DNA from: a virus
Strand: one strand, 5' to 3'
IMG/VR virus record: IMGVR_UViG_3300025131_008477
Coordinates: 6,124-70,123 of that record
Length of the DNA: 64,000 bases
The translations under genes and the position numbers were made by a program. Numbering within the stretch: the stretch's first letter is position 1; every line of letters begins with the position of its first letter. Shown here in pieces: positions 1 to 64,000 of the stretch. The notes under the pieces are model-generated. The model saw nothing but the letters and a program-made list of their open reading frames with translations. It was not told the DNA's origin and searched no databases.

Positions 1-194
1 TTATGAACAACACCCTTACCATAATGATTAAATTCATCTACTTCATCATTATCAATACCATTCTGATATTCTAAATTAAATTGAAATGTATTATCAATTG
101 CATATCCCCTTATATCCTGATAAGAAGATTTCAAATTACCAAGACCAAAACCTGTACTGGCAACGTAGTGTTCATTATCTCTAATCGTTGACAT
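1..194 (-). CDS. Partial CDS running off the left edge (MSTIRDNEHYVASTGFGLGNLKSSY...), probably virion-associated
   Basis: ATG at 194-192 overlaps the upstream TAA (TAATG). The frame is open to position 1. Confidence 0.7.
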   Translation of the reverse strand, partial: MSTIRDNEHYVASTGFGLGNLKSSYQDIRGYAIDNTFQFNLEYQNGIDNDEVDEFNHYGKGVVH

Positions 195-3100
195 TATGCT
201 ACCTTCACCCAAGTATTATCTGGATTGAAATAAATAGTATCACTACCATAATTCCACCCAACTACTCTTCCTATATGACCGGATGTTGCAGATTTTGCAT
301 TTGACGCAGAACCAGGTGTTTCTAAATATAATGCACAACCATTGTCTCCACCAGGGTCATATCCTATATTTGCCATTCCTCTTAATAACATTCCATCTGA
401 TGTTGAATTTGTTCCTGCTGCTAAACCTAATGAAGATGAAGCATTTCCAAGTGAACCAGAATGAGCTAATACCCAACCAGAACCAGTATGAGCATATATA
501 GCACCAGCCACAGTTGTAGTATTTCCAAATTTAACAATATCACCTTGTACATTTCCAGTAGATGATATTGATGATGTTTCATATAATAATTGTGGTGTTG
601 CGTATATGTTACCACTTGCACTTATGTCGCCTTGTACGGTTAGTTTTTTTGTTGGGGTTGCTGTTCCAATTCCAATACGACTATTACCAGCATCACCATA
701 TAAAAGTTCATTTTCACTACTATCATATAAATTAAAATTTGCATCTACCTCACCAGGATTAATATCAAATGAATCACCAGCTTCCATACTAAATTGGTGG
801 CCACCACTACTGAGCTGATAAATAACATTACTTGCATTATCAGCTGATAGTGAATCGAGTGATATATCAACAATATTTGTAATATTAGTTCCATCATCAC
901 CAACGATATTTCCGTTAGCATTAATATCACCAGTTACTGTTAAATCATCGTCTATTTGTACATCATCCGAAGAATGAAAATGTTCTGCAGTTATTGTTCC
1001 ACTTGCACTTATGTTTCCACTTGCGGTTATGTTTGTTAGATTTAAATCACTACTTGCACTTATGTCTCCTTTTACGATTAGTTTTCTCGATGGAGATGTT
1101 ACAAGCTTCATATATTCTGTTGTAGTATCATCTGCTTCATGAAATAATAATTCACCATTAGTATATTGACCTACACCTATTCCATTGGAATCATCGTTGC
1201 CAAATTGAATCATTTTACTTTGACTTATCCATAAGGTGCTAGTTGGATACATCCCCCCAACATACAAATCACCACTTGCACTTATGTCGCCTGCTACGGT
1301 TAGGGTTTTTGTTGGAGCTTGTGTATGAATACCCACATAATTAGTATCACTGCCTGAAATAATTAGATTATCACTATTTGCTGGCATTCCCATACGCCAC
1401 ATATTAGATCCACTTTCTCTAAATAACCACTCCGCTGCACCCGTGCCACTATATCTATCTAAATATACTTGTGCATCTTTTTTGGTACTATTGGATGCTC
1501 TTAAAGATAAACGAGCCTGTCTTGAAGTATCACCTTGAATTTCAACTATTGAAATACCATCTCTAGCCCAACCTGGTTGTGGATTTATTACAGCATAACC
1601 ATCTAAATACAAATCACCACTTGCACTTATGTCGCCTTTTACAGTTAAGGTTTTTGTTGGGGTGGTTGTATTAATACCTATTAATGGTTCTACTAAATAA
1701 GAACCAGTTATAGTCAGAGCTATACCACCCCAGGCCTGAGATAAAATTATTTTTTTTGCTGTTACTGAGTTTCCAATTATCAAGCGATCACTACTGTCAT
1801 ATTGCAATTGGGCTGAAGCGTCTACGTGTGAACCTCCGGTCCATGAAAGTGTTGAATCGTTTTTTAAATACAAATTACCACTTGCACTTATGTCACCTTG
1901 TACGGTTAGTTCTACTGCAGAAGATGGGTGTACGGTTCCAACTGGAGCTTGAGTTGTTCCCGGAGGACCAATAACTGAAGCAGAAGAATATGTTATACCA
2001 CTCGCACTTATGTCACCTTCTACGGTTAGTTCATGTGGTGGTTTTTGTGTGTCTCCACCAACAGCCATTTTTCCGGAATATACATTAAATATAAATCTGG
2101 TTTTGGAACCAGAATTAAAGAAAATATAATCCAGTGCTTCACTACCCCCAGCGGATGCTGCAATCCGAGTTAGATTTACATCTCCCCCAAGACCAGTCCA
2201 CCCAACACTATTCGTAGTTCCAAGTCTAATCCCACCTGATTTGACTATTTTACTACTGGATATGTCTCCTTCTATATCTAAATCACCACTTGCACTTATG
2301 TCGCCTGCTACGGTTAGTTCCATACCCGGAGCTGGTGTTACAGAACCATCTCCACCATGAATAACTGATTGTGAAGAATAATTTACACCACTTGCACTTA
2401 TGTCACCTTGTACGGTTAGGGTTTTTCCACTTGAATATGAACTACCAACGCCTTTTGGTATACCAAATGAAGCTGTTAGAAAACTTCCACTCGGAGCTAT
2501 AATTTCATTCTCTGCTATAATGTCACCACTTGCACTTATGTCGCCTTTTACAGTTAAGGTTTTTGTTGGATCTGATGTTAATATTCCTATTTTTTCATTT
2601 GAACCAGATACAAAAAATAAATGATCATTTGTATCACCATCAACTCTAAAATCAAACGGTCTATTTTGAGTATTAATTTGTACCATAAAAGGAGTAATTC
2701 CCAACTTTGGGAAGTCTCTAGATAATGGATTAGAATCACCCTCTGTTGAAACATAAAATCCTAAATTATTATTAGTGACATCATATGAATTATTATTAAA
2801 TTCTATAGATAAATTAGTTGATGAATCTGCGTCTCTAATTTCATCTGTTGATATATATCCAGCCATCAATGATTCAGTAATGTAATTATAAGACAATCTG
2901 TTGACATCCAAATTATTAACACCACTTATATTAAAAGTAATAGATTTTGAAGCACTAATCTGATATTCATCCAACTCATCATTATACCCAATTAATAAAT
3001 CATTTCTCGGAGCTATTGATGCTGAAGTTAATTGAAACTTAATATATCTATCACTTTCTCTGTCTATTTTAAATGGTAAATCAGATGTAACTGTACCTAT

Positions 3101-3613
3101 ATTAGATAATGCCATATTATTTACAACATTTAATGATTCTGCTACAACATCTCCCCTAAAATAATGTCTTTCAGAACCACTAACCAATCTAAACTCATCT
3201 GTAAAATACCACAAATCCTCCGCTAATCCAAGTGATGTACAAACCTTTTCACCAAAAAACTTAAATCTTCTTAATTTATCAGAACCGGTTATTCCATTTG
3301 TAATAAATTGTATAGAACCAGTATCCGTTCCATCATTGAGACTGGAAGAAAGATACATATCATTTTTAAATGTTTTATTTACATTAAATTGGTCAGCTGA
3401 AGAAGAAAATATAAATGCATTTTGAAAGGAACAAGAAATTGAACCAGTTATTCTATTCCAAACTTGTGATGACGACATTGCATAATTAGAAAAATTATCA
3501 CTATTAAATAATGATTGACTAATTGAGGCAGTATTTTGGTTTTCACACGCAATGTATGAAAATTGTTTACCACCAACTGTTTCTTCTAAAATTCTTAAAC
3601 CATATTTTGCCAT
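194..3613 (-). CDS. Tail fibre-like protein with repeated IGIxTxxPTKxLTVxGDISASG modules (1139 aa)
   Basis: About 10 (G/N)DISASG repeats separated by variable segments. Gly/Ser/Thr-rich, with IGIGTATP-type fibre motifs. Confidence 0.75.
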   Translation of the reverse strand: MAKYGLRILEETVGGKQFSYIACENQNTASISQSLFNSDNFSNYAMSSSQVWNRITGSISCSFQNAFIFSSSADQFNVNKTFKNDMYLSSSLNDGTDTGSIQFITNGITGSDKLRRFKFFGEKVCTSLGLAEDLWYFTDEFRLVSGSERHYFRGDVVAESLNVVNNMALSNIGTVTSDLPFKIDRESDRYIKFQLTSASIAPRNDLLIGYNDELDEYQISASKSITFNISGVNNLDVNRLSYNYITESLMAGYISTDEIRDADSSTNLSIEFNNNSYDVTNNNLGFYVSTEGDSNPLSRDFPKLGITPFMVQINTQNRPFDFRVDGDTNDHLFFVSGSNEKIGILTSDPTKTLTVKGDISASGDIIAENEIIAPSGSFLTASFGIPKGVGSSYSSGKTLTVQGDISASGVNYSSQSVIHGGDGSVTPAPGMELTVAGDISASGDLDIEGDISSSKIVKSGGIRLGTTNSVGWTGLGGDVNLTRIAASAGGSEALDYIFFNSGSKTRFIFNVYSGKMAVGGDTQKPPHELTVEGDISASGITYSSASVIGPPGTTQAPVGTVHPSSAVELTVQGDISASGNLYLKNDSTLSWTGGSHVDASAQLQYDSSDRLIIGNSVTAKKIILSQAWGGIALTITGSYLVEPLIGINTTTPTKTLTVKGDISASGDLYLDGYAVINPQPGWARDGISIVEIQGDTSRQARLSLRASNSTKKDAQVYLDRYSGTGAAEWLFRESGSNMWRMGMPANSDNLIISGSDTNYVGIHTQAPTKTLTVAGDISASGDLYVGGMYPTSTLWISQSKMIQFGNDDSNGIGVGQYTNGELLFHEADDTTTEYMKLVTSPSRKLIVKGDISASSDLNLTNITASGNISASGTITAEHFHSSDDVQIDDDLTVTGDINANGNIVGDDGTNITNIVDISLDSLSADNASNVIYQLSSGGHQFSMEAGDSFDINPGEVDANFNLYDSSENELLYGDAGNSRIGIGTATPTKKLTVQGDISASGNIYATPQLLYETSSISSTGNVQGDIVKFGNTTTVAGAIYAHTGSGWVLAHSGSLGNASSSLGLAAGTNSTSDGMLLRGMANIGYDPGGDNGCALYLETPGSASNAKSATSGHIGRVVGWNYGSDTIYFNPDNTWVKVA
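612..2570 (-). repeat. Dispersed intragenic DNA repeat, coding-strand core GACATAAGTGCAAGTGG, about 10 copies
   Basis: Plus-strand ccacttgcacttatg (or 1-mismatch variants) at about 612, 999, 1051, 1272, 1617, 1878, 1998, 2286, 2388 and 2526. Confidence 0.9.
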
Positions 3614-3622
3614 AAAAAATTC

Positions 3623-4885
3623 CTAATTTGGGGCTCGGTCTCCTGATGTATTAGATATAATAAAAATGGGATCACCATTACTATCAAATTTTTGACCAAT
3701 TTTTGATGAAAATGGAGCTTGACCGAAACTGAATTGACCGGCTGTTGTTGTTACCAGTACTCTATTTGAAGCTCCAAATACAGTACTACCAGGAGATACC
3801 ATACCAGTACCATTCATCTCCAACCAATATCCAGTACCTGGATATTCTAACGTAAATTCATGTCCAGTTGATGAAGATCCTGAAAATGGATATGTATTCA
3901 AAGCTGATTGATTATATGAATTTGTAAATCTTAATCTAAATTTCATTTTAGTTGTCTGACCGGAAGGAGCTATAAAGAATTCAACCGGTACACTAAAGAC
4001 AGCTGAAACAGGGTTTATTCCTTCAGCATAATCCGGATGAATTCCTTCTTCAAAAATTGTACTGTAAGGTGTACCATCCGTATTAATTAATGGCCTGTTT
4101 CCCATTGGTTTCCAGTCCGGGTCAGTCGAATTAGGAATAGATCCACTTTTCCAATAATCTACATTAATTTGATGAACTTTTCCACTATATGTTTGTAAAT
4201 TACTAGCACTTATGGTAATTAAACTCTGTTGAGGTATTGGTTGGTCACTGTCATCCTCTCCTTCAACGATAATAGATTCACTCATAAAAAGTGCACCACT
4301 TCCGCTAGTCATTTCATTTGGATTTTTAAATATTATTGGTGATATATTATTATTATAATAAAGTTGGGTAGTACCAATATCAGTTGTTGATTGAATTGTC
4401 ATATCTAAATCTAAAAGAATAGTACTTCTTACATTATAAAGATTTCTCCAATGTGGATTTTGAGTGTCTGATATACCAACAACGGTCATAGTAGCATAAC
4501 CTTCTACGACTTGTTCATATGTTCTCAAAGGATCTTGTTTTATCCATAAATATCCCATAAATTTTAAACTATCCCCACTATGTAATGGAGTTACATCAGA
4601 AAATATAACTAATCCATTACTATCCTTAACTTCAAAAAGAATATTAGAACCTTGTTTTAAATTTGGATATCCACTTACTATTGGATTAATTGATATTCTA
4701 AAACCATGTTTTCCATAAGATAAAGAAGGTGTGGTGTTATTTGGAAGATCACCAAAAGATACATTAAAATATGTACCCATATTAACATCTCCTACTGGAG
4801 ATCCAGACATATCAATTTCATCTAAATTAAGTACAGCTGGGTATAGTATATCCTGGCTAAATTTCGGTGGAAATGTTTTTGGCAC
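3623..4885 (-). CDS. Hypothetical virion structural protein (420 aa)
   Basis: Long ORF with GTG start and AGGAG SD, a TATTTATA promoter motif upstream, and SGS/SAS-rich like the tail proteins. Confidence 0.6.
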   Translation of the reverse strand: MPKTFPPKFSQDILYPAVLNLDEIDMSGSPVGDVNMGTYFNVSFGDLPNNTTPSLSYGKHGFRISINPIVSGYPNLKQGSNILFEVKDSNGLVIFSDVTPLHSGDSLKFMGYLWIKQDPLRTYEQVVEGYATMTVVGISDTQNPHWRNLYNVRSTILLDLDMTIQSTTDIGTTQLYYNNNISPIIFKNPNEMTSGSGALFMSESIIVEGEDDSDQPIPQQSLITISASNLQTYSGKVHQINVDYWKSGSIPNSTDPDWKPMGNRPLINTDGTPYSTIFEEGIHPDYAEGINPVSAVFSVPVEFFIAPSGQTTKMKFRLRFTNSYNQSALNTYPFSGSSSTGHEFTLEYPGTGYWLEMNGTGMVSPGSTVFGASNRVLVTTTAGQFSFGQAPFSSKIGQKFDSNGDPIFIISNTSGDRAPN

Positions 4886-4916
4886 TACAATTCTCCTATT
4901 TATATAACTTGTCTTA

Positions 4917-4925
4917 TATAAATAT
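4917..4925 (-). promoter_or_regulatory. Putative phage late promoter motif (sense ATATTTATA)
   Basis: The same motif lies upstream of minus-strand units at 22154, 41411, 46429, 47746, 48885, 54064 and 54214. Confidence 0.65.
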
Positions 4926-4940
4926 ATAAAAGTTTAGTAT

Positions 4941-7900
4941 TTAGGAATAAATAACTTTACTAAGTCCGTTGTTTATGTTAATAGGAATTAACATATCCAT
5001 GTAATCTTTGATTGTATCGAGGTGTGTGATAATCATCACAAAGTCAAATTGTGTTTTTAGATACTGAAAAGCCCCTTCCATATTGGCTATATTATCACTA
5101 TCTAATGTACCAAATCCCTCATCAACGATTATAAAGTTAGGTCGTGGAAGTGTGGAAACATTGATTAATCCTATACGAATTGCAAGAGATGATACAAATC
5201 TTTCCATACCACTTGATAATTCAAGATTCCATTTATCGTCAGCATAACAGATAAATGCATCTATATTCTTATCTTTCATTTCAAGTTCTATATGGAAACC
5301 AGCCATCATATTCTCTAATACGTGATTTACTTCTCTTTCGATTGCTGGAATAGCTTTTGCTATCAATTCATATGGAATACCATCTTTTGAAAGTGTCATA
5401 AGATATAAATCATAATCAAGAATCTTCTGTTCTGTATCTATAAGTTCTTGTATATCTCTTTCAATGTTTTGTTTTTGATTTTTTGCTACTGATAAAGTAG
5501 ATAAAACTTCTTTATATTTGTTATCTACTTCTATATTATCCATTTGTAATTTAGATAATTTTTCTGTTATATCTGAAATTTGTTCATTTAATTTATGATT
5601 ACTTTCAATCTTTTCTTCTGATTTATAATATGATGAAATTCTTTCTTCATTATTTGCAATCTCTGTTTCTAAGTGTTCTAATCTTGCTTCCATTTGAGCA
5701 ATTTTTCCACCGATCTTTACAGCATCATGTGATACTTGACTTAATTCATCTTGAAATCTAGCGAACTCTTCTTTGTTTTCTTCTGCATCTTCTACTTTAC
5801 CAAAATTATGTTTGTATATTGTATGCATTCCCATAGCAGCTGTGTGTTCATTTTCAAGTTGTTGTAATTTATTTTGATGATGTTCTTGTTCTTGTATTTG
5901 TTCTTCACCATTTTTTAAACAATACTCACAATTTTCATCATATTGAAATTTTTCTAAATCTTTTAGATGAGATTTTAAAGATTTTATCTTAGATTCAGTT
6001 ATTTTTATATTGGATTCTGTATCTCTTAAAGATGATTTTAAACCCTTATATTCTTCATAATCATCTTGTATTTTTTCTTCATCTATCTCTGCAAGTTTTT
6101 CGTGATATTCCATATATAAAGGTCTTAATGTTTCTTTATATTCACTATCCTCTTCAAATTGTTTTTCTAATTGTTTTTGTTCTGTTAAAAATTCATCTGC
6201 TTGTTTGTGTAACTCATCAATATCATAAGATTCATCTATTTTATATAAACCTCTAACTAACTCTAATTTCTTACCTTCCAAGTCTACAATCTGTTTCATT
6301 AAATCTTGATCTTGTTTATTTAAACCATCTTGTTTTTCTTCTAAATCTACTATTTGATTTTCTGTTTTAGCTAATTCTCTATAACTATCTTTCTTTTGAA
6401 ACCTTTTAAGTGATACTCTTTCATCATTTGAATCTGATTTAGCTACAGCTTCTAATTGTTCAAAGATATCAATATCCATAAAAGTAGATAAAACTTTCTT
6501 TCTTTCGGCTTGTTTTTTGTCTATAAAGTTCATTCCATTGGTTTGTAAAGAAAGACTTGTTAGAATAAAATCATCAAATGTCCCCAACACTCTTCGTATC
6601 TCTTCATTTGTTCCACCACCATATTGTGAATTAAAACGAGCTGCCCCACTTAAATCTACTTCCTCACCACTATCATCAATCATATAGAATCGCACTTTGA
6701 CAGGACACATATGAGATTTAGTTCCATCTCTATGTTGTCTAACCTTATATTCAGCATCTCTCTCAATCCAATAGTCTAATCCGTTGATTTCAAGATTAAG
6801 TCTAGCTCTAAATGTCTGTTTCTTCTTATTCATCACATCAAGAGCCCTATTTGTTCTACTACACATATCATATATAGAATATGAGATAGCATCCATAAGA
6901 GCAGACTTACCAGAATGGTTAGGAGCTACAACTCCGACAGTTCCATTGAGTTTTGTAAAGTCAATTTTATTACCTTTACCATAACAGAACATATTATCGA
7001 ATTCAAATGACTTAATTTTCCAATCTACATTTCTTGTTATATCACCATCGTATATTTCAGGTGAATTATTTGTTAATTCATTTATTTTCTTAACTCTTTT
7101 TATTGATTCATCGTCTATACCTATAGCATTTCGTTTCAGAAAATCTTCTATAAGTTCGTTCTGATAATTTAAATCTCTAACATCACCAATATCTAATTTA
7201 TTTTCTCTATCATCTCCAATAGAAAGATTATCTTGTCTTTCAGTTACAACATCTTTAAGTTTTGGATATTTTCGCCGTAAATCCATCTGTATGTCTTTGA
7301 TTTGTTCAAGAGTTGTATCCCAATATTTAATTTTAACTCTACCTTTTATTGGCACAAAATTCATTTTATTTTGTATTACACCACTCTCTACATTTATAAT
7401 CTTAAATCCATAATCATTTTTTACAGGGTGGTATTCAGCTTTCTTTGTTTCTAAATCCCAAAGTAAAAATCCATGTGATGGTCTTTCTCCAAAATTCTGT
7501 TGAATAAGAGAACCAGGATAACCAATAGTTTTATCATCATTTAAGAATTGTCTCTTATGAATATCACCCAACAAAACTACATCATATCCATCAAATGTAT
7601 CAAGTTTTACATGCTCATCTCTAACTACAAAATTGTTATCATATTCGTGTTTATCTACACCACCATGAAATAATGCTACTGTTTTATGAGCTCTCAAAGT
7701 TTTTGGGTCTGGTAAATTATTGGTAAGTTGGTTTCCACCTTTATCTCTATCGTATATTGACATCACACCGAAATCTACATCATCAAGTGTGTAAGTTCCC
7801 GATTTTTTCCAATAATGAAGATGTGGGTCAATTTTTTTAACCAAATCTATAATAGGTGAAAGCGTATCCTCTCTTGATTTGTTGTTGAGATTACAATCAT

Positions 7901-8144
7901 GGTTTCCAGGTATAACAATAGTTGTGGCTATTTTACACAAAGATAAAAAGAAATTTGCTACCATTCTAACCTCTTCGGGTGAAGTATCTAACTTCCCATG
8001 AACTACATCACCACCTATGTATATAAGATCTGGTTTTACAACTCTTAATTGTTTATATAACTTTTTAAATACTTGTCTGTATTCTACAAATCTATGTAAC
8101 TTACGGATATGAATATCCGCAAGATGAGCTATTGTTTTTATCAC
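4941..8144 (-). CDS. Fused Mre11/SbcD nuclease and Rad50/SbcC ATPase (T4 gp47-gp46-like), 1067 aa
   Basis: Metallophosphoesterase motifs DIH, GGDVVH, GNHD and GDIH. Walker A PNHSGKS, coiled coil with CEYC zinc hook, signature LSSGME, Walker B/D-loop IVDEGFGTLD, H-loop ITH. Confidence 0.92.
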   Translation of the reverse strand: MIKTIAHLADIHIRKLHRFVEYRQVFKKLYKQLRVVKPDLIYIGGDVVHGKLDTSPEEVRMVANFFLSLCKIATTIVIPGNHDCNLNNKSREDTLSPIIDLVKKIDPHLHYWKKSGTYTLDDVDFGVMSIYDRDKGGNQLTNNLPDPKTLRAHKTVALFHGGVDKHEYDNNFVVRDEHVKLDTFDGYDVVLLGDIHKRQFLNDDKTIGYPGSLIQQNFGERPSHGFLLWDLETKKAEYHPVKNDYGFKIINVESGVIQNKMNFVPIKGRVKIKYWDTTLEQIKDIQMDLRRKYPKLKDVVTERQDNLSIGDDRENKLDIGDVRDLNYQNELIEDFLKRNAIGIDDESIKRVKKINELTNNSPEIYDGDITRNVDWKIKSFEFDNMFCYGKGNKIDFTKLNGTVGVVAPNHSGKSALMDAISYSIYDMCSRTNRALDVMNKKKQTFRARLNLEINGLDYWIERDAEYKVRQHRDGTKSHMCPVKVRFYMIDDSGEEVDLSGAARFNSQYGGGTNEEIRRVLGTFDDFILTSLSLQTNGMNFIDKKQAERKKVLSTFMDIDIFEQLEAVAKSDSNDERVSLKRFQKKDSYRELAKTENQIVDLEEKQDGLNKQDQDLMKQIVDLEGKKLELVRGLYKIDESYDIDELHKQADEFLTEQKQLEKQFEEDSEYKETLRPLYMEYHEKLAEIDEEKIQDDYEEYKGLKSSLRDTESNIKITESKIKSLKSHLKDLEKFQYDENCEYCLKNGEEQIQEQEHHQNKLQQLENEHTAAMGMHTIYKHNFGKVEDAEENKEEFARFQDELSQVSHDAVKIGGKIAQMEARLEHLETEIANNEERISSYYKSEEKIESNHKLNEQISDITEKLSKLQMDNIEVDNKYKEVLSTLSVAKNQKQNIERDIQELIDTEQKILDYDLYLMTLSKDGIPYELIAKAIPAIEREVNHVLENMMAGFHIELEMKDKNIDAFICYADDKWNLELSSGMERFVSSLAIRIGLINVSTLPRPNFIIVDEGFGTLDSDNIANMEGAFQYLKTQFDFVMIITHLDTIKDYMDMLIPININNGLSKVIYS

Positions 8145-9040
8145 TCAAATTCTCCTATTTTCATTTTAATAAATGAAACCATTTCTTCTGCTATATTTTT
8201 CTTTGTAAATGTTTCTGTACCTTCAAAACCTGGATTTGAATTTACCTCACATATTTTATACCCCTCACCATCAAATAATAAATCTACACCAGCTATATCT
8301 AAATTAAGAACTTTAGATGATTCTGTAGATAACCATTCAATTTGTTCATTTACCTCATACGGAAATCCTTCACCACCACGATTAAGATTTGCTCTAAAAT
8401 CTTCATCCGTTGCTCTTCTCATCATACAACCAACAACTTTATTATTTACTACTAGTACTCTTAAATCTTTTCCCCAACTATCTTTTATAAGTTCTTGTAT
8501 AATAATATCATATCGTGGATTTGTAAGTTCAGCCATTGTAATCAACTGTCGTAATTGTTTCTTATTATCTGCAATAAACACACCCTTACCATAACTACCA
8601 CTTATTGTTTTTATAATAACAGGAAATCCAAGATGTTTTTGAACAAAATCTACATCAATTGGATGTTTTAATAACAATGTTTTTGGAATATCAAGATTTG
8701 ATTGTGCAAGTATCTGATGTGAATATAACTTATCTTTTACATTATCTATAGCATCACTGCCATTTATAACCACCACCCCCATTCTCTCAAAATGTCGTAT
8801 AACTGCTTTTATATAATAAGTTGTTCCACTACCTGTTCTTGGAAATACAAATTTAGGTAATGATAATGATTCTCCATTAACTAATATAGAACTTTTATTA
8901 TCTTTATTAACAAAAATATCTATTTCAGTTGGATTAATAATTCTAACACTAACATCATGATTCTTAAATTCTTCAACCAATCTATTTGTTTCATAAGAAT
9001 CGTGAAATTGTGGTTTAACCAATAACCAACCACTAACCAT
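8141..9040 (-). CDS. rimK: RimK-family ATP-grasp alpha-L-glutamate ligase
   Basis: DK...QILA, FPVIIKTISGSYGKGV, IQELI, DLRVLVV, FRANLNRGG, AGVDLL and CEVNSNPGFEG motifs. Confidence 0.88.
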   Translation of the reverse strand: MVSGWLLVKPQFHDSYETNRLVEEFKNHDVSVRIINPTEIDIFVNKDNKSSILVNGESLSLPKFVFPRTGSGTTYYIKAVIRHFERMGVVVINGSDAIDNVKDKLYSHQILAQSNLDIPKTLLLKHPIDVDFVQKHLGFPVIIKTISGSYGKGVFIADNKKQLRQLITMAELTNPRYDIIIQELIKDSWGKDLRVLVVNNKVVGCMMRRATDEDFRANLNRGGEGFPYEVNEQIEWLSTESSKVLNLDIAGVDLLFDGEGYKICEVNSNPGFEGTETFTKKNIAEEMVSFIKMKIGEFE

Positions 9041-9950
9041 ATAATTTTCCCTTAATAATATCTGAAAATGTAGATTGTTCCGTTTGTTTTATTCTATTCC
9101 AAAACTCTTCAAAACCTAATTCTGATGGATCTTTTTCTTTCATACTTAATAAGTATGCCTCAATTCCACTATCCATCAAAAACTTAACCAACTTAGCAGC
9201 ATCCTTTTTTGCATCTGTATCTAATGCTACATATACCTTCTTAACTTTTTTTGTAACCAATTTCTTTACTAATGACTTTGATGGAAATTTACCGAGAAGA
9301 GGTATTACATTTTTTCTAACAGCAATTGCATCAAATGAACCTTCTACTAATACAATAGGTTCATTCCAATTTATGAATAATTCAAATACTACTGTATCCT
9401 TTGACATTGGTGGATTTTTATATTTAAATCTACTATTTGGAAAGATATCACGAGCTATAAAATAATTAAGTTTTCCATCTTCATCGTATGATGGTATAAT
9501 AACTCTATTACTATAAATTCCATTAATACAATATCCGATACTATACCTTAATATCTCCTTTGGACCTATTCTTCTTTTCTTTAAATAATGAATAGCATTC
9601 TTATATATAGGATCTTCTGATTTTAAATACAATGGTTTATATTCCTTCGGTAAACTAACATCATGTATAGTTTCTTTTTGGTCTGTTTCATAACTTATGT
9701 AATCATTTAGAAGTTGTAATACTTCTTTTATTAAATGACTTGGCGCATTTATCTTTCGTAAAAGAATACCTATTTTATAACCACCTTTATTACAAACCCA
9801 ACAATGCCACTTTTGAGTTTTAAAATTCACTTGTAACTTCTTCTTATGGTGATGACAAAATGGACAAAAAAAGGCATTTTCACCATTTTTTAACTGGTAA
9901 CTCTTACCCATCACTTTTTCCAATATGGTAAGTAATTGTAAATTATACAT
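9033..9950 (-). CDS. DNA primase (DnaG/gp61-like)
   Basis: Zinc finger CPFCHH...CWVC, then RVIIP and KYKNP, with TOPRIM motifs VEGSFD and ALDTDA and KDPSE. Confidence 0.88.
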   Translation of the reverse strand: MYNLQLLTILEKVMGKSYQLKNGENAFFCPFCHHHKKKLQVNFKTQKWHCWVCNKGGYKIGILLRKINAPSHLIKEVLQLLNDYISYETDQKETIHDVSLPKEYKPLYLKSEDPIYKNAIHYLKKRRIGPKEILRYSIGYCINGIYSNRVIIPSYDEDGKLNYFIARDIFPNSRFKYKNPPMSKDTVVFELFINWNEPIVLVEGSFDAIAVRKNVIPLLGKFPSKSLVKKLVTKKVKKVYVALDTDAKKDAAKLVKFLMDSGIEAYLLSMKEKDPSELGFEEFWNRIKQTEQSTFSDIIKGKLYG

Positions 9951-9956
9951 TAGTAT

Positions 9957-9987
9957 AATATACTACTATTTTACTATATAAATCAAG
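9957..9987 (-). promoter_or_regulatory. Sigma70-type promoter (CTTGATT-N18-TATATT) upstream of primase
   Basis: Same architecture as the elements at about 45473, 48248, 51608 and 59245. Confidence 0.55.
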
Positions 9988-10495
9988 CTTTTTCTTTAAA
10001 AAGTGACATAACCAATCCGTCATATGCATCAATATTCCGTTTATCCCAATTTCCCCTTGTTGTGTGTTTACACCATTTCTTTGTATCATATAACTCTTCT
10101 ATTTGTCTTTTAACGAAATCTTTCGCTTTAATACCCTTAACTCTCGCTTTACCGAAAACTTGTTTACGAGCCGTCATAGGATTCACATTTTTTACTTCAA
10201 TATCAAATGTATCCTCTATCACATAACAAAGAACAGCGTTAAACTTTGCAAGTTTAACAATGACCTGTTGAGATGTCCTTCCACCAGCAAATCCTGATAG
10301 ATTATCCTCAACATATACTTTTTTAACATCATCAATATACGAACTTTCATTGATACGAGTCAAGACATAAAATGCTTTTTCTTTGTGAGTTGTGAATTTT
10401 TTGATATCGATGAAACCCATATCAAGTATTTTTTTGTTTTCTGTAAATGCATATCCTACACAAGATGTGGATATGTCTAACCCCAATATAACCAT
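9983..10495 (-). CDS. RuvC-like Holliday junction resolvase
   Basis: ILGLDISTSCVGYA, VYVED and C-terminal DAYDG acidic RNase H-fold residues. Confidence 0.8.
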   Translation of the reverse strand: MVILGLDISTSCVGYAFTENKKILDMGFIDIKKFTTHKEKAFYVLTRINESSYIDDVKKVYVEDNLSGFAGGRTSQQVIVKLAKFNAVLCYVIEDTFDIEVKNVNPMTARKQVFGKARVKGIKAKDFVKRQIEELYDTKKWCKHTTRGNWDKRNIDAYDGLVMSLFKEKA

Positions 10496-10502
10496 ATTTT
10501 TC

Positions 10503-13500
10503 CTAAAATTCTAATTTAACTTTAATAACTGCTTCTCTTGAAAAGTTTTTCTGTAAGGATTTACTTAATGCAGCTATAGCTACACAAGTTCCATAATTAT
10601 CATATAAATGAACTTGTGTTATAAATGACTGAGGATCACCATCCATTGTTGATGAACCTGATATATAATCAACACCGTCATATCCAGTATAAGAACCACT
10701 AGTAATAATAAATCCACCCTTTCTACCAACATCATTATTAAACATATTTCTACCTGATCCACTTAAAATAGTAAAATTATTTGTATGATTAAAATGAGTA
10801 TTAGGTATTCTACATAAATAAATTACATTTGTTACTTCTTTTTCACCAAACAAAGTTAAAGAATTTCCACTAACATTTCTCATAGTATTTACAAAACGTA
10901 ATGCATTTTTATCATCTTGATTAGAAGATGTTAATGGATAAAGTTGATCATGTCCACTATTTTTATATAAGAATGAGCCACTAAAAGTTCCTCCACCCCA
11001 ATTTGAATTTAGACTCATACTTGTTTGATTTTTAATTGAAGAAATAATAAATTTCTGAGAATACTTCTCGTTCCCACTTCCACTATCAATTCTAATTGCA
11101 TCCCCAACTACAAGAGATCCTGTGAAATTAGTCCCGCTTCCAGAAATTTGTTTTGATCCATTAGATGCGGTTATAGTACCAGTAAGTATAGAATATCCAC
11201 TTTTATTAAATTCAGCAATTTTTGGATTTTTTACTGATCTAAATTCATTAGAAAGTTTTTCACCAAATACCATCAAACCAACATCAGGATAAATATAACC
11301 ATATCTCCCACCCACAACATTTCCAACCATAGAACCGGCAGATCCAGAAACTATACTATATACATGACCAGCATCTGTTACATTAGGTGGTGTTGTAACT
11401 ACCTTGCTGTCATCAGTTAAATGAAGAGTTTTACCACTACCATTTGAATCTGATCCACTTAATGTCAAAGTCCAATTTCCAGATTGTAATTGATCTTTAA
11501 ATCTTGATTTTTTAAAGTTTAAAATATATATCCAATTATCGACATTACCATCATTACCATCAGATCTAACATCTGAACCGGATGATATTAAAAATCCTTT
11601 ATCTATTCTATCAGGATCTAATAAAGCTGATGCATATTGTCTATATACAGCTTCAGAAGCTCCTTTTATATCATTATTATTTGTAATAGAACCAGACCCA
11701 AATCTATGACCCCATGTGATATAAAACTGTGTATTAGATTTTGGTGAATTTGGATCACCGTCTGTAACTCCAAAATAATATTTCTTATTCGTATCTGCCA
11801 TAGATGCTGTATATATAGAACTACCACTTATACCACTATTTTTATCAACACTGTCACCCGTAAAATAATTAATTGTTTTCATACCACTTTTTATAATTTT
11901 ATCATGTCCTAATTTTGCAGTTCTTATTGTTAATGGTATGCAATTACCACCAGTACCACATGAAGTACATTCAAAACCCAATGTCGCCAAATAATCATTA
12001 TCTACCAACCCACATGGGTAAGGATCTGTGTAACATATAGAAGCATCTCCACCATCACTACATTTAAATTGACCAGAAGGAATTTCTGTAGTAATAAAAT
12101 CTTGACCATATGACATTGATACTGCCGTTTCATCAGCCCAAAACTCTGTCCACACAGGTGCACCAGATGGTATATTCATGTCTCCATCAATCATACTTTC
12201 TATATATTGAGCAATATCATATCTACCCAGGTCTTCCCATAAACCCTGATCAGTTGAATCTAACTGACCATCACCATTTAGGTCATAATCTTCAAAGTAT
12301 TCAATACCAAACATGGAATAGTCAAATCCTCCTTGTGGAAAATATCCATACCAAGTATATTCCGCGGTAAGATCATTACCACCTTCCACACTCTTCAACC
12401 ATTGTACTCTTTGTATAAATTCAAGTGGTCTGGAATCTCCTTGACATGCAGTAGTGGTCTGACCGGATTGACCATATGAAGATATACAATTTGATTGTAT
12501 CAATGGACTGTCTGCCAGTCCACTTTTCCACCGTATCCACAACCCATCATATTCAGATATTATATTATCACCCATCGCCGACTCTTGACTTTCAGTTGGA
12601 AATTCAGCTGAACAATTATTTATTATATCAGCAGCACAATATTGCCAACAAGCGTCTGTGTTTGGGAAAGTATCATCACACTCTCCTGTAAGACTTGTAT
12701 CTTCTGGATGCATCCATTGAATATCATTACTATCTGCTGAATGCACATGTGTAACATCTAACTCTCCTCCATGTTGATAAGATAAACCATATATATTAGC
12801 ATGTAATGCCTGTACCATCTGAACGGTTGTCATATCACCACCATAACTACCTTCTGGTGGACCATATGTATTTCCCCATTTAAAATGAAGGTAATCATCA
12901 TAACTACAACAACCTGGAAAACTACCACCACATTGTGTTGTAGCTTCTGGCCAATAATTTCTAGCTTGAGGATCAGTACACCCAATGATAGAACAATCAG
13001 TTAAATCTTGAATTCCTCCGGTGTCACCATCATCCCAACCGAACTCCGTTCCAAAAGATGCATCAGGATTATTTGGGTCTGATACTGTAATACTTAAATT
13101 AGCGGTCAGCCAACCGACAGGTGCGGCCATTAAACATGCTGGATATGAAGCTTCACCTGATACTGAATCTGAAACTGTTGGACAAATTTTATTCCAGTAT
13201 AATTGAAAATTACCATCAAACTGTAAATTACCATTATAAAGTAAAGCACAAATTCCATCTCCACCAGCACCGAGTTCTCCATTTGTCTCTATAGTCGATA
13301 ATTCATTATTATTTAAATATAAAGTTGTTAAACTTGTTAAATCTTGTATTTGTACTGGTATTATACCAGAAGCATCACCAGCGCCAAGTGAATTATCAGA
13401 TAAATCTAATGTAGTTAAGGAAGTTGCGTTTCCTATCGATATTGGTATTTCTGTTAAACCAATATTACCTGCAATAAAAGATGTTAAATTTCCATTTATG

Positions 13501-16500
13501 TCCCATACACTTTCACCACTATTTAAATTAATTTGCATTGATTTTGCATCTGGTGTACTGGAAACTGCAGTTAAATCTCCAATAACACTCACATCTGTTT
13601 TAAAGAAACAATGACCAGTCTCAGTATAACCATCTACATCTATATCTTCACCGAAAAGAAATATTGAATCTTCAATAACTACATCAGGGTCATATGAAGC
13701 AGTTGCACCATCTGTATGTTTATTCCAATAAAAATCATGAGTTGTCATATCACTACAATATTCACAAGTTGTTACTGGATATTGATCATATATATTGATC
13801 TCAGCTGGATCTAAATATAAAGTACCAGCGCCACTACCTACTTCAAAGTTAAGTGCTACTGGATCTGGACAACCAGTTAATGTCCACCCACCACAATCAG
13901 GATGTGTATCTAAACCATTTGATGCTACATCCCAACCAACCGGAATATCCTCATATTCACCAACAGTACCATCTGGAATATGATTTGTTTCATTAATGTC
14001 ATCACAATAATATTCACTGGATATTATATCACCTGGATAGTCGTCATCAGGACCTTGAACATCACAACATTGTGAATTTCCAAGTCCATAGCCATTGGGG
14101 TCATAATAATTACTACCATCAGCCTGACAATATTCTACTGGATATACACAACATTCTGTTGTAGCTGATCCTGGATTAGCTGTATCAATAAATGGATTGG
14201 TAGGATCATAACCCGCATCATATCCATTTTGACAGGTTTCTTTCAGAATTTCATAGTTGCAAGCAGTTATATCTGGACATCCCACGTCATATATTGGATT
14301 TTCTTCACATGGTGCTCCATTACAATCATAACTAGCACAAGATACAGGTTGACCTACATTATTAGCACCACAAACAAAATGTTGGGTTGTATCATAAGGA
14401 GGTCCATCACTTCCTTGTGGATTATCATCATCAAGGTTGGCCGCATAACAATATGTATAATAAATATCTGGATAATGCAGAACCATGCCACAAGTTTCAC
14501 CGGTGGGAGAACAATCACCAGTGGAATAACATAAATTACCGGTATTTTCTTGTGTTGCATCAACCACACAAGTCTCTCTACCTGATTTCCATGCTCCACC
14601 AGAGCCAGTATCACATACACCACAATCATCCATGTTGAAATCCGCGGTTGGTACAAAACTATATATATCTAATCCTTCACCAATAATAATGTCAGCGCTT
14701 CCACCAACATCGCAATCACCACAAGTATCTAGTGAATATTCACAACGACCTTGACGATAGTCACAATGAGTAGAATCACAAGTACAATTTACACCGGCAT
14801 CTGTTGTAGTACCACCTCCATCACAACAAGACGTATATTCACAAGAACCATCATCATAATAACCCTGTGCCGCTGTCCCATCTTGAGTACATGCTTTTGG
14901 ATCAGTACAACCACCTACCTCAGTACCACTTGAAGCTGATACTAAAATATAATTAGCTGGACAAGTAGGACCACAATAAATTTCATCAGAACTACCCTCA
15001 TTACAGTATCCAGTAACTCCCTCTAGACAACATGTTACTCTTTCATCTGAATTATCAGTACCACCTTCTAATCCAGTACAACATGTTGTACCACCATCAT
15101 CTGTATAATTACCAAAATTACAAACACTGTTAGGATCTTCATTCGCATTAGAATTATAATTACAAGCAGTTGCATCCATACAACCTGTATCTGTACTGGT
15201 ATCATATCCACTCGGACAAGTAGGATTACAACTGGTTACCTGAGTTACACCAGATCCGACAATCTGATAACAGTCTATAGTTATTTCAGATTGACAACTA
15301 GTACCACTACAATCACCTGGACTTCCACAAGGTGTAGCTGAAAAATCATATCCATCATAACTACTATTAGCCGAACAGGATAAATCAGTATAATAGAAAC
15401 AACTGTCGTCATCCGTATCTGCGTTAACATTATAATTACAAGCAGAAAAATATGTACAACCTTCATCTGAACTGTCATCCCATCCATCATGAAGGTCACA
15501 ACTTTCATCACAACCAGTCCAAGAATAGACTTGATCATCTAGTTCATTATAACAAGTAACTGTGTTTTGAGCATAACAACCATCTTGATCAGTTCCACCA
15601 TCCGATGAGGGGCAATTAGTTGGACTGCCACAAGGTGTAACTCCACCACAAGAACCCTGACCAAAACATCCACCTTGACCATCAGCTCCATCACAAGTTG
15701 AACTTTGTCCTCCACAATTTGTACACGTAGCATATATACAAGCAGCATTATCACAATTATTTTCATTACAGGCACTTGAGTCACCACAGGAATATGAGAA
15801 ACAAGGATTATTACATCCACCACCACATTCTGCACAACCACTATAATAAGTACCTACACAATCATCACTGTCATCAGTACTGTCTATAACCCAACCGGTA
15901 TTACAAGTATTACCTTCAGTACATTGTGTTTCTGAGTTACCTGGGTCTCCGAAACCATCAACATCTGCATCTCTATAACAAAGAGTATTAGTTTTAGTTC
16001 CCCATTCAGTCCCTGCACAATCTGAACAAATCCGATTAGTAGTTCCAGAACAAGCGGTAGTTTCGGTTTGATTGGAAGCACACGTTGCGCAACTACTACA
16101 AACTCGATTAGTAGTTCCAGAACAAGCTGTAGTTTCGTATGTGCTACCATCGGTACACGTTGCGCAACTACTACAAACTCGATTAGTAGTTCCAGAACAA
16201 GCGGTAGTTTCGTATGTGCTACCATCGGTACACGTTGTGCAACTACTACATCCTCGGTCCGAAGTTGTTGTGGGTGCCGTGGATTCATATTGGGTGTTTG
16301 TGCATACTGTTAAATCTGTACATCCTCGGTCCGAAGTTGTTGTGGGTGCCGTGGATTCATATTGGGTGTTTGTGCATACTGTATGTGAATAACACACTCC
16401 CTCAGAAGAATACTGACCATCAGATGGACCACTACCATCACATACACCACAATCATCTAATACATTACCATCACAGTCACATGCCCAACTTGGTATACCC

Positions 16501-17576
16501 ATACCACCACAGACACCACATTCATCATTTACTAAAACACCACCACATTCACCAGCACAATCATCCGAAGGACACCCAGGGCCACAATCGTTACACCCAC
16601 AGGGTGCAGGTTCACCACAACCACAACCTACATCTGCAGATGCACCTTGGCCATCATTACAACCACATCCTTCTTCGGGATACCAACAATTGGGTTGAAC
16701 CCCACATTCCGGGCAGAAGCCGCCACCATCTTCACCATCACCACCACCACCACCAAAACTGCAATTTCCGGTGCAATATTCGGTGTACTGAGATGAAAAA
16801 TTGGCACATGGTACGTAACCACCAGTTGCACCACAGGAACCGTTTCCTTGATTATATTGACCACAATAGCTGTAAAATATATTACACATAGTTCCGTTAC
16901 CATTGAATGCAGTGCAGGGAACTCCCATTACTCCAGAACAACCACCACCACCAGTATTATGAGTTAAAATACCATCGGCAAAGAATGTATGATTATCTTT
17001 TACATGAATATCATATGTTCTAATACCAGATTCTAATATAGGTTCTATATCTGTTACTATAACTTCATTTAGTTCACCACTATCATCATATTCATATACA
17101 ACATCACCAACTTCTAATTGTTCAACTTTTTTTCCGTAATTAGATGCCCAAACCCATTGATGTAATGTATTGCATCTTTCAGCATCTACAGCTACAAATC
17201 CTTTATCTCTTGACCAAAATGGATTAGCTATTGTATTATGTGTTACAGTACCATTATCATATGTAATTTTAACTGTAATATCACCACCTTCTATATCAGT
17301 ATGTGTCTGAGTAAGTAACCATTCTACTTCTTTTGGTTCAAATTGTCCTGTGTGTACATTATAGGAAAGAACTTCATCACCTTCAACAATATCTTCAATG
17401 TTTTTATCTGGACCATCTTTCATTATAACTTTTGTTCCGGCTATAAAACATTCTGCCATAAGTTCAGCTACAGATTCATCAGAATACTCAAAATCTTCAG
17501 AAACAGTATCAAACTGATGTGTTATATCATTCCACTCCAATATAACTTCGTTATATATTTTTCTCATTTTTCCCAT
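10503..17576 (-). CDS. 2357-aa modular tail-associated protein: leader, Hint domain, Cys-rich repeats, LRR, EF-hand-like motif and a tail-collar/baseplate-type C-terminal domain
   Basis: CFIAGTKV...THN|T Hint domain; DECGVCGG and GCxDxxACNY repeats; LTTLDLSDNSL LRR; DLNGDGQLDSTD. The C-terminus FITQVHLYDNYG...KNFSREAVIKVKLEF is shared with neighbouring genes. Confidence 0.8.
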   Translation of the reverse strand: MGKMRKIYNEVILEWNDITHQFDTVSEDFEYSDESVAELMAECFIAGTKVIMKDGPDKNIEDIVEGDEVLSYNVHTGQFEPKEVEWLLTQTHTDIEGGDITVKITYDNGTVTHNTIANPFWSRDKGFVAVDAERCNTLHQWVWASNYGKKVEQLEVGDVVYEYDDSGELNEVIVTDIEPILESGIRTYDIHVKDNHTFFADGILTHNTGGGGCSGVMGVPCTAFNGNGTMCNIFYSYCGQYNQGNGSCGATGGYVPCANFSSQYTEYCTGNCSFGGGGGDGEDGGGFCPECGVQPNCWYPEEGCGCNDGQGASADVGCGCGEPAPCGCNDCGPGCPSDDCAGECGGVLVNDECGVCGGMGIPSWACDCDGNVLDDCGVCDGSGPSDGQYSSEGVCYSHTVCTNTQYESTAPTTTSDRGCTDLTVCTNTQYESTAPTTTSDRGCSSCTTCTDGSTYETTACSGTTNRVCSSCATCTDGSTYETTACSGTTNRVCSSCATCASNQTETTACSGTTNRICSDCAGTEWGTKTNTLCYRDADVDGFGDPGNSETQCTEGNTCNTGWVIDSTDDSDDCVGTYYSGCAECGGGCNNPCFSYSCGDSSACNENNCDNAACIYATCTNCGGQSSTCDGADGQGGCFGQGSCGGVTPCGSPTNCPSSDGGTDQDGCYAQNTVTCYNELDDQVYSWTGCDESCDLHDGWDDSSDEGCTYFSACNYNVNADTDDDSCFYYTDLSCSANSSYDGYDFSATPCGSPGDCSGTSCQSEITIDCYQIVGSGVTQVTSCNPTCPSGYDTSTDTGCMDATACNYNSNANEDPNSVCNFGNYTDDGGTTCCTGLEGGTDNSDERVTCCLEGVTGYCNEGSSDEIYCGPTCPANYILVSASSGTEVGGCTDPKACTQDGTAAQGYYDDGSCEYTSCCDGGGTTTDAGVNCTCDSTHCDYRQGRCEYSLDTCGDCDVGGSADIIIGEGLDIYSFVPTADFNMDDCGVCDTGSGGAWKSGRETCVVDATQENTGNLCYSTGDCSPTGETCGMVLHYPDIYYTYCYAANLDDDNPQGSDGPPYDTTQHFVCGANNVGQPVSCASYDCNGAPCEENPIYDVGCPDITACNYEILKETCQNGYDAGYDPTNPFIDTANPGSATTECCVYPVEYCQADGSNYYDPNGYGLGNSQCCDVQGPDDDYPGDIISSEYYCDDINETNHIPDGTVGEYEDIPVGWDVASNGLDTHPDCGGWTLTGCPDPVALNFEVGSGAGTLYLDPAEINIYDQYPVTTCEYCSDMTTHDFYWNKHTDGATASYDPDVVIEDSIFLFGEDIDVDGYTETGHCFFKTDVSVIGDLTAVSSTPDAKSMQINLNSGESVWDINGNLTSFIAGNIGLTEIPISIGNATSLTTLDLSDNSLGAGDASGIIPVQIQDLTSLTTLYLNNNELSTIETNGELGAGGDGICALLYNGNLQFDGNFQLYWNKICPTVSDSVSGEASYPACLMAAPVGWLTANLSITVSDPNNPDASFGTEFGWDDGDTGGIQDLTDCSIIGCTDPQARNYWPEATTQCGGSFPGCCSYDDYLHFKWGNTYGPPEGSYGGDMTTVQMVQALHANIYGLSYQHGGELDVTHVHSADSNDIQWMHPEDTSLTGECDDTFPNTDACWQYCAADIINNCSAEFPTESQESAMGDNIISEYDGLWIRWKSGLADSPLIQSNCISSYGQSGQTTTACQGDSRPLEFIQRVQWLKSVEGGNDLTAEYTWYGYFPQGGFDYSMFGIEYFEDYDLNGDGQLDSTDQGLWEDLGRYDIAQYIESMIDGDMNIPSGAPVWTEFWADETAVSMSYGQDFITTEIPSGQFKCSDGGDASICYTDPYPCGLVDNDYLATLGFECTSCGTGGNCIPLTIRTAKLGHDKIIKSGMKTINYFTGDSVDKNSGISGSSIYTASMADTNKKYYFGVTDGDPNSPKSNTQFYITWGHRFGSGSITNNNDIKGASEAVYRQYASALLDPDRIDKGFLISSGSDVRSDGNDGNVDNWIYILNFKKSRFKDQLQSGNWTLTLSGSDSNGSGKTLHLTDDSKVVTTPPNVTDAGHVYSIVSGSAGSMVGNVVGGRYGYIYPDVGLMVFGEKLSNEFRSVKNPKIAEFNKSGYSILTGTITASNGSKQISGSGTNFTGSLVVGDAIRIDSGSGNEKYSQKFIISSIKNQTSMSLNSNWGGGTFSGSFLYKNSGHDQLYPLTSSNQDDKNALRFVNTMRNVSGNSLTLFGEKEVTNVIYLCRIPNTHFNHTNNFTILSGSGRNMFNNDVGRKGGFIITSGSYTGYDGVDYISGSSTMDGDPQSFITQVHLYDNYGTCVAIAALSKSLQKNFSREAVIKVKLEF
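16030..16383 (-). repeat. Near-identical tandem repeats (72-75 nt) encoding TNFR-like Cys units
   Basis: Two copies of CTNTQYESTAPTTTSDRGC and three of CSSCxTC...ETTACSGTTNRxC, with almost identical DNA. Confidence 0.85.
16956..17450 (-). other. Hint (intein-like) domain, 165 aa, without a homing endonuclease
   Basis: Block A CFIAGTKV and blocks F/G TYDIHVKDNHTFFADGILTHN followed by Thr. Block B reads TIANPF. Confidence 0.88.
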
Positions 17577-17579
17577 ATT

Positions 17580-18554
17580 TTAATGATCCACCTTAAATGT
17601 TATAATTAAATCTATATCATCTCTCATTTGTATTGACCTAGGTAAATTAGCTGTAATTAATGGTTCTTCTTGTTGATTTCTATGTAAATGTATTTGATTA
17701 AAATAAGGAGACCACCCACTTCCTGTTAATTCGTTTCTCATATTAATATAATCAGCAAAATTTGAACCTGATGGTAAAGACCCAGACAATGGTAATCTGG
17801 TACTCGCATTCATTGCTCTATTAAAATCACCAGCATTTATTTTAATTGAATATTGTGATGTAAATATAGGTGTTGTTGAATTAAAATTTAATTTCCAAAA
17901 TTTATAATTTTTTTCTAATGTTGTTGCAGAAGATTCTTTTCCACCAATATCAGTATAATCAACAGACCCAGACCAAGAGCCTGTTTCTGTTAATACAGCT
18001 ACACCCAAATCATAAAATACATTACCGACATAATTATATTTTGTTGATAATGCTCCAGCACTTTGAGAATGTGATGCGTTGGTAGAATATAAATTACCAT
18101 TATTATCATCTTTAATTATAATTTCTTTTGTTGTATTTGTTGAACTTCCAGTTCTTGCAGTTAATTGAAAAGAGCCTGGTTTTATTCTTTCCCCAAACAA
18201 TTGTTGTGGAATATAAAATATAGAAGCTGTAGAATAAAACTTGTTGGTATAAAAAGGTTTTAAATCATTATGTTGATTAAAATTGTGATATATATTATTA
18301 AATTTTACAGCATCTGCTGGTTGATCTTCTAAAACCTTTGAAGAACCACTTAAATAAAACATTCCATGAATAAGAGCCCAATGACTACCGGAAGTAGATA
18401 ATGTCACATTTTTATCTGGATCAGTGTAATCATCTTTTTTTGATAATACGTGATGAACTCCATCAGACGCGCTATTTACTGTTTGATTTTTATGAAAAGA
18501 TTGCTCTACAAAATTTGTTTCTGATGAATCGACTCTTCCGAATTTAATTGACAT
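17580..18554 (-). CDS. Tail/baseplate structural protein, divergent paralog of the neighbours (324 aa)
   Basis: Shares GERIKPGSF...IKDD..GNL, VGNVFY..G.AV and a C-terminal PYFNQIHL...ANLPR...FKVD layout with the adjacent paralogs. Confidence 0.65.
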   Translation of the reverse strand: MSIKFGRVDSSETNFVEQSFHKNQTVNSASDGVHHVLSKKDDYTDPDKNVTLSTSGSHWALIHGMFYLSGSSKVLEDQPADAVKFNNIYHNFNQHNDLKPFYTNKFYSTASIFYIPQQLFGERIKPGSFQLTARTGSSTNTTKEIIIKDDNNGNLYSTNASHSQSAGALSTKYNYVGNVFYDLGVAVLTETGSWSGSVDYTDIGGKESSATTLEKNYKFWKLNFNSTTPIFTSQYSIKINAGDFNRAMNASTRLPLSGSLPSGSNFADYINMRNELTGSGWSPYFNQIHLHRNQQEEPLITANLPRSIQMRDDIDLIITFKVDH

Positions 18555-18569
18555 GACAACATAACACAG

Positions 18570-20078
18570 TTAATAAGTTAATTTAACTTTGATTGTAGCT
18601 TCAGATACAAAGTTTTTCTTTAACGGTTTACTCATTTCAGCAACTGCTAAAAGCTGCCCTGCAGAATTATATAAACCAATACCAGTTATAAATGTACTTG
18701 GATTACCCATCATGGTAGTATGACTAAGTTTATTTAAAGCTCCACTTACAAAAGTTGGATTGGATGAAAAATTATAATCACCAGATTTAATTCTACAAAA
18801 ATAACTTTCTTGTGTCGCGTCTTCTTCACTTCTCATTTGTAATACATTATTACTACCACCGAGTCTTAAACAATTTACAAATCTAAGTGCATTTTTTGGA
18901 TTTCCTTGAGCATTTAAATTTGGTGCAAAACCACTACTACTTCCTATAGTAGATGTATTAGTTGAAAAACTAGCAGTTATATCAGTTGTATCTATCAGTG
19001 AAAGTAATGACCCCTCTTCATACAGTGCATTACCAGCCCACTGAAAACTACCGGTAAACGCACTGGTTGAAAGTCCATCACCGGTGATTGTCATTCTTAT
19101 AACTGTATTTCCAGTAGTACTCGCACTTGTGAATTGTACTATATCACCAACACTTAAACCTGAAAATGCAGCTGCTGATGATGAATAATAATATGAACCA
19201 TTGGACGCCGTTACATTATTAATTAAGTTACTACCAAAATTAGGACCACCTGGAATGGATGCAGATAATTCTACACCACTAAATACCATAACACCACGCT
19301 CTGGATAAAACCAACCATAAGTTTTATGAAGATAAGCATTAGCTCTATTAGAACCAGTTGGAGAACCTAATGATCCACTTACAATATTATATCTTTGACC
19401 TCCAGGGGTTGCTATAGATGGTACATAAGCGCTATCATCAGTTAAAGAAAGAGAAACACCATCACCCTGAGTATTAGATCCAGATAATACCATAGTCCAA
19501 GATTTTTTGTTTAATCTATCTTTAAATCTATCTCTTTTACCAATCCACGTGTAAATATATTCATCTCTTACTTTGGAAGAACCATAAACACCACCAGTAC
19601 CAGCTGCTGATATCTTAAATCCACCCGAAACTTCAGTCGGTACCATAAGTAAATTTGCAAATTGTTTATAAATTGCTTGAGTTTCGCCTTTAAGATTAGT
19701 AGGATCGTTCTCAGTATCACCATATTGGTTAGATCCAGAACCTAATACATGACCAAAAGCAACTGAAAATTGTACTTCCGAATTAGAAGCCGATGAATGT
19801 AATTGAGTTACATTAAAATAATACTTTTCATTTGAATTTGATAAAGATCCTGTATGTATATTAGTACCAGAAAGTGTTCCATCGCCGTCTGTAAAATAAC
19901 CAGCTGTAGTTTTAATTGTATCTGATACTGTATCTTGATCTAATATGGTCGTTGAATGTGGTGGTGCTCCTTGTGCCAATGATATATGACCATTATAATC
20001 AAAGCTATCTTCATATATGGTTTCCCACTGCCCATTGGTGTCATTAAATCTAGTTATGACTTTATTATATATTTTCAT
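18570..20078 (-). CDS. Tail/baseplate structural protein with shared leader (502 aa)
   Basis: C-terminal NPTF...FITGIGLYNSAGQLLAVA resembles tail-collar (DUF3751-like) domains. Close paralog of 20130-21398. Confidence 0.7.
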   Translation of the reverse strand: MKIYNKVITRFNDTNGQWETIYEDSFDYNGHISLAQGAPPHSTTILDQDTVSDTIKTTAGYFTDGDGTLSGTNIHTGSLSNSNEKYYFNVTQLHSSASNSEVQFSVAFGHVLGSGSNQYGDTENDPTNLKGETQAIYKQFANLLMVPTEVSGGFKISAAGTGGVYGSSKVRDEYIYTWIGKRDRFKDRLNKKSWTMVLSGSNTQGDGVSLSLTDDSAYVPSIATPGGQRYNIVSGSLGSPTGSNRANAYLHKTYGWFYPERGVMVFSGVELSASIPGGPNFGSNLINNVTASNGSYYYSSSAAAFSGLSVGDIVQFTSASTTGNTVIRMTITGDGLSTSAFTGSFQWAGNALYEEGSLLSLIDTTDITASFSTNTSTIGSSSGFAPNLNAQGNPKNALRFVNCLRLGGSNNVLQMRSEEDATQESYFCRIKSGDYNFSSNPTFVSGALNKLSHTTMMGNPSTFITGIGLYNSAGQLLAVAEMSKPLKKNFVSEATIKVKLTY

Positions 20079-20129
20079 TTAAACTTTCCTTATAGCTTTA
20101 TATAAAATAACTGATAATATAATATATTA

Positions 20130-21398
20130 TTAATAAGTTAATTTAACTTTGATTGTAGCCTCAGATGCAAAATTCTTTTTTAATGGTGAACTTAAACGAG
20201 CTGTAGCTAAAAGCTGTCCTGTAGAATTATATAAACCAATACCAGTTATAAATGTACTTGGATTACCCATCATATTAGTATGTCTAAGTTTATTTAAAGC
20301 TCCACTTACAAAAGTTGGATTTGCACTAAAATTATAATCTTGAGCTTTAACTCTACAGAAATAATTTTCTTGAGTTTGATCTTCTTCACTTCGTAATCTT
20401 AAAGTATTAGAACTACCCATATTTCTCATACAATTTGCCAATCTAAGTGCATTTTTTGGATTGCCTTGAGCATTTAGATTTGGTGCAAAACCGCTACTAC
20501 TATATCTTTTATTCGCGATAGTTGCACTAAAACTAGCAGTAATTGCGTCTGTTTGAAGTGCTCCACCATCGACTCTAGGTCCAGGTATACTTGATGAAAG
20601 TTCAGCACCACTAAATATCATAACACCCATTTCAGGATAGAACCAACCAAAAGTTTTTGTTGTAAATGCATTTGTTGGAACTCCAAGTGATCCTTCAACT
20701 ATATTATATCTTGGACCTCCGGGAGTTGCAATGGCTGCTACATTAGAGCTATCATCTGTTAAATCTAATGTTACATTTCCATCATTAACAGTATTTCTAC
20801 CAGATAATGACATTGTCCAAACTTTCTTATTTGGTCTATCTTTAAATCTTGATCTTTTACCAACCCATATGTAAATAAATTCATCTCTTACACCTACACC
20901 AAGCGCACCACTACCACCAGCATGAGCAGATATCTTAAATCCACCAGATGCTTCTGTTTCTTCCATAAGAAGAGAAGTAAATTGTTTATAAATTGCTTGA
21001 GTTTCGCCTTTAAGTGTTTCTGAATTTGTAGTTGAATCACCATAAGTATTAGATCCAGAACCTCTAATATCACCATATGCTACTGAAAATTGAGTTTCCA
21101 CACTCGATGACAGTGGATGTTTTTGTGTAATATTAAAATAATACTTTTCATTTGAATTTGATAAAGATCCTGTGTGAATATCAGTACCAGAAAGCGTGCC
21201 ATCACCGCCTGTAAAATAACCAGCTGTGATTTTTAACGTATCTGATACTGTATCTTGAGCTGATATTGCGGTACCGCCAACGGGTACACCCTGTGCAAAA
21301 GCTACCGGCCCATTATAATCATAACTGTCTTCATATATAGTTTCCCAACGACCTGTAATATCATTAAATGTTGTTATGACTTCATTATATATTTTCAT
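20130..21398 (-). CDS. Tail/baseplate structural protein with shared leader (422 aa)
   Basis: Paralog of 18570-20078 with long near-identical DNA tracts and the same leader and C-terminal domain. Confidence 0.7.
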   Translation of the reverse strand: MKIYNEVITTFNDITGRWETIYEDSYDYNGPVAFAQGVPVGGTAISAQDTVSDTLKITAGYFTGGDGTLSGTDIHTGSLSNSNEKYYFNITQKHPLSSSVETQFSVAYGDIRGSGSNTYGDSTTNSETLKGETQAIYKQFTSLLMEETEASGGFKISAHAGGSGALGVGVRDEFIYIWVGKRSRFKDRPNKKVWTMSLSGRNTVNDGNVTLDLTDDSSNVAAIATPGGPRYNIVEGSLGVPTNAFTTKTFGWFYPEMGVMIFSGAELSSSIPGPRVDGGALQTDAITASFSATIANKRYSSSGFAPNLNAQGNPKNALRLANCMRNMGSSNTLRLRSEEDQTQENYFCRVKAQDYNFSANPTFVSGALNKLRHTNMMGNPSTFITGIGLYNSTGQLLATARLSSPLKKNFASEATIKVKLTY

Positions 21399-21412
21399 TT
21401 AGTACTCTCCGA

Positions 21413-22090
21413 TTATTGATTTAATGGATATCTTGGCATTGTTAGATTATAATGTTTATAAGCACCGGTTGATTTACTAATAAATGTTAAAATCAAGGTT
21501 CTTGTAGTAGTTGTATTTGTTCTTTGAATACTAACAGTTCTAGGTTCAAGTGCAGTACCAGGACCGGCCTCATAAACTACAGCATTTGAAATTTCCTGTT
21601 CATTTAAATATTGTTGTACATTACCACCAATAGCAGATGGTGTCCACCCCCCACCTACAGTTATTAATGAAGAATCTGGAACAACCATTTGCCAACCAAC
21701 TGTTTCTGCTGATACATTTTCAAGTATTATACTTATTCCAAGTGTTGGTGCCGTTCCAGTTGGCCAAGTAAATGATGCTGCCTGTCCAAGACCATAAGTT
21801 CCCAGTGTTACATAAGGCATTGATGTGACATCACGACTAAGAGAAAGTAAATTATTTCTCATAAAATATGCTGAATTTGGAAGAGCTTCCAAGTTAGGTA
21901 AATTTTCAATAGCTTCACCGTAATAAGCAGAACCACTTGGATGATCTGGATTCCAAAGTGAATAATCTACTCCTGTATCAGAAAGAGTAAAATAACTTAT
22001 ATTAAGTCCCTGACCAAGTGCTAGTAATTTTCTTCCCTGTTTTGTAAGAACCGCATCTACTACGATTGTTGAATTGTCTAAATATCCCAT
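21413..22090 (-). CDS. Conserved large-phage baseplate/tail structural protein (225 aa)
   Basis: N-terminus MGYLDNSTIVVDAVLTKQGRKLLA...F.LSD..VDY.LWN is typical of large myovirus tail modules (recalled). Has its own late-type promoter and SD. Confidence 0.65.
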   Translation of the reverse strand: MGYLDNSTIVVDAVLTKQGRKLLALGQGLNISYFTLSDTGVDYSLWNPDHPSGSAYYGEAIENLPNLEALPNSAYFMRNNLLSLSRDVTSMPYVTLGTYGLGQAASFTWPTGTAPTLGISIILENVSAETVGWQMVVPDSSLITVGGGWTPSAIGGNVQQYLNEQEISNAVVYEAGPGTALEPRTVSIQRTNTTTTRTLILTFISKSTGAYKHYNLTMPRYPLNQ

Positions 22091-22153
22091 TTTGGTTTCT
22101 CCTAAGATTCATTTTTTTTCAATGATGCATTATAACATATATTCAATTTCATA

Positions 22154-22162
22154 TATAAATAT
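22154..22162 (-). promoter_or_regulatory. Putative late promoter motif ATATTTATA
   Basis: Intergenic, about 65 nt upstream of the 22090 start. Confidence 0.6.
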
Positions 22163-22202
22163 ACAAATAATGAAAAAAAATAATTAATTTATTTGTCTTA
22201 AT

Positions 22203-25200
22203 TTAAGTACCATATTGTATTGTATATCCAGAACCACCAGTTGTACTGATATAATAAAAAGCATCGGTTGATAAATCAATAAATCCACTATCTGTCTGAA
22301 TAGTTTCTCCACCTTGATTTTGAGTTCCAGTATAAATTAAACTATCAATACTATCCTTGGATGTTCCAACTATAAATTGATGATTTGCTGGATAAACAAA
22401 AGTTTCATCTAAAAATTTACCACCCCTAAATGAAATAGACCCTGTTGGTCTAAATTCAATAGTTGTTCCAAGTGGTCTATTTCCCAATCCTATTTCACTA
22501 GTAACAAATGTCTTATTACTGAAATCTTTACTGGCAGTATAAATACCAGATGTTACCGTACCTGTGAAATCTGTTTCAAATGCAGATTTTGAACTTGAAT
22601 AAGATCCTGAAACGGATTCTACATCACCGATCATATTAAATATATATCTACTTTCATAATGATATGTATTATAATCATTATTTTTACCCAAAGATCCAGT
22701 ATCAGTATGAATAAAATGAACATCATTTTCTGTTGTACCCCACCGATCAGATAAATTATCATAAGATTTATTAAGGTTATTACTTAAAGTTTCATCACCT
22801 CTAAAATTAAGAGTACCATCTCTAGTATCAAAAAATTGAATAGAAAGATTTGGATTACTAGATGTAGCTGATGATATTTCTATAAATATTTTATTTGAAA
22901 TTCTGTGTTCAATATCAAATAAAATAGAACCAGTATCTATTTGATTTCCAACACTAATATCAAGATTACTATTATATGGATATGATATTCTTTCAGTTAA
23001 AGTTGGAATGCTTCCAGTATGTGATGCTATTGATATGTGAGTATCTCTATTTGGAACGGATTTCACTGTTAAAGTTGGTATACTGCCTGTGTGAGATGCA
23101 ATTGATATATGAGCGTTTCTATTTGGAATAAATTCCTCAATCAAAGTTGGAGTACTTCCGGTGTGTGATGATACTGCAATATGTATATCTTTAGATGTAT
23201 ACAATGGTTCAAGATTACTAAAATCCCAACTAATACTACCAGTAGAAGATGCTATTGAAAAATTTATATCTCTATTTGGAACAGATTTCACTGTTAAAGT
23301 TGGTATACTGCCTGTGTGAGATGCAATTGATATATGAGCATCTTTTGTTTTATGTAATTCATATTGATCAGTGAAATCATAATATTGACTTCCGGTATGA
23401 GAATATATTTCTATATTAGCATTTTTTGTTTTATATATACTTGGTTCTATTTTTTTACCAAGAAAAGTATTATTTTCCCAATCACTAATAGGTGTGTTAT
23501 CATTTGGATCTGTAGTATGATATTTTATATCACCCGGACCAACTCCTATAAGTGTATGTTCAATCTTATTATTTTTAGTAAGTTTAGGTCTCTCTAAATA
23601 TGTTGGTTTTATTTCAATACCAATTTTTGAAAAAGCAGCTCTAGCTGGTACCAATCTTTTTAATGATTTAATTAAATCTTTATTAAAAATGACAGATTGA
23701 GCCCTAATATATTTATTTATATCCAATGATATATCATAATAATCAAAGAAATCTTTTGCAAAAGTTTCTAAATCTTCATGTACAGCTTTATATAAATCTC
23801 GTGGGTCTGCAAACTTATCATTAAAATCAAAATTTCCCAGCTGATTTAAGATAAAATCATTTATAACTTCTTGTGGTGAACGGACTAATTCAACAATACT
23901 TGATGCTTTTCTTTTATTAATTAGTGGATCATAAACACTTATAAAACTTGGTCGTGTTGGATTTAAATTATCAATAAAACGTCTTTCATTATCAATTATA
24001 ATATTATTATCGCTTAACTCTAATGATCCTCCTGTTCTAACATTAAATTGAATTCTATCAAAGTCATTTATTATATCATATAATGGTGTATGACCAAGTG
24101 CACTAGATAATATATTTATAGAATAATCTTTTAAATTACTTGTATTAGAATCTTTAATTTTTGGACTAGATGAACCGGAAGGCCAATTTTCATTTAATCT
24201 AAAATGATAAATAAGATTTGTTTGTGAGTCTGTTACACTATTACCAACTACACTTTTCTTATCATAAATGTGTTGTTTGAACTTTGATGCACTTAATGCA
24301 GTTTTCCAAGTTCTAAATTCTGCAATAGAACCTGTATATGTTTCACCAATAATTAAATTACCACTATCATCAGGTCTACTGCCAGTTCCTATCCAGTTAA
24401 TAGCTGACTGTGAATAAACACTTCCACCAAAAGACATTGAAACTATTTGTAAAGTTTTTATCTTATCCCCAACCTGTTCTCCAACTGCAAGTTGATAAGA
24501 ATGACTTATTAATAATTCTGGTTGGCTATCACTATTATTAGAGCCAGATGGACCATCAGTTCTTTGTAATAATACATTCCAAAAATTTTGATTTTTAAAA
24601 TTATGATAATCAGTAGACATTGAAACTCTATTACCATCAACTCCAATTGATTCTGACCCCTGTAGTGTATTATTTAGTCTAAATTGTAATCTTGATTTTA
24701 TATTATGGGGTGTACTTCCGGATGGTTGTAATATAACATCCCACAGTGACCCAGATGAAAGACTACCACTACTATGTAATATAGTTTGTGTGTTAGTTCC
24801 TTTTACTGGTTTAAATATAAATTCAACTGCATCTGCATCTACGCCATCTCTTCTCCATTCCGCTCCGATTTTTCTACTACCGGTATCAATAATATAAGAA
24901 ACCATTTTATCTGTTTTGGTTGTAAATGATTGATTCCCAGTTGTACCACCAAGTCCATCTAAATTATTTGAAACATCATCTGATAATGTAGAGGTGTCGG
25001 CTGATTCCATAGAAGCACCATGTTCTCTTAACTTTAATATATCAGCTGGAAATCCATATGAATTTAATAACGCTCTAATACTATTCTTAGTTCCTTTTGT
25101 TTTATGCATATAATTGATATTATTAATAATATTTCTCCAAATATTATTTTTAATAACATTAGCGCTATTTACATCAGATATAGAAGATCCATAATATTTA

Positions 25201-27134
25201 CTAAGATTTCCATCTTCCTTTTTACCAAATGGAATCATAAATTGCCAATTATATTGATTAGCTAATACTGGAAGTAAATTATCTGGAACTGAATTTATTT
25301 TATCATATTCTTTTTTAAAAAATAAATTATAATTGTCAGTATAATTCTTAATTATATCAAAATGTTCTCCCATCAAATTAACAAATTTTCTAAAAGTAAC
25401 ATTATCCATTTTAGTATCATTTTGTAAAAATTCAGGTAAGCTATTTATCAAACTATGTGGATTATCTCTATCATAAGATGATGCAGAAGCATATTGATCG
25501 CCATACCAACTTTTAAAATCTGATGAACCTGTCGCTTTTATTTCTGCAAATGGATTAAAATTAGACGGATTATATTTCGTTATTTTTATATCTGTTAAAT
25601 AAGATGAAGTAACATTAGTACTATAATCAGTATTTATATAAATTCTAAATAATTCACCAGATGGTATAACAGAACCTGTAATTGGTACTCCACTTGATGT
25701 AACTGTTGTTGCTAAATTAGAATATCTGCTACCAAATGTAACAGCATGAGAACCGGTTTTATCGGACATATTAAATATATCTATTTCACTTGAACCTTTA
25801 GTAAAATCAGTTATACTTCCAGGTGCACCAATAATTGGATTAGTAGAATGTGGTGTCCAATAAGATGAAGATGCATGATAAATATATCTTTGCCATGAAC
25901 CAGATTTAATATTTGGTGTTAAAACAGAACTTGAATATAAAGTATCAAATGGTAATTTTGGTATATTTTCTTCTTGATAATTTTCCCAAACTATATTACC
26001 GTTGGCACTCTCATCACCTTTCATTAAAAATGATAGATAAAATGAACCACTCCAATTATAAAATGGTTTATCTTCTACTTTATATTTATCTTTAAATAAT
26101 TCAATTTGACCATTGCCTGTAATTGAACCAGAAGCCAAATGAACTAAACTAAAACCACTATTATTTAAAAGTTTTTTTTCTGTTTTTAATGGAGTATTAT
26201 CAATATAATTTTTTCCAATATTTATATTATATTTAAATCCTAAAGTATCACCCTGATAATAAAGACTATTTTCATAAGAAGTAAAAGAATTTTTTTCATT
26301 TTGTATTTTTGTAAATAAAGTTTCTCTCAAATTATTAGCGTTAGTACTACTCGTTAATTGTAATGATTGAGAAACTTGAACTAAATAACTTTCAATTGTA
26401 GATACTTTTTTCTTAAAATTTTCAATTTTAGAAACAGCAGAACCAAAATGAATATGATTTTCAAAATTACTATAATCTACTTTTAAATTAATATCACTTC
26501 CAGATCTAGAAAATAATTCTCCTATAATTGTTTTATCGGCATGAGCAAATGAAGAAGTTATATCATTATAACTTTGATATTCCAATTTTTGAATATCAGA
26601 ATTGCCAACTTCATCTTTCATCCCCTCATCATAATCTAAACCACGTAATGTTGGTTTAGGTATAGATTTTGGAATATAATAAACTTCTTGTTCTTGTGTA
26701 GTTAGTACTTGTCTTTCAATTGAAATAGAATCTAATTTTACAACTGATGATGGTAATGGATCAATAAGTTTAATTACTAATGAAGGAATAATATCAGAAG
26801 TTAAATTTATAAGATCAATATCATCTACTGTTATATTAACAATAGAAATATACTGATTATCTTTTGTTGTTAAAACGGTATTTTCAAATCCAGAGGGTGT
26901 GCCTATAATATCTTTTAAATATGCAACTACTAATCTAATTATAGCCGGATTAGGACCTATCGAACTAAAACTAGATAAACTTGATGGAATATACTTATTA
27001 TCTATAGTTCCTTCATCAAATATACTATTAATAGTTCCTAATATATAATGAGCATTGTTATCAATATCTACAGAATTTAATGTTACTCTAAGTTCTTTTC
27101 TTGATGGTGATATTTCTTTTATTAAAAATTTCAT
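22203..27134 (-). CDS. Large baseplate wedge protein with P2 gpI/T4 gp7-like core and ConA/LamG-like domain (1643 aa)
   Basis: LLPVLA...W and IWRNIINN...HKTKGTKNSIRALLNSYG gpI-like motif; YTGSIAEFRTW LamG-like end; position in the baseplate cluster. Confidence 0.7.
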   Translation of the reverse strand: MKFLIKEISPSRKELRVTLNSVDIDNNAHYILGTINSIFDEGTIDNKYIPSSLSSFSSIGPNPAIIRLVVAYLKDIIGTPSGFENTVLTTKDNQYISIVNITVDDIDLINLTSDIIPSLVIKLIDPLPSSVVKLDSISIERQVLTTQEQEVYYIPKSIPKPTLRGLDYDEGMKDEVGNSDIQKLEYQSYNDITSSFAHADKTIIGELFSRSGSDINLKVDYSNFENHIHFGSAVSKIENFKKKVSTIESYLVQVSQSLQLTSSTNANNLRETLFTKIQNEKNSFTSYENSLYYQGDTLGFKYNINIGKNYIDNTPLKTEKKLLNNSGFSLVHLASGSITGNGQIELFKDKYKVEDKPFYNWSGSFYLSFLMKGDESANGNIVWENYQEENIPKLPFDTLYSSSVLTPNIKSGSWQRYIYHASSSYWTPHSTNPIIGAPGSITDFTKGSSEIDIFNMSDKTGSHAVTFGSRYSNLATTVTSSGVPITGSVIPSGELFRIYINTDYSTNVTSSYLTDIKITKYNPSNFNPFAEIKATGSSDFKSWYGDQYASASSYDRDNPHSLINSLPEFLQNDTKMDNVTFRKFVNLMGEHFDIIKNYTDNYNLFFKKEYDKINSVPDNLLPVLANQYNWQFMIPFGKKEDGNLSKYYGSSISDVNSANVIKNNIWRNIINNINYMHKTKGTKNSIRALLNSYGFPADILKLREHGASMESADTSTLSDDVSNNLDGLGGTTGNQSFTTKTDKMVSYIIDTGSRKIGAEWRRDGVDADAVEFIFKPVKGTNTQTILHSSGSLSSGSLWDVILQPSGSTPHNIKSRLQFRLNNTLQGSESIGVDGNRVSMSTDYHNFKNQNFWNVLLQRTDGPSGSNNSDSQPELLISHSYQLAVGEQVGDKIKTLQIVSMSFGGSVYSQSAINWIGTGSRPDDSGNLIIGETYTGSIAEFRTWKTALSASKFKQHIYDKKSVVGNSVTDSQTNLIYHFRLNENWPSGSSSPKIKDSNTSNLKDYSINILSSALGHTPLYDIINDFDRIQFNVRTGGSLELSDNNIIIDNERRFIDNLNPTRPSFISVYDPLINKRKASSIVELVRSPQEVINDFILNQLGNFDFNDKFADPRDLYKAVHEDLETFAKDFFDYYDISLDINKYIRAQSVIFNKDLIKSLKRLVPARAAFSKIGIEIKPTYLERPKLTKNNKIEHTLIGVGPGDIKYHTTDPNDNTPISDWENNTFLGKKIEPSIYKTKNANIEIYSHTGSQYYDFTDQYELHKTKDAHISIASHTGSIPTLTVKSVPNRDINFSIASSTGSISWDFSNLEPLYTSKDIHIAVSSHTGSTPTLIEEFIPNRNAHISIASHTGSIPTLTVKSVPNRDTHISIASHTGSIPTLTERISYPYNSNLDISVGNQIDTGSILFDIEHRISNKIFIEISSATSSNPNLSIQFFDTRDGTLNFRGDETLSNNLNKSYDNLSDRWGTTENDVHFIHTDTGSLGKNNDYNTYHYESRYIFNMIGDVESVSGSYSSSKSAFETDFTGTVTSGIYTASKDFSNKTFVTSEIGLGNRPLGTTIEFRPTGSISFRGGKFLDETFVYPANHQFIVGTSKDSIDSLIYTGTQNQGGETIQTDSGFIDLSTDAFYYISTTGGSGYTIQYGT
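22990..23420 (-). repeat. Tandem ~24-aa repeats (D/N)AHISIASHTGSIPTLTxxxxPNR
   Basis: About six copies in the translation. The DNA of two copies (near 23050-23110 and 23270-23340) is nearly identical. Confidence 0.8.
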
Positions 27135-28232
27135 CTAATTTTCCAATTTCAATTTATTAATATAATTATCTAAAGATATATTAAAATTTTCTACCTTTTC
27201 AAATCTTAAATCTGTAAAATATCTTCTTCCAAATGGACTTGAAGATTGATATTCTATATCTGTTCCTAAATTAATATTAATACTACCCAAAGTAGCATTT
27301 TCATTTGTATAAACTTTTGCAAATAATTTATACCAAGTTATTCCACCTGCAACTTTTATTAATACTACTCTACTCTTCTCTGCTATATCAGAATCTTCAT
27401 TATCAACCCAACTACCAGCTAAATCTGTAGTTTGTTGTATTGGAAGAGCGTCTGTACCAGCATTACTAAAAGAAACTATATTTTTTACACCATTAAAATT
27501 ATTAGACCACCCAACCCAACAACTAAATACATAATAACTACTATGCTCTACACCAGTAACTCTCATTTTATATATATTATTTCCCACTCCATCTTGTTCT
27601 AAAACAAATTTTCCATATCCAGGATTATCTAACATAATAAAATTATTTCTACCAACAGACCTATCTAAATCTCCAGTTTGTGTTGCTTCCAATCCAGCAA
27701 AAAAGTTTCCATTTTCTATTAAATTATTTAAATTTAAATTAAGAAAACTTCCTAAGCTTGATTTTATATTTCTTAAAAAATAAATTCTTAATTTATATTT
27801 TGATTTTCCCAATTTTAATAATTTAAAAATTTCATTTGGTTTAATATAAATTTTTCCTCTATCATCTTTAAAAATATCAAACTGATTTTTATATTGAATT
27901 TCTAGATTATCTGGATTAAATGGTATACTATTATCGCCAACTGGAACCGGTCTTAAATTAGTAACTGAATTATTAGTATGTTCTTTTTCCGTACAAAATC
28001 CCATACTTGGACTTTCAGGATGGTAATGATAAGGTCCAATATAATAATCATCAACTTCTGGATACATTAATAACAATCTATTTGAAAAAAAAGTATTTAA
28101 AGCTGTATCGGAATTTTCATTAAAAACTTCTACTTTAATATAATCACCACTAGATTCATTAAAAGTACTATCTGTTTGTCCAGTACTAACCAAGTCTAAA
28201 ATCTCTTCACTATATAACTCTATATATGACAT
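27135..28232 (-). CDS. Hypothetical tail protein with possible carbohydrate-binding-like domain (365 aa)
   Basis: NLIENGNF...YVFSCWV...YFTDLRFE pattern of CBM-like jelly rolls; lies in the baseplate operon. Confidence 0.5.
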   Translation of the reverse strand: MSYIELYSEEILDLVSTGQTDSTFNESSGDYIKVEVFNENSDTALNTFFSNRLLLMYPEVDDYYIGPYHYHPESPSMGFCTEKEHTNNSVTNLRPVPVGDNSIPFNPDNLEIQYKNQFDIFKDDRGKIYIKPNEIFKLLKLGKSKYKLRIYFLRNIKSSLGSFLNLNLNNLIENGNFFAGLEATQTGDLDRSVGRNNFIMLDNPGYGKFVLEQDGVGNNIYKMRVTGVEHSSYYVFSCWVGWSNNFNGVKNIVSFSNAGTDALPIQQTTDLAGSWVDNEDSDIAEKSRVVLIKVAGGITWYKLFAKVYTNENATLGSININLGTDIEYQSSSPFGRRYFTDLRFEKVENFNISLDNYINKLKLEN

Positions 28233-28233
28233 A

Positions 28234-29721
28234 TTATCTTCTTCTCCTTGTTGCTTTTCTACCTTTTGGTGCTTGTATTATTCTTCTACCTTTGCTATAT
28301 CCACCACCTGACATTTTTTGTGTTTTTCTTCCATGTCTCATTCTTCTTGGTATTGGTCTTGTTCTTCCACCTTTTGAAAATCTATCAAATTCCCCCTCGT
28401 CCCTAAAAACAGGTGGTAATTCAGATGATTCTTCCTCTGCCAGAGGACCCGTTGATTCTCCCCGTGGATATCGTATTTCATCCTTAAATGGTACATTATC
28501 GTCTCCCATAGAATCTCGATATCTAGGTGGTTTATCGGCACCATTATCAACAACAGTATCTCTAATAATATCTTTAGCAGGTGGAACAATAGTCTCTGTA
28601 ATATATTCAGTAATAACTTCTTCTGGTTCTTCTGGTGTTACCTGAATTTGTGGTATTATATCTACATCTCCAGTAATAACTTCTGGACCATCTTCTGTTT
28701 CCACCCCAGCAGTTATAAGTTTTTTAAATTCTTCGATTTCTATTTTTAGAAGCTCTATCTCATTATCTTTAGTAATAATATCAGCATCTAGATTATCAAT
28801 TTCATCCATAAAGCTTATTACTTGATTAACAGACCATTCAGGAATTTCACCATCATCCATAGCTACACGAGCTTCTTTAAGTAAATAAGTCATTGTTCTA
28901 TATCCAAACAATCCACTCTCTGTTCTAGCATCGGCTGAACTAACATTAGCTAGTGAACCGGCTGGTATCTGATCCTTTATTCTATCAAATTCTTCAAAAA
29001 ACTTTTCAATTCTATATTCCATGGGTATTACCGAACCACCATATTCATTAAAAAAATCATCAGTTCTGTGTCTATAAAGGGGAATGCGTTTTTTAGCTTT
29101 ATTATATTCTTCAAGAAATTGTGTAAAAGTAATTGGATTTAATTCTGAAATTTCCCCGTCAACATATTCTAATAATTTCGACCTACTTATATTAGGAGGT
29201 GATTTTGAAAATCCCATAAACTGAGAAACATTATCTTTAAGGTTTACATCATCAATATTAAAGGTACCTAATATTTTATTAATATTAAGATCTCTATCTG
29301 GTAAATGTAATATAAAATCAGGAGGAGGTAATGCACCTACTTGATCTTCACCACCATCACTTACTGATAATGTAGTTTCAATAGTTAAAGTTAGTTGTTC
29401 AGGTGGAGCAAAATCTAACCAATTAAGAATGGTATCATCCATCGCTCTATCATCTGCATTAGCTTCTACATCACTTTCATATACAACCATTACATCCGAG
29501 CTAGATTTACCAGTTACTAGTAAACCATCTTTGTAGGTTTTTTGTAATGACTGAATACCACCCCCACCATCAATTTGTGAAAGTTTTTCAATCAATAAAG
29601 CTGATATTTTATCATAAACTGCTTCTTTATATTCCTGAATATTTTCAGGTTTCCATCTTTCAAAATTTTCTGGATTTTGATTTGGATGTTCATAAGCATT
29701 ATTGCTATTTATATCAGACAT
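28234..29721 (-). CDS. Hypothetical acidic virion protein with a very basic C-terminal tail (495 aa)
   Basis: Long ORF in the structural operon with a coiled coil, ending ...KGRKATRRRR. Confidence 0.6.
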   Translation of the reverse strand: MSDINSNNAYEHPNQNPENFERWKPENIQEYKEAVYDKISALLIEKLSQIDGGGGIQSLQKTYKDGLLVTGKSSSDVMVVYESDVEANADDRAMDDTILNWLDFAPPEQLTLTIETTLSVSDGGEDQVGALPPPDFILHLPDRDLNINKILGTFNIDDVNLKDNVSQFMGFSKSPPNISRSKLLEYVDGEISELNPITFTQFLEEYNKAKKRIPLYRHRTDDFFNEYGGSVIPMEYRIEKFFEEFDRIKDQIPAGSLANVSSADARTESGLFGYRTMTYLLKEARVAMDDGEIPEWSVNQVISFMDEIDNLDADIITKDNEIELLKIEIEEFKKLITAGVETEDGPEVITGDVDIIPQIQVTPEEPEEVITEYITETIVPPAKDIIRDTVVDNGADKPPRYRDSMGDDNVPFKDEIRYPRGESTGPLAEEESSELPPVFRDEGEFDRFSKGGRTRPIPRRMRHGRKTQKMSGGGYSKGRRIIQAPKGRKATRRRR

Positions 29722-29722
29722 C

Positions 29723-30823
29723 TTATATTACCTTAAACTCTTCATCATTATCATAAATTATCTCTTGTCCATCATTATATTTTAATTTGAATAACACTTT
29801 ATAATATCTCCCAGGTTCAAATGTATTTAACCACTGATCAAAATACATTGAAGTTGAATCACAACTCATTGATGTATGTGCACTAAATGGAACTTTTGGT
29901 GTATCTGTTACAATATCTATAATTGAATAAGAACCACTTCCTTCTGGTATATAAAAAGAAGATGTAAGCATTGATTCTGTAAATGTTTTTTGTACATATT
30001 TTTTTCTACAACCTATTCTAAATCTAACCTTTTCTGTTTCTCTATATTTTGGTTGTAATCCTTTTATAAATATATGATTTTCTAATTCTCCACTCATTGT
30101 TAAAGCAGTTAAACTACCAGTATTTGAACCCGTTACAGGTTTGTGGTCATCCCACCTAACTTCTAATTTTGGTGCATATATTGTATGTGTGTTTCTTGAA
30201 AAGAATTTTAAATTATATGGGTTACTATCTGTTTCAGCACTACCACTGAACTTTAACAAAAATCCATAATTAGATATTACACCACTTCCACCCAAATGAT
30301 TATTCACAATATCGGTCACATCCATTTCAACATCAGGTGATTGATTTATAAATGATTGAGATGCTTGATATCCACTACCAGTCATCCATACACCACCACC
30401 AGTGCCTAAACTACCAGAATCTGAATTTGAGTCAGCTAATGACCAAGCAGATCCAGAATCATAATCTATCCAAGTAACTCCTTTTTTTGTTTTTGGATTA
30501 TGATTTAATTTTCCAACTCCTTCTTCCCAAGATTGAGATATAGGATATGCAGATATTGAGTAAGATTTATCTAATTCTTTTTGTCCTTTTACTTCATATA
30601 ATCTTAAATAAAATTTTGGACTTGTTATATCTCCGTTTACAATAGAACTTGATATATCTGAATAATTAAATTGCATAAGTATTCTTGACGCGGCTTCTGC
30701 AGAAGTTGAAAAACTTCCACTAAATATTTTACGAAGTTCAAGTATTTCATCCGAACCAAAGTTTTTCTTTTGAAATTCAGTTGTTATATAGGCATCTTTG
30801 CTTGGAAATATAAAATAATGCAT
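29723..30823 (-). CDS. Tail/baseplate structural protein, DNRLRE-like domain (366 aa)
   Basis: KDAYI...KNFG, SRILMQF, YLRLY, SWEEG, DVTDIV, NYGFLLK and PKLEVRW pattern. Paralog of 30824-32770. Confidence 0.6.
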   Translation of the reverse strand: MHYFIFPSKDAYITTEFQKKNFGSDEILELRKIFSGSFSTSAEAASRILMQFNYSDISSSIVNGDITSPKFYLRLYEVKGQKELDKSYSISAYPISQSWEEGVGKLNHNPKTKKGVTWIDYDSGSAWSLADSNSDSGSLGTGGGVWMTGSGYQASQSFINQSPDVEMDVTDIVNNHLGGSGVISNYGFLLKFSGSAETDSNPYNLKFFSRNTHTIYAPKLEVRWDDHKPVTGSNTGSLTALTMSGELENHIFIKGLQPKYRETEKVRFRIGCRKKYVQKTFTESMLTSSFYIPEGSGSYSIIDIVTDTPKVPFSAHTSMSCDSTSMYFDQWLNTFEPGRYYKVLFKLKYNDGQEIIYDNDEEFKVI

Positions 30824-32770
30824 CTAACTTACCACCTTAAAATTAAAATTGTCATCAAAAATTCTGTATCTTCCATCATCTAATTGTAACCTTAATATAA
30901 TTCTATATAATCTATTTGTTATAAACCCATTTAAATTTAATTTAAAATAATCCGATGTAGTATCTTGACTTAATTTAGAATTATCACCAAATGGAATAAG
31001 TATTGCTCCTGTTTCTACATCTATTATTGAATACCAACCTTTATTAAATCTTATATTTGCATCATATATTGTTGATGATTTCTTTGTTGTAAAAACTCGC
31101 TTGGTTTGATATCTTTCTCTGACTTCTACTCTGAACTTCGGTGTTTCTGTCTCTCTATAGGTTTCTCTTAAATTTCTCATAAAAGCATAAAAATCTTTTG
31201 TACCTGTGCCGACACTAATACCAAAAGAACCCGAATCGGGAGAATCAGTTGAACCTGATATCCAAGTTGGACTATTTTTTATTGAACCAGTATTATTGTT
31301 GGTACTTGAATCTGCTAAATCAGTTCCACTTCCTTCATTAAACTTCCAATAACCTACAAGATTACTTTCATTAGATAAATCATGTGGAACTCCACCATTA
31401 TATAAAGTGTTAACTTCAGTTGATGATAATTGTTTATCGAAAATTGATACACCATTAAGTCTTATACCGGCTGGGGTGCTAGAAGCACCATTTTGCGTAT
31501 ATGCACCAAATAATATTTTAGCCGTTCCGTCATCTAAACTATCTCCACTTGGGAGTGCTGTAGTCGCTGTAGCACCAAGTTCCCCATTTATATATAATTT
31601 TGTTTTTTCACCAAATTTAAATGTTCCAACTAAATGATACCATAAACCAGCATTTGAACCCGTACTAACGGAGAGTGGTGTACCACTGTTTGCATGATAA
31701 TTAGTATTCCAATGTGTACTTCCACTTGCTATTGTAAAAGCTGGTGTATCATTATTTAGAGCAGTCAAGTACCATTCATATTGTTTATCAGATGCGTAGT
31801 TATCCCATTTAGATACAAAATATCTATATCCAGTCGATGATGTTATTTGACTCCAACAAGCTACAGTTCCTTCTGTTGATATAAGTTGTTTATCAACGAC
31901 TTCAACATATTTATCAGGATCTACATTATGAGTTCCAAAATCAATTGAATATTTATTTGGACTATCAATATCTACGTCATCCCACCTAACTTCAATCTTT
32001 GGTGAATATATAGAATTTGCATTTGATGAGAAAAAGTTTATATCACCTGTATAATCAGATGAATCTTCTTGACTTTGACTTGTAGAATTCATACTAGAAT
32101 CATTACTGTCCCATTTAATAATAAATCCTTCATTTTGTCTTGTGCCATCTAACCATTTATTTACAATATCCGTTACATTCATATTAACATCTGGAGATTC
32201 ATATGAAAATGATTGTGACACTACAGCTGCTATATCATTTCCGCCAGGCATGTTAATACCACCCTCATCATACCAAACACCACCACCTGCTTTTCTACTA
32301 CCAGTATCTAAATGTAGATGTAATGAATCAAGTGGTTTTGATGCAGAGGCCATAGAAAATTCAGTTGAACCTATACCACCAACAGTCCATAAAGTATTAT
32401 CAAAACTCTCATCACCTCTTTTCCAACTCACACCATCTCTATTATTAGGATCTTGTGTTATGTATCCAGTTCCGTCATCCCAACTCGATGACATCGCGTA
32501 CGCATTTAATTGATATGATGGAGAAAGTTCAGATGTTTTTTGTTCATACAATCTTAAATAATAACTTGGATTTGTTATGTCCCCCGATGATAGTGATTTG
32601 GATATATCAGTTAAATCAAACTTTAAAAGAATACGAGATACACCATTTAACGTGTTACCATCAATATCTTTTTTAAGGACAAGAGTATCATCACCACCGA
32701 AATTCTTTTCATCATTGGTATTGAGTTCGTATATATATGCATCCTTTGAAGGATATATAAAATGATACAC
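30824..32770 (-). CDS. Paralog of the 366-aa protein with an inserted LamG/ConA domain (648 aa)
   Basis: Same N- and C-termini plus WYHLVGTF...KLYING...VSIFDKQLS...LVGYWKFNEGSG...DSS.NNNTG. Confidence 0.75.
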   Translation of the reverse strand: MYHFIYPSKDAYIYELNTNDEKNFGGDDTLVLKKDIDGNTLNGVSRILLKFDLTDISKSLSSGDITNPSYYLRLYEQKTSELSPSYQLNAYAMSSSWDDGTGYITQDPNNRDGVSWKRGDESFDNTLWTVGGIGSTEFSMASASKPLDSLHLHLDTGSRKAGGGVWYDEGGINMPGGNDIAAVVSQSFSYESPDVNMNVTDIVNKWLDGTRQNEGFIIKWDSNDSSMNSTSQSQEDSSDYTGDINFFSSNANSIYSPKIEVRWDDVDIDSPNKYSIDFGTHNVDPDKYVEVVDKQLISTEGTVACWSQITSSTGYRYFVSKWDNYASDKQYEWYLTALNNDTPAFTIASGSTHWNTNYHANSGTPLSVSTGSNAGLWYHLVGTFKFGEKTKLYINGELGATATTALPSGDSLDDGTAKILFGAYTQNGASSTPAGIRLNGVSIFDKQLSSTEVNTLYNGGVPHDLSNESNLVGYWKFNEGSGTDLADSSTNNNTGSIKNSPTWISGSTDSPDSGSFGISVGTGTKDFYAFMRNLRETYRETETPKFRVEVRERYQTKRVFTTKKSSTIYDANIRFNKGWYSIIDVETGAILIPFGDNSKLSQDTTSDYFKLNLNGFITNRLYRIILRLQLDDGRYRIFDDNFNFKVVS

Positions 32771-32773
32771 TTG

Positions 32774-35410
32774 TTATCCCCTATCTTTTTTCAATTCATC
32801 TATTTGTTTTTGTAAATCAATTATATATAATGTAAGTTCCTCAACTTTTTCAAGAAGTTTCATATCTCTATCAGCCATAGTTAATTGTGACCAATCATCG
32901 TTATCTGCGGATGGTACTCCGGGTAAATGTTTATATTCAGTAATATGTTGTTCAACTTCCGGTAAGGTTTTCAATATATATTGTGGTTCAAATACATAAT
33001 CTGGAATTGTTGCACCATCATCATAAAATTGAGCCGAATATATATTTCCACTTGCACTTATGTCTCCACTTGCGGTTATGTGAGTATCTACAAATAAGCC
33101 AGGAGAAGTGTTATAAATCTTTACTTTTCTATCGTCAGCAATTTCAAATATAGTACTACCATCTTCATTTAAGTTTACACCAGTTTTACCTTCTAATGTT
33201 AATGCACCAGCTGAAGTTTTCCAAAGAGAAGTGTTATTTGCAGTTATAGCCAATCCACTATTTACAGTTGTAATTGAAGAAACATCTCCACTATCTCTAG
33301 CATCAATTACAATAGATGAACCTTTTAAAGCACCACTTGCACTTATGTTTCCACTTGCGGTTATGTGGCCAGTTACATCAATACCAGCATTTTCTACTAC
33401 TAATTGTGGTGCACTATGTTCATTACCTCCATCTCCTTGACCAGTTCTTAAATCATAACCGACACCTATTTTAATTTTAGTAAGAGTATTTACAGCGTTT
33501 ATAGAAAATGCTTCATAATTACTTGTACTATATCTAATACCACCACCAAAAGTAGCATCTGATGGACTTCCAAACCACAGTGGCCTGTCATTAGCGACAG
33601 TCATAGCACCATGTGTTTTATAAAGACCATTAGCCGCATTATTACCAAATCTAGCTGTAGCAAACGAAGCAGTTGTTGATGATGAACCACTTATGTTTCC
33701 ACTTGCGGTTATGTGGCCTTGACCTGATAGTGTAACTGATTTATTAGCACTTCCACTTATTGTTACAGAACCAGAGATGAAATTAGTACCTCTGTTATTT
33801 AAATTAACCCAAGTTTTAGAATCTAATCCTGTTATTACAAACTCTCTGTGATAACCAGAAGAATGAGCCCAAAGATAAAAAGTAGATTGTCCTGTATTTG
33901 TTGAAGAAAAGACAGTTACATCACCACCTGTTGTAGATGGTCTAATATGTAAACTACCACCAGTAGCACCAGTACCAATATTTACGCTATCACTTGTAGT
34001 TCCACTTAATTTAAGTTGTGGGGCATCGACAGTACCTATGAGATCAAGTTTACTACTAATTATTGTTCCACTCGCACTTATGTTTCCACTTGCGGTTATG
34101 TGGCTATTAAATGCAGAACCACTAGAATATATTTTAAGTACTTCAGTATTACCACCAACTTTAAAGTCAAGATAATCACCATTATTTGTATATAATATAT
34201 ACCCAACATCATTATCATCAGAGTCACCAAATAGTATTCCTTCTGGACTAGAATTGGGTGATAATAATTGGATAAAATTATTATTATTATTTTCTAAACA
34301 AAATCCTGAATATGAATTAGCTTGAACATCACCAGCATTACCTTTTCTTATATGAAGTAAAATATTAGTATCCGGTGCAGTATCACTACCTAATACCATA
34401 TTTTTACCAAAATATGTTTGTGAACCACTTATATTTCCACTCGCGGTTATATGACCACTAAATGTATTTGATACTATAGAAGTATTACCAATAGTAACTG
34501 TGTTAGAACCCTTACCTTTTGAACCACTACCAATTACAATTTCGTTATCAACAGAACCACGACTTGAAGATGCATAAGTTCCTATATATATACTTCCTGT
34601 TATGTTATGGGTTAAATCAACTACTAAGTTACCAGCATACTTTCCAACAAAAATACTATCATTTGCAAATGCATTTGTTTGAGAACCACCATTTATTCCT
34701 GCTTCCGCTCCTAAATATACATTATCGTCACCCTGTACACCAGCCCCGGCGTTACGTCCAACACCAATATTATAACTTCCCATTGAAGGTCCACCATAAA
34801 GAGCCCTATAACCCAAAGCGGCATTATAAGTACCTGTACTTACATCACCTTGTCCCATCGCTTGATGTCCGACAGCGGCATTACCAGCACCAGTATTTTT
34901 ATACACAGCCGCACTTCCAATAGCCGTAACATCTGCCCCCACCTCACCTACCTCATTCCCAAATACGGTAGAAGTATTAGAACCCACACCTTGATTATAC
35001 TTATCAAGTTGAAGTATGTTAAACGAACCAGTATTAGCTTGTGCAATTCCACTTGAACTTATATTTCCACTTGCGGTTATACTCCCCACAAATTTATGTG
35101 TATCATTGTCTGAATCACCAAATACAGTTGAACCACTTGCCTGTGCAATAGACATTGATGTAACAGAAGATGAAACTATATATTGTTGTGCATGAACTGA
35201 ACCATCGGTATATATATCCCCACTCGAACTTATAATACCAATTATATTTATATTACCATCACCGGGTAAATATACCCCCGTACCAGAACCACTTAAATCT
35301 GCTATTTCACCAGATGCTGATACTTGTAGTATTTGTTTATATACCGTCTTTAATGGTTTATTTCCTATATCTGCCGATGGGTTGAGTTTCCATGATTTTA
35401 TTCTTGCCAT
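32774..35410 (-). CDS. Trimeric tail fibre with YadA-like head repeats, HITASGNISASG modules and a C-terminal chaperone-like coiled coil (878 aa)
   Basis: NAAVGHQAM/NAALGYRAL/NIGVGRNAG repeats. C-terminal PDYVFEPQY...HLPGVPSA...LLEKVEELTLYII resembles S74-like chaperone tails. Confidence 0.8.
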   Translation of the reverse strand: MARIKSWKLNPSADIGNKPLKTVYKQILQVSASGEIADLSGSGTGVYLPGDGNINIIGIISSSGDIYTDGSVHAQQYIVSSSVTSMSIAQASGSTVFGDSDNDTHKFVGSITASGNISSSGIAQANTGSFNILQLDKYNQGVGSNTSTVFGNEVGEVGADVTAIGSAAVYKNTGAGNAAVGHQAMGQGDVSTGTYNAALGYRALYGGPSMGSYNIGVGRNAGAGVQGDDNVYLGAEAGINGGSQTNAFANDSIFVGKYAGNLVVDLTHNITGSIYIGTYASSSRGSVDNEIVIGSGSKGKGSNTVTIGNTSIVSNTFSGHITASGNISGSQTYFGKNMVLGSDTAPDTNILLHIRKGNAGDVQANSYSGFCLENNNNNFIQLLSPNSSPEGILFGDSDDNDVGYILYTNNGDYLDFKVGGNTEVLKIYSSGSAFNSHITASGNISASGTIISSKLDLIGTVDAPQLKLSGTTSDSVNIGTGATGGSLHIRPSTTGGDVTVFSSTNTGQSTFYLWAHSSGYHREFVITGLDSKTWVNLNNRGTNFISGSVTISGSANKSVTLSGQGHITASGNISGSSSTTASFATARFGNNAANGLYKTHGAMTVANDRPLWFGSPSDATFGGGIRYSTSNYEAFSINAVNTLTKIKIGVGYDLRTGQGDGGNEHSAPQLVVENAGIDVTGHITASGNISASGALKGSSIVIDARDSGDVSSITTVNSGLAITANNTSLWKTSAGALTLEGKTGVNLNEDGSTIFEIADDRKVKIYNTSPGLFVDTHITASGDISASGNIYSAQFYDDGATIPDYVFEPQYILKTLPEVEQHITEYKHLPGVPSADNDDWSQLTMADRDMKLLEKVEELTLYIIDLQKQIDELKKDRG
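33048..35240 (-). repeat. Dispersed intragenic DNA repeat ATAACCGCAAGTGGAAAYATAAGT, 6-7 copies, sharing its core with the repeat in 194-3613
   Basis: Plus-strand cttatrtttccacttgcggttat variants near 33048, 33333, 33687, 34068, 34425 and 35049, with a degenerate copy near 35221. Confidence 0.88.
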
Positions 35411-35423
35411 TTATAATTCTCCG

Positions 35424-37622
35424 TTATCTAACTATCCCTCTTATATTTTTATTTGGATTTTTTAATTCAAACACTGACGGTTCATATGCTGGTAATATAA
35501 CACCATTACCAGCCACATTATCTGTACCATAAAATTCACTAAAATCATAATAATATCCATAACCAACATTAGTACCTGAAGTTGATGTGGTATTATCAGA
35601 ACTTATCAATGTAGTATATAATCCAGGTGTAAAAACTGCTGCTTCAGCACCACTTGCTCCTGCCTGTGCATTATAATCTTTATCTTGTGTTATTGTTACA
35701 TAATTTACAGCCCTAACACCATCTACATCCATCAATATCTGACTTACATCATTTGTATATAATATTTGTTTGAATTGCATTTTATCTACTGTAAAATAAT
35801 TTTTTACTGCTTGAATACACCTGGCCTTTACATCTTCTTTATTTTCATATTGTTGTGCTACAACATCAAATACTACACCAAAATTAATTACATAACCGTC
35901 ATAAAATGATACTTGATCTGTTATCATTCTATATTGATTTAAATATTGTTTAAGATTTTGTTTAACTATATTTGGTGTATTGATTAAATTTTTATTATTA
36001 TCATAAGATAATAAATATAAATCTACTGTATATAATCTATCATCCTGTGATACATTGGAATGTGCCATTTCTAATGTTTCATATAACATTTCAAAATCTT
36101 CTTTATTTAAACCACCACTCTTATCAGCATCCAACTTTAATTTTATATCATTAATTATTCCAACTTTACCACCAGCTGATAAACCTGGATCGAACATCTG
36201 ATAATTCAAATCTATAACTTCTTTTAATCTGTCAACCAAATCAGCTATCTTCTGTCTCTGAGCTGTTCTAACTGCTCCCGATCTTACTGAATAAACTTTT
36301 GCCATATTTCCAAACTTAGCTGGCATAGTTAATGTTCTAGCTTCAAAATCTGATTTTGTTACACATCTATTTTGAGTAGAAAAATGTCCCATTGTTCTAT
36401 GTCTAATTTCTTCTAAAGTTTCTCCGGATGAACCACCAGCAGCTGGTCCTTCGTTTGTTACAGTTATATTACCAATAGTCCCAGACCCAATTATATCAGA
36501 ATCACTAATATTAATCAAAATACCAGATGGTATATTAGCACCAATACCACCTCCTATTCTATATGTAACAGTTAAAGTTGTATGTGCTGGTGCTTGTCCG
36601 AGAGTTCCATATGCATCCCCCAAAAGTGGGTCAATTTCAGATTCTAAGCTTTCTTCCCCACCTGGCAAGTTTATTCCTTGTTGTTCTACTGCTAAAAATG
36701 TAGAATCAAATGTGTTACCATTTTTTAATACACCATTACCAAACATTAAAGATGTTTTATTATTCTCATCAACTTCAACTGTAAATCTTCTACCGGTTTT
36801 TATATATTCTAAAGAATAAGGCACTGGTATAGAAATAGTAGAATCACCACTTAAATTACTATACGATGTACTTCTATTACTATCAGAACTATAATGTTTT
36901 TCAATTGGAATCTTATCTTGAGCTAAAGTTGCAACTTCATACCAAATATTATTATTAATATCAGTAACTTTTAATACTTCAATAATATTTGTTTCTGGTA
37001 AAGTTAATTTTAAAAACTTATTTGGTTCTCCTACATTAAAAGTAGTTGTTGTTGTTTCACCACTTATAGCTTTTACTTTTCGTGTAAATATATGTTCATT
37101 AGGCACTCCTGTAGAACTATCTATGCTTGAAACCTCTGGTGCTGTATCTGCTGATGAACTTACTTTAAAATCTACTATATCTAATGTTTCAAATATTATA
37201 TCTGAATCTATAGAAGATGCTATTTTCATCCCTTTATCAATTGTTACGGCGCTGCTATAATCTGGAGAACCATCAGCATTAGATGTAGTAACCGTATCTT
37301 TTACAGTTAAATTAACGTAAGCTGGTGTTATAGCTTTGGTTTTATATCCATATGATTTTGCTAAAGTAATTAAATTTTTTCTATCTTCACTTAGAGGTAA
37401 TAACATTTCTCTATATTGTTGGTCAACATAAAAATTTAATACATCACCAACATACGCAGACAGTTCAATTAACATCATACCAGGAGATGTTTCATTAAAA
37501 TCTTTATATGTATTAGGAAAATACGATTTAGTATAATTTATTAAAGATCTTTTTAAATCATTGAAATCTTTCCCCACATAATTAATATTGCTATTTTTTA
37601 ATTCATTTTTACCGTAAGGCAT
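35424..37622 (-). CDS. Baseplate wedge subunit (T4 gp6 / baseplate J-like)
   Basis: YVGKDF...YFPNTYKDFNETSPGMMLIELSAYVGDVLNFYVD; TYRIGGG..AN; ETLEEIR...QNRCVTKSDFE. Confidence 0.88.
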   Translation of the reverse strand: MPYGKNELKNSNINYVGKDFNDLKRSLINYTKSYFPNTYKDFNETSPGMMLIELSAYVGDVLNFYVDQQYREMLLPLSEDRKNLITLAKSYGYKTKAITPAYVNLTVKDTVTTSNADGSPDYSSAVTIDKGMKIASSIDSDIIFETLDIVDFKVSSSADTAPEVSSIDSSTGVPNEHIFTRKVKAISGETTTTTFNVGEPNKFLKLTLPETNIIEVLKVTDINNNIWYEVATLAQDKIPIEKHYSSDSNRSTSYSNLSGDSTISIPVPYSLEYIKTGRRFTVEVDENNKTSLMFGNGVLKNGNTFDSTFLAVEQQGINLPGGEESLESEIDPLLGDAYGTLGQAPAHTTLTVTYRIGGGIGANIPSGILINISDSDIIGSGTIGNITVTNEGPAAGGSSGETLEEIRHRTMGHFSTQNRCVTKSDFEARTLTMPAKFGNMAKVYSVRSGAVRTAQRQKIADLVDRLKEVIDLNYQMFDPGLSAGGKVGIINDIKLKLDADKSGGLNKEDFEMLYETLEMAHSNVSQDDRLYTVDLYLLSYDNNKNLINTPNIVKQNLKQYLNQYRMITDQVSFYDGYVINFGVVFDVVAQQYENKEDVKARCIQAVKNYFTVDKMQFKQILYTNDVSQILMDVDGVRAVNYVTITQDKDYNAQAGASGAEAAVFTPGLYTTLISSDNTTSTSGTNVGYGYYYDFSEFYGTDNVAGNGVILPAYEPSVFELKNPNKNIRGIVR

Positions 37623-37624
37623 TT

Positions 37625-38071
37625 TTATTCTCCTCCAACAGTCATTGTGACCGATTCAGTAGATGTTGGATCTTGTTTTAAACTAAAATCTACTGATATT
37701 TCCATTGTACTTCTACCAACATCACTATTATTATCTGACATTTTAACTCTTATATCATTAAGTTGAACAAATGGCAACCAAAAATTCATACTTTCAACTA
37801 TAGTATCTTGAACTTGAACAACTAAATCTTCTGAAAATGGTTCAAATAAATATTTTTTAATACTAACTCCTAAATTTGGCTGCATTACTCTCTCACCAAT
37901 TTCTGTGCTACAAAGATTTAATACATTTTGTTTTACAGCTTCAAGAGTTGTTTTGGTTGATGCATCATACCCATTATCAAATGTCATAGGTAATTTAAGT
38001 CCAAGAGCCACCGATTCATCTTGATCAAACACATTGGGAGTTTTTAGTCTACTTTTATCTACTATCGCCAT
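37625..38071 (-). CDS. Baseplate gp25/GPW-like protein
   Basis: VKQNVLNL..TEIGERVMQPNLG...YLFEP motif, directly upstream of the gp6-like gene. Confidence 0.88.
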   Translation of the reverse strand: MAIVDKSRLKTPNVFDQDESVALGLKLPMTFDNGYDASTKTTLEAVKQNVLNLCSTEIGERVMQPNLGVSIKKYLFEPFSEDLVVQVQDTIVESMNFWLPFVQLNDIRVKMSDNNSDVGRSTMEISVDFSLKQDPTSTESVTMTVGGE

Positions 38072-38074
38072 TTT

Positions 38075-38464
38075 TTATCCACCCATTTTCTGTTGTTTCT
38101 TTTTATCTACCGCTTTCATTAATTTTCTGTAATCTTTTTTTAAAAAATCCGGTGACTGTCCTTCAACAGATACACCACCATTTTGTGGTTGATTATCACC
38201 CATTAAATCTTTATAAGCACCACCCATTATTTCACCCATTCTATCAGATGTATATTCTGTTCCACCCATTGTTTCCCAATCCTCGGTTTGAGTTTCATTT
38301 AATACCTCATTCAAAATTGGGTTCTTTGAATAAGATTGTTTCTGTTTTGGTTTAGGTTTTTGTACAGTTTGTTTTTTAACCCCACCAAGAACTTCTTTTA
38401 AACCCATACGGATTTCTTCTCTTACTACTTCTCTTATTACCATTTTAAGTTGACTCATTTTCAT
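38075..38464 (-). CDS. Hypothetical virion protein with MKMSQLKMVIREVVREEI N-terminus (129 aa)
   Basis: ORF with SD in the structural operon; NPILNEVLNET motif. Confidence 0.6.
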   Translation of the reverse strand: MKMSQLKMVIREVVREEIRMGLKEVLGGVKKQTVQKPKPKQKQSYSKNPILNEVLNETQTEDWETMGGTEYTSDRMGEIMGGAYKDLMGDNQPQNGGVSVEGQSPDFLKKDYRKLMKAVDKKKQQKMGG

Positions 38465-38482
38465 AACTATGTTCTCCTATTG

Positions 38483-39490
38483 TTAAATATCTGATCCATA
38501 AAATCCTTTTCTTTTACCTTTTCTTGCAACCGCCTTTTCAATAGTAATATCTCTATTTGGGTGTTTTAAACTAGTAATAATTAATTCACTACCATCACTC
38601 CAATAACAATTTGGGGGTAAACATTCTTCATAACTAAGATTTTCACATTCCGGGCCAGATAAACAAACCCCATCTACTGGCCCACCCAAACTATTTAACT
38701 CATATTCAACATCCATACATTCATATGAATTAGATATACCTTCAAATTCACATTCATTCAGTTGTGCCATTAAATTCAATCTTTTTTCTCTATCACCATC
38801 TTTTGTTTCCTTCAATTTATCGGTATAATCTTCTGATGTTGTTGCACCCGCCCAATCACCTGCTGTTTTTAAAGAATCTAATATCGCTTCGTTTTTTAAA
38901 TTAGATTGTTGTGCTCGAAAAGATTCTATAAGTCCCACAACCAAATCTATAAATTTCAATAAAGATAATAACAAAAGTATAATAGACAATATAGCAAATG
39001 GTATTTTACCTATCTTATCCTGCAACATCTCACATGCCTGTTTTATAGCATTTGCTGTAGTTATATGCATTGTAAACGCCACTCCAGCACCAAGCCCAAC
39101 AGTGACAGCTGGTATCAAAGCAATTATAGAAGCGGCTAAAAATGCAACTTTAATAAGTTTAATAACTATAGATATATCTGATATAAAGCTTTTTAAGTCG
39201 TCTATAGTAGCTTTAATTTTCTCACCAAACTTATTTAATCTATCAATCATAGATATAATCTCTGGAGGAATTGTCTGTTTAGCGGCAACTCCAGACATAA
39301 CAGCAATTAACAAAACACCAACTAGTATTTTAATCTGTTTAGCATGTTTATCGGCTTCCTTTTTTATTATATCGTTAGCTTGCTTAGCAGGATCACCAAC
39401 TCCAGGTATTGAAGGTCCTAGTGGTTTTGCACTGCCTGCAGATTTTATTTCTAAAGCACTAATTTCAGCATCTGATATTATTTCAGCCAT
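38483..39490 (-). CDS. Hypothetical helical/hydrophobic baseplate-associated protein (335 aa)
   Basis: Several hydrophobic segments and a small Cys cluster; lies between the gp5-like and gp25-like genes. Confidence 0.55.
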   Translation of the reverse strand: MAEIISDAEISALEIKSAGSAKPLGPSIPGVGDPAKQANDIIKKEADKHAKQIKILVGVLLIAVMSGVAAKQTIPPEIISMIDRLNKFGEKIKATIDDLKSFISDISIVIKLIKVAFLAASIIALIPAVTVGLGAGVAFTMHITTANAIKQACEMLQDKIGKIPFAILSIILLLLSLLKFIDLVVGLIESFRAQQSNLKNEAILDSLKTAGDWAGATTSEDYTDKLKETKDGDREKRLNLMAQLNECEFEGISNSYECMDVEYELNSLGGPVDGVCLSGPECENLSYEECLPPNCYWSDGSELIITSLKHPNRDITIEKAVARKGKRKGFYGSDI

Positions 39491-39523
39491 ATATTGTCCT
39501 TTATTATATAAATTATACCTCTC

Positions 39524-40969
39524 CTATTTTTTTATAAATACTTTATCACTTAATATTAAATTTGATATTCCTTGTGGATAATCACCCCTAAGAGGAACTG
39601 GAAGAGGTTCCATGCCAAGTTCATTATCTATTGAATCTATTACTTCTCTCATTGTAGTTAATGACCCACCAGGTAAAGATCTATTTTCTATAGCCTTCGA
39701 TGTTATATAACACATTTCTTTCATTAATTGAAACATCTTACTCAACTGGGTAACTAATGCGTCTCCAAGAACAGCTTTATGCATGGTATCATCCAATATA
39801 GGATTTCCCAATAATATTTTTTGTCTACCATCTATATATAATTTTTCACACTCAATAGCAAATAGACCATCGGTTCGTGTTCTTACTTCCCCAACAGCTT
39901 CTGTTAAAATATTTTTACTTGTAGAAAATGTCATAGTACTACCACACCCCATGTGAATATGATTATAAGCTGATAAAAACATATTTTCTTTTCTAGCATT
40001 AAATGTTATTCTATCGGATGATAAAAAGAATTGATTACTATTATAATTATATATATCATCAGATGCATTTGTTACGCTAGAAACATTTGGTGGTAGACCT
40101 CTACCCAATGGTTTTGCAAAAGTTGATGTTATACTCCGTTTAGCTTTAGATTTCCCTTTACTATTAGCAAATTCTTCATCCGCTAATGTAAAATTATAAG
40201 CAAATGAAGTTTGATCATCACCATGAATATTAAAATGATCTCTTATACTTCCGTTTTCTAATATAGCTAAAATTGTTCCATCTAAACTTGTTTCTACAGG
40301 ATTACCAGGTGCTCTTCCATTGGATATAATAATATATGGATGTATATTTCTACTTCCTATTCTAATACTATTACCGTGTCTACCTTCTAATACTAAATCT
40401 CCATGAATTGCGTTTGATATAAATGGCATATCAGACTTTTTATCCTGTGATATTTTCCATTCTACTGGACTATCTAGTTTAGGATTTAATAATTTTTGTA
40501 ATCTTGAAAACTCTTCTTTTACAAATAATTTACTTTCAATAGAACCCTCACTATATACTACATCTTTAATAGAATTTTTAACTTGATTATTTTTAAAATT
40601 ATCTGCATTAAAGTTAGGTAATCCGTTTGTATTTAATGGTCCTAAATAATATTGTACTCCACCTATTGTACATAAAACTACAGGATCACCGGGAGCCGGT
40701 GCTTCTTGAACACCCCTCAACAATGGATAATATCTAAATTCTTCACCAGCCAATGATGGTTTTCTAATACCCTTATCACCAAAATGTGGCATAGCTATAA
40801 TACTTCCAAGTCGGCTTAAATCTCCTTCACAACTAATAGAATCTTCACCAGTAGTAACTTTAACAACAATTCCAGGTACAAATTGTATATAAACAGGTAA
40901 CTTTTTCTTTGTACCTAAAACAGAAGTTTGATCATATATACCGGGCATTGTTGTAAATGTAGAACCCAT
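39524..40969 (-). CDS. Baseplate hub/spike protein (gp5/VgrG-like)
   Basis: N-terminal OB-like YPL...P.PGD.V; GDLVLEGRHGNSIRIGS; LSSDRITFNARK; ILLG...AVLGDAL; position in the cluster. Confidence 0.7.
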   Translation of the reverse strand: MGSTFTTMPGIYDQTSVLGTKKKLPVYIQFVPGIVVKVTTGEDSISCEGDLSRLGSIIAMPHFGDKGIRKPSLAGEEFRYYPLLRGVQEAPAPGDPVVLCTIGGVQYYLGPLNTNGLPNFNADNFKNNQVKNSIKDVVYSEGSIESKLFVKEEFSRLQKLLNPKLDSPVEWKISQDKKSDMPFISNAIHGDLVLEGRHGNSIRIGSRNIHPYIIISNGRAPGNPVETSLDGTILAILENGSIRDHFNIHGDDQTSFAYNFTLADEEFANSKGKSKAKRSITSTFAKPLGRGLPPNVSSVTNASDDIYNYNSNQFFLSSDRITFNARKENMFLSAYNHIHMGCGSTMTFSTSKNILTEAVGEVRTRTDGLFAIECEKLYIDGRQKILLGNPILDDTMHKAVLGDALVTQLSKMFQLMKEMCYITSKAIENRSLPGGSLTTMREVIDSIDNELGMEPLPVPLRGDYPQGISNLILSDKVFIKK

Positions 40970-40972
40970 ATC

Positions 40973-41371
40973 TTAATTATCCCCTATATTTTTTGATTGT
41001 TCTTTAAGTGCATCTAATCTATCACTTTCTCTCTGAATATCATTTACATCTTCTTGAAGAGCTGATATTAAATCTTCTTTTTCAGCATCCGATAATAAGA
41101 ATGATTCTTCATCTCCACCAGATGATCTGGCTATAATTCTCTGTATTACTCCGGCTAGTTTAACAAGATGTTCATCATTCTTTACAGCTACATCCATATA
41201 CTCTTTTATAATTGGTGCAACCAATACAACATCATCTATTGTTGTAATAAATCCATGTATTTCAGATATTAATAAATCAATCTGTTTTTTTCTATCTGTT
41301 GTATTCTTATAAATATCTTTGGTTAAATCTTGAAACGATTTACCCTCAAATATATCATCATTTGATTTCAC
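40973..41371 (-). CDS. Conserved hypothetical helical protein (132 aa)
   Basis: GTG start with AGGAG SD and a late-type promoter at 41411. Confidence 0.65.
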   Translation of the reverse strand: MKSNDDIFEGKSFQDLTKDIYKNTTDRKKQIDLLISEIHGFITTIDDVVLVAPIIKEYMDVAVKNDEHLVKLAGVIQRIIARSSGGDEESFLLSDAEKEDLISALQEDVNDIQRESDRLDALKEQSKNIGDN

Positions 41372-41410
41372 TTTATTCTCCTAATATGGTTATAGATATA
41401 ACTAATCATA

Positions 41411-41419
41411 TATAAATAT
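41411..41419 (-). promoter_or_regulatory. Putative late promoter motif ATATTTATA at the head of the baseplate operon
   Basis: Sits just downstream of a terminator and upstream of the structural block. Confidence 0.65.
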
Positions 41420-41445
41420 AAAATTTGTCAAAATGTAGATGAAAT

Positions 41446-41472
41446 AAAAAAACCCCTTATTTAAAAGGGGTT
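41446..41472 (-). terminator. Intrinsic terminator after the sigma-factor gene
   Basis: Minus strand AACCCCTT-loop-AAGGGGTT followed by a T run. Confidence 0.75.
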
Positions 41473-41504
41473 AATATTATTATCTATAGAAATAAAATTA
41501 CAAA

Positions 41505-42320
41505 TTAGCTAAAAAATTTATTTTTTTTATCATTAATAATACCTTTACGTTCAAACTGATTCACTAGATATTGATATTCTTTTTTTAGAACATTAACAAC
41601 TTTTGTAATATAAGATGTTTCTATATTAGTCATTTCCCTAATAAGAATATATAATGCCTTCTTATTAAAATTCTCAATCTCATCTCTACGTTTCAATAAT
41701 TCAATTATTGCATAAGCTACATCAATATCTCTTTTATTTCTAAATAAATTATTAATATTTTTATCAAAATACTTTATTATTTCATTTGTAAAGTCCGATA
41801 GATATTTTTCTTTATTATCACCAACCGGTTTAGAATTTAAAATATCCACCCCAGTTGTAACACAATATCTTTTATAGTTAGCATTATTATGTAATATCAA
41901 ATAATTTTTTGCTACTACTGAAAAATAACTGAATGCTTTTGAACCTTTTGTATGATCATATTTATGTATATTTAATACAAGAAAAGAAACTGTTTCCATC
42001 TTAACATCTTCATATACATCATCAAAATATGTAAACTTAAATGTATTAATTATATTTTCACAAAGTTTATCGAAAGCATAATGTATTTCTTCTTGATATA
42101 TTTTATTTCGTTCCGCTTGATTTTCATCTGGATCTAAAGCATTGTATCTTACAATAGCATCTTGAACATCCTGATCAAAATACATTTTTTTACCCTTCTT
42201 TTTCTTCGGTGCTTTTGGTAATGAAGGGTGTGTGTCTGATGGTTTTACTTTAAATTTTCTATCCTTCTTATTCGGCACTACTACTATTCTCCTCGATTTG
42301 TTCGTTTTCAAAGATTCCAT
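41505..42320 (-). CDS. Phage sigma factor (T4 gp55-like, region 2); true start may be slightly downstream
   Basis: YF...AIVRYN, KLCENII, and KYDHTKGSKAFSYFSVVAKNYLI sigma region 2 pattern. Confidence 0.75.
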   Translation of the reverse strand: MESLKTNKSRRIVVVPNKKDRKFKVKPSDTHPSLPKAPKKKKGKKMYFDQDVQDAIVRYNALDPDENQAERNKIYQEEIHYAFDKLCENIINTFKFTYFDDVYEDVKMETVSFLVLNIHKYDHTKGSKAFSYFSVVAKNYLILHNNANYKRYCVTTGVDILNSKPVGDNKEKYLSDFTNEIIKYFDKNINNLFRNKRDIDVAYAIIELLKRRDEIENFNKKALYILIREMTNIETSYITKVVNVLKKEYQYLVNQFERKGIINDKKNKFFS

Positions 42321-42555
42321 TTAATAACTCCTGTAATTCTTTTAATTGTTGAAAGAAAAATCCAGTTTCATCATCAGCTTCATAATGTCCTTTAGCATCA
42401 ACATGTTTCATTTTAGTTGTTGCAAATTCAATTGTTTTTTGAAACTCTATAATTAAACCTTCATATTGATTTATCCTTCTTAATGAAAAATATAATAATG
42501 TAGATGCACCCACACTAAATAAAAAGAATAATATCGTTAATATCCACCACCACAT
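42268..42555 (-). CDS. Small membrane-anchored protein (95 aa)
   Basis: N-terminal hydrophobic helix; ends with ADDETGFFF motif; SD present. Confidence 0.65.
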   Translation of the reverse strand: MWWWILTILFFLFSVGASTLLYFSLRRINQYEGLIIEFQKTIEFATTKMKHVDAKGHYEADDETGFFFQQLKELQELLNGIFENEQIEENSSSAE

Positions 42556-42565
42556 AACTTATCTC

Positions 42566-43306
42566 CTATGCTGGAAACAATTCATCAAATTTTGATTTGA
42601 GATTGTCTACTTTTTTATCATCTTGTTTGTCAAACTCTCTTGTAACTTTTTCTATCTTTTTCTGTTTCTCCATATTACCTTGAATATAATGTTGTTTTTC
42701 TGCTACTGTTGACATCCAATCACCGAAATGTACAATATAATGTAAAATATTTCTGCTATCACTAGACCTTCTATAATAATCTTCATTACCCTTATCGAAC
42801 ATTCCATCTGACATTTTTATAGCTTTCCAAACCTCAGTAGATACTTTGATATTAAAATGTTGTAATAACCAAAGAGCTCTGTCAGTTACACTCATGGTTT
42901 CCATATCAGAATTATGAGTATACCACTCTTGTAACTTATTGCGTCTCCACTCATCTGTTTGGTATTTATAATATGGATCATTTAAATCACCTAGTTTACC
43001 TAAATCATGAAACATAGCAGCTAGTACTACATCTTTTTCTGTAGCAGTTACCTCAACGCCTAACCCGATAAAATGTTCCCGGGTTTGTAAAGAAGTTTCA
43101 ATAACTCTTAAAGTATGATCTAACCAACCACCCACAAAACAATTATGATAAGTTGGTCTACCTGAAGCCGGAGCTTCAATTATTCTATCTTCAAAGTGGT
43201 TGAATAAATTTATTATATTTTTAAGATCATCACCTTTGAAATTATCTTCTATTATTTTCTGTAATTTATCCCAATTAGATTTTATCTGTTCTGGTTTATT
43301 ATTCAT
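42566..43306 (-). CDS. HD-domain phosphohydrolase (YhaM-like)
   Basis: APAS...YHN...GG.LDHTLRV and FHDLGK motifs, plus H.GD. Confidence 0.85.
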   Translation of the reverse strand: MNNKPEQIKSNWDKLQKIIEDNFKGDDLKNIINLFNHFEDRIIEAPASGRPTYHNCFVGGWLDHTLRVIETSLQTREHFIGLGVEVTATEKDVVLAAMFHDLGKLGDLNDPYYKYQTDEWRRNKLQEWYTHNSDMETMSVTDRALWLLQHFNIKVSTEVWKAIKMSDGMFDKGNEDYYRRSSDSRNILHYIVHFGDWMSTVAEKQHYIQGNMEKQKKIEKVTREFDKQDDKKVDNLKSKFDELFPA

Positions 43307-44246
43307 TGTTAAAAAACTCTCCTATTAATTTATTTTCTTGTTCTAATTCTTCTTGTTCTTCTGGTACTAATTCTTCCTGTATTTTATAATTCATTATTAA
43401 TAATTCCCTACCTTTAGCTCTTGAACCTTCTTTTGGAGTTCCAGCTTGTTTTGTAAATTCTTTTTCTTCCCATTCAAACTCATTTTTAGACAACCACTCC
43501 TGTAATAAATCAAAGTCATAATAAGATAGTCCAAATTTACCTTTTATATTTTTTAATTGCAAACATAACTTCTCATGGTCATCTCTATCAAAATCGTGTT
43601 TAGAATAATAATTTTCAGTTTTCCAATATGGTGGATCAACATAAAAGTAAGATGTGGGTGAATCATATTTTTTTATTACATCAGAATAATCCATGTTTTC
43701 TACAAAATTTATTTTTTCAAGCTTTTTTTGAAACTTATCATATTTTTCAGTTGTAAGTTTTTCTCTGAATGTTATAAATTTTGGTTTATACTTTCCTTTA
43801 AAATCCATATACTTTGATTTTTCCGGCTGAGACCCTGAAAATATTTGAGTTAATACAAAAGCATATTTCATAGCTACTTCTTTACTATTTTTATCTGTAA
43901 TTAAAAAACCATCAGCGAATATTTCTTTCTGATATGAATTGAATGTATCAATAAAATTTTGTACTTCTTCTGGAGTATTAGCGGTTTTATATGGTTGACA
44001 ATCTTGATCTTTTAATAATTCCCCAAATTCTTCATAGTTACTACCCCTAACATTATTAAATAAATTTGTATTTAACTGATTGAAATCATTATACACAACC
44101 TTTTTGAGATTTGGATATTTATCTTCCATACAAAAATATACCCAAAACATACCACCAAACGGCTCTACATATGTTTCAATATCATCTGGAATATAATCTC
44201 TTATCCATTTTCCTATTATAGATTTACCACCTATATAACTTATCAC
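43299..44246 (-). CDS. DNA adenine methyltransferase (Dam/D12 class)
   Basis: YIGGKS, YVEPFGG, VYNDFN, FYVDPPY and ELLIMNY. Confidence 0.9.
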   Translation of the reverse strand: MISYIGGKSIIGKWIRDYIPDDIETYVEPFGGMFWVYFCMEDKYPNLKKVVYNDFNQLNTNLFNNVRGSNYEEFGELLKDQDCQPYKTANTPEEVQNFIDTFNSYQKEIFADGFLITDKNSKEVAMKYAFVLTQIFSGSQPEKSKYMDFKGKYKPKFITFREKLTTEKYDKFQKKLEKINFVENMDYSDVIKKYDSPTSYFYVDPPYWKTENYYSKHDFDRDDHEKLCLQLKNIKGKFGLSYYDFDLLQEWLSKNEFEWEEKEFTKQAGTPKEGSRAKGRELLIMNYKIQEELVPEEQEELEQENKLIGEFFNNE

Positions 44247-44344
44247 TCTTTTATTTCCTTATTTTTTAATTTGTTACAATTTTTTTTTATTGTTTATATA
44301 TATTGCTTACTAGTTATAACTGTAAGCAATAAAGCAACTGATCA

Positions 44345-44686
44345 TTATATTAACTGTAATAGCATTATAATAACTGCTAATCCCAGTGATAATCCCGATT
44401 TTAATGTAATACCTTCCCCTAATACTAACCAAGTAATAATTGGAAAAGTTATCATCCCAGTTGCAAACCCCAATAATCTAATCGGCCATAATTCACCAAA
44501 TCCTAAATATCCATATGTAGTAGCTTTATAAAACGCGTAACTAATTGGTATTCCCATTAAACATACCATCCAAACATTTTCTTTCCACCAATCCCATTTT
44601 AACTGACCATTTAATTGAAACCACACAAATAAATTAGCTACAAACAATATACACATTGTTATTAAAATTTCTTTATTAAATATCAC
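44345..44686 (-). CDS. Small multi-pass membrane protein, SMR/DMT-like (113 aa)
   Basis: Four hydrophobic segments; LGEGIT motif before the last helix. Confidence 0.65.
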   Translation of the reverse strand: MIFNKEILITMCILFVANLFVWFQLNGQLKWDWWKENVWMVCLMGIPISYAFYKATTYGYLGFGELWPIRLLGFATGMITFPIITWLVLGEGITLKSGLSLGLAVIIMLLQLI

Positions 44687-44905
44687 CTATAATGTTTTCC
44701 TATAATGTCTCTTCTGTGCTTTAGAAGGTTTGTTAGTTTTTACCTTCTTTTCTACTGTTTCTTTTGGTTTATCTAAATCACGAACCTCTTTCTTCCATTC
44801 TTCTTTTGGTGCGTAATTAGCATCCCCATTATGATACAACTCTGATGCTTTCTCATCGGTAGTACGAAAGATTCGTTTACCGTCTGTACTTCTCATCGTT
44901 TTCAT
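44687..44905 (-). CDS. Small basic hypothetical protein (72 aa, MKTMRSTDGK...)
   Basis: Start reassigned to the ATG at 44905, which has an AGGAGAG SD. Confidence 0.6.
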   Translation of the reverse strand: MKTMRSTDGKRIFRTTDEKASELYHNGDANYAPKEEWKKEVRDLDKPKETVEKKVKTNKPSKAQKRHYRKTL

Positions 44906-44924
44906 TCCCGCTCTCCTATTTTTT

Positions 44925-45440
44925 TTAATTTTCATGTTGATGTAATGTAACTTGGTCGTATTTGAAATATCTGTATAGTGTAATATTTTCAAATTTAAAC
45001 CACTTGTTTCCTGATGTCCGTAGAATATCAACTCTGTTAATAAACTTTGGACTCATTGTATCTTTAACTTGATATACCCCATCATATCCATCAGTTCCTT
45101 TTAACATTATATAATCACCATAATTAAAAGGGCCGCCCCATCTAGCTATTAAATCTCTTGATAGAGCTACATATCTATATTCAGAAGCTCTATTAGGATT
45201 TATTACTGTTCCATCTGCTGTTTCATTGGGAGTTGAGTCTGTTTGGCTCTTGGCAGGATTATACATCGTTACAGTAACATCAAATTCTAATGTACCCCAA
45301 GTAGATTGTGAATTATAACTCATTTGTTCTTGAAGATCAAATAATTCGTCACGAGTGTCATCAAGCATATTATCAAAATAACTAGTTATTATTAATAATG
45401 CTAAAATGTTAACTGCTATTGCATGATGTATTTTTATCAT
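44925..45440 (-). CDS. 3D-domain (MltA/RlpA-like) cell-wall-associated protein with N-terminal membrane anchor
   Basis: VTMYNP...QTDSTP..TADG, VALSRDL, VKDTM and RVDIL three-Asp pattern. Confidence 0.8.
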   Translation of the reverse strand: MIKIHHAIAVNILALLIITSYFDNMLDDTRDELFDLQEQMSYNSQSTWGTLEFDVTVTMYNPAKSQTDSTPNETADGTVINPNRASEYRYVALSRDLIARWGGPFNYGDYIMLKGTDGYDGVYQVKDTMSPKFINRVDILRTSGNKWFKFENITLYRYFKYDQVTLHQHEN

Positions 45441-45472
45441 TTTTTATCTCCATTGTATTATAGTAACACTAT

Positions 45473-45502
45473 AATATACAACTTCTTTGATATGCAATCA
45501 AA
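45473..45502 (-). promoter_or_regulatory. Sigma70-type promoter TTGATT-N17-TATATT
   Basis: Intergenic, upstream of the 3D-domain gene. Confidence 0.6.
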
Positions 45503-45516
45503 GTGTTTTTTTATTT

Positions 45517-46395
45517 TTATTGTTTTAGTTTATAATAATGTTCACCATGACTCTTTTGAACATCATAAGATCCATCCACATTAGCTTCTATTTCTTCATC
45601 ATGTATCCACATAGATATTGTTTTTTCAGCTGAAACATCATCCATAATATTAAACCCATCATGGTATCTTTTAAGAAGTCTTTTTACCATAGGATGTCTT
45701 ACAATATCTTTTTCTTTAAATTGAGCCAACCCAACACCGGTTACACCAGCAAATCTTTTAATAGCATCTTCTAAACCACTTTTTCTATTTCTTAAATCAG
45801 ATTGTTCTAAGTCACCAGTGACTATATATTTACTATCTTGACCTATACGAGTAACAAACATTTTAATTTGTTCTGGTGTTGCGTTTTGTGCTTCATCGAG
45901 AATTACAAATTTATTAGAAAGTGTGATACCTCTCATAAATGCTAACGGCATTACTTCAACAATACCACCTTCTTTTAACATTCGTAATCTTTGTTTACCG
46001 ATAATCTGTTCCATGTTATAATAAAATGACATCATCCAAGGTGCTGTTTTTTCTTCTATATCACCTGGTAAGTGTCCTATCTTTTCACCATCCGCTTCTA
46101 CCAATGGTTTAACAATAATGATTCCATCTATTTTAGAATCCTTATTACCTAACTCTCTTAAAGCTCTATGAACCGATAAGTATGTCTTACCACACCCAGC
46201 GGGACCTATACAGAATGTTACATCTTTTTTAGTAATGGTATTGTAAAATCTCTTTTGTGCTGGAGTCTTAAATTCCATTTCATCAAAATTTAACTGTTTT
46301 AAGTCCTTTAATGCTTGTCGTTTATTATGTATTGCGTGATTATTTAGTTGTGAGATTGTAACCTTTTTGTTTTGAGAACTTCTAGTCTTACTCAT
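45517..46395 (-). CDS. phoH: PhoH-family ATPase
   Basis: GPAGCGKT, GHLPGDIEEK, PLAFMRG, ILDEAQN, TRIG, GDLEQSD and DIVRHP. Confidence 0.93.
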   Translation of the reverse strand: MSKTRSSQNKKVTISQLNNHAIHNKRQALKDLKQLNFDEMEFKTPAQKRFYNTITKKDVTFCIGPAGCGKTYLSVHRALRELGNKDSKIDGIIIVKPLVEADGEKIGHLPGDIEEKTAPWMMSFYYNMEQIIGKQRLRMLKEGGIVEVMPLAFMRGITLSNKFVILDEAQNATPEQIKMFVTRIGQDSKYIVTGDLEQSDLRNRKSGLEDAIKRFAGVTGVGLAQFKEKDIVRHPMVKRLLKRYHDGFNIMDDVSAEKTISMWIHDEEIEANVDGSYDVQKSHGEHYYKLKQ

Positions 46396-46477
46396 TTAGT
46401 ATATCCTCCTGTTAACCTATGTGTTTATTATAAATATCATATATATTAACATTTCGTAACCAAATAATTAAAAAATA

Positions 46478-46508
46478 GGTCTGATACCGAAATACCAGAC
46501 CCATTTTT
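46478..46508. terminator. Probable bidirectional terminator after the porin/membrane-protein pair
   Basis: GGTCTG-loop-CAGACC flanked by A and T runs. Confidence 0.6.
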
Positions 46509-46531
46509 ATGTTATGTGTGATTTACATCAC

Positions 46532-46762
46532 TTATGACTTGTTGTATAAACCAACAAGAATAAGCATTGCAATCAATCCTGCAAATCCGTTACTACCGAA
46601 TTGTCCAACCAGTGAAACAAGGTTGCCGACAACTGATACGCCGAATAGAGGAGTGCCGAGTATGATTTCACCCAATACGCTAAGGCCTACGAAGCCTGCT
46701 AACATATTTGTCAAACCACTAACCCAATCACCTACTATAGCAAAAGCTGCTTTTGTATTCAT
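46532..46762 (-). CDS. Small hydrophobic membrane protein (76 aa)
   Basis: Almost entirely hydrophobic and Gly-rich, AGGAG SD, directly downstream of the porin-like gene. Confidence 0.75.
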   Translation of the reverse strand: MNTKAAFAIVGDWVSGLTNMLAGFVGLSVLGEIILGTPLFGVSVVGNLVSLVGQFGSNGFAGLIAMLILVGLYNKS

Positions 46763-46795
46763 TTTAAATCTCCTAGATTTAGTGTTTTATGTTTA

Positions 46796-47566
46796 TTAGA
46801 AAGAATAACTTGCTCTGATTACTGTATCACCATCACCCGAAAGTTCAGACGATACCTTAAAGTTATCAGACGCGTTATACCCAACTCCATATGACACTTC
46901 ACCATCGGAATTATATCCAACAAGTGCAGAAGCGCCTTTTGCAAAATCTGGTGACCAATCACTGCGAAGCCAATAAGCTCCATCATTTGCTAAGTCGTAT
47001 TCAAAAGATGAATTAAAAGGAATACCTAATACGGTACCACTTTTAGAAACATCAACTAGTTGAGCATCGTCACTATTTACAGATAATCCTATTGTAGAAT
47101 TTATCCCAAACGCTGATATACCATAGGAAGCTCTTGCCGCCCAATAGTTATCATCACCATAAAATGCATTCGCTCCTACCCCATAAGCAGATGTTGAAAC
47201 ACCAACACCATTACTTACATTATGGTCTCTTGGAGCAGATGCCCATGTAGTGCCTGAAGGCCTGTGTGACCCCCACGCAATACCATATGGTTCTGCTTGA
47301 CTACCAAATGTTGCTGTAATTGCATCTGAAATTGCCCAGTTATACTTGGCTTCTTCAACATTCACATTACCATCTGATAGATTTGTACTCAATTCCCAGC
47401 CATCACCGGAAATATTTAGTCCTGTGTATGGACTTGAAAATGCAGTCGCATCTCCAAATGTAACATCTGAACTAAACTCACCACTTACAGATTGTGCATT
47501 GGTAATCCCAAGGATACCACTCACGAGAGCTGCTGTGATGATTAGGTTTCTTATACTATTCTTCAT
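46796..47566 (-). CDS. Outer-membrane beta-barrel (porin-like) protein
   Basis: Sec signal peptide (..ITNA|Q), alternating amphipathic strands, C-terminal IRASYSF BamA signature, GGAGG SD. Confidence 0.75.
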   Translation of the reverse strand: MKNSIRNLIITAALVSGILGITNAQSVSGEFSSDVTFGDATAFSSPYTGLNISGDGWELSTNLSDGNVNVEEAKYNWAISDAITATFGSQAEPYGIAWGSHRPSGTTWASAPRDHNVSNGVGVSTSAYGVGANAFYGDDNYWAARASYGISAFGINSTIGLSVNSDDAQLVDVSKSGTVLGIPFNSSFEYDLANDGAYWLRSDWSPDFAKGASALVGYNSDGEVSYGVGYNASDNFKVSSELSGDGDTVIRASYSF

Positions 47567-47794
47567 TCGTTTTCCTCCGTTATTTTAACGATTTTACTAT
47601 TTACTATATACAATATTTTTAGGCAAAATATCCACCTACTAATAACATTATGTATTAACCTGAGTCTTACCGAGACTGAATGCCTCTTTTGATATATGTC
47701 TTTAAGTATCGCATATAATAATTTATTTATAACCTATTTTCTGTATATAAATATGACTTAAATCACAAAAACATACAATTTTTTTACTTTTTTG

Positions 47795-47867
47795 AAGCGG
47801 GTATGGGAGTCGAACCCAATATCTTCAGCTTATGAGGCTGACGTTTAAACCGTTTCACTCACCCGCA
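47795..47867 (-). tRNA. tRNA-Met (CAU), initiator-like acceptor stem
   Basis: TGCGGGT...TCAGC CT CAT AA GCTGA...GGG TTCGACT CCC..ACCCGCT; cloverleaf with a 1:72 mismatch; CCA not encoded. Confidence 0.85.
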
Positions 47868-47869
47868 AT

Positions 47870-47910
47870 TTTTCCGTACTATATGGAAATTTCCGTATTT
47901 TCCGTACTAT
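47870..47910. repeat. Three short direct repeats (TTTCCGTA) in the tmRNA-tRNA spacer
   Basis: tttccgtactat, tttccgtat and tttccgtactat. Confidence 0.6.
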
Positions 47911-47911
47911 G

Positions 47912-48228
47912 TGGAGATGGGGGGAGTCGAACCCCCGTCTTGACAGCAATGCCATAAAGTCATTCACAAGTTTAGTTGGTTTCTATTCCTACCAACAAAG
48001 TCAACTTTTCTTAATTCATTCTTTTAGCATCGCGATTAAGTGTTGTTATCCCTACGATCGGTCTTCCGATTTCGTCACCACTTTATCCCCTATCAGAAGT
48101 CAGGGAGTGATGGTAGCCACGTCTATGCGTATGCTACGTTGTAGTTTGTATAATTGCCGATTAAACAATTGTACTAGTTTACTTGCACTCTATGTCAAAA
48201 ATCTACCAATCGAAACCATGGCATCCCC
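47912..48228 (-). ncRNA. ssrA: tmRNA with predicted tag (A)GNYTNYNVAYA
   Basis: 5' GGGGATG..ATGGTTTCGA pairs with 3' CATCTCC-A with G3:U70. T-arm GGGGGTTCGACTCCCC. Tag ORF at 48158-48123 follows TTAATC. Confidence 0.92.
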
Positions 48229-48247
48229 ATATTTCAATAAGAATATA

Positions 48248-48277
48248 ACTTACAACTATTTTAGTATATAAGTCAAG
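48248..48277 (-). promoter_or_regulatory. Sigma70-type promoter for tmRNA (TTGACT-N18-TAAGTT)
   Basis: About 20 nt upstream of the mature tmRNA 5' end. Confidence 0.55.
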
Positions 48278-48284
48278 CTTTTTT

Positions 48285-48467
48285 TTATCTTAATCCGTTT
48301 CCACCTCTGCGACGACCTTTGTTTCCTTTACCCCTTCGTTTTCTGTAAAGTTTATCACTATCATCATCGTTTATTGTGATGGTTGGTGTCGGTTTAGTTT
48401 CTGAATGACTATCTCTAGCCAAGAGAAATGTTCCAAATACGAACATTATTAGAATATATTTAACCAT
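48285..48467 (-). CDS. Small secreted/anchored basic peptide (60 aa)
   Basis: Signal-like N-terminus and Arg/Gly-rich tail; adjacent to the upstream stop. Confidence 0.55.
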   Translation of the reverse strand: MVKYILIMFVFGTFLLARDSHSETKPTPTITINDDDSDKLYRKRRGKGNKGRRRGGNGLR

Positions 48468-48857
48468 TTAAGCTTCCCCCACTTGTCCTGGTGTTATTTT
48501 ATTTTTATGTTTTTTAAGTTCATCTTCAAACTCTTTTAAATCTGAATGTCTTTCAAGGATATCATCTATTAATTCTTTCATAGCGGTGGTTCTATCTATT
48601 CTTTTTTCATTATCTGGTAGAGGTGGTAAACCTATACCTATTTCCAAATCTTCAGGATTTAATTCTTCTATCTGAAAATCTTTTAAGAACTCTACTACTG
48701 TATTACCCTGCTTTACTAATTTGACTATTAACTCTCTATTATCCATATACATATCTTCAATATGTGTTAATCTTGCATCTATATCTTGAATAATTTCAAC
48801 AATTGATATTTTATCTTTTTTATCATTTTTAGTTTCAATAGTTTTTTTAGTAGCCAT
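48468..48857 (-). CDS. Hypothetical coiled-coil protein (129 aa, MATKKT...)
   Basis: Start reassigned to 48857 (AGAGGA SD, late motif at 48885). Confidence 0.65.
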   Translation of the reverse strand: MATKKTIETKNDKKDKISIVEIIQDIDARLTHIEDMYMDNRELIVKLVKQGNTVVEFLKDFQIEELNPEDLEIGIGLPPLPDNEKRIDRTTAMKELIDDILERHSDLKEFEDELKKHKNKITPGQVGEA

Positions 48858-48901
48858 ATTAAATATCCTCTTTATCTTCTCTATTATAAATATAAAGAAA
48901 T

Positions 48902-49915
48902 TCATAAAAGATGGGGTTTAGCTTCAATTACTCCGGCATTGGTGACTTTAATCAATTCACATTTGGAATGGAACTCTTCAAGGTTATTTGCTCCAACATA
49001 ACTCATTGAAGATTTAAGTCCGTCTATAACATCCGAAATTATCCGTTTAACCTTACCTTTATATGGAACGGTAGTTGAGTATCCCTCAACATTGTTTCTT
49101 TCCCCTCTATCTAATTTTGATTCAACTGAAGCACTACCTCTATACTTCTTCTGTAATACTTCATTGGGCCATTGACCTTGTTTGGTAATTGAACCTGGTG
49201 ATTCTTTAGTTCCACTTAATAGTGAACCTAACATTACCGTGTCCGCACCGGCACCAAGTCCTTTACATACATCACCAGTGTTCCTAATACCACCATCAGC
49301 CATACAAGGAACATTGTAATCATCTGCAACAGAAACGCAATCACGAATGGAACTAACCATAGGTACTCCCACACCAGTTTGGATACGAGTACTACAAAGG
49401 CTCCCACCACCAATACCAATCCTAAGACCATCAGCCCCCCACTCACAAAGGTCTCTTGCACTTTCTCTAGTGGAAATGTTTCCCACCAAGAGGTCAACTT
49501 TTCCGTTAACTTCATTTTTTATTCTCCTAATTGCTTCTTTAACTAATTTATGATGGCCATGCGCTACATCCATACATAATATTTTACAACCACTCTGAAC
49601 TAATTCTTGAGCTCGTTCTATAAAATCTCCAGTAATACCTATTGCGGCAGATGAAGGTCCAAGTGTAACTCTACCTACATTGTCTGCCTGTTCGTGTATT
49701 CCCATAAATCTATGTATGATACCTAACCCACCCAACTCATTCATTTCTTGAGCCATAGAAAATTCTGTAACAGTATCCATTGGAGATGATACAATAGGTA
49801 TTCTCAATTCCCAATTCTTTGTTACATAGGTGGATATACTACAATCTGCTCGGTGTGTTACTTCGGAATACTTTGGTAATATCTGAACATCATCGTATGT
49901 TAGATATTCTTTCAT
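48902..49915 (-). CDS. guaB: IMP dehydrogenase / GMP reductase family enzyme lacking CBS domains
   Basis: LTYDDV, SSPMDTVTE, GIIHR, DVAHGH, GIGGGSLCSTR catalytic loop, ADGGI, YRGSAS, MSYVGA. Start at 49915 via TAATG overlap. GuaB versus GuaC is not resolved. Confidence 0.85.
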   Translation of the reverse strand: MKEYLTYDDVQILPKYSEVTHRADCSISTYVTKNWELRIPIVSSPMDTVTEFSMAQEMNELGGLGIIHRFMGIHEQADNVGRVTLGPSSAAIGITGDFIERAQELVQSGCKILCMDVAHGHHKLVKEAIRRIKNEVNGKVDLLVGNISTRESARDLCEWGADGLRIGIGGGSLCSTRIQTGVGVPMVSSIRDCVSVADDYNVPCMADGGIRNTGDVCKGLGAGADTVMLGSLLSGTKESPGSITKQGQWPNEVLQKKYRGSASVESKLDRGERNNVEGYSTTVPYKGKVKRIISDVIDGLKSSMSYVGANNLEEFHSKCELIKVTNAGVIEAKPHLL

Positions 49916-50493
49916 TAGGCAGGAGCCATCTCCCAATCACCACTTTCTACAAGAGGTTGAGCCTTCTTCCATTTAAGTTCTTTGGTTTCTTTACCATCTG
50001 TGATTGTAACTCTTTCATTACGACCAATCTTTTCGGGTACACGAACTGGTTGTGCTATTACAGCTCTATCAAACATTGTAATACCATCTAAGTGATCTAT
50101 CTCGTGTTGAACACAAGCACATTCAAAAGCATCATTAATATCTTTACTATCTGCTGAAAATACCATTTTACCTTCATGATTATCTGTTTCAACTGTAACT
50201 GATATGTGTCTTCCAGTTCTAACATATTTTTTAGGGAAAGATAAACATCCTTCAGAAAACATAAATTGTTCTTCGGATCGTTCTACTATTCTTGGATTAA
50301 TTAAAACTAGAGGTTCTTTAACATTAATAACACAAACTCGTTTGTTGATACCAATCTGATTTGCTGCTAATCCAATACCATTTTCAGATTCGGTTAGTTC
50401 TTTGAGTAGTTGTGCTCCAATCTCTTCACCTTCTTTTATTGTTTTAACTTCTTCACATAATATTTTTAGTTTTGTTTCTTCAGTTATTATCAT
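49915..50493 (-). CDS. def: Peptide deformylase with a C-terminal extension
   Basis: GIGLAANQIG, EGCLS and QHEIDHLDG. Confidence 0.93.
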   Translation of the reverse strand: MIITEETKLKILCEEVKTIKEGEEIGAQLLKELTESENGIGLAANQIGINKRVCVINVKEPLVLINPRIVERSEEQFMFSEGCLSFPKKYVRTGRHISVTVETDNHEGKMVFSADSKDINDAFECACVQHEIDHLDGITMFDRAVIAQPVRVPEKIGRNERVTITDGKETKELKWKKAQPLVESGDWEMAPA

Positions 50494-50942
50494 TTATCAA
50501 TTACCTTTTTTATTTTATCCATTAATGTATTAAATGTGCTTACTGCATCATCAAGCTTTTTATCTTTTTTAACTTCTTTACCTAAAAGTTTTTCATCTAT
50601 TAATTCTTTTAACATACCCATAGGTGGTGCTCCTGGACTTATTATCGGTTTACCTTCTTTTGGAATAAACAATAAAGTTGGTAAACTCATAACTCCAAAT
50701 GCAGCGGCTAATTCCATTTCATCCTCAGTATTAACTTTATAGATATCAACTTCACCATCATATTCTGTATACAGTTCTTCTAATATAGGTTCTAATACTC
50801 TACAAGGCCCACACCAAGTAGCATAGAAATCTATCAATACAGGTTTCTTTCCAAGAAATTTTAATTCACCTTCATTTTCATCTACTTTTTTAAGATCATA
50901 TACATTCTCATTAAAGTATTTTGTTGTAACATTTTTTACCAT
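50490..50942 (-). CDS. trxA: Thioredoxin
   Basis: LIDFYATWCGPC and SLPTL. Start reassigned to MVKNV at 50942 (GAGG SD). Confidence 0.88.
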   Translation of the reverse strand: MVKNVTTKYFNENVYDLKKVDENEGELKFLGKKPVLIDFYATWCGPCRVLEPILEELYTEYDGEVDIYKVNTEDEMELAAAFGVMSLPTLLFIPKEGKPIISPGAPPMGMLKELIDEKLLGKEVKKDKKLDDAVSTFNTLMDKIKKVIDK

Positions 50943-50943
50943 T

Positions 50944-51174
50944 TTATAATCCTCTCTTAACTGGAATATCTTCTTGAGTTGGTTTACATCCACAATTCTT
51001 TATGAACTCTTTCATATTAGGATCATTTACAGCTGCTTCATAATCGGTAAAAGTAACTATATGATGATCACACATATGTTGAACAAGTGCTTCTGCTATC
51101 ACCTTACGAGCTGCTACACTGTGTAAGTTAGCATCTGTATAATTTTCTAGTACATGCATAAAATCGTCTATCAT
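50944..51174 (-). CDS. Hypothetical protein (76 aa, MIDDF...)
   Basis: ATGA overlap with the upstream stop. Confidence 0.55.
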   Translation of the reverse strand: MIDDFMHVLENYTDANLHSVAARKVIAEALVQHMCDHHIVTFTDYEAAVNDPNMKEFIKNCGCKPTQEDIPVKRGL

Positions 51175-51590
51175 TTTTTTGCCCCCCGTTTGGCCTTTTT
51201 TCGTTTCTTCCATTTGTTTAATTCTTTATATAATTTTTCATCCGCTGTTAACTTCTTCCTTTTCTTTAGTGGTTTCACTTTAGTAGGTTTAAGAGTACCC
51301 TTTAATTCAGGTTGTTCTTTACCTTTGTGAAATACATTACCATCTTTATCAACAAACTCTGCCATCCAATGCCACCCAGCAGGACGACCTGTTTTCTTTT
51401 GTTTCTTCCAAGATGGATAGAAATCTTCTAACGTCATTTGAGATGTAGTAATTCTTGTAACACATCTAGAACAAGTAACGGCAACAGCATCTTCGCTGGT
51501 CTGAATATATTCAGATTGACAATGTTTACACTGCATATATCGCTTTCCGTCTTCGTAGAAACTTATATATTCTTTGTTCTTTTTTACCAT
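51171..51590 (-). CDS. Zinc-ribbon basic hypothetical protein (139 aa)
   Basis: CKHC...CSRC and GRPAGWHWM.EFVD..GNVFHKG; Lys-rich tail; sigma70-type promoter upstream. Confidence 0.7.
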   Translation of the reverse strand: MVKKNKEYISFYEDGKRYMQCKHCQSEYIQTSEDAVAVTCSRCVTRITTSQMTLEDFYPSWKKQKKTGRPAGWHWMAEFVDKDGNVFHKGKEQPELKGTLKPTKVKPLKKRKKLTADEKLYKELNKWKKRKKAKRGAKK

Positions 51591-51651
51591 ATATGTATCT
51601 CACTTTATAATATACTACATTATATACATATATACCAAGCTTTATTTTTTA

Positions 51652-51900
51652 TTAATTTATTTTTTGGGGAGAATAAAACCGTTTTCCTATTTTAGATTTA
51701 TCTACAAACATACCACCAAGTGTACTGTCATAATAAACATAATGATAATGATCTACTTTACAATATTTTGGGCATTGATATTTCTTATAAACAGTTACAA
51801 TTCTGTTTTCATAGTAGTATTCTTTTGGTTTTGTCTTTTCATTAACAAGTCCAATTAAAATTGCTACTCCTAATACTATTAATGTTTCTGTTATACCCAA
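51652..51900 (-). CDS. Small membrane-anchored hypothetical protein (82 aa)
   Basis: N-terminal hydrophobic helix and CPKYC..DH.H motif. Confidence 0.55.
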   Translation of the reverse strand: MGITETLIVLGVAILIGLVNEKTKPKEYYYENRIVTVYKKYQCPKYCKVDHYHYVYYDSTLGGMFVDKSKIGKRFYSPQKIN

Positions 51901-52256
51901 CCTTCATTCTCTACCCCCGCTGTTTTTCTTGGTGCCTTTACATGTATTGTATTTTCTTTTAATCTCTTTTTAACTAAATGAAAATTTCTTAACAACTGGC
52001 AACCTAATCTTATCTTAGATGTACTTTGTAAATCAAAAAAACCGCTCTGTGGTAGAACGGCATCCATATATCTACATAATTGTTGGCGACTCATTCTATG
52101 TAAATCACCATCTATACCTACACCTAATATTTCACTGTCATCTGGATACTCCACATACTTTTCAATCGAAATATAAATATACCCGAACATATCCAGGATG
52201 AATCTTAATAAACGCTGTCTCATTTCCATGACCCTTCTTCTCCCATAACTTGTCAA
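51891..52256 (-). CDS. Hypothetical protein; true start probably downstream (MEMRQ)
   Basis: Fills the gap between neighbours but overlaps the upstream gene. Confidence 0.45.
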   Translation of the reverse strand: MTSYGRRRVMEMRQRLLRFILDMFGYIYISIEKYVEYPDDSEILGVGIDGDLHRMSRQQLCRYMDAVLPQSGFFDLQSTSKIRLGCQLLRNFHLVKKRLKENTIHVKAPRKTAGVENEGWV

Positions 52257-52623
52257 TCAGATAAGCTGAACCTACACCGATTGCATTATACACAATATCA
52301 TTCTTGGAAAACCCATCACCACCCCAAGAACCATATTGTTCCCAAGGTACAAATGCATCTATCCCTTCTTTTAATAACCCCAACCCTACTGTAGTTTTTA
52401 TTGCATGTGTTGGTGTCATTCCTTTACTTGTAAATAAATAGTATAAACCAAAACTTCCTACACCATGAACTTGTTTATCTTCGGTTGGTTGAAGAGTATC
52501 TTCTGCCCATCTCCATTTACCAATTTCGGGTTCCTGTCCAAAAGAAAACGCAATTACTGTTCCTGCAATAATACATCCCATTATAACTACGAGTAACCAT
52601 TCTCCTATCTTTTTGAGTTTCAT
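52162..52623 (-). CDS. YfiM/DUF2279-like membrane protein
   Basis: DKQVH...GLLKE..D...GFS.ND...N..G pattern after a signal-like N-terminus. Confidence 0.6.
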   Translation of the reverse strand: MKLKKIGEWLLVVIMGCIIAGTVIAFSFGQEPEIGKWRWAEDTLQPTEDKQVHGVGSFGLYYLFTSKGMTPTHAIKTTVGLGLLKEGIDAFVPWEQYGSWGGDGFSKNDIVYNAIGVGSAYLIDKLWEKKGHGNETAFIKIHPGYVRVYLYFD

Positions 52624-52642
52624 TGTTCATTCCTTGCCCCCG

Positions 52643-52795
52643 CTAGTTATCATTCTTTTTTTTAATTATATTCGCTTCAACTACTGGAAGATGTGTACGA
52701 AGTATCTCTTCCAACACTCGTACTTGTTTCTTTAACTCCTGATTTTCTCTCAGAGTTTTAGTGTATAAGTATAGCCAATCTACTTCGCTCTTCAT
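52643..52795 (-). CDS. Small coiled-coil protein (50 aa, MKSEVDWLYLY...), absent from the ORF track
   Basis: ATG 2 nt after the protease stop; open for 51 codons and fills the intergenic gap. Confidence 0.55.
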   Translation of the reverse strand: MKSEVDWLYLYTKTLRENQELKKQVRVLEEILRTHLPVVEANIIKKKNDN

Positions 52796-52797
52796 CA

Positions 52798-53637
52798 CTA
52801 TTCATCATCTTCATCTTTATCTTTATCTTCGGGCTTCTGTTTTGCTTTACGAGCCTTTTTACATTCATCTATTGAAATTGAATCATCATAAATAAACTGA
52901 TAATCATTATCTTCAAGCAATTGATAAACTCTATCAATAGGAATAAAATATCCCATGTGAGTTATAGCATCTGCTGAGAATCCCATAGGTTGAATTGATA
53001 TTCTTGATGGTATTCCAATGTATTCATATTTCTTACGATTGGATGACCAACGATATACCGCGCCACCAGAGTTACCAAAGATAGTAGGAGCTGATGACAT
53101 CCAATATTTGTAATGGTCAATCTCATCATCCATATATGTAATCATCCCATTGGATGCTACAGGCGGGTGACCTAATGATGCACCTACTGCAAAACAATCA
53201 TCAAAGATATGTACATTCTCTATATCATTAAGTGGAAACATATTAGCTACCCAATCTGCTTTGTTCTCTGTATCTCTCATTCGTAGTAATGCCCAATCTT
53301 GACCACCATCCACTTCTGAGTAAGCAACTATATCTGCTTCTACTGCGAATGAACCTACTGTGTGAGAATAGTTGTTATACTTAAAGTACTCAACATATAC
53401 AGTATCTAATATTTCCTTATCGACTTTGCGTTTAAGAACTGGATCCCATCTCTTCTCAATGTGAACACTGTCATCAATGACGTGTTGATTTGTAATGATG
53501 TAAGTATAAACCTCATCCTTATATTCTTCTGAATATACTACAGTACCGCTACCACCAGCTTTTTTAGTTCTGACTCTAACGGTTGGATAAAACATTTGTT
53601 CGTGCTGTTGTATTATTTGCTTACTTGCTTTTGCCAT
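52798..53637 (-). CDS. Trypsin-like (S1) serine protease without signal peptide
   Basis: GSG, ITNQHV (His), DWALL (Asp) and GNSGG (Ser). Confidence 0.88.
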   Translation of the reverse strand: MAKASKQIIQQHEQMFYPTVRVRTKKAGGSGTVVYSEEYKDEVYTYIITNQHVIDDSVHIEKRWDPVLKRKVDKEILDTVYVEYFKYNNYSHTVGSFAVEADIVAYSEVDGGQDWALLRMRDTENKADWVANMFPLNDIENVHIFDDCFAVGASLGHPPVASNGMITYMDDEIDHYKYWMSSAPTIFGNSGGAVYRWSSNRKKYEYIGIPSRISIQPMGFSADAITHMGYFIPIDRVYQLLEDNDYQFIYDDSISIDECKKARKAKQKPEDKDKDEDDE

Positions 53638-53655
53638 TGTACTAACCTCCCGTTG

Positions 53656-54048
53656 TTATTTTTTTTTAATTTCCGTACTACCTTGACTTCTGAGATAGTC
53701 TTCTAAGTTTTTAAACTCTTCATCCAATGCATCCAAGAATGGATCTTTTGGTGTATGAGCTACCCAATCACCACCATTTGGAAATGCTATATAAATTACT
53801 TCACCAGTTTCCAAATCTTTTACTACTATGTAGATATACATACCATCTGAAAATGCCTGTCCTTTTGTCATATCTAATTTTACAATTTTACCACTATCCG
53901 GTTCAAACGATGAAACCTTATACCATATATTAGTAGTCTCTTCACATACACACTCTGGTGTTGTCACTTGTGAGAAGACCAAACCAATATAAAATAAAAG
54001 TAAACCTATTGTAGACTTTTTTAAAACTGAATACAGATTTATCTTCAC
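53656..54048 (-). CDS. Hypothetical secreted protein (130 aa)
   Basis: GTG start with AGGAG SD, signal-like helix, late motif at 54064. Confidence 0.6.
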   Translation of the reverse strand: MKINLYSVLKKSTIGLLLFYIGLVFSQVTTPECVCEETTNIWYKVSSFEPDSGKIVKLDMTKGQAFSDGMYIYIVVKDLETGEVIYIAFPNGGDWVAHTPKDPFLDALDEEFKNLEDYLRSQGSTEIKKK

Positions 54049-54083
54049 TTGTCTTCTCCTATATATAAATATATAATTTATGT

Positions 54084-54213
54084 AAAAAATAACTCCCGAA
54101 AATCTACTGTTAAGTTGAAGCCGCGGGAATAACTTCTATTTAACGATTCTCGGGAGTATTATATTTTCCTACCCAAATCTTATGTTGTAAGAATTCCCTT
54201 ATTCCGGCTTCTC
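54084..54213 (-). ncRNA. Candidate standalone structured small RNA (~130 nt) with pseudoknot and terminator-like end
   Basis: Promoter motif immediately 5'. Long stem ACTCCCGAGAATC/GATTTTCGGGAGT then a T tract. 5' GAAGCCG-GAATAA is complementary to TTATTC-CCG-CGGCTTC at the hairpin tip. Confidence 0.55.
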
Positions 54214-54275
54214 TATAAATAAATATACATCATATTTAGAAAACGATAATAATATATTATAGATGTGAGTAGAAA

Positions 54276-54414
54276 CACAAAAAGGTTATATGTATATCAA
54301 TATATATAACCTTTGTGATGTGGGTAATATTTTTACCCAATGTAACCTATTTTATTTTGATGAGCAGTGTTACATCAAAATTTATGATAGTGATTGAGAT
54401 TGAATCTCAATTAC
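54276..54414. repeat. Cluster of four inverted repeats downstream of dnaK
   Basis: Inverted repeats at 54276-54317, 54321-54339, 54355-54380 and 54390-54414. Confidence 0.65.
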
Positions 54415-54416
54415 AT

Positions 54417-56282
54417 TTAGACTTCCTCGAACTCTGCTTCTTCAACATCACCCGTATCGGATTGTGGTTCTTGTGGTTCGTTAGTCTGGTACATCTTCTG
54501 ACTTATTTCCATCATGACATTATTTAATTCGTCTAATCTATCCTTGATAGTTTGAATATCTGTACCTTTGTTATCTTCTTCAAGATTAGAAACTACATCC
54601 TCAATGGATTGTTTTTCTTCACTTGAAATCTTACCACCGAACTCACCTTCGAGTTGTTCTCGTGTTTGGTGAATGATTTGGTCTGCCTGATTATGAGTAT
54701 TAACTTGTTCAAGTTTTTCTTCATCTTCCTTAGCATGAGCCTCAGCATCAGTTCTCATTTTATCAATATCATCTTGACTTAAACCACTTGAAGCTTCAAT
54801 CCTAATTGATTGTTCTTTACCAGTAGTCTTATCTTTAGCTGATACATTTAATATACCATTAGCATCAATATCAAATGTTACTTCGATTTGTGGTTGACCT
54901 TTTGGTGCGGGTGAGATTCCATCCAAGTGAAACTTACCAAGAGATTTATTTCCATCCACAATTTTACGTTCACCCTGTAGTACGTGTATCTCTACCGAGG
55001 GTTGGTTGTTAGCTGCTGTTGAAAAGATTTGAGATTTCTTTGCAGGTATTGTAGTGTTAGCTGTAATTATTGGTGTAGCAACTCTTCCCATTGTTTCAAT
55101 TCCTAATGTGAGAGGTGTCACATCAAGCAGTAACACATCATCTACATCACCACTCAATACACCACCCTGAATAGCAGCGCCCATAGATACTACCTCATCT
55201 GGATTTACATTCTTGTTAGGGTCTTTTCCAAATACATATCTTACCATCTCTGATACTTTTGGGATACGAGTTGAACCACCAACAAGAATTATCTCATCAA
55301 TCTCAGTTGGTTTCTTATTAGCATCATTCAAAGCTTTTTTACAAGGTTCAATAGTTCTCTTCAAAAGTTTATCTATAAGAGTTTCAAACTTAGCCCTTGT
55401 TAACGATAAGTTAAGATGTTGAGGACCATTACTATCCGCAGTAATAAAAGGTAAGTTAATGTTAGTACTCTTAGCTGAAGATAATTCACATTTAGCTTTC
55501 TCACCTTCTTCTCTTAACCTCTGTAATGCCATTGGGTCTTTACTTAAATCAATTCCATTTGATTTCTTAAACTCTGATACCATCCAATCAATAAGTGCTT
55601 GGTCAACATCATCACCACCCAGATGTGTATCACCATTAGTCGATAGAACCTCAAAGACACCATCACCCAATTCTAAAATGGAAACATCAAATGTTCCACC
55701 ACCGAAATCATATACTGCTATAACTTTACTCTCGTCTTTTTTATCAAGACCATACGCAAGTGCCGCGGCCGTTGGTTCGTTGATTATTCGTTTTACATTT
55801 AATCCAGCTATTGCTCCAGCATCTTTAGTAGCTTGTCTCTGTGAGTCATTGAAGTAAGCAGGTACTGTAATCACAGCATCTGTTACCTCACTACCAAGAT
55901 ATGCTTCAGCATCTTTTTTAATTTTCTGTAATACGAATGCTCCAAATTCAGGTGGGGTATAATCCTTACCACCCAAAGAAATCTTTACTTCACCCTTACT
56001 ACCTTGTATTATTTTGTAAGGTACTTCTTTTATTTCATTTGATACCTCACTAAACTTTCTACCCATAAATCTCTTTGATGAGAATACTGTATTTTCCGGA
56101 TTGGTTACTGCTTGTCTTTTTGCAGGCTCACCAACTAATTTCTCATCACCCTTTGCAAATGCGATAACTGAAGGGGTGGTTCTACTACCCTCACTATTCG
56201 TGATGACAGTAGCTTCACCACCTTCGATTACGGAGACACATGAGTTTGTTGTTCCTAAATCTATTCCAATTGTTTTTGCCAT
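54417..56282 (-). CDS. dnaK: Molecular chaperone DnaK (Hsp70)
   Basis: [57 protein letters not shown] and [13 protein letters not shown]. Confidence 0.97.
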
Positions 56283-56346
56283 TTCTAACTCCTGTTAATT
56301 TTGATTAATTATTTACACTATATATATTACAATAACCATACCAAAC

Positions 56347-56913
56347 CTATTTTCCGAAGCAAACATACATTAAGTCTGACAATCTGTCAATAGTAATATA
56401 TTTTTTCTGACTTTTTGTATTCCAAGTCTGACGATAACAGATAGGAACACCATTGTTAATAGATTGTTTTTTAAATCTACTGAGCTTCCTTGGGGAATCA
56501 TCTACCAACACATCTACATCAACTGACCATTTCTTATGAGTGTAATGTATTTCATCAAAAACAAATCCCCATCTCTGTAACCATTGGGTTGTGAGGTCTC
56601 TACAATTTTCTCTTTGAGCGGAAACTAAAATAAGTTCGTGTCCGTGATTCTTTGCCCACTCTTTTAGAACTGGCCAATCTGTTAATGAGGTTTCAATAAC
56701 ATTAGCTTCAGGACCAAATAGTTCCTCAAAGTATTCATCAAAAACATATTTTTCAGTTTCCCCATCAGTCCAAAATGGAAGCCACTCTTCCCAGTCCCAA
56801 CTAGTAGGGATACCAATCTTATCAGCGTGTTCTGGGTAAACTTCTTTTATTTTATTTATAAGGTCAGGAATAAAATCTCTTAATACTCCATCGCAATCTA
56901 TTCCTATTCTCAT
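56347..56913 (-). CDS. HAD-family 5'(3')-deoxyribonucleotidase-like protein
   Basis: IGIDCDGVLRD, LVSA, K, LVDDSP and WN motifs. Confidence 0.82.
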   Translation of the reverse strand: MRIGIDCDGVLRDFIPDLINKIKEVYPEHADKIGIPTSWDWEEWLPFWTDGETEKYVFDEYFEELFGPEANVIETSLTDWPVLKEWAKNHGHELILVSAQRENCRDLTTQWLQRWGFVFDEIHYTHKKWSVDVDVLVDDSPRKLSRFKKQSINNGVPICYRQTWNTKSQKKYITIDRLSDLMYVCFGK

Positions 56914-56937
56914 TTGTAACCTTTATTTAATTGTGAG

Positions 56938-57019
56938 GAGAGTGCCCGGAGGGACTGGTGGTTGAGCAGTTAATCTAGTCCGAAGACTCCAGACAACCCC
57001 AAGTATGCGGGCGACTCTC
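56938..57019 (-). ncRNA. Candidate GC-rich long hairpin RNA with cUUCGg tetraloop
   Basis: GAGAGT.GCCCG/CGGGCACTCTC closing stem, TGG-GGTTG/CAACC-A-CCA middle stem, apical AGTC-TTCG-GACT. Confidence 0.5.
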
Positions 57020-57023
57020 TATT

Positions 57024-59237
57024 TTATTTTTCCAAGAATTTTTTGTTCATTGTTTTTGCAACTTCCATCATATTGGTAGCGTTGATGAAAGAAGCATCAT
57101 TACCATACATATTTTTGAAAGCTCTATTTTCATCATCATAATCATGTTTACCACTAATAAAGTAACTCAATACATTAATACCTTTAGCTCTCATATTGTT
57201 AACCATCTTCGCCGTATGTCTTTCAGCACTTTCACCAGAATAATTAATTTCAGAGTTACCATAGTAAGGTTGACCATCGGAGTAATTTACAAAGTAACTA
57301 TCCTGATTATTATTACCAGGAATTAATTCTTTTTCAATAGCTTCGAAACACAAACCTTCTGGTGTAGTTCCATCAACATCAAGTGCGGTAAAAAGAGTTT
57401 TAACTTTAGTTAACTTATCAGTTCTTGAATCATACACAACCATAATCATTGGAACATCATTATAATGACGACCGTGTGTAGCTCTGATTGAAACAACCAC
57501 ATCAATGTTACCAGCCATATCACAAGCTTTAATCATTGCAACTGCTGATGTCATAGCTTTGTTCCATTTGTCACCAGACATTGAACCAGAAGCATCAACT
57601 GAAATATGAAGATAAGCTTTGTTAAATCTTTCAACAAAGGTTTGACTAAACACATTAGAATTTCCAAAACCTAATTCAGACAACAATCTCTTATCAATCT
57701 TACCAGAATCTTTCCGAGAATATTTAAGAGAAGATTCTTCACCTCTAACTTGAAGTTTTCTTCCTAACATAGTTCCTAATCTTAAACCTTCTTCAACAAA
57801 GTTGTAAGAACTTCCGTAACGATTTGTATCATTATAATTTTTTTGTCTCCAAGAAGTAGCACAACCAAAGATATTAGAATCAATTAAACCTTGAGTAAGT
57901 TTCCGAACAACCAAACACTTTGTTCCTTTACCAAAAGAATTATAATCCCAACGATTAGTTTGGATACCATCACCAACATTCTCATAAGAAGCACCACTCT
58001 CTTCAATCGCTTTAACAGAGTTATTATCTTTTTTAGAAAGTTTGGTTTTATTAATATTACCATCAACAAAATCTTTTTGTTTTTCAAAAGCTTTTCTTAA
58101 TTGTTCTTTTTGTCTATCTGAAAGTTCAACAGGAGTAGAACCATCATCATTAGAAGAACCATTACCACCCATCCCAACAGGAGCCTCAACAGATTTTCCA
58201 CCACCTGAACCAGAACCATCACTACTATCTTCACCATTTTCAACTGAATCAAGAAGTGAATCAAATTCTTCATCACTCAAAGTGTTATCATCAGAACCAC
58301 CATTACCACCACCATCAGAATTACCATCATCACCTTCACCATCAAGACCACTCATACCATCAGTATTAGTATCTGAATTTCCTTCAACTTTAACTTTATC
58401 AATTGAATTAAGAACAACTCTACTAACTTCAAGTGCCACATTAAGAGCCATTCTCGTATCTTCTAACCGAGATATATTCCACAATTCAACTAAATTATAA
58501 ATTTCTTTAAGACCTTTAAGAGAACCTAACTGTCTATTTTTATTATGAAGGTTAATTATTCTAAACATATAAGAATCAATATCTTCAATTCTCATTTCAG
58601 AACTCAATAAACCTTTATCTACATTCTTTGAATAAAAATACTTATTATACATTGAATGATAATAACCTTTATAACCAGGAGAAGATTTAAATGTATCAGT
58701 ATCAATTCTCCTATCTTCAACATAATTCAGAACTGATTTAACCATCTGAATAACATTATTTCTAGAAACATTTTTGTTATCACCTATAACATAAAGTTCT
58801 TCAGGTATTTCCATTTCTAATTGTTTAAGAAGATTAAAATCAGAAAGTGATATATGAGAACCTTCGTGAAGAGCCAAACCAACAGCTACATCAAAATTCT
58901 TCTCATTAAGGTTAGAACCTATAACAACTTTCTTACCATCAGTAAAAGATTCATCATTATTATTAAATGTAACTGGTATATTCTTACCAGTAACAATATT
59001 AACAAAGTTACCTATGGCTCTTTTATAACCTGATAAAGCAACTATATCTTTACCCTTTGGTTTATCTTCATCAATACCTAAAAATGAATCAACATCATTA
59101 TCAGAAGAAGTATCCCAAAAGGAAGAAAATGATTTAGTCTTATTTTTAGAAGGGCCAGAACGGAAAGTAAAACCCTTATAATCATTTGAATTAAAACTCA
59201 TAAATTTTCCTTTTCTATTATTTATCTCTTTTATCAT
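57024..59237 (-). CDS. HEXXH metallopeptidase-like plus VWA-domain protein (CobT-like MoxR partner)
   Basis: AxTDG-like SFTDG, ALHEGSH, NYVEDRRI, a Gly/Asp/Ser linker, MIDAS DASGSM, TPEG and SDGQP. Confidence 0.8.
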   Translation of the reverse strand: MIKEINNRKGKFMSFNSNDYKGFTFRSGPSKNKTKSFSSFWDTSSDNDVDSFLGIDEDKPKGKDIVALSGYKRAIGNFVNIVTGKNIPVTFNNNDESFTDGKKVVIGSNLNEKNFDVAVGLALHEGSHISLSDFNLLKQLEMEIPEELYVIGDNKNVSRNNVIQMVKSVLNYVEDRRIDTDTFKSSPGYKGYYHSMYNKYFYSKNVDKGLLSSEMRIEDIDSYMFRIINLHNKNRQLGSLKGLKEIYNLVELWNISRLEDTRMALNVALEVSRVVLNSIDKVKVEGNSDTNTDGMSGLDGEGDDGNSDGGGNGGSDDNTLSDEEFDSLLDSVENGEDSSDGSGSGGGKSVEAPVGMGGNGSSNDDGSTPVELSDRQKEQLRKAFEKQKDFVDGNINKTKLSKKDNNSVKAIEESGASYENVGDGIQTNRWDYNSFGKGTKCLVVRKLTQGLIDSNIFGCATSWRQKNYNDTNRYGSSYNFVEEGLRLGTMLGRKLQVRGEESSLKYSRKDSGKIDKRLLSELGFGNSNVFSQTFVERFNKAYLHISVDASGSMSGDKWNKAMTSAVAMIKACDMAGNIDVVVSIRATHGRHYNDVPMIMVVYDSRTDKLTKVKTLFTALDVDGTTPEGLCFEAIEKELIPGNNNQDSYFVNYSDGQPYYGNSEINYSGESAERHTAKMVNNMRAKGINVLSYFISGKHDYDDENRAFKNMYGNDASFINATNMMEVAKTMNKKFLEK

Positions 59238-59244
59238 CTATGTA

Positions 59245-59275
59245 AATATACGGCGAATATCTAATTAAAGTCAAG
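59245..59275 (-). promoter_or_regulatory. Sigma70-type early promoter CTTGACT-N18-TATATT
   Basis: Near-consensus elements directly upstream of the VWA gene. Confidence 0.65.
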
Positions 59276-59334
59276 CACTTTCGTAAATTAAATTGTAACA
59301 GTATGTAACAATTAAAGTATTACTTTAAGTATTT

Positions 59335-59508
59335 TTAAGATATTATTTCCAAATCATAATAAGGATCAATTATTAATGCACCTGTTTTATCATCTCTCCA
59401 AGTTACATAATCATTATTAATGGATGTGACCACACCCGTACATTGATACTTCGGTCAGGTACTATTTATATCTCTAACTGTATCTCCAATTTGAATTTGT
59501 CCTCCTTT
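59335..59508 (-). pseudogene. In-frame continuation of the Cys-rich gene beyond its TAA, containing an internal TGA (SH3/KOW-like remnant)
   Basis: Reads PKM*KGGQIQIGDTVRDINST*PKYQCTGVVTSINNDYVTWRDDKTGALIIDPYYDLEIIS*. Confidence 0.5.
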
Positions 59509-62500
59509 TTACATTTTTGGGATTATTCCACCTTCTTGCATGGTCGAGTTACAACTTTGTGTCATTATACCCCATAAACAATAAGCTGAAAGAAGATGTT
59601 CATCCCATTGAATGATTGTTGTGATACCTTCAATGGTTTCAGTTTGATCTACCTGAAAACAAGTTTGTATACCATCACAATCAGTTTCCGTGTCACAAGG
59701 GCCCGCTTCACATGCCTCAGCATAGTGGTTTGCACAACATGCATCACACTCATTTTCTTCACCACCACATGTTCCACATATATCATATTTTCCTTCTTGT
59801 GGTACATCCTGGATGGTAGGTACCATATAACATTCCTCATCACAACCTACAAATCCATATTCGAAACATTCTGCGGGCTCAGTTGGACAATTTGATACAT
59901 CACAAACCACGGAGTCATCCCAACATATATATTCAGCACCTGGTCCACCACATACACCACAGTCATCTAATACTGCACAACCAAAACAATCATCATTACA
60001 ATCTCTGAGAGTTGAGGATGTGTCAAACTCCCATAGGCCACATAGACGACAATCGTCTATATTATTATTTCCTCCACATTCTCCTAAACAATCTTCAACC
60101 CAACAGTCACCATCGGCATAAGTTTCCCCTGAAGTTACAAGGTAGTTACAAGCTATTGATTCTGTACAACAAGTTGAATTATCACCATCACATACTCCAC
60201 ATTCATCTTTTATCACACAAAGTAATGCATTACATAAATTTTGATTTTGTGGTGAACAATCACCATCACCAGATCCAGAAATGTCCGGACAGACTATATA
60301 AGGTTCACAATTATTAGTACCACACGCACTAAGACCACATTCCGTACAAGTATGATAAGTACCATCACCAGCACATGTAGCTAATTCATTATAATTGTCA
60401 CTACCGATGTCACACGCATCATTACCAGCTGGAAGACATTCATCATCACAATCACATATTCCATCATTATCAGTATCAATACATTTTCCTTCGGGTTGAC
60501 ATTGGGGGATATTACAAGCATCCATCTGGTAAGTGCATTGAAATTCTAGATCACCTTCAATATTGGCACAATACTCTTCACCTAAAATTGTACAATAATC
60601 ACCAGTTTCTGTACCAATTGCACAAGTTACTGGTCCTTCTTCATCACAACCACAACCTTGATCAGTTGCTGTAGAACCGCAAACATTATCACAACCAGAT
60701 GGTCCAGCCTCACCACAACCACATCCAAGTTCTTCATCCTCGTCACAACAACCATTAACTAACCCAGTATCAATACAAGCGCAATCACACCATTCTACTC
60801 CAGCTTCATCTGTACTACAAGTCTCTGCGTCAATATTACCAAAACAATCACCACAATCATCCATATCTGAATTAGGTATATGTTCAGTATTACCTTCAGA
60901 ACAAACATCACAGTCATCTAATACAGCTTCACCATTACAAACACCATTACAATCTACTTCAAGTGATTGACTTCTACATTCATAACTTGCATTGTCCATT
61001 GTACAACAATCACCATTACAATCTACTATATTGGTATCCTCTAAATATCCATCTACATATTCACAATCTGCACATTCACCGTAATTACACGCAGCTATAA
61101 CATCACATATTGTAGCTGATCCACCACATTCCCCTAAACAATCTAATACACCACATCCAAGTCCATCACAACCGGTTGGAGTTCCACAATCAAAGTCATC
61201 TAGTTCTCCACAAGTAGCTGGTGGATATTCACAATCATATCCACAACCACCATTATCGCAATTAGTATCTGGGGAAGTTCCTCCACCACCGCAATTATTT
61301 TTATAATTTATAGTCTCACCACCACAGACACCATCACAATCCCAAGAATGTGCAGCACATTCACAAAATCCAGAAACATTACAATCAGGTAAATGGTCGT
61401 CTGTACCATCTGATGCTGGATATAACTCACTACAATTACCAGTACCACAATAATCTATAGTCTCATCACACTGATCAGTTGCTCCACCACATTCTGGATC
61501 ACCAACAGCTGCACAATCCCAAAGGGCTACAGCTTCATTGTCACCACAAACTCCACATTCATCTTCTACTGATAAACCACCACATATTCCTGCACAGTCT
61601 ACACCATCATCACTACTACAATAACAAGAATTATCGATTGGATTACAATTAGGAGTTGGTTCAGAACAATTAGGATTATTATCACCACTACAATTTACAT
61701 CTTCCATACATTCACCACCGGCGTCAACGCCTGAAGCAGTACATCCTTCTCCTAGGCAACCACCTGCATCGCTATTATCGAGGAAATGACAAGTAAATAC
61801 TGGTTCCTCACCACCCACACATGTATAATATCCGTCAAAGTAATAAACATCATCTTCACAATAAGAATCACAATCTGGTTGATTACAACCACAATTTTGA
61901 TTATTTGGATCTGCAACACAATCACCACAGTCATCAACACTTCCATAACCATCGAGACATGAATAGAAGGTATTATAGGTTTCACCTGATGGTAAAGTAC
62001 TACAACATGATGCTTCACCAGGACCGCCACAATGTCCAGCTTCTGACCAAGTGAAGTTTGATATGTCATTACCACCACATACACCACATTGATCTATCAC
62101 ATCATCACCACCACAAATACCAGCACAGTCAGGTTCCTCATATGAGCAGCATTCAGCGTTCAACGAACAATATGTACAATCACTTATATAACTTTCACCA
62201 CAACCACAACCATCTGGATCTGTATCATTACAACACCCACTAAAATCCCCACCTGAATCTGGTAATGGGCAATCACCAGTTGAGCAATATCCTCCATTAC
62301 AAGTACATTCAGCAGATGAGCTTGCATATCCATAAGTTCCACAACAATCAGAATTACTACCTTCACATGAACCACAAAAATTGGTGGATGTACATCCAGA
62401 GACACTTGATGTATCACAAGTATCAGCAGTTCCACACATTCCATGATTAGAACAAGGATTATAATTTTCTATTGAATCACAACCAGCTTCACCAAAACAA

Positions 62501-63558
62501 CCATAAGCAGTTCCACACATTCCATGATTAGAACAAGAATTATAATTTTCTATTGAATCACAACCACCATCACCATCAGCACCACTAAAACAGTCAGTAC
62601 TCGTTCCACCACAATTTTCACAAGAAACTGATGGAGCTGAACAATCACTAGAACCACAAACTGTACCACCACAATAATTAGTTTCTTCGTCTGAACAAGC
62701 ATAATCTGGAGCTGAACAATCACTAGAACCACAAACTGTACCACCACAATAATTAGTTTCTTCTTCGTCTGAACAAACATAATCTGGAGCTGAACAACCA
62801 CCACCCTCACAATCAGTTGGTTCACCACATTCACCACAATCAGCTGGTGTATCACATTCAGTATCGAAAGCTACACAACCACCACCACAACCAGCATCAC
62901 AAGTGAGGATAAAAGCATTACCACCACATTCTCCGGCACAATCTGTATTATTAGTTTCACAGTCACATTCACCGAAGAAATCCCCATCGACATCATAATC
63001 GTTATCAACCCAATTATCTTCAACAATGTCTGGACAAAATACCTGAGAATCCGTTGGACATCCGAACCCATCGCCATCGTTATCAGAGTAATAGGTAGTC
63101 AAATAAAGACAACATTCATTTCCACCAGGACCATCACCATCTTCATTACAGTCTGTATTACAACCATCTGTACAAGTATTACACGCACTATCATCAGTAC
63201 AACCATATACTGGGATGACATAATTAAAACTTACTTGTATAACTTCTGATAAGCCCCATGGCAAAGCCGCGAATTGTGGAGATACCCAATCACCAGTACT
63301 CGTTACTACACCAGTTATTGTTTCACCTGGAAATTCAGCTGGTGTTAATTCGATTAAAAAATCATATCCAACTGGATCAGAATCTACCTCTAATAGTATA
63401 TTAATTAATGTAGCAGTCCCGTCGCCATTATCCGTATAACTTATACCACCATTTTCAGGATAATTAATTGTTGCTCCTTGATAAGTAAGGGAAATTGAAT
63501 CTTCAGGAGTAACCGAATGGTTAAATGAATATGTTAAACTTAAATTTAAAAGTGCCAT
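59509..63558 (-). CDS. Giant Cys/Gly/Asp-rich repeat protein (~1349 aa, MALLNLSL...)
   Basis: Start reassigned by TAATG overlap. Repeats DCAGECGG, DECGVC, GCGCGE, GCTDDSACN and YSDNDGDGFG. Confidence 0.8.
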   Translation of the reverse strand: MALLNLSLTYSFNHSVTPEDSISLTYQGATINYPENGGISYTDNGDGTATLINILLEVDSDPVGYDFLIELTPAEFPGETITGVVTSTGDWVSPQFAALPWGLSEVIQVSFNYVIPVYGCTDDSACNTCTDGCNTDCNEDGDGPGGNECCLYLTTYYSDNDGDGFGCPTDSQVFCPDIVEDNWVDNDYDVDGDFFGECDCETNNTDCAGECGGNAFILTCDAGCGGGCVAFDTECDTPADCGECGEPTDCEGGGCSAPDYVCSDEEETNYCGGTVCGSSDCSAPDYACSDEETNYCGGTVCGSSDCSAPSVSCENCGGTSTDCFSGADGDGGCDSIENYNSCSNHGMCGTAYGCFGEAGCDSIENYNPCSNHGMCGTADTCDTSSVSGCTSTNFCGSCEGSNSDCCGTYGYASSSAECTCNGGYCSTGDCPLPDSGGDFSGCCNDTDPDGCGCGESYISDCTYCSLNAECCSYEEPDCAGICGGDDVIDQCGVCGGNDISNFTWSEAGHCGGPGEASCCSTLPSGETYNTFYSCLDGYGSVDDCGDCVADPNNQNCGCNQPDCDSYCEDDVYYFDGYYTCVGGEEPVFTCHFLDNSDAGGCLGEGCTASGVDAGGECMEDVNCSGDNNPNCSEPTPNCNPIDNSCYCSSDDGVDCAGICGGLSVEDECGVCGDNEAVALWDCAAVGDPECGGATDQCDETIDYCGTGNCSELYPASDGTDDHLPDCNVSGFCECAAHSWDCDGVCGGETINYKNNCGGGGTSPDTNCDNGGCGYDCEYPPATCGELDDFDCGTPTGCDGLGCGVLDCLGECGGSATICDVIAACNYGECADCEYVDGYLEDTNIVDCNGDCCTMDNASYECRSQSLEVDCNGVCNGEAVLDDCDVCSEGNTEHIPNSDMDDCGDCFGNIDAETCSTDEAGVEWCDCACIDTGLVNGCCDEDEELGCGCGEAGPSGCDNVCGSTATDQGCGCDEEGPVTCAIGTETGDYCTILGEEYCANIEGDLEFQCTYQMDACNIPQCQPEGKCIDTDNDGICDCDDECLPAGNDACDIGSDNYNELATCAGDGTYHTCTECGLSACGTNNCEPYIVCPDISGSGDGDCSPQNQNLCNALLCVIKDECGVCDGDNSTCCTESIACNYLVTSGETYADGDCWVEDCLGECGGNNNIDDCRLCGLWEFDTSSTLRDCNDDCFGCAVLDDCGVCGGPGAEYICWDDSVVCDVSNCPTEPAECFEYGFVGCDEECYMVPTIQDVPQEGKYDICGTCGGEENECDACCANHYAEACEAGPCDTETDCDGIQTCFQVDQTETIEGITTIIQWDEHLLSAYCLWGIMTQSCNSTMQEGGIIPKM
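62425..62800 (-). repeat. Two sets of near-identical tandem repeats in the Cys-rich gene
   Basis: GCDSIENYNxCSNHGMCGTA twice and CSAPDYxCSDEETNYCGGTVCGSSD twice, with almost identical DNA. Confidence 0.8.
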
Positions 63559-64000
63559 TATGTTCCCCCATTCCAAGTTAATGTCTTATCACTACCCATA
63601 CTAGAAATACCTACTATCATACCTTTAACTATAGATGTTATATCACCCGATGCATTAAACCAGCTTCCACCCACCCTCATAGCATAACCAACCATTTGTG
63701 AGGACAGCATTGTAATAATATGAGACCCATCATCAATTTCCCCACCAATTGATTGATCTAATATATCAGTAAAGCTTGTACCATCATGAAATTCATCAGC
63801 ATATGGATAAGAAACAAATCCCCAAGCAGCTGCTTGTGTCTGTACAGTACCATCCCAACCACCAACAACAGTAAACGAAGGATAAGTTACAGAAGGACAT
63901 GTACTTGGATCCATACATACATCACTACCAGAACAAATTCCATCACATTCAGTACAATTATTATCACAACAACTTCCCTCACTATCACAACAAACACCAC
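63558..64000 (-). CDS. 3' end of another Cys-rich protein entering from the right edge
   Basis: The frame of the 118-aa ORF is open to position 64000 (GVCCDSEGSCCDNNCTECDGICSGSDVCMDP...). Confidence 0.8.
   Translation of the reverse strand, partial: GVCCDSEGSCCDNNCTECDGICSGSDVCMDPSTCPSVTYPSFTVVGGWDGTVQTQAAAWGFVSYPYADEFHDGTSFTDILDQSIGGEIDDGSHIITMLSSQMVGYAMRVGGSWFNASGDITSIVKGMIVGISSMGSDKTLTWNGGT

Follow-up and report, generated by a model that had tools for sequence, protein, structure and literature searches.

The window analysed here is a 64,000-nt stretch of the virus record IMGVR_UViG_3300025131_008477 (positions 6,124 to 70,123). It carries near its start a minus-strand gene for a fibre-like protein, P0001, in which the sequence LTVxGDISASG is present ten times with unrelated modules between the copies. 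A second fibre-like gene of the same strand adjoins a baseplate wedge gene. The features of this locus are as follows:

194..3613, minus: ORF of the fibre-like gene P0001, 1139 aa, with an N-terminal head, ten motif-joined modules and a C-terminal domain
2909..3613, minus: conserved N-terminal head, aa 1-235, common to genes of widely differing length
2525..2557, minus: joint 1, LTVKGDISASG (TTA ACT GTA AAA GGC GAC ATA AGT GCA AGT GGT)
2387..2419, minus: joint 2, LTVQGDISASG (CTA ACC GTA CAA GGT GAC ...)
2285..2317, minus: joint 3, LTVAGDISASG (CTA ACC GTA GCA GGC GAC ...)
2249..2269, minus: degenerate copy GDISSSK (GAC ATA TCC AGT AGT)
1997..2029, minus: joint 4, LTVEGDISASG, with Ala written GCG
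1877..1909, minus: joint 5, LTVQGDISASG
1616..1648, minus: joint 6, LTVKGDISASG
1271..1303, minus: joint 7, LTVAGDISASG
1049..1081, minus: joint 8, LIVKGDISASS
998..1030, minus: joint 9, variant B, ITASGNISASG (ATA ACC GCA AGT GGA AAC ATA AGT GCA AGT GGA)
911..931, minus: degenerate copy GDINANG (GAT ATT AAT GCT AAC), which lacks the codon lock
611..643, minus: joint 10, LTVQGDISASG, located at the trimer interface by the model described below
197..610, minus: C-terminal domain, aa 1002-1139, found on otherwise different fibres
32774..35410, minus: second fibre-like gene, 878 aa, adjoining the baseplate wedge gene
35048-35068, 34067-34087, 33680-33700, 33332-33352 and 33047-33067, minus: five variant-B copies in the second gene
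35424..37622: baseplate wedge gene, phrog_219

A search of the window with AGGNGACATAAGTGCAAGTGG, allowing up to three mismatches, returned 14 matches, all of them on the minus strand, where 0.01 was expected by chance and none of 100 shuffles reached 14. Ten lie in P0001 and four in the second gene, at 33048..34088. Seven of the copies in P0001 are exact (starting at 612, 1272, 1617, 1878, 2286, 2388 and 2526), two carry one mismatch (1050 and 1998) and one carries two (999), with start-to-start distances of 51 to 438 nt. The modules measure 20-140 aa, and the spacers are mutually dissimilar except for a common stretch ahead of the motif, GI(G/N)TxxPTK. Exact identity shared between copies spans 24 to 47 nt, reaching 47 nt between joints 1 and 6, 38 nt between joints 3 and 7 and 33 nt between joints 2 and 5; for joint 9, 34-41 nt are shared with motif copies that lie elsewhere in the record, in other genes. 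The first-pass annotation of this DNA had described about ten direct copies with unrelated spacers, as well as a degenerate GDISSS written with TCC near 2255; both descriptions were borne out. It had also argued that the arrangement is not an invertible shufflon, and we agree, since all copies are direct repeats; of six inverted-repeat pairs listed, not one involves the motif.

P0001 has a weak match to the phrog_3269 'tail protein' family, but matched no T4 fibre or adhesin family in Pfam and no PDB chain in a sequence search at E<=1. Pfam matches at E<=1 (MliC, Bactofilin and MinC_C) were set aside as noise from a beta-rich repeat, as no stretch passed on its own, and the ESM Atlas yielded leads only: gp37_trimer from 11% of one cluster and T4_gp9_10_N from 33% of one cluster, with a score of 0.89. 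A trimer model of aa 840-1139 gave an ipSAE of 0.84 against 0.00 for the best of three controls, judged by a mark that is reached by 20 of 30 same-chain pairs and 1 of 23 single-chain proteins and that applies here roughly, the model having its own alignment and three copies. In this model the pLDDT is at least 87 and contacts agree between runs in at least 90%, and the inter-chain contacts of least error involve segment residues 151-160 (aa 990-999), within joint 10, which suggests that the motif sits at the chain interface of a homotrimeric fibre. An AlphaFold2 monomer model of aa 1-700, built from a 25-row alignment, had a mean pLDDT of 49.8 and stayed below 50 in the shaft, and is therefore uninformative; comparison of its fold with 48,161 PDB representatives gave a best Z of 4.8 (flagellin/FliD domains and a T7 tail) over residues 1-144 only, which is below the noise level and was discarded. 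The putative attachment head is constant and the distal part variable, and the record encodes a baseplate wedge protein. Most of the modules are probably shaft modules rather than the receptor-binding modules proposed at first.

We next consider how the motif is spelled. In P0001 the Asp is GAC in nine of nine copies, the tenth having Asn as AAC; Ile is ATA in 10/10, Ser AGT in 20/20, Ala GCA in 9/10, Leu CTA in 7/9, Thr ACC in 7/9 and the first Gly GGC in 5/10. Measured against 50 further ORFs from the 70-kb record of this phage (33% GC), the motif codons are partly rare: GAC accounts for 169 of 1585 Asp codons (0.11), CTA for 95/1397 (0.07), ACC for 138/1512 (0.09) and GGC for 67/1869 (0.04), with ATA at 0.50, GCA at 0.41 and AGT at 0.31. 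Outside the motif, the P0001 gene itself uses GAT at 63 of its 75 Asp positions. This comparison with genome codon usage, which the first-pass annotation had suggested as a check, upholds its reading of a fixed GAC and a prevailing CTA-ACC. Its remark that both serines are AGT is likewise accurate, but as an argument for constraint at the DNA level it is weak, because no synonymous step lies between AGY and TCN, so that a conserved Ser is locked in its own codon box, and because AGT far exceeds AGC in an AT-rich phage. The informative positions are GAC, ACC, CTA, GGC and ATA. Within the record, five or more fibre-like genes have this spelling.

The count was extended to 58 ORFs picked by the N-terminal head alone and hence free of motif ascertainment, which together hold 256 motif copies. 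This revealed ATA in 242 of 256 copies (background 0.50; ATC in 2), GAC in 83/122 (0.13), AAC in 104/134 (0.16), ACC in 90/145 (0.06), GGC in 33/256 (0.02) and GCA in 136/190 (0.40), with GCT in 30; the last Ser is AGT in 256/256 and the first is AGT in 199 copies versus AGC in one. In a second set of 41 ORFs and 139 copies, from which the 33 copies used to ascertain the scan were excluded, ATA was found in 136. For 20 motif copies lying within stretches of 80-97% identity, third codon positions diverged at 18 of 207 sites inside the motif (8.7%) versus 5101 of 22720 outside (22.5%), whereas first and second positions diverged about equally, at 8.8% inside and 9.8% outside; these counts, like those of codon sharing and of alignment ends given below, come from mutually related ORF pairs and are not independent events. 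Motif copies also share codons more often within an ORF (0.799) than between ORFs (0.681), a difference reached by none of 300 label shuffles. The earlier claim that constraint or homogenisation acts on the DNA of the repeat holds within the gene, among the fibre-like genes of the record and across the family.

It could be argued that constraint on the protein suffices, with recombination occurring anywhere through illegitimate or microhomology events, only boundary-joined products folding, and the codons being fixed by some other cause, such as codon-box lock-in or translational selection acting locally, that does nothing to promote exchange. The modelled position of the motif at the trimer interface fits this account, as does the serine spelling (last Ser included), which codon-box lock-in and AT bias would explain, and selection for translational accuracy at critical residues could favour the RAC and ACC codons, which pair exactly with GNN anticodons. 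Accuracy selection, however, predicts ATC and AGC where the copies have ATA and AGT, and was rejected as the sole cause on that ground; nor does it offer a rationale for GCA over GCT, or for CTA and GGC in the P0001 gene. The 2.6-fold lower third-position divergence inside the motif, set beside equal divergence at first and second positions, and the higher codon sharing within than between genes, which points to homogenisation and not to a uniform translational optimum, also tell against it, and we regard this account as rather unlikely. Less likely again, by a clear step, is that some other function of the DNA or RNA, such as a binding site, an mRNA signal or avoidance of TATAA, fixes the spelling and that exchange is a by-product. 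Rare and common codons alike are conserved over ~30 nt in many phages, and GAC or AAC ahead of ATA avoids the promoter-like TATAA that GAT ATA would create, but 10 to 25 copies per coding region are hard to square with a regulatory site, and TATAA avoidance leaves ATA over ATT, ACC, GCA and GGC unexplained.

Relatives of P0001 come from marine metagenomes, where 86 homologues were found; its head is 40-61% identical to those of P0003, P0007, P0005, P0021 and others, and a search with the head at E<=1e-3 returned 280 clusters. Complete ORFs that bear the head (22 among 83 loci) range from 218 to 2685 aa, with up to 25 joints per gene. No cultured relative was found among 50,697 phage records by megablast of window positions 1-8000 and tblastn of P0001 (a search run with a low-complexity filter, from which near records may be omitted), and protein patterns from P0001 and the neighbouring 420-aa ORF found no close relative in IMG/VR.

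To locate exchanges among the relatives, we took alignments of at least 85% identity and at least 250 nt among 112 non-redundant ORFs and asked how many of their internal ends are no more than 6 nt away from the 33-nt motif. Among 101 ends this is so for 41 when a motif in either partner counts and for 26 when both must have one there, an enrichment that is partly inflated because BLAST alignments tend to run on into a conserved motif and can shift ends by some bases; random placement put 15.6 ends there on average and never more than 28 in 1000 trials, and control windows shifted by 50-160 nt caught 4-15 in either partner and 0-8 in both. The pile-up of the ends of exchanged stretches supports the proposal that the motif acts as a crossover point, and the prediction that related phages would carry modules in different orders is borne out by individual cases. 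A module with the motif at both ends lies at 3601-3996 in L007 and at 6439-6834 in L068 (96.7% identity), and further motif-bounded modules occupy different positions in L022 and L103 (96.8%) and in L070 and L096 (94.7%). Genes that bear the same head can have their modules in permuted order, which reads A.CB..DE.. in L064 and A..BC. in L080. L100, L101 and L102 match at 95-97% identity until one motif copy finishes, match in this way once more where the following copy begins, and hold three unrelated modules in between.

The same pattern is seen in the proteins compared with P0001 itself. The similarity of P0015 and P0018 begins at q771, the first residue of joint 7, and that of P0013 to the C-terminal half begins at q569, the first residue of joint 5, while P0002 holds, at a non-colinear place, a module with 62% aa identity to the one that joints 5 and 6 enclose. 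P0014 is 63% identical over q962-1139, and P0012, P0017 and P0023 share both ends with P0001 at lengths of 1911, 660 and 1338 aa. Ends at module boundaries would be expected as well if only boundary recombinants fold.

Words of the phage were found in 24 marine runs, with at least 84% of the words present in three. In the Logan k-mer contigs of runs X1, X3, X4 and X5 the pieces break at every motif and revealed no recombinant junction in the population of this phage, and the joints listed from the runs have sides of 21-34 nt, which are the motif itself and may originate from other fibre genes. Unique modules have an even depth of 19-32 in X1, and modules in X1 and X3 show 0 differences at similar depth. 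An identical 1139-aa protein occurs on four contigs, which together with the even depth in X1 fits one dominant arrangement. That the repeat reflects recent tandem duplication, or an assembler stitching modules of different phages at shared words, is scarcely credible: short-read graphs do break at each motif, and metagenome contig L045 stops immediately ahead of the first joint, but recent duplication of a unit would not leave unrelated spacers, this spelling appears in 58 independently assembled genes, and the four identical proteins and the agreement of X1 with X3 are not what stitching would yield.

We consider it probable that the joints are in-frame short-homology sites for general recombination over evolutionary time. 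The repeat would be the DNA spelling of a structural motif, (GIGTxxPxK)LTVxGDISASG, that links one module of a homotrimeric fibre to the next and whose nucleotides, not amino acids alone, are held constant across an uncultured marine phage family. Because every copy has the same orientation and the same frame, a crossover between any two would keep the protein in frame and fall on a module boundary. Their exact identity may be usable by general homologous recombination or by template switching during replication; 24-47 nt is short for efficient exchange of the RecA/UvsX type. Partners could be co-infecting relatives, paralogous fibre genes or copies of one gene, and over evolutionary time modules would be gained, lost, replaced and reordered. 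The spelling may be kept uniform by repeated exchange, gene conversion and selection for lineages still able to exchange. A causal role of motif homology in the exchanges is inferred, as are the enzymes at work and an effect of exchange on host range.

A more far-reaching possibility is programmed, high-frequency diversification, in which the joint would be the recognition or pairing site of a dedicated enzyme or pathway, or of the phage's own recombination machinery, acting in each infection cycle. Modules would be converted between five or more paralogous fibre genes, which would serve as donor cassettes, and between genomes of a burst. One lineage would then continually emit fibre variants, as a phage counterpart of cassette-conversion antigenic variation that uses neither an invertase nor a reverse transcriptase. 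At least five motif-bearing fibre-like genes in 70 kb and the extreme codon fixation are compatible with it, as are a Mre11-Rad50 fusion (4941..8144) and a RuvC-like resolvase (9983..10495) nearby, and within the same metagenomes the depth of motif words exceeds that of unique modules of the phage 10- to 150-fold. Against it, the 70-kb record, which is 38% complete, has no match to Resolvase (PF00239), Phage_integrase (PF00589), the reverse transcriptase family RVT_1 (PF00078) or RecA or another strand-exchange protein; the two neighbouring recombination genes belong to the usual replication and repair set of large phages; the excess depth is accounted for by the presence of the motif in many other fibre genes; and the identical protein on four contigs and the even module depth in X1 fit one dominant arrangement. 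We therefore think a dedicated cassette-like system, as first proposed, improbable, and the genome scan suggested with it had a divided outcome, finding the motif in further fibre-like genes and no site-specific recombinase in this 38%-complete record.

With general recombination at the joints as the preferred reading, the P0001 family is a further example of the fibre rebuilding known from T4-type phages. Tetart et al. reportedly described, in 1996 and 1998, conserved motifs and motif-mediated exchange in the distal tail-fibre genes (gp37) of T-even phages. In T-even gp38, glycine-rich motifs (GRMs) separate hypervariable segments and keep strict synteny (Trojet et al. 2011, PMC3157838). The P0001 family has in common with these phages the placement of short conserved motifs between variable segments of a host-recognition protein and, probably, reshuffling by general recombination. 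The present motif and protein are, however, unrelated in sequence to gp37 and gp38; there are ten joints in P0001 and up to 25 in relatives, common to at least five genes; the exchangeable unit is a whole module, 20-140 aa long, and not a loop of one domain; and, unlike the syntenic GRMs, the modules vary in order and number. Fixation of rare codons is documented here, the comparison with T-even phages resting on Trojet et al. 2011 (PMC3157838).

In E. coli tailspike phages, DNA motifs of 20-95 bp flank the sequence coding for the receptor-binding domain, are better conserved than their surroundings and were proposed as recombination hotspots for homologous exchange across genera (Virol J 2023, PMC10408124). 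There, one to three motifs of 63-81% identity, one of them non-coding, lie around a single receptor-binding domain (PMC10408124). The motif studied here differs in being coding, repeated many times per gene, near-exact in identity and fixed at synonymous sites.

Other systems share single traits with the P0001 family. Gin/G of Mu, Cin/C of P1, Min of p15B and the R64 shufflon combine inverted repeats with a dedicated site-specific recombinase. There, too, segments are bounded by short repeats, and these C-terminal fibre or pilin alternatives confer different host specificities, but the copies here are all direct and the 38%-complete record has the lack of Resolvase and Phage_integrase matches given above. 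Diversity-generating retroelements (DGRs), such as that acting on Mtd of Bordetella phage BPP-1, use a reverse transcriptase and a template/variable repeat pair to make adenine-specific changes. Their targeted diversification of a phage receptor-binding protein invites comparison, but the repeats here are near-identical 24-47-nt joints, no RVT_1 match exists in the 38%-complete record, and among its repeat families no long repeat pair has adenine-specific differences. In Neisseria, pilE varies antigenically by gene conversion from silent pilS cassettes. Antigenic variation of vlhA in Mycoplasma synoviae likewise proceeds by gene conversion from silent cassettes (PMC4206340). Many partial copies, with conserved stretches guiding the in-frame replacement of variable segments, are common to these systems and the P0001 family; the former are programmed and of high frequency within one cell line and one expression site, while in the latter neither such a frequency nor a donor/acceptor asymmetry was seen. 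A literature search of main texts led to the T-even and tailspike cases and to no description of the motif.

Which hosts a phage can infect depends largely on its fibres. In this abundant, uncultured marine family, fibres are assembled from interchangeable modules through one DNA word whose constancy extends to silent positions and to rare codons, which gives a testable handle on how host recognition is rebuilt in natural phage populations, the joints predicting the sites of exchange. Since the principle is already known, the value lies in breadth and quantification and not in a new mechanism. Short-read assemblies of these fibre genes break because of the repeat, and the 17-mer can serve as a practical marker for fibre genes that annotation pipelines leave unnamed.

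A search of the window for AGGNGACATAAGTGCAAGTGG with up to three mismatches returned 14 matches, all on the minus strand, against a chance expectation of 0.01, a total reached in 0/100 shuffles. The gene for P0001, a fibre-like protein of 1139 aa, accounts for ten of them, and another gene, at 32774..35410, for the other four. The ten copies, numbered here as joints 1-10 from the N-terminal side, translate as LTVxGDISASG, bar one LIVKGDISASS and one variant ITASGNISASG, and two degenerate copies are read in the same gene:

194..3613, minus strand, fibre-like ORF of 1139 aa (P0001) carrying the motif array
2249..2269, degenerate copy GDISSS with Ser codon TCC
911..931, degenerate copy GDINANG

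The joints are spaced 51-438 nt from start to start and share 24-47 nt of exact copy-to-copy identity, and the spacers between them (the modules) are mutually unrelated except for a lead-in GI(G/N)TxxPTK ahead of four joints. Within the record the motif is present in at least five ORFs, in the two spellings LTVxGDISASG and ITASGNISASG, and copies from different genes are exactly identical over 34-41 nt.

The first-pass annotation had described a codon-fixed repeat in a tail fibre gene, and this proved correct, far beyond chance, when codons in the joints were compared with those of 50 other ORFs of the 70,123-bp record and with the rest of the gene. Asp is encoded by GAC in 9/9 cases (169/1585, or 0.11, in the background), Leu by CTA in 7/9 (0.07), Thr by ACC in 7/9 (0.09) and the first Gly by GGC in 5/10 (0.04); Ile is ATA in 10/10 and Ala GCA in 9/10. 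Outside the joints, GAT accounts for 63/75 in the P0001 gene. The informative positions are GAC, ACC, CTA, GGC and ATA. The argument from Ser AGT is weak: no synonymous step leads from AGT to TCN, so a conserved Ser is locked within AGY, of which AGT is the dominant codon in an AT-rich genome. The observation itself, a codon-fixed repeat joining unrelated modules, is confirmed.

A monomer model of aa 1-700 of P0001 was uninformative (mean pLDDT 49.8), and no fold match to it was found (best Z 4.8). A three-copy model of aa 840-1139 supports trimer formation by this segment, with an ipSAE of 0.84 versus 0.00 for the best of three controls; the mark applied was passed by 20/30 proteins solved as one-chain pairs and 1/23 solved single-chain, and is a rough guide for a model with its own alignment and three copies. 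Runs shared at least 90% of contacts with pLDDT of at least 87, and the least-error contacts fell in joint 10, at aa 990-999 (segment residues 151-160). No solved structure matched P0001 by sequence, so the trimer result is not obvious recall. Amino-acid conservation of the motif thus probably has a structural reason, and its nucleotide conservation would need a further one.

All 86 homologues of P0001 are marine-metagenomic and unnamed, and they are mosaics. Identity in the head (aa 1-235) is 40-61% across proteins 658-1973 aa long. The C-terminal domain is common to other proteins (63% identity in P0014), and both ends are present in P0012 (1911 aa), P0017 (660 aa) and P0023 (1338 aa). Similarity to P0015 and P0018 starts at P0001 residue 771 and similarity to P0013 at residue 569, the first residues of two joints, and the module of joints 5-6 reappears in P0002 at 62% identity, out of colinear order. 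A profile search with the head returned 280 clusters (50% identity) at E ≤ 1e-3 and 110 at E ≤ 1e-30; the 83 loci found by the head alone had ORFs with 0-25 motif copies, the 22 complete ones being 218-2685 aa long.

The spelling of the motif is conserved beyond the source phage. An exact 17-mer scan of IMG/VR recovered 41 loci, nearly all large multi-copy ORFs; with the 33 copies used for ascertainment left out, 139 other copies in 41 ORFs remained, using ATA in 136/139 and AAC in 63/103. Loci ascertained by the head gave the following counts.

Codon use in motif copies of the head-ascertained sample (58 ORFs, 256 motif copies)
ATA (Ile), 242/256, background 0.50
GAC (Asp), 83/122, background 0.13
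AAC (Asn), 104/134, background 0.16
ACC (Thr), 90/145, background 0.06
GCA (Ala), 136/190, background 0.40
GGC (first Gly), 33/256, background 0.02
AGT (last Ser), 256/256, background 0.35

Outside the head, the proteins of these motif-bearing ORFs have only 21-31% identity to P0001. Selection for accurate decoding could explain the choice of RAC and ACC, but it also predicts ATC and AGC, both almost absent from motif copies. In gene stretches 80-97% identical, third positions diverged by 8.7% (18/207) in 20 embedded motif copies versus 22.5% outside, and first and second positions by 8.8% versus 9.8%. Codon sharing was 0.799 within one ORF versus 0.681 between ORFs, reached in 0/300 shuffles.

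Exchange at the motif was assessed by all-against-all DNA comparison of 128 motif-bearing ORFs, 112 after removal of near-identical ones, keeping HSPs with a minimum identity of 85% and a minimum length of 250 nt and counting ends only if internal to both genes (n=101). Forty-one of these 101 ends lay within 6 nt of a 33-nt joint in one or both partners (when placed at random: mean 15.6, maximum 28 in 1000 trials), dropping to 4-15 in windows shifted by 50-160 nt, and 26 ends from 19 ORF pairs lay at a joint in both partners (0-8 in shifted windows), counts to be read knowing that alignments tend to extend into a conserved motif and that ORF pairs are not independent events. Joint-bounded modules occupy different places in different genes, as in these pairs of loci:

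L007 3601-3996 and L068 6439-6834, relocated module, 96.7% identity
L022 and L103, relocated module, 96.8% identity
L070 and L096, relocated module, 94.7% identity

Among seven genes with the same head, modules are mostly unrelated and shared ones stand at other positions or in other orders (A.CB..DE.. in L064, A..BC. in L080 and ...F..DE... in L068, letters denoting shared modules). Loci L100, L101 and L102 share 95-97% identity as far as the final base of one joint and resume it at the following joint, with three unrelated modules between the same two joints.

It is reasonably probable that each joint offers a short in-frame stretch of homology at a module boundary, which general recombination or template switching uses. 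Either process would act at the joints between co-infecting relatives; the same joints would serve exchange between paralogous genes and inside one gene, and repeated exchange and conversion would hold them uniform. Of the interpretation first proposed, DNA-level homogenisation and evolutionary shuffling of modules at the joints are borne out by the codon, HSP-end and permutation data; a programmed cassette system and receptor binding by the modules are not. There is no sign of a site-specific system: all motif copies are direct repeats, and the 38%-complete record gave no match to Resolvase, Phage_integrase, RVT_1 or RecA. Near the fibre gene the record holds a RuvC-like resolvase gene and the following ORF, both of which are general functions:

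4941-8144, minus strand, fused Mre11-Rad50 of 1067 aa, with Metallophos at aa 4-197 (Mre11-like phosphoesterase) and phrog_77 at aa 308-1066 (Rad50/SbcC-like ATPase)

In T4, the Mre11-like and Rad50-like functions are two genes, 47 and 46.

In X1, a public marine sequencing run, depth was 350-4000 in motif bins versus about 25 in unique modules, which shows how widely the word is shared among other sequences of these waters. The identical 1139-aa protein occurs on four contigs. Every joint interrupts short-read assembly: Logan k-mer contigs end at motif copies (window 502-2672), and L045, a metagenome contig that matches the head exactly, stops just short of the first joint. Fibre genes of this family will be under-assembled in short-read viromes. 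Another marine run, X5, contains a related strain that is identical at 1-313 and 1319-1631 but shows 18 differing letters in 357-640, and 81 together with gaps in the adjacent gene of 420 aa (window 3195-4348), a mosaic pattern of strain divergence.

The principle of motif-based module exchange in fibres is already published. In T-even phages, short conserved motifs lie between the variable segments of the host-recognition proteins gp37 and gp38 (Trojet et al. 2011, PMC3157838), and in E. coli tailspike phages conserved DNA motifs flank receptor-binding domains and are proposed recombination hotspots (PMC10408124). Neither the motif nor the protein family described here is related to these T-even and tailspike systems, and the number of joints per gene and the rare-codon fixation appear to exceed both precedents.

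The source is a large tailed bacteriophage from seawater. CheckV puts its record (70,123 bp, 33% GC, linear class) at 38% complete, suggesting a genome of about 180 kb, and the minus strand carries 50/51 ORFs of at least 100 aa. Searches of 50,697 phage records with window 1-8000 and with P0001 brought up no cultured relative. Genes with matches to structural families include:

35424..37622, baseplate wedge gene, phrog_219
10503-17576, minus strand, giant 2357-aa ORF in which a short stretch (aa 2132-2230) resembles tail-fibre families phrog_1980 and phrog_17834

The remainder of the 2357-aa ORF, outside aa 2132-2230, had no match. A DnaG-type primase, a Dam-type methylase and a trypsin-like protease are also encoded, as is a full-length Hsp70/DnaK of 621 aa (54417-56282, minus strand; PF00012, E 1.8e-263), unusual cargo for a tailed phage. 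An auxiliary-gene cluster (8141-9040, 48902-49936, 49915-50493, 50490-50993, 45517-46395) comprises a RimK-like ATP-grasp, a GMP-reductase/IMPDH family member, peptide deformylase, thioredoxin and PhoH. Between fibre-like genes, the minus-strand ORFs 29723-30823 and 30824-32770 show a carbohydrate-binding module of type CBM96 (E 2.8e-9) and a weak match to disaggregatase repeats, and their products may be tail appendages that bind or degrade glycans.
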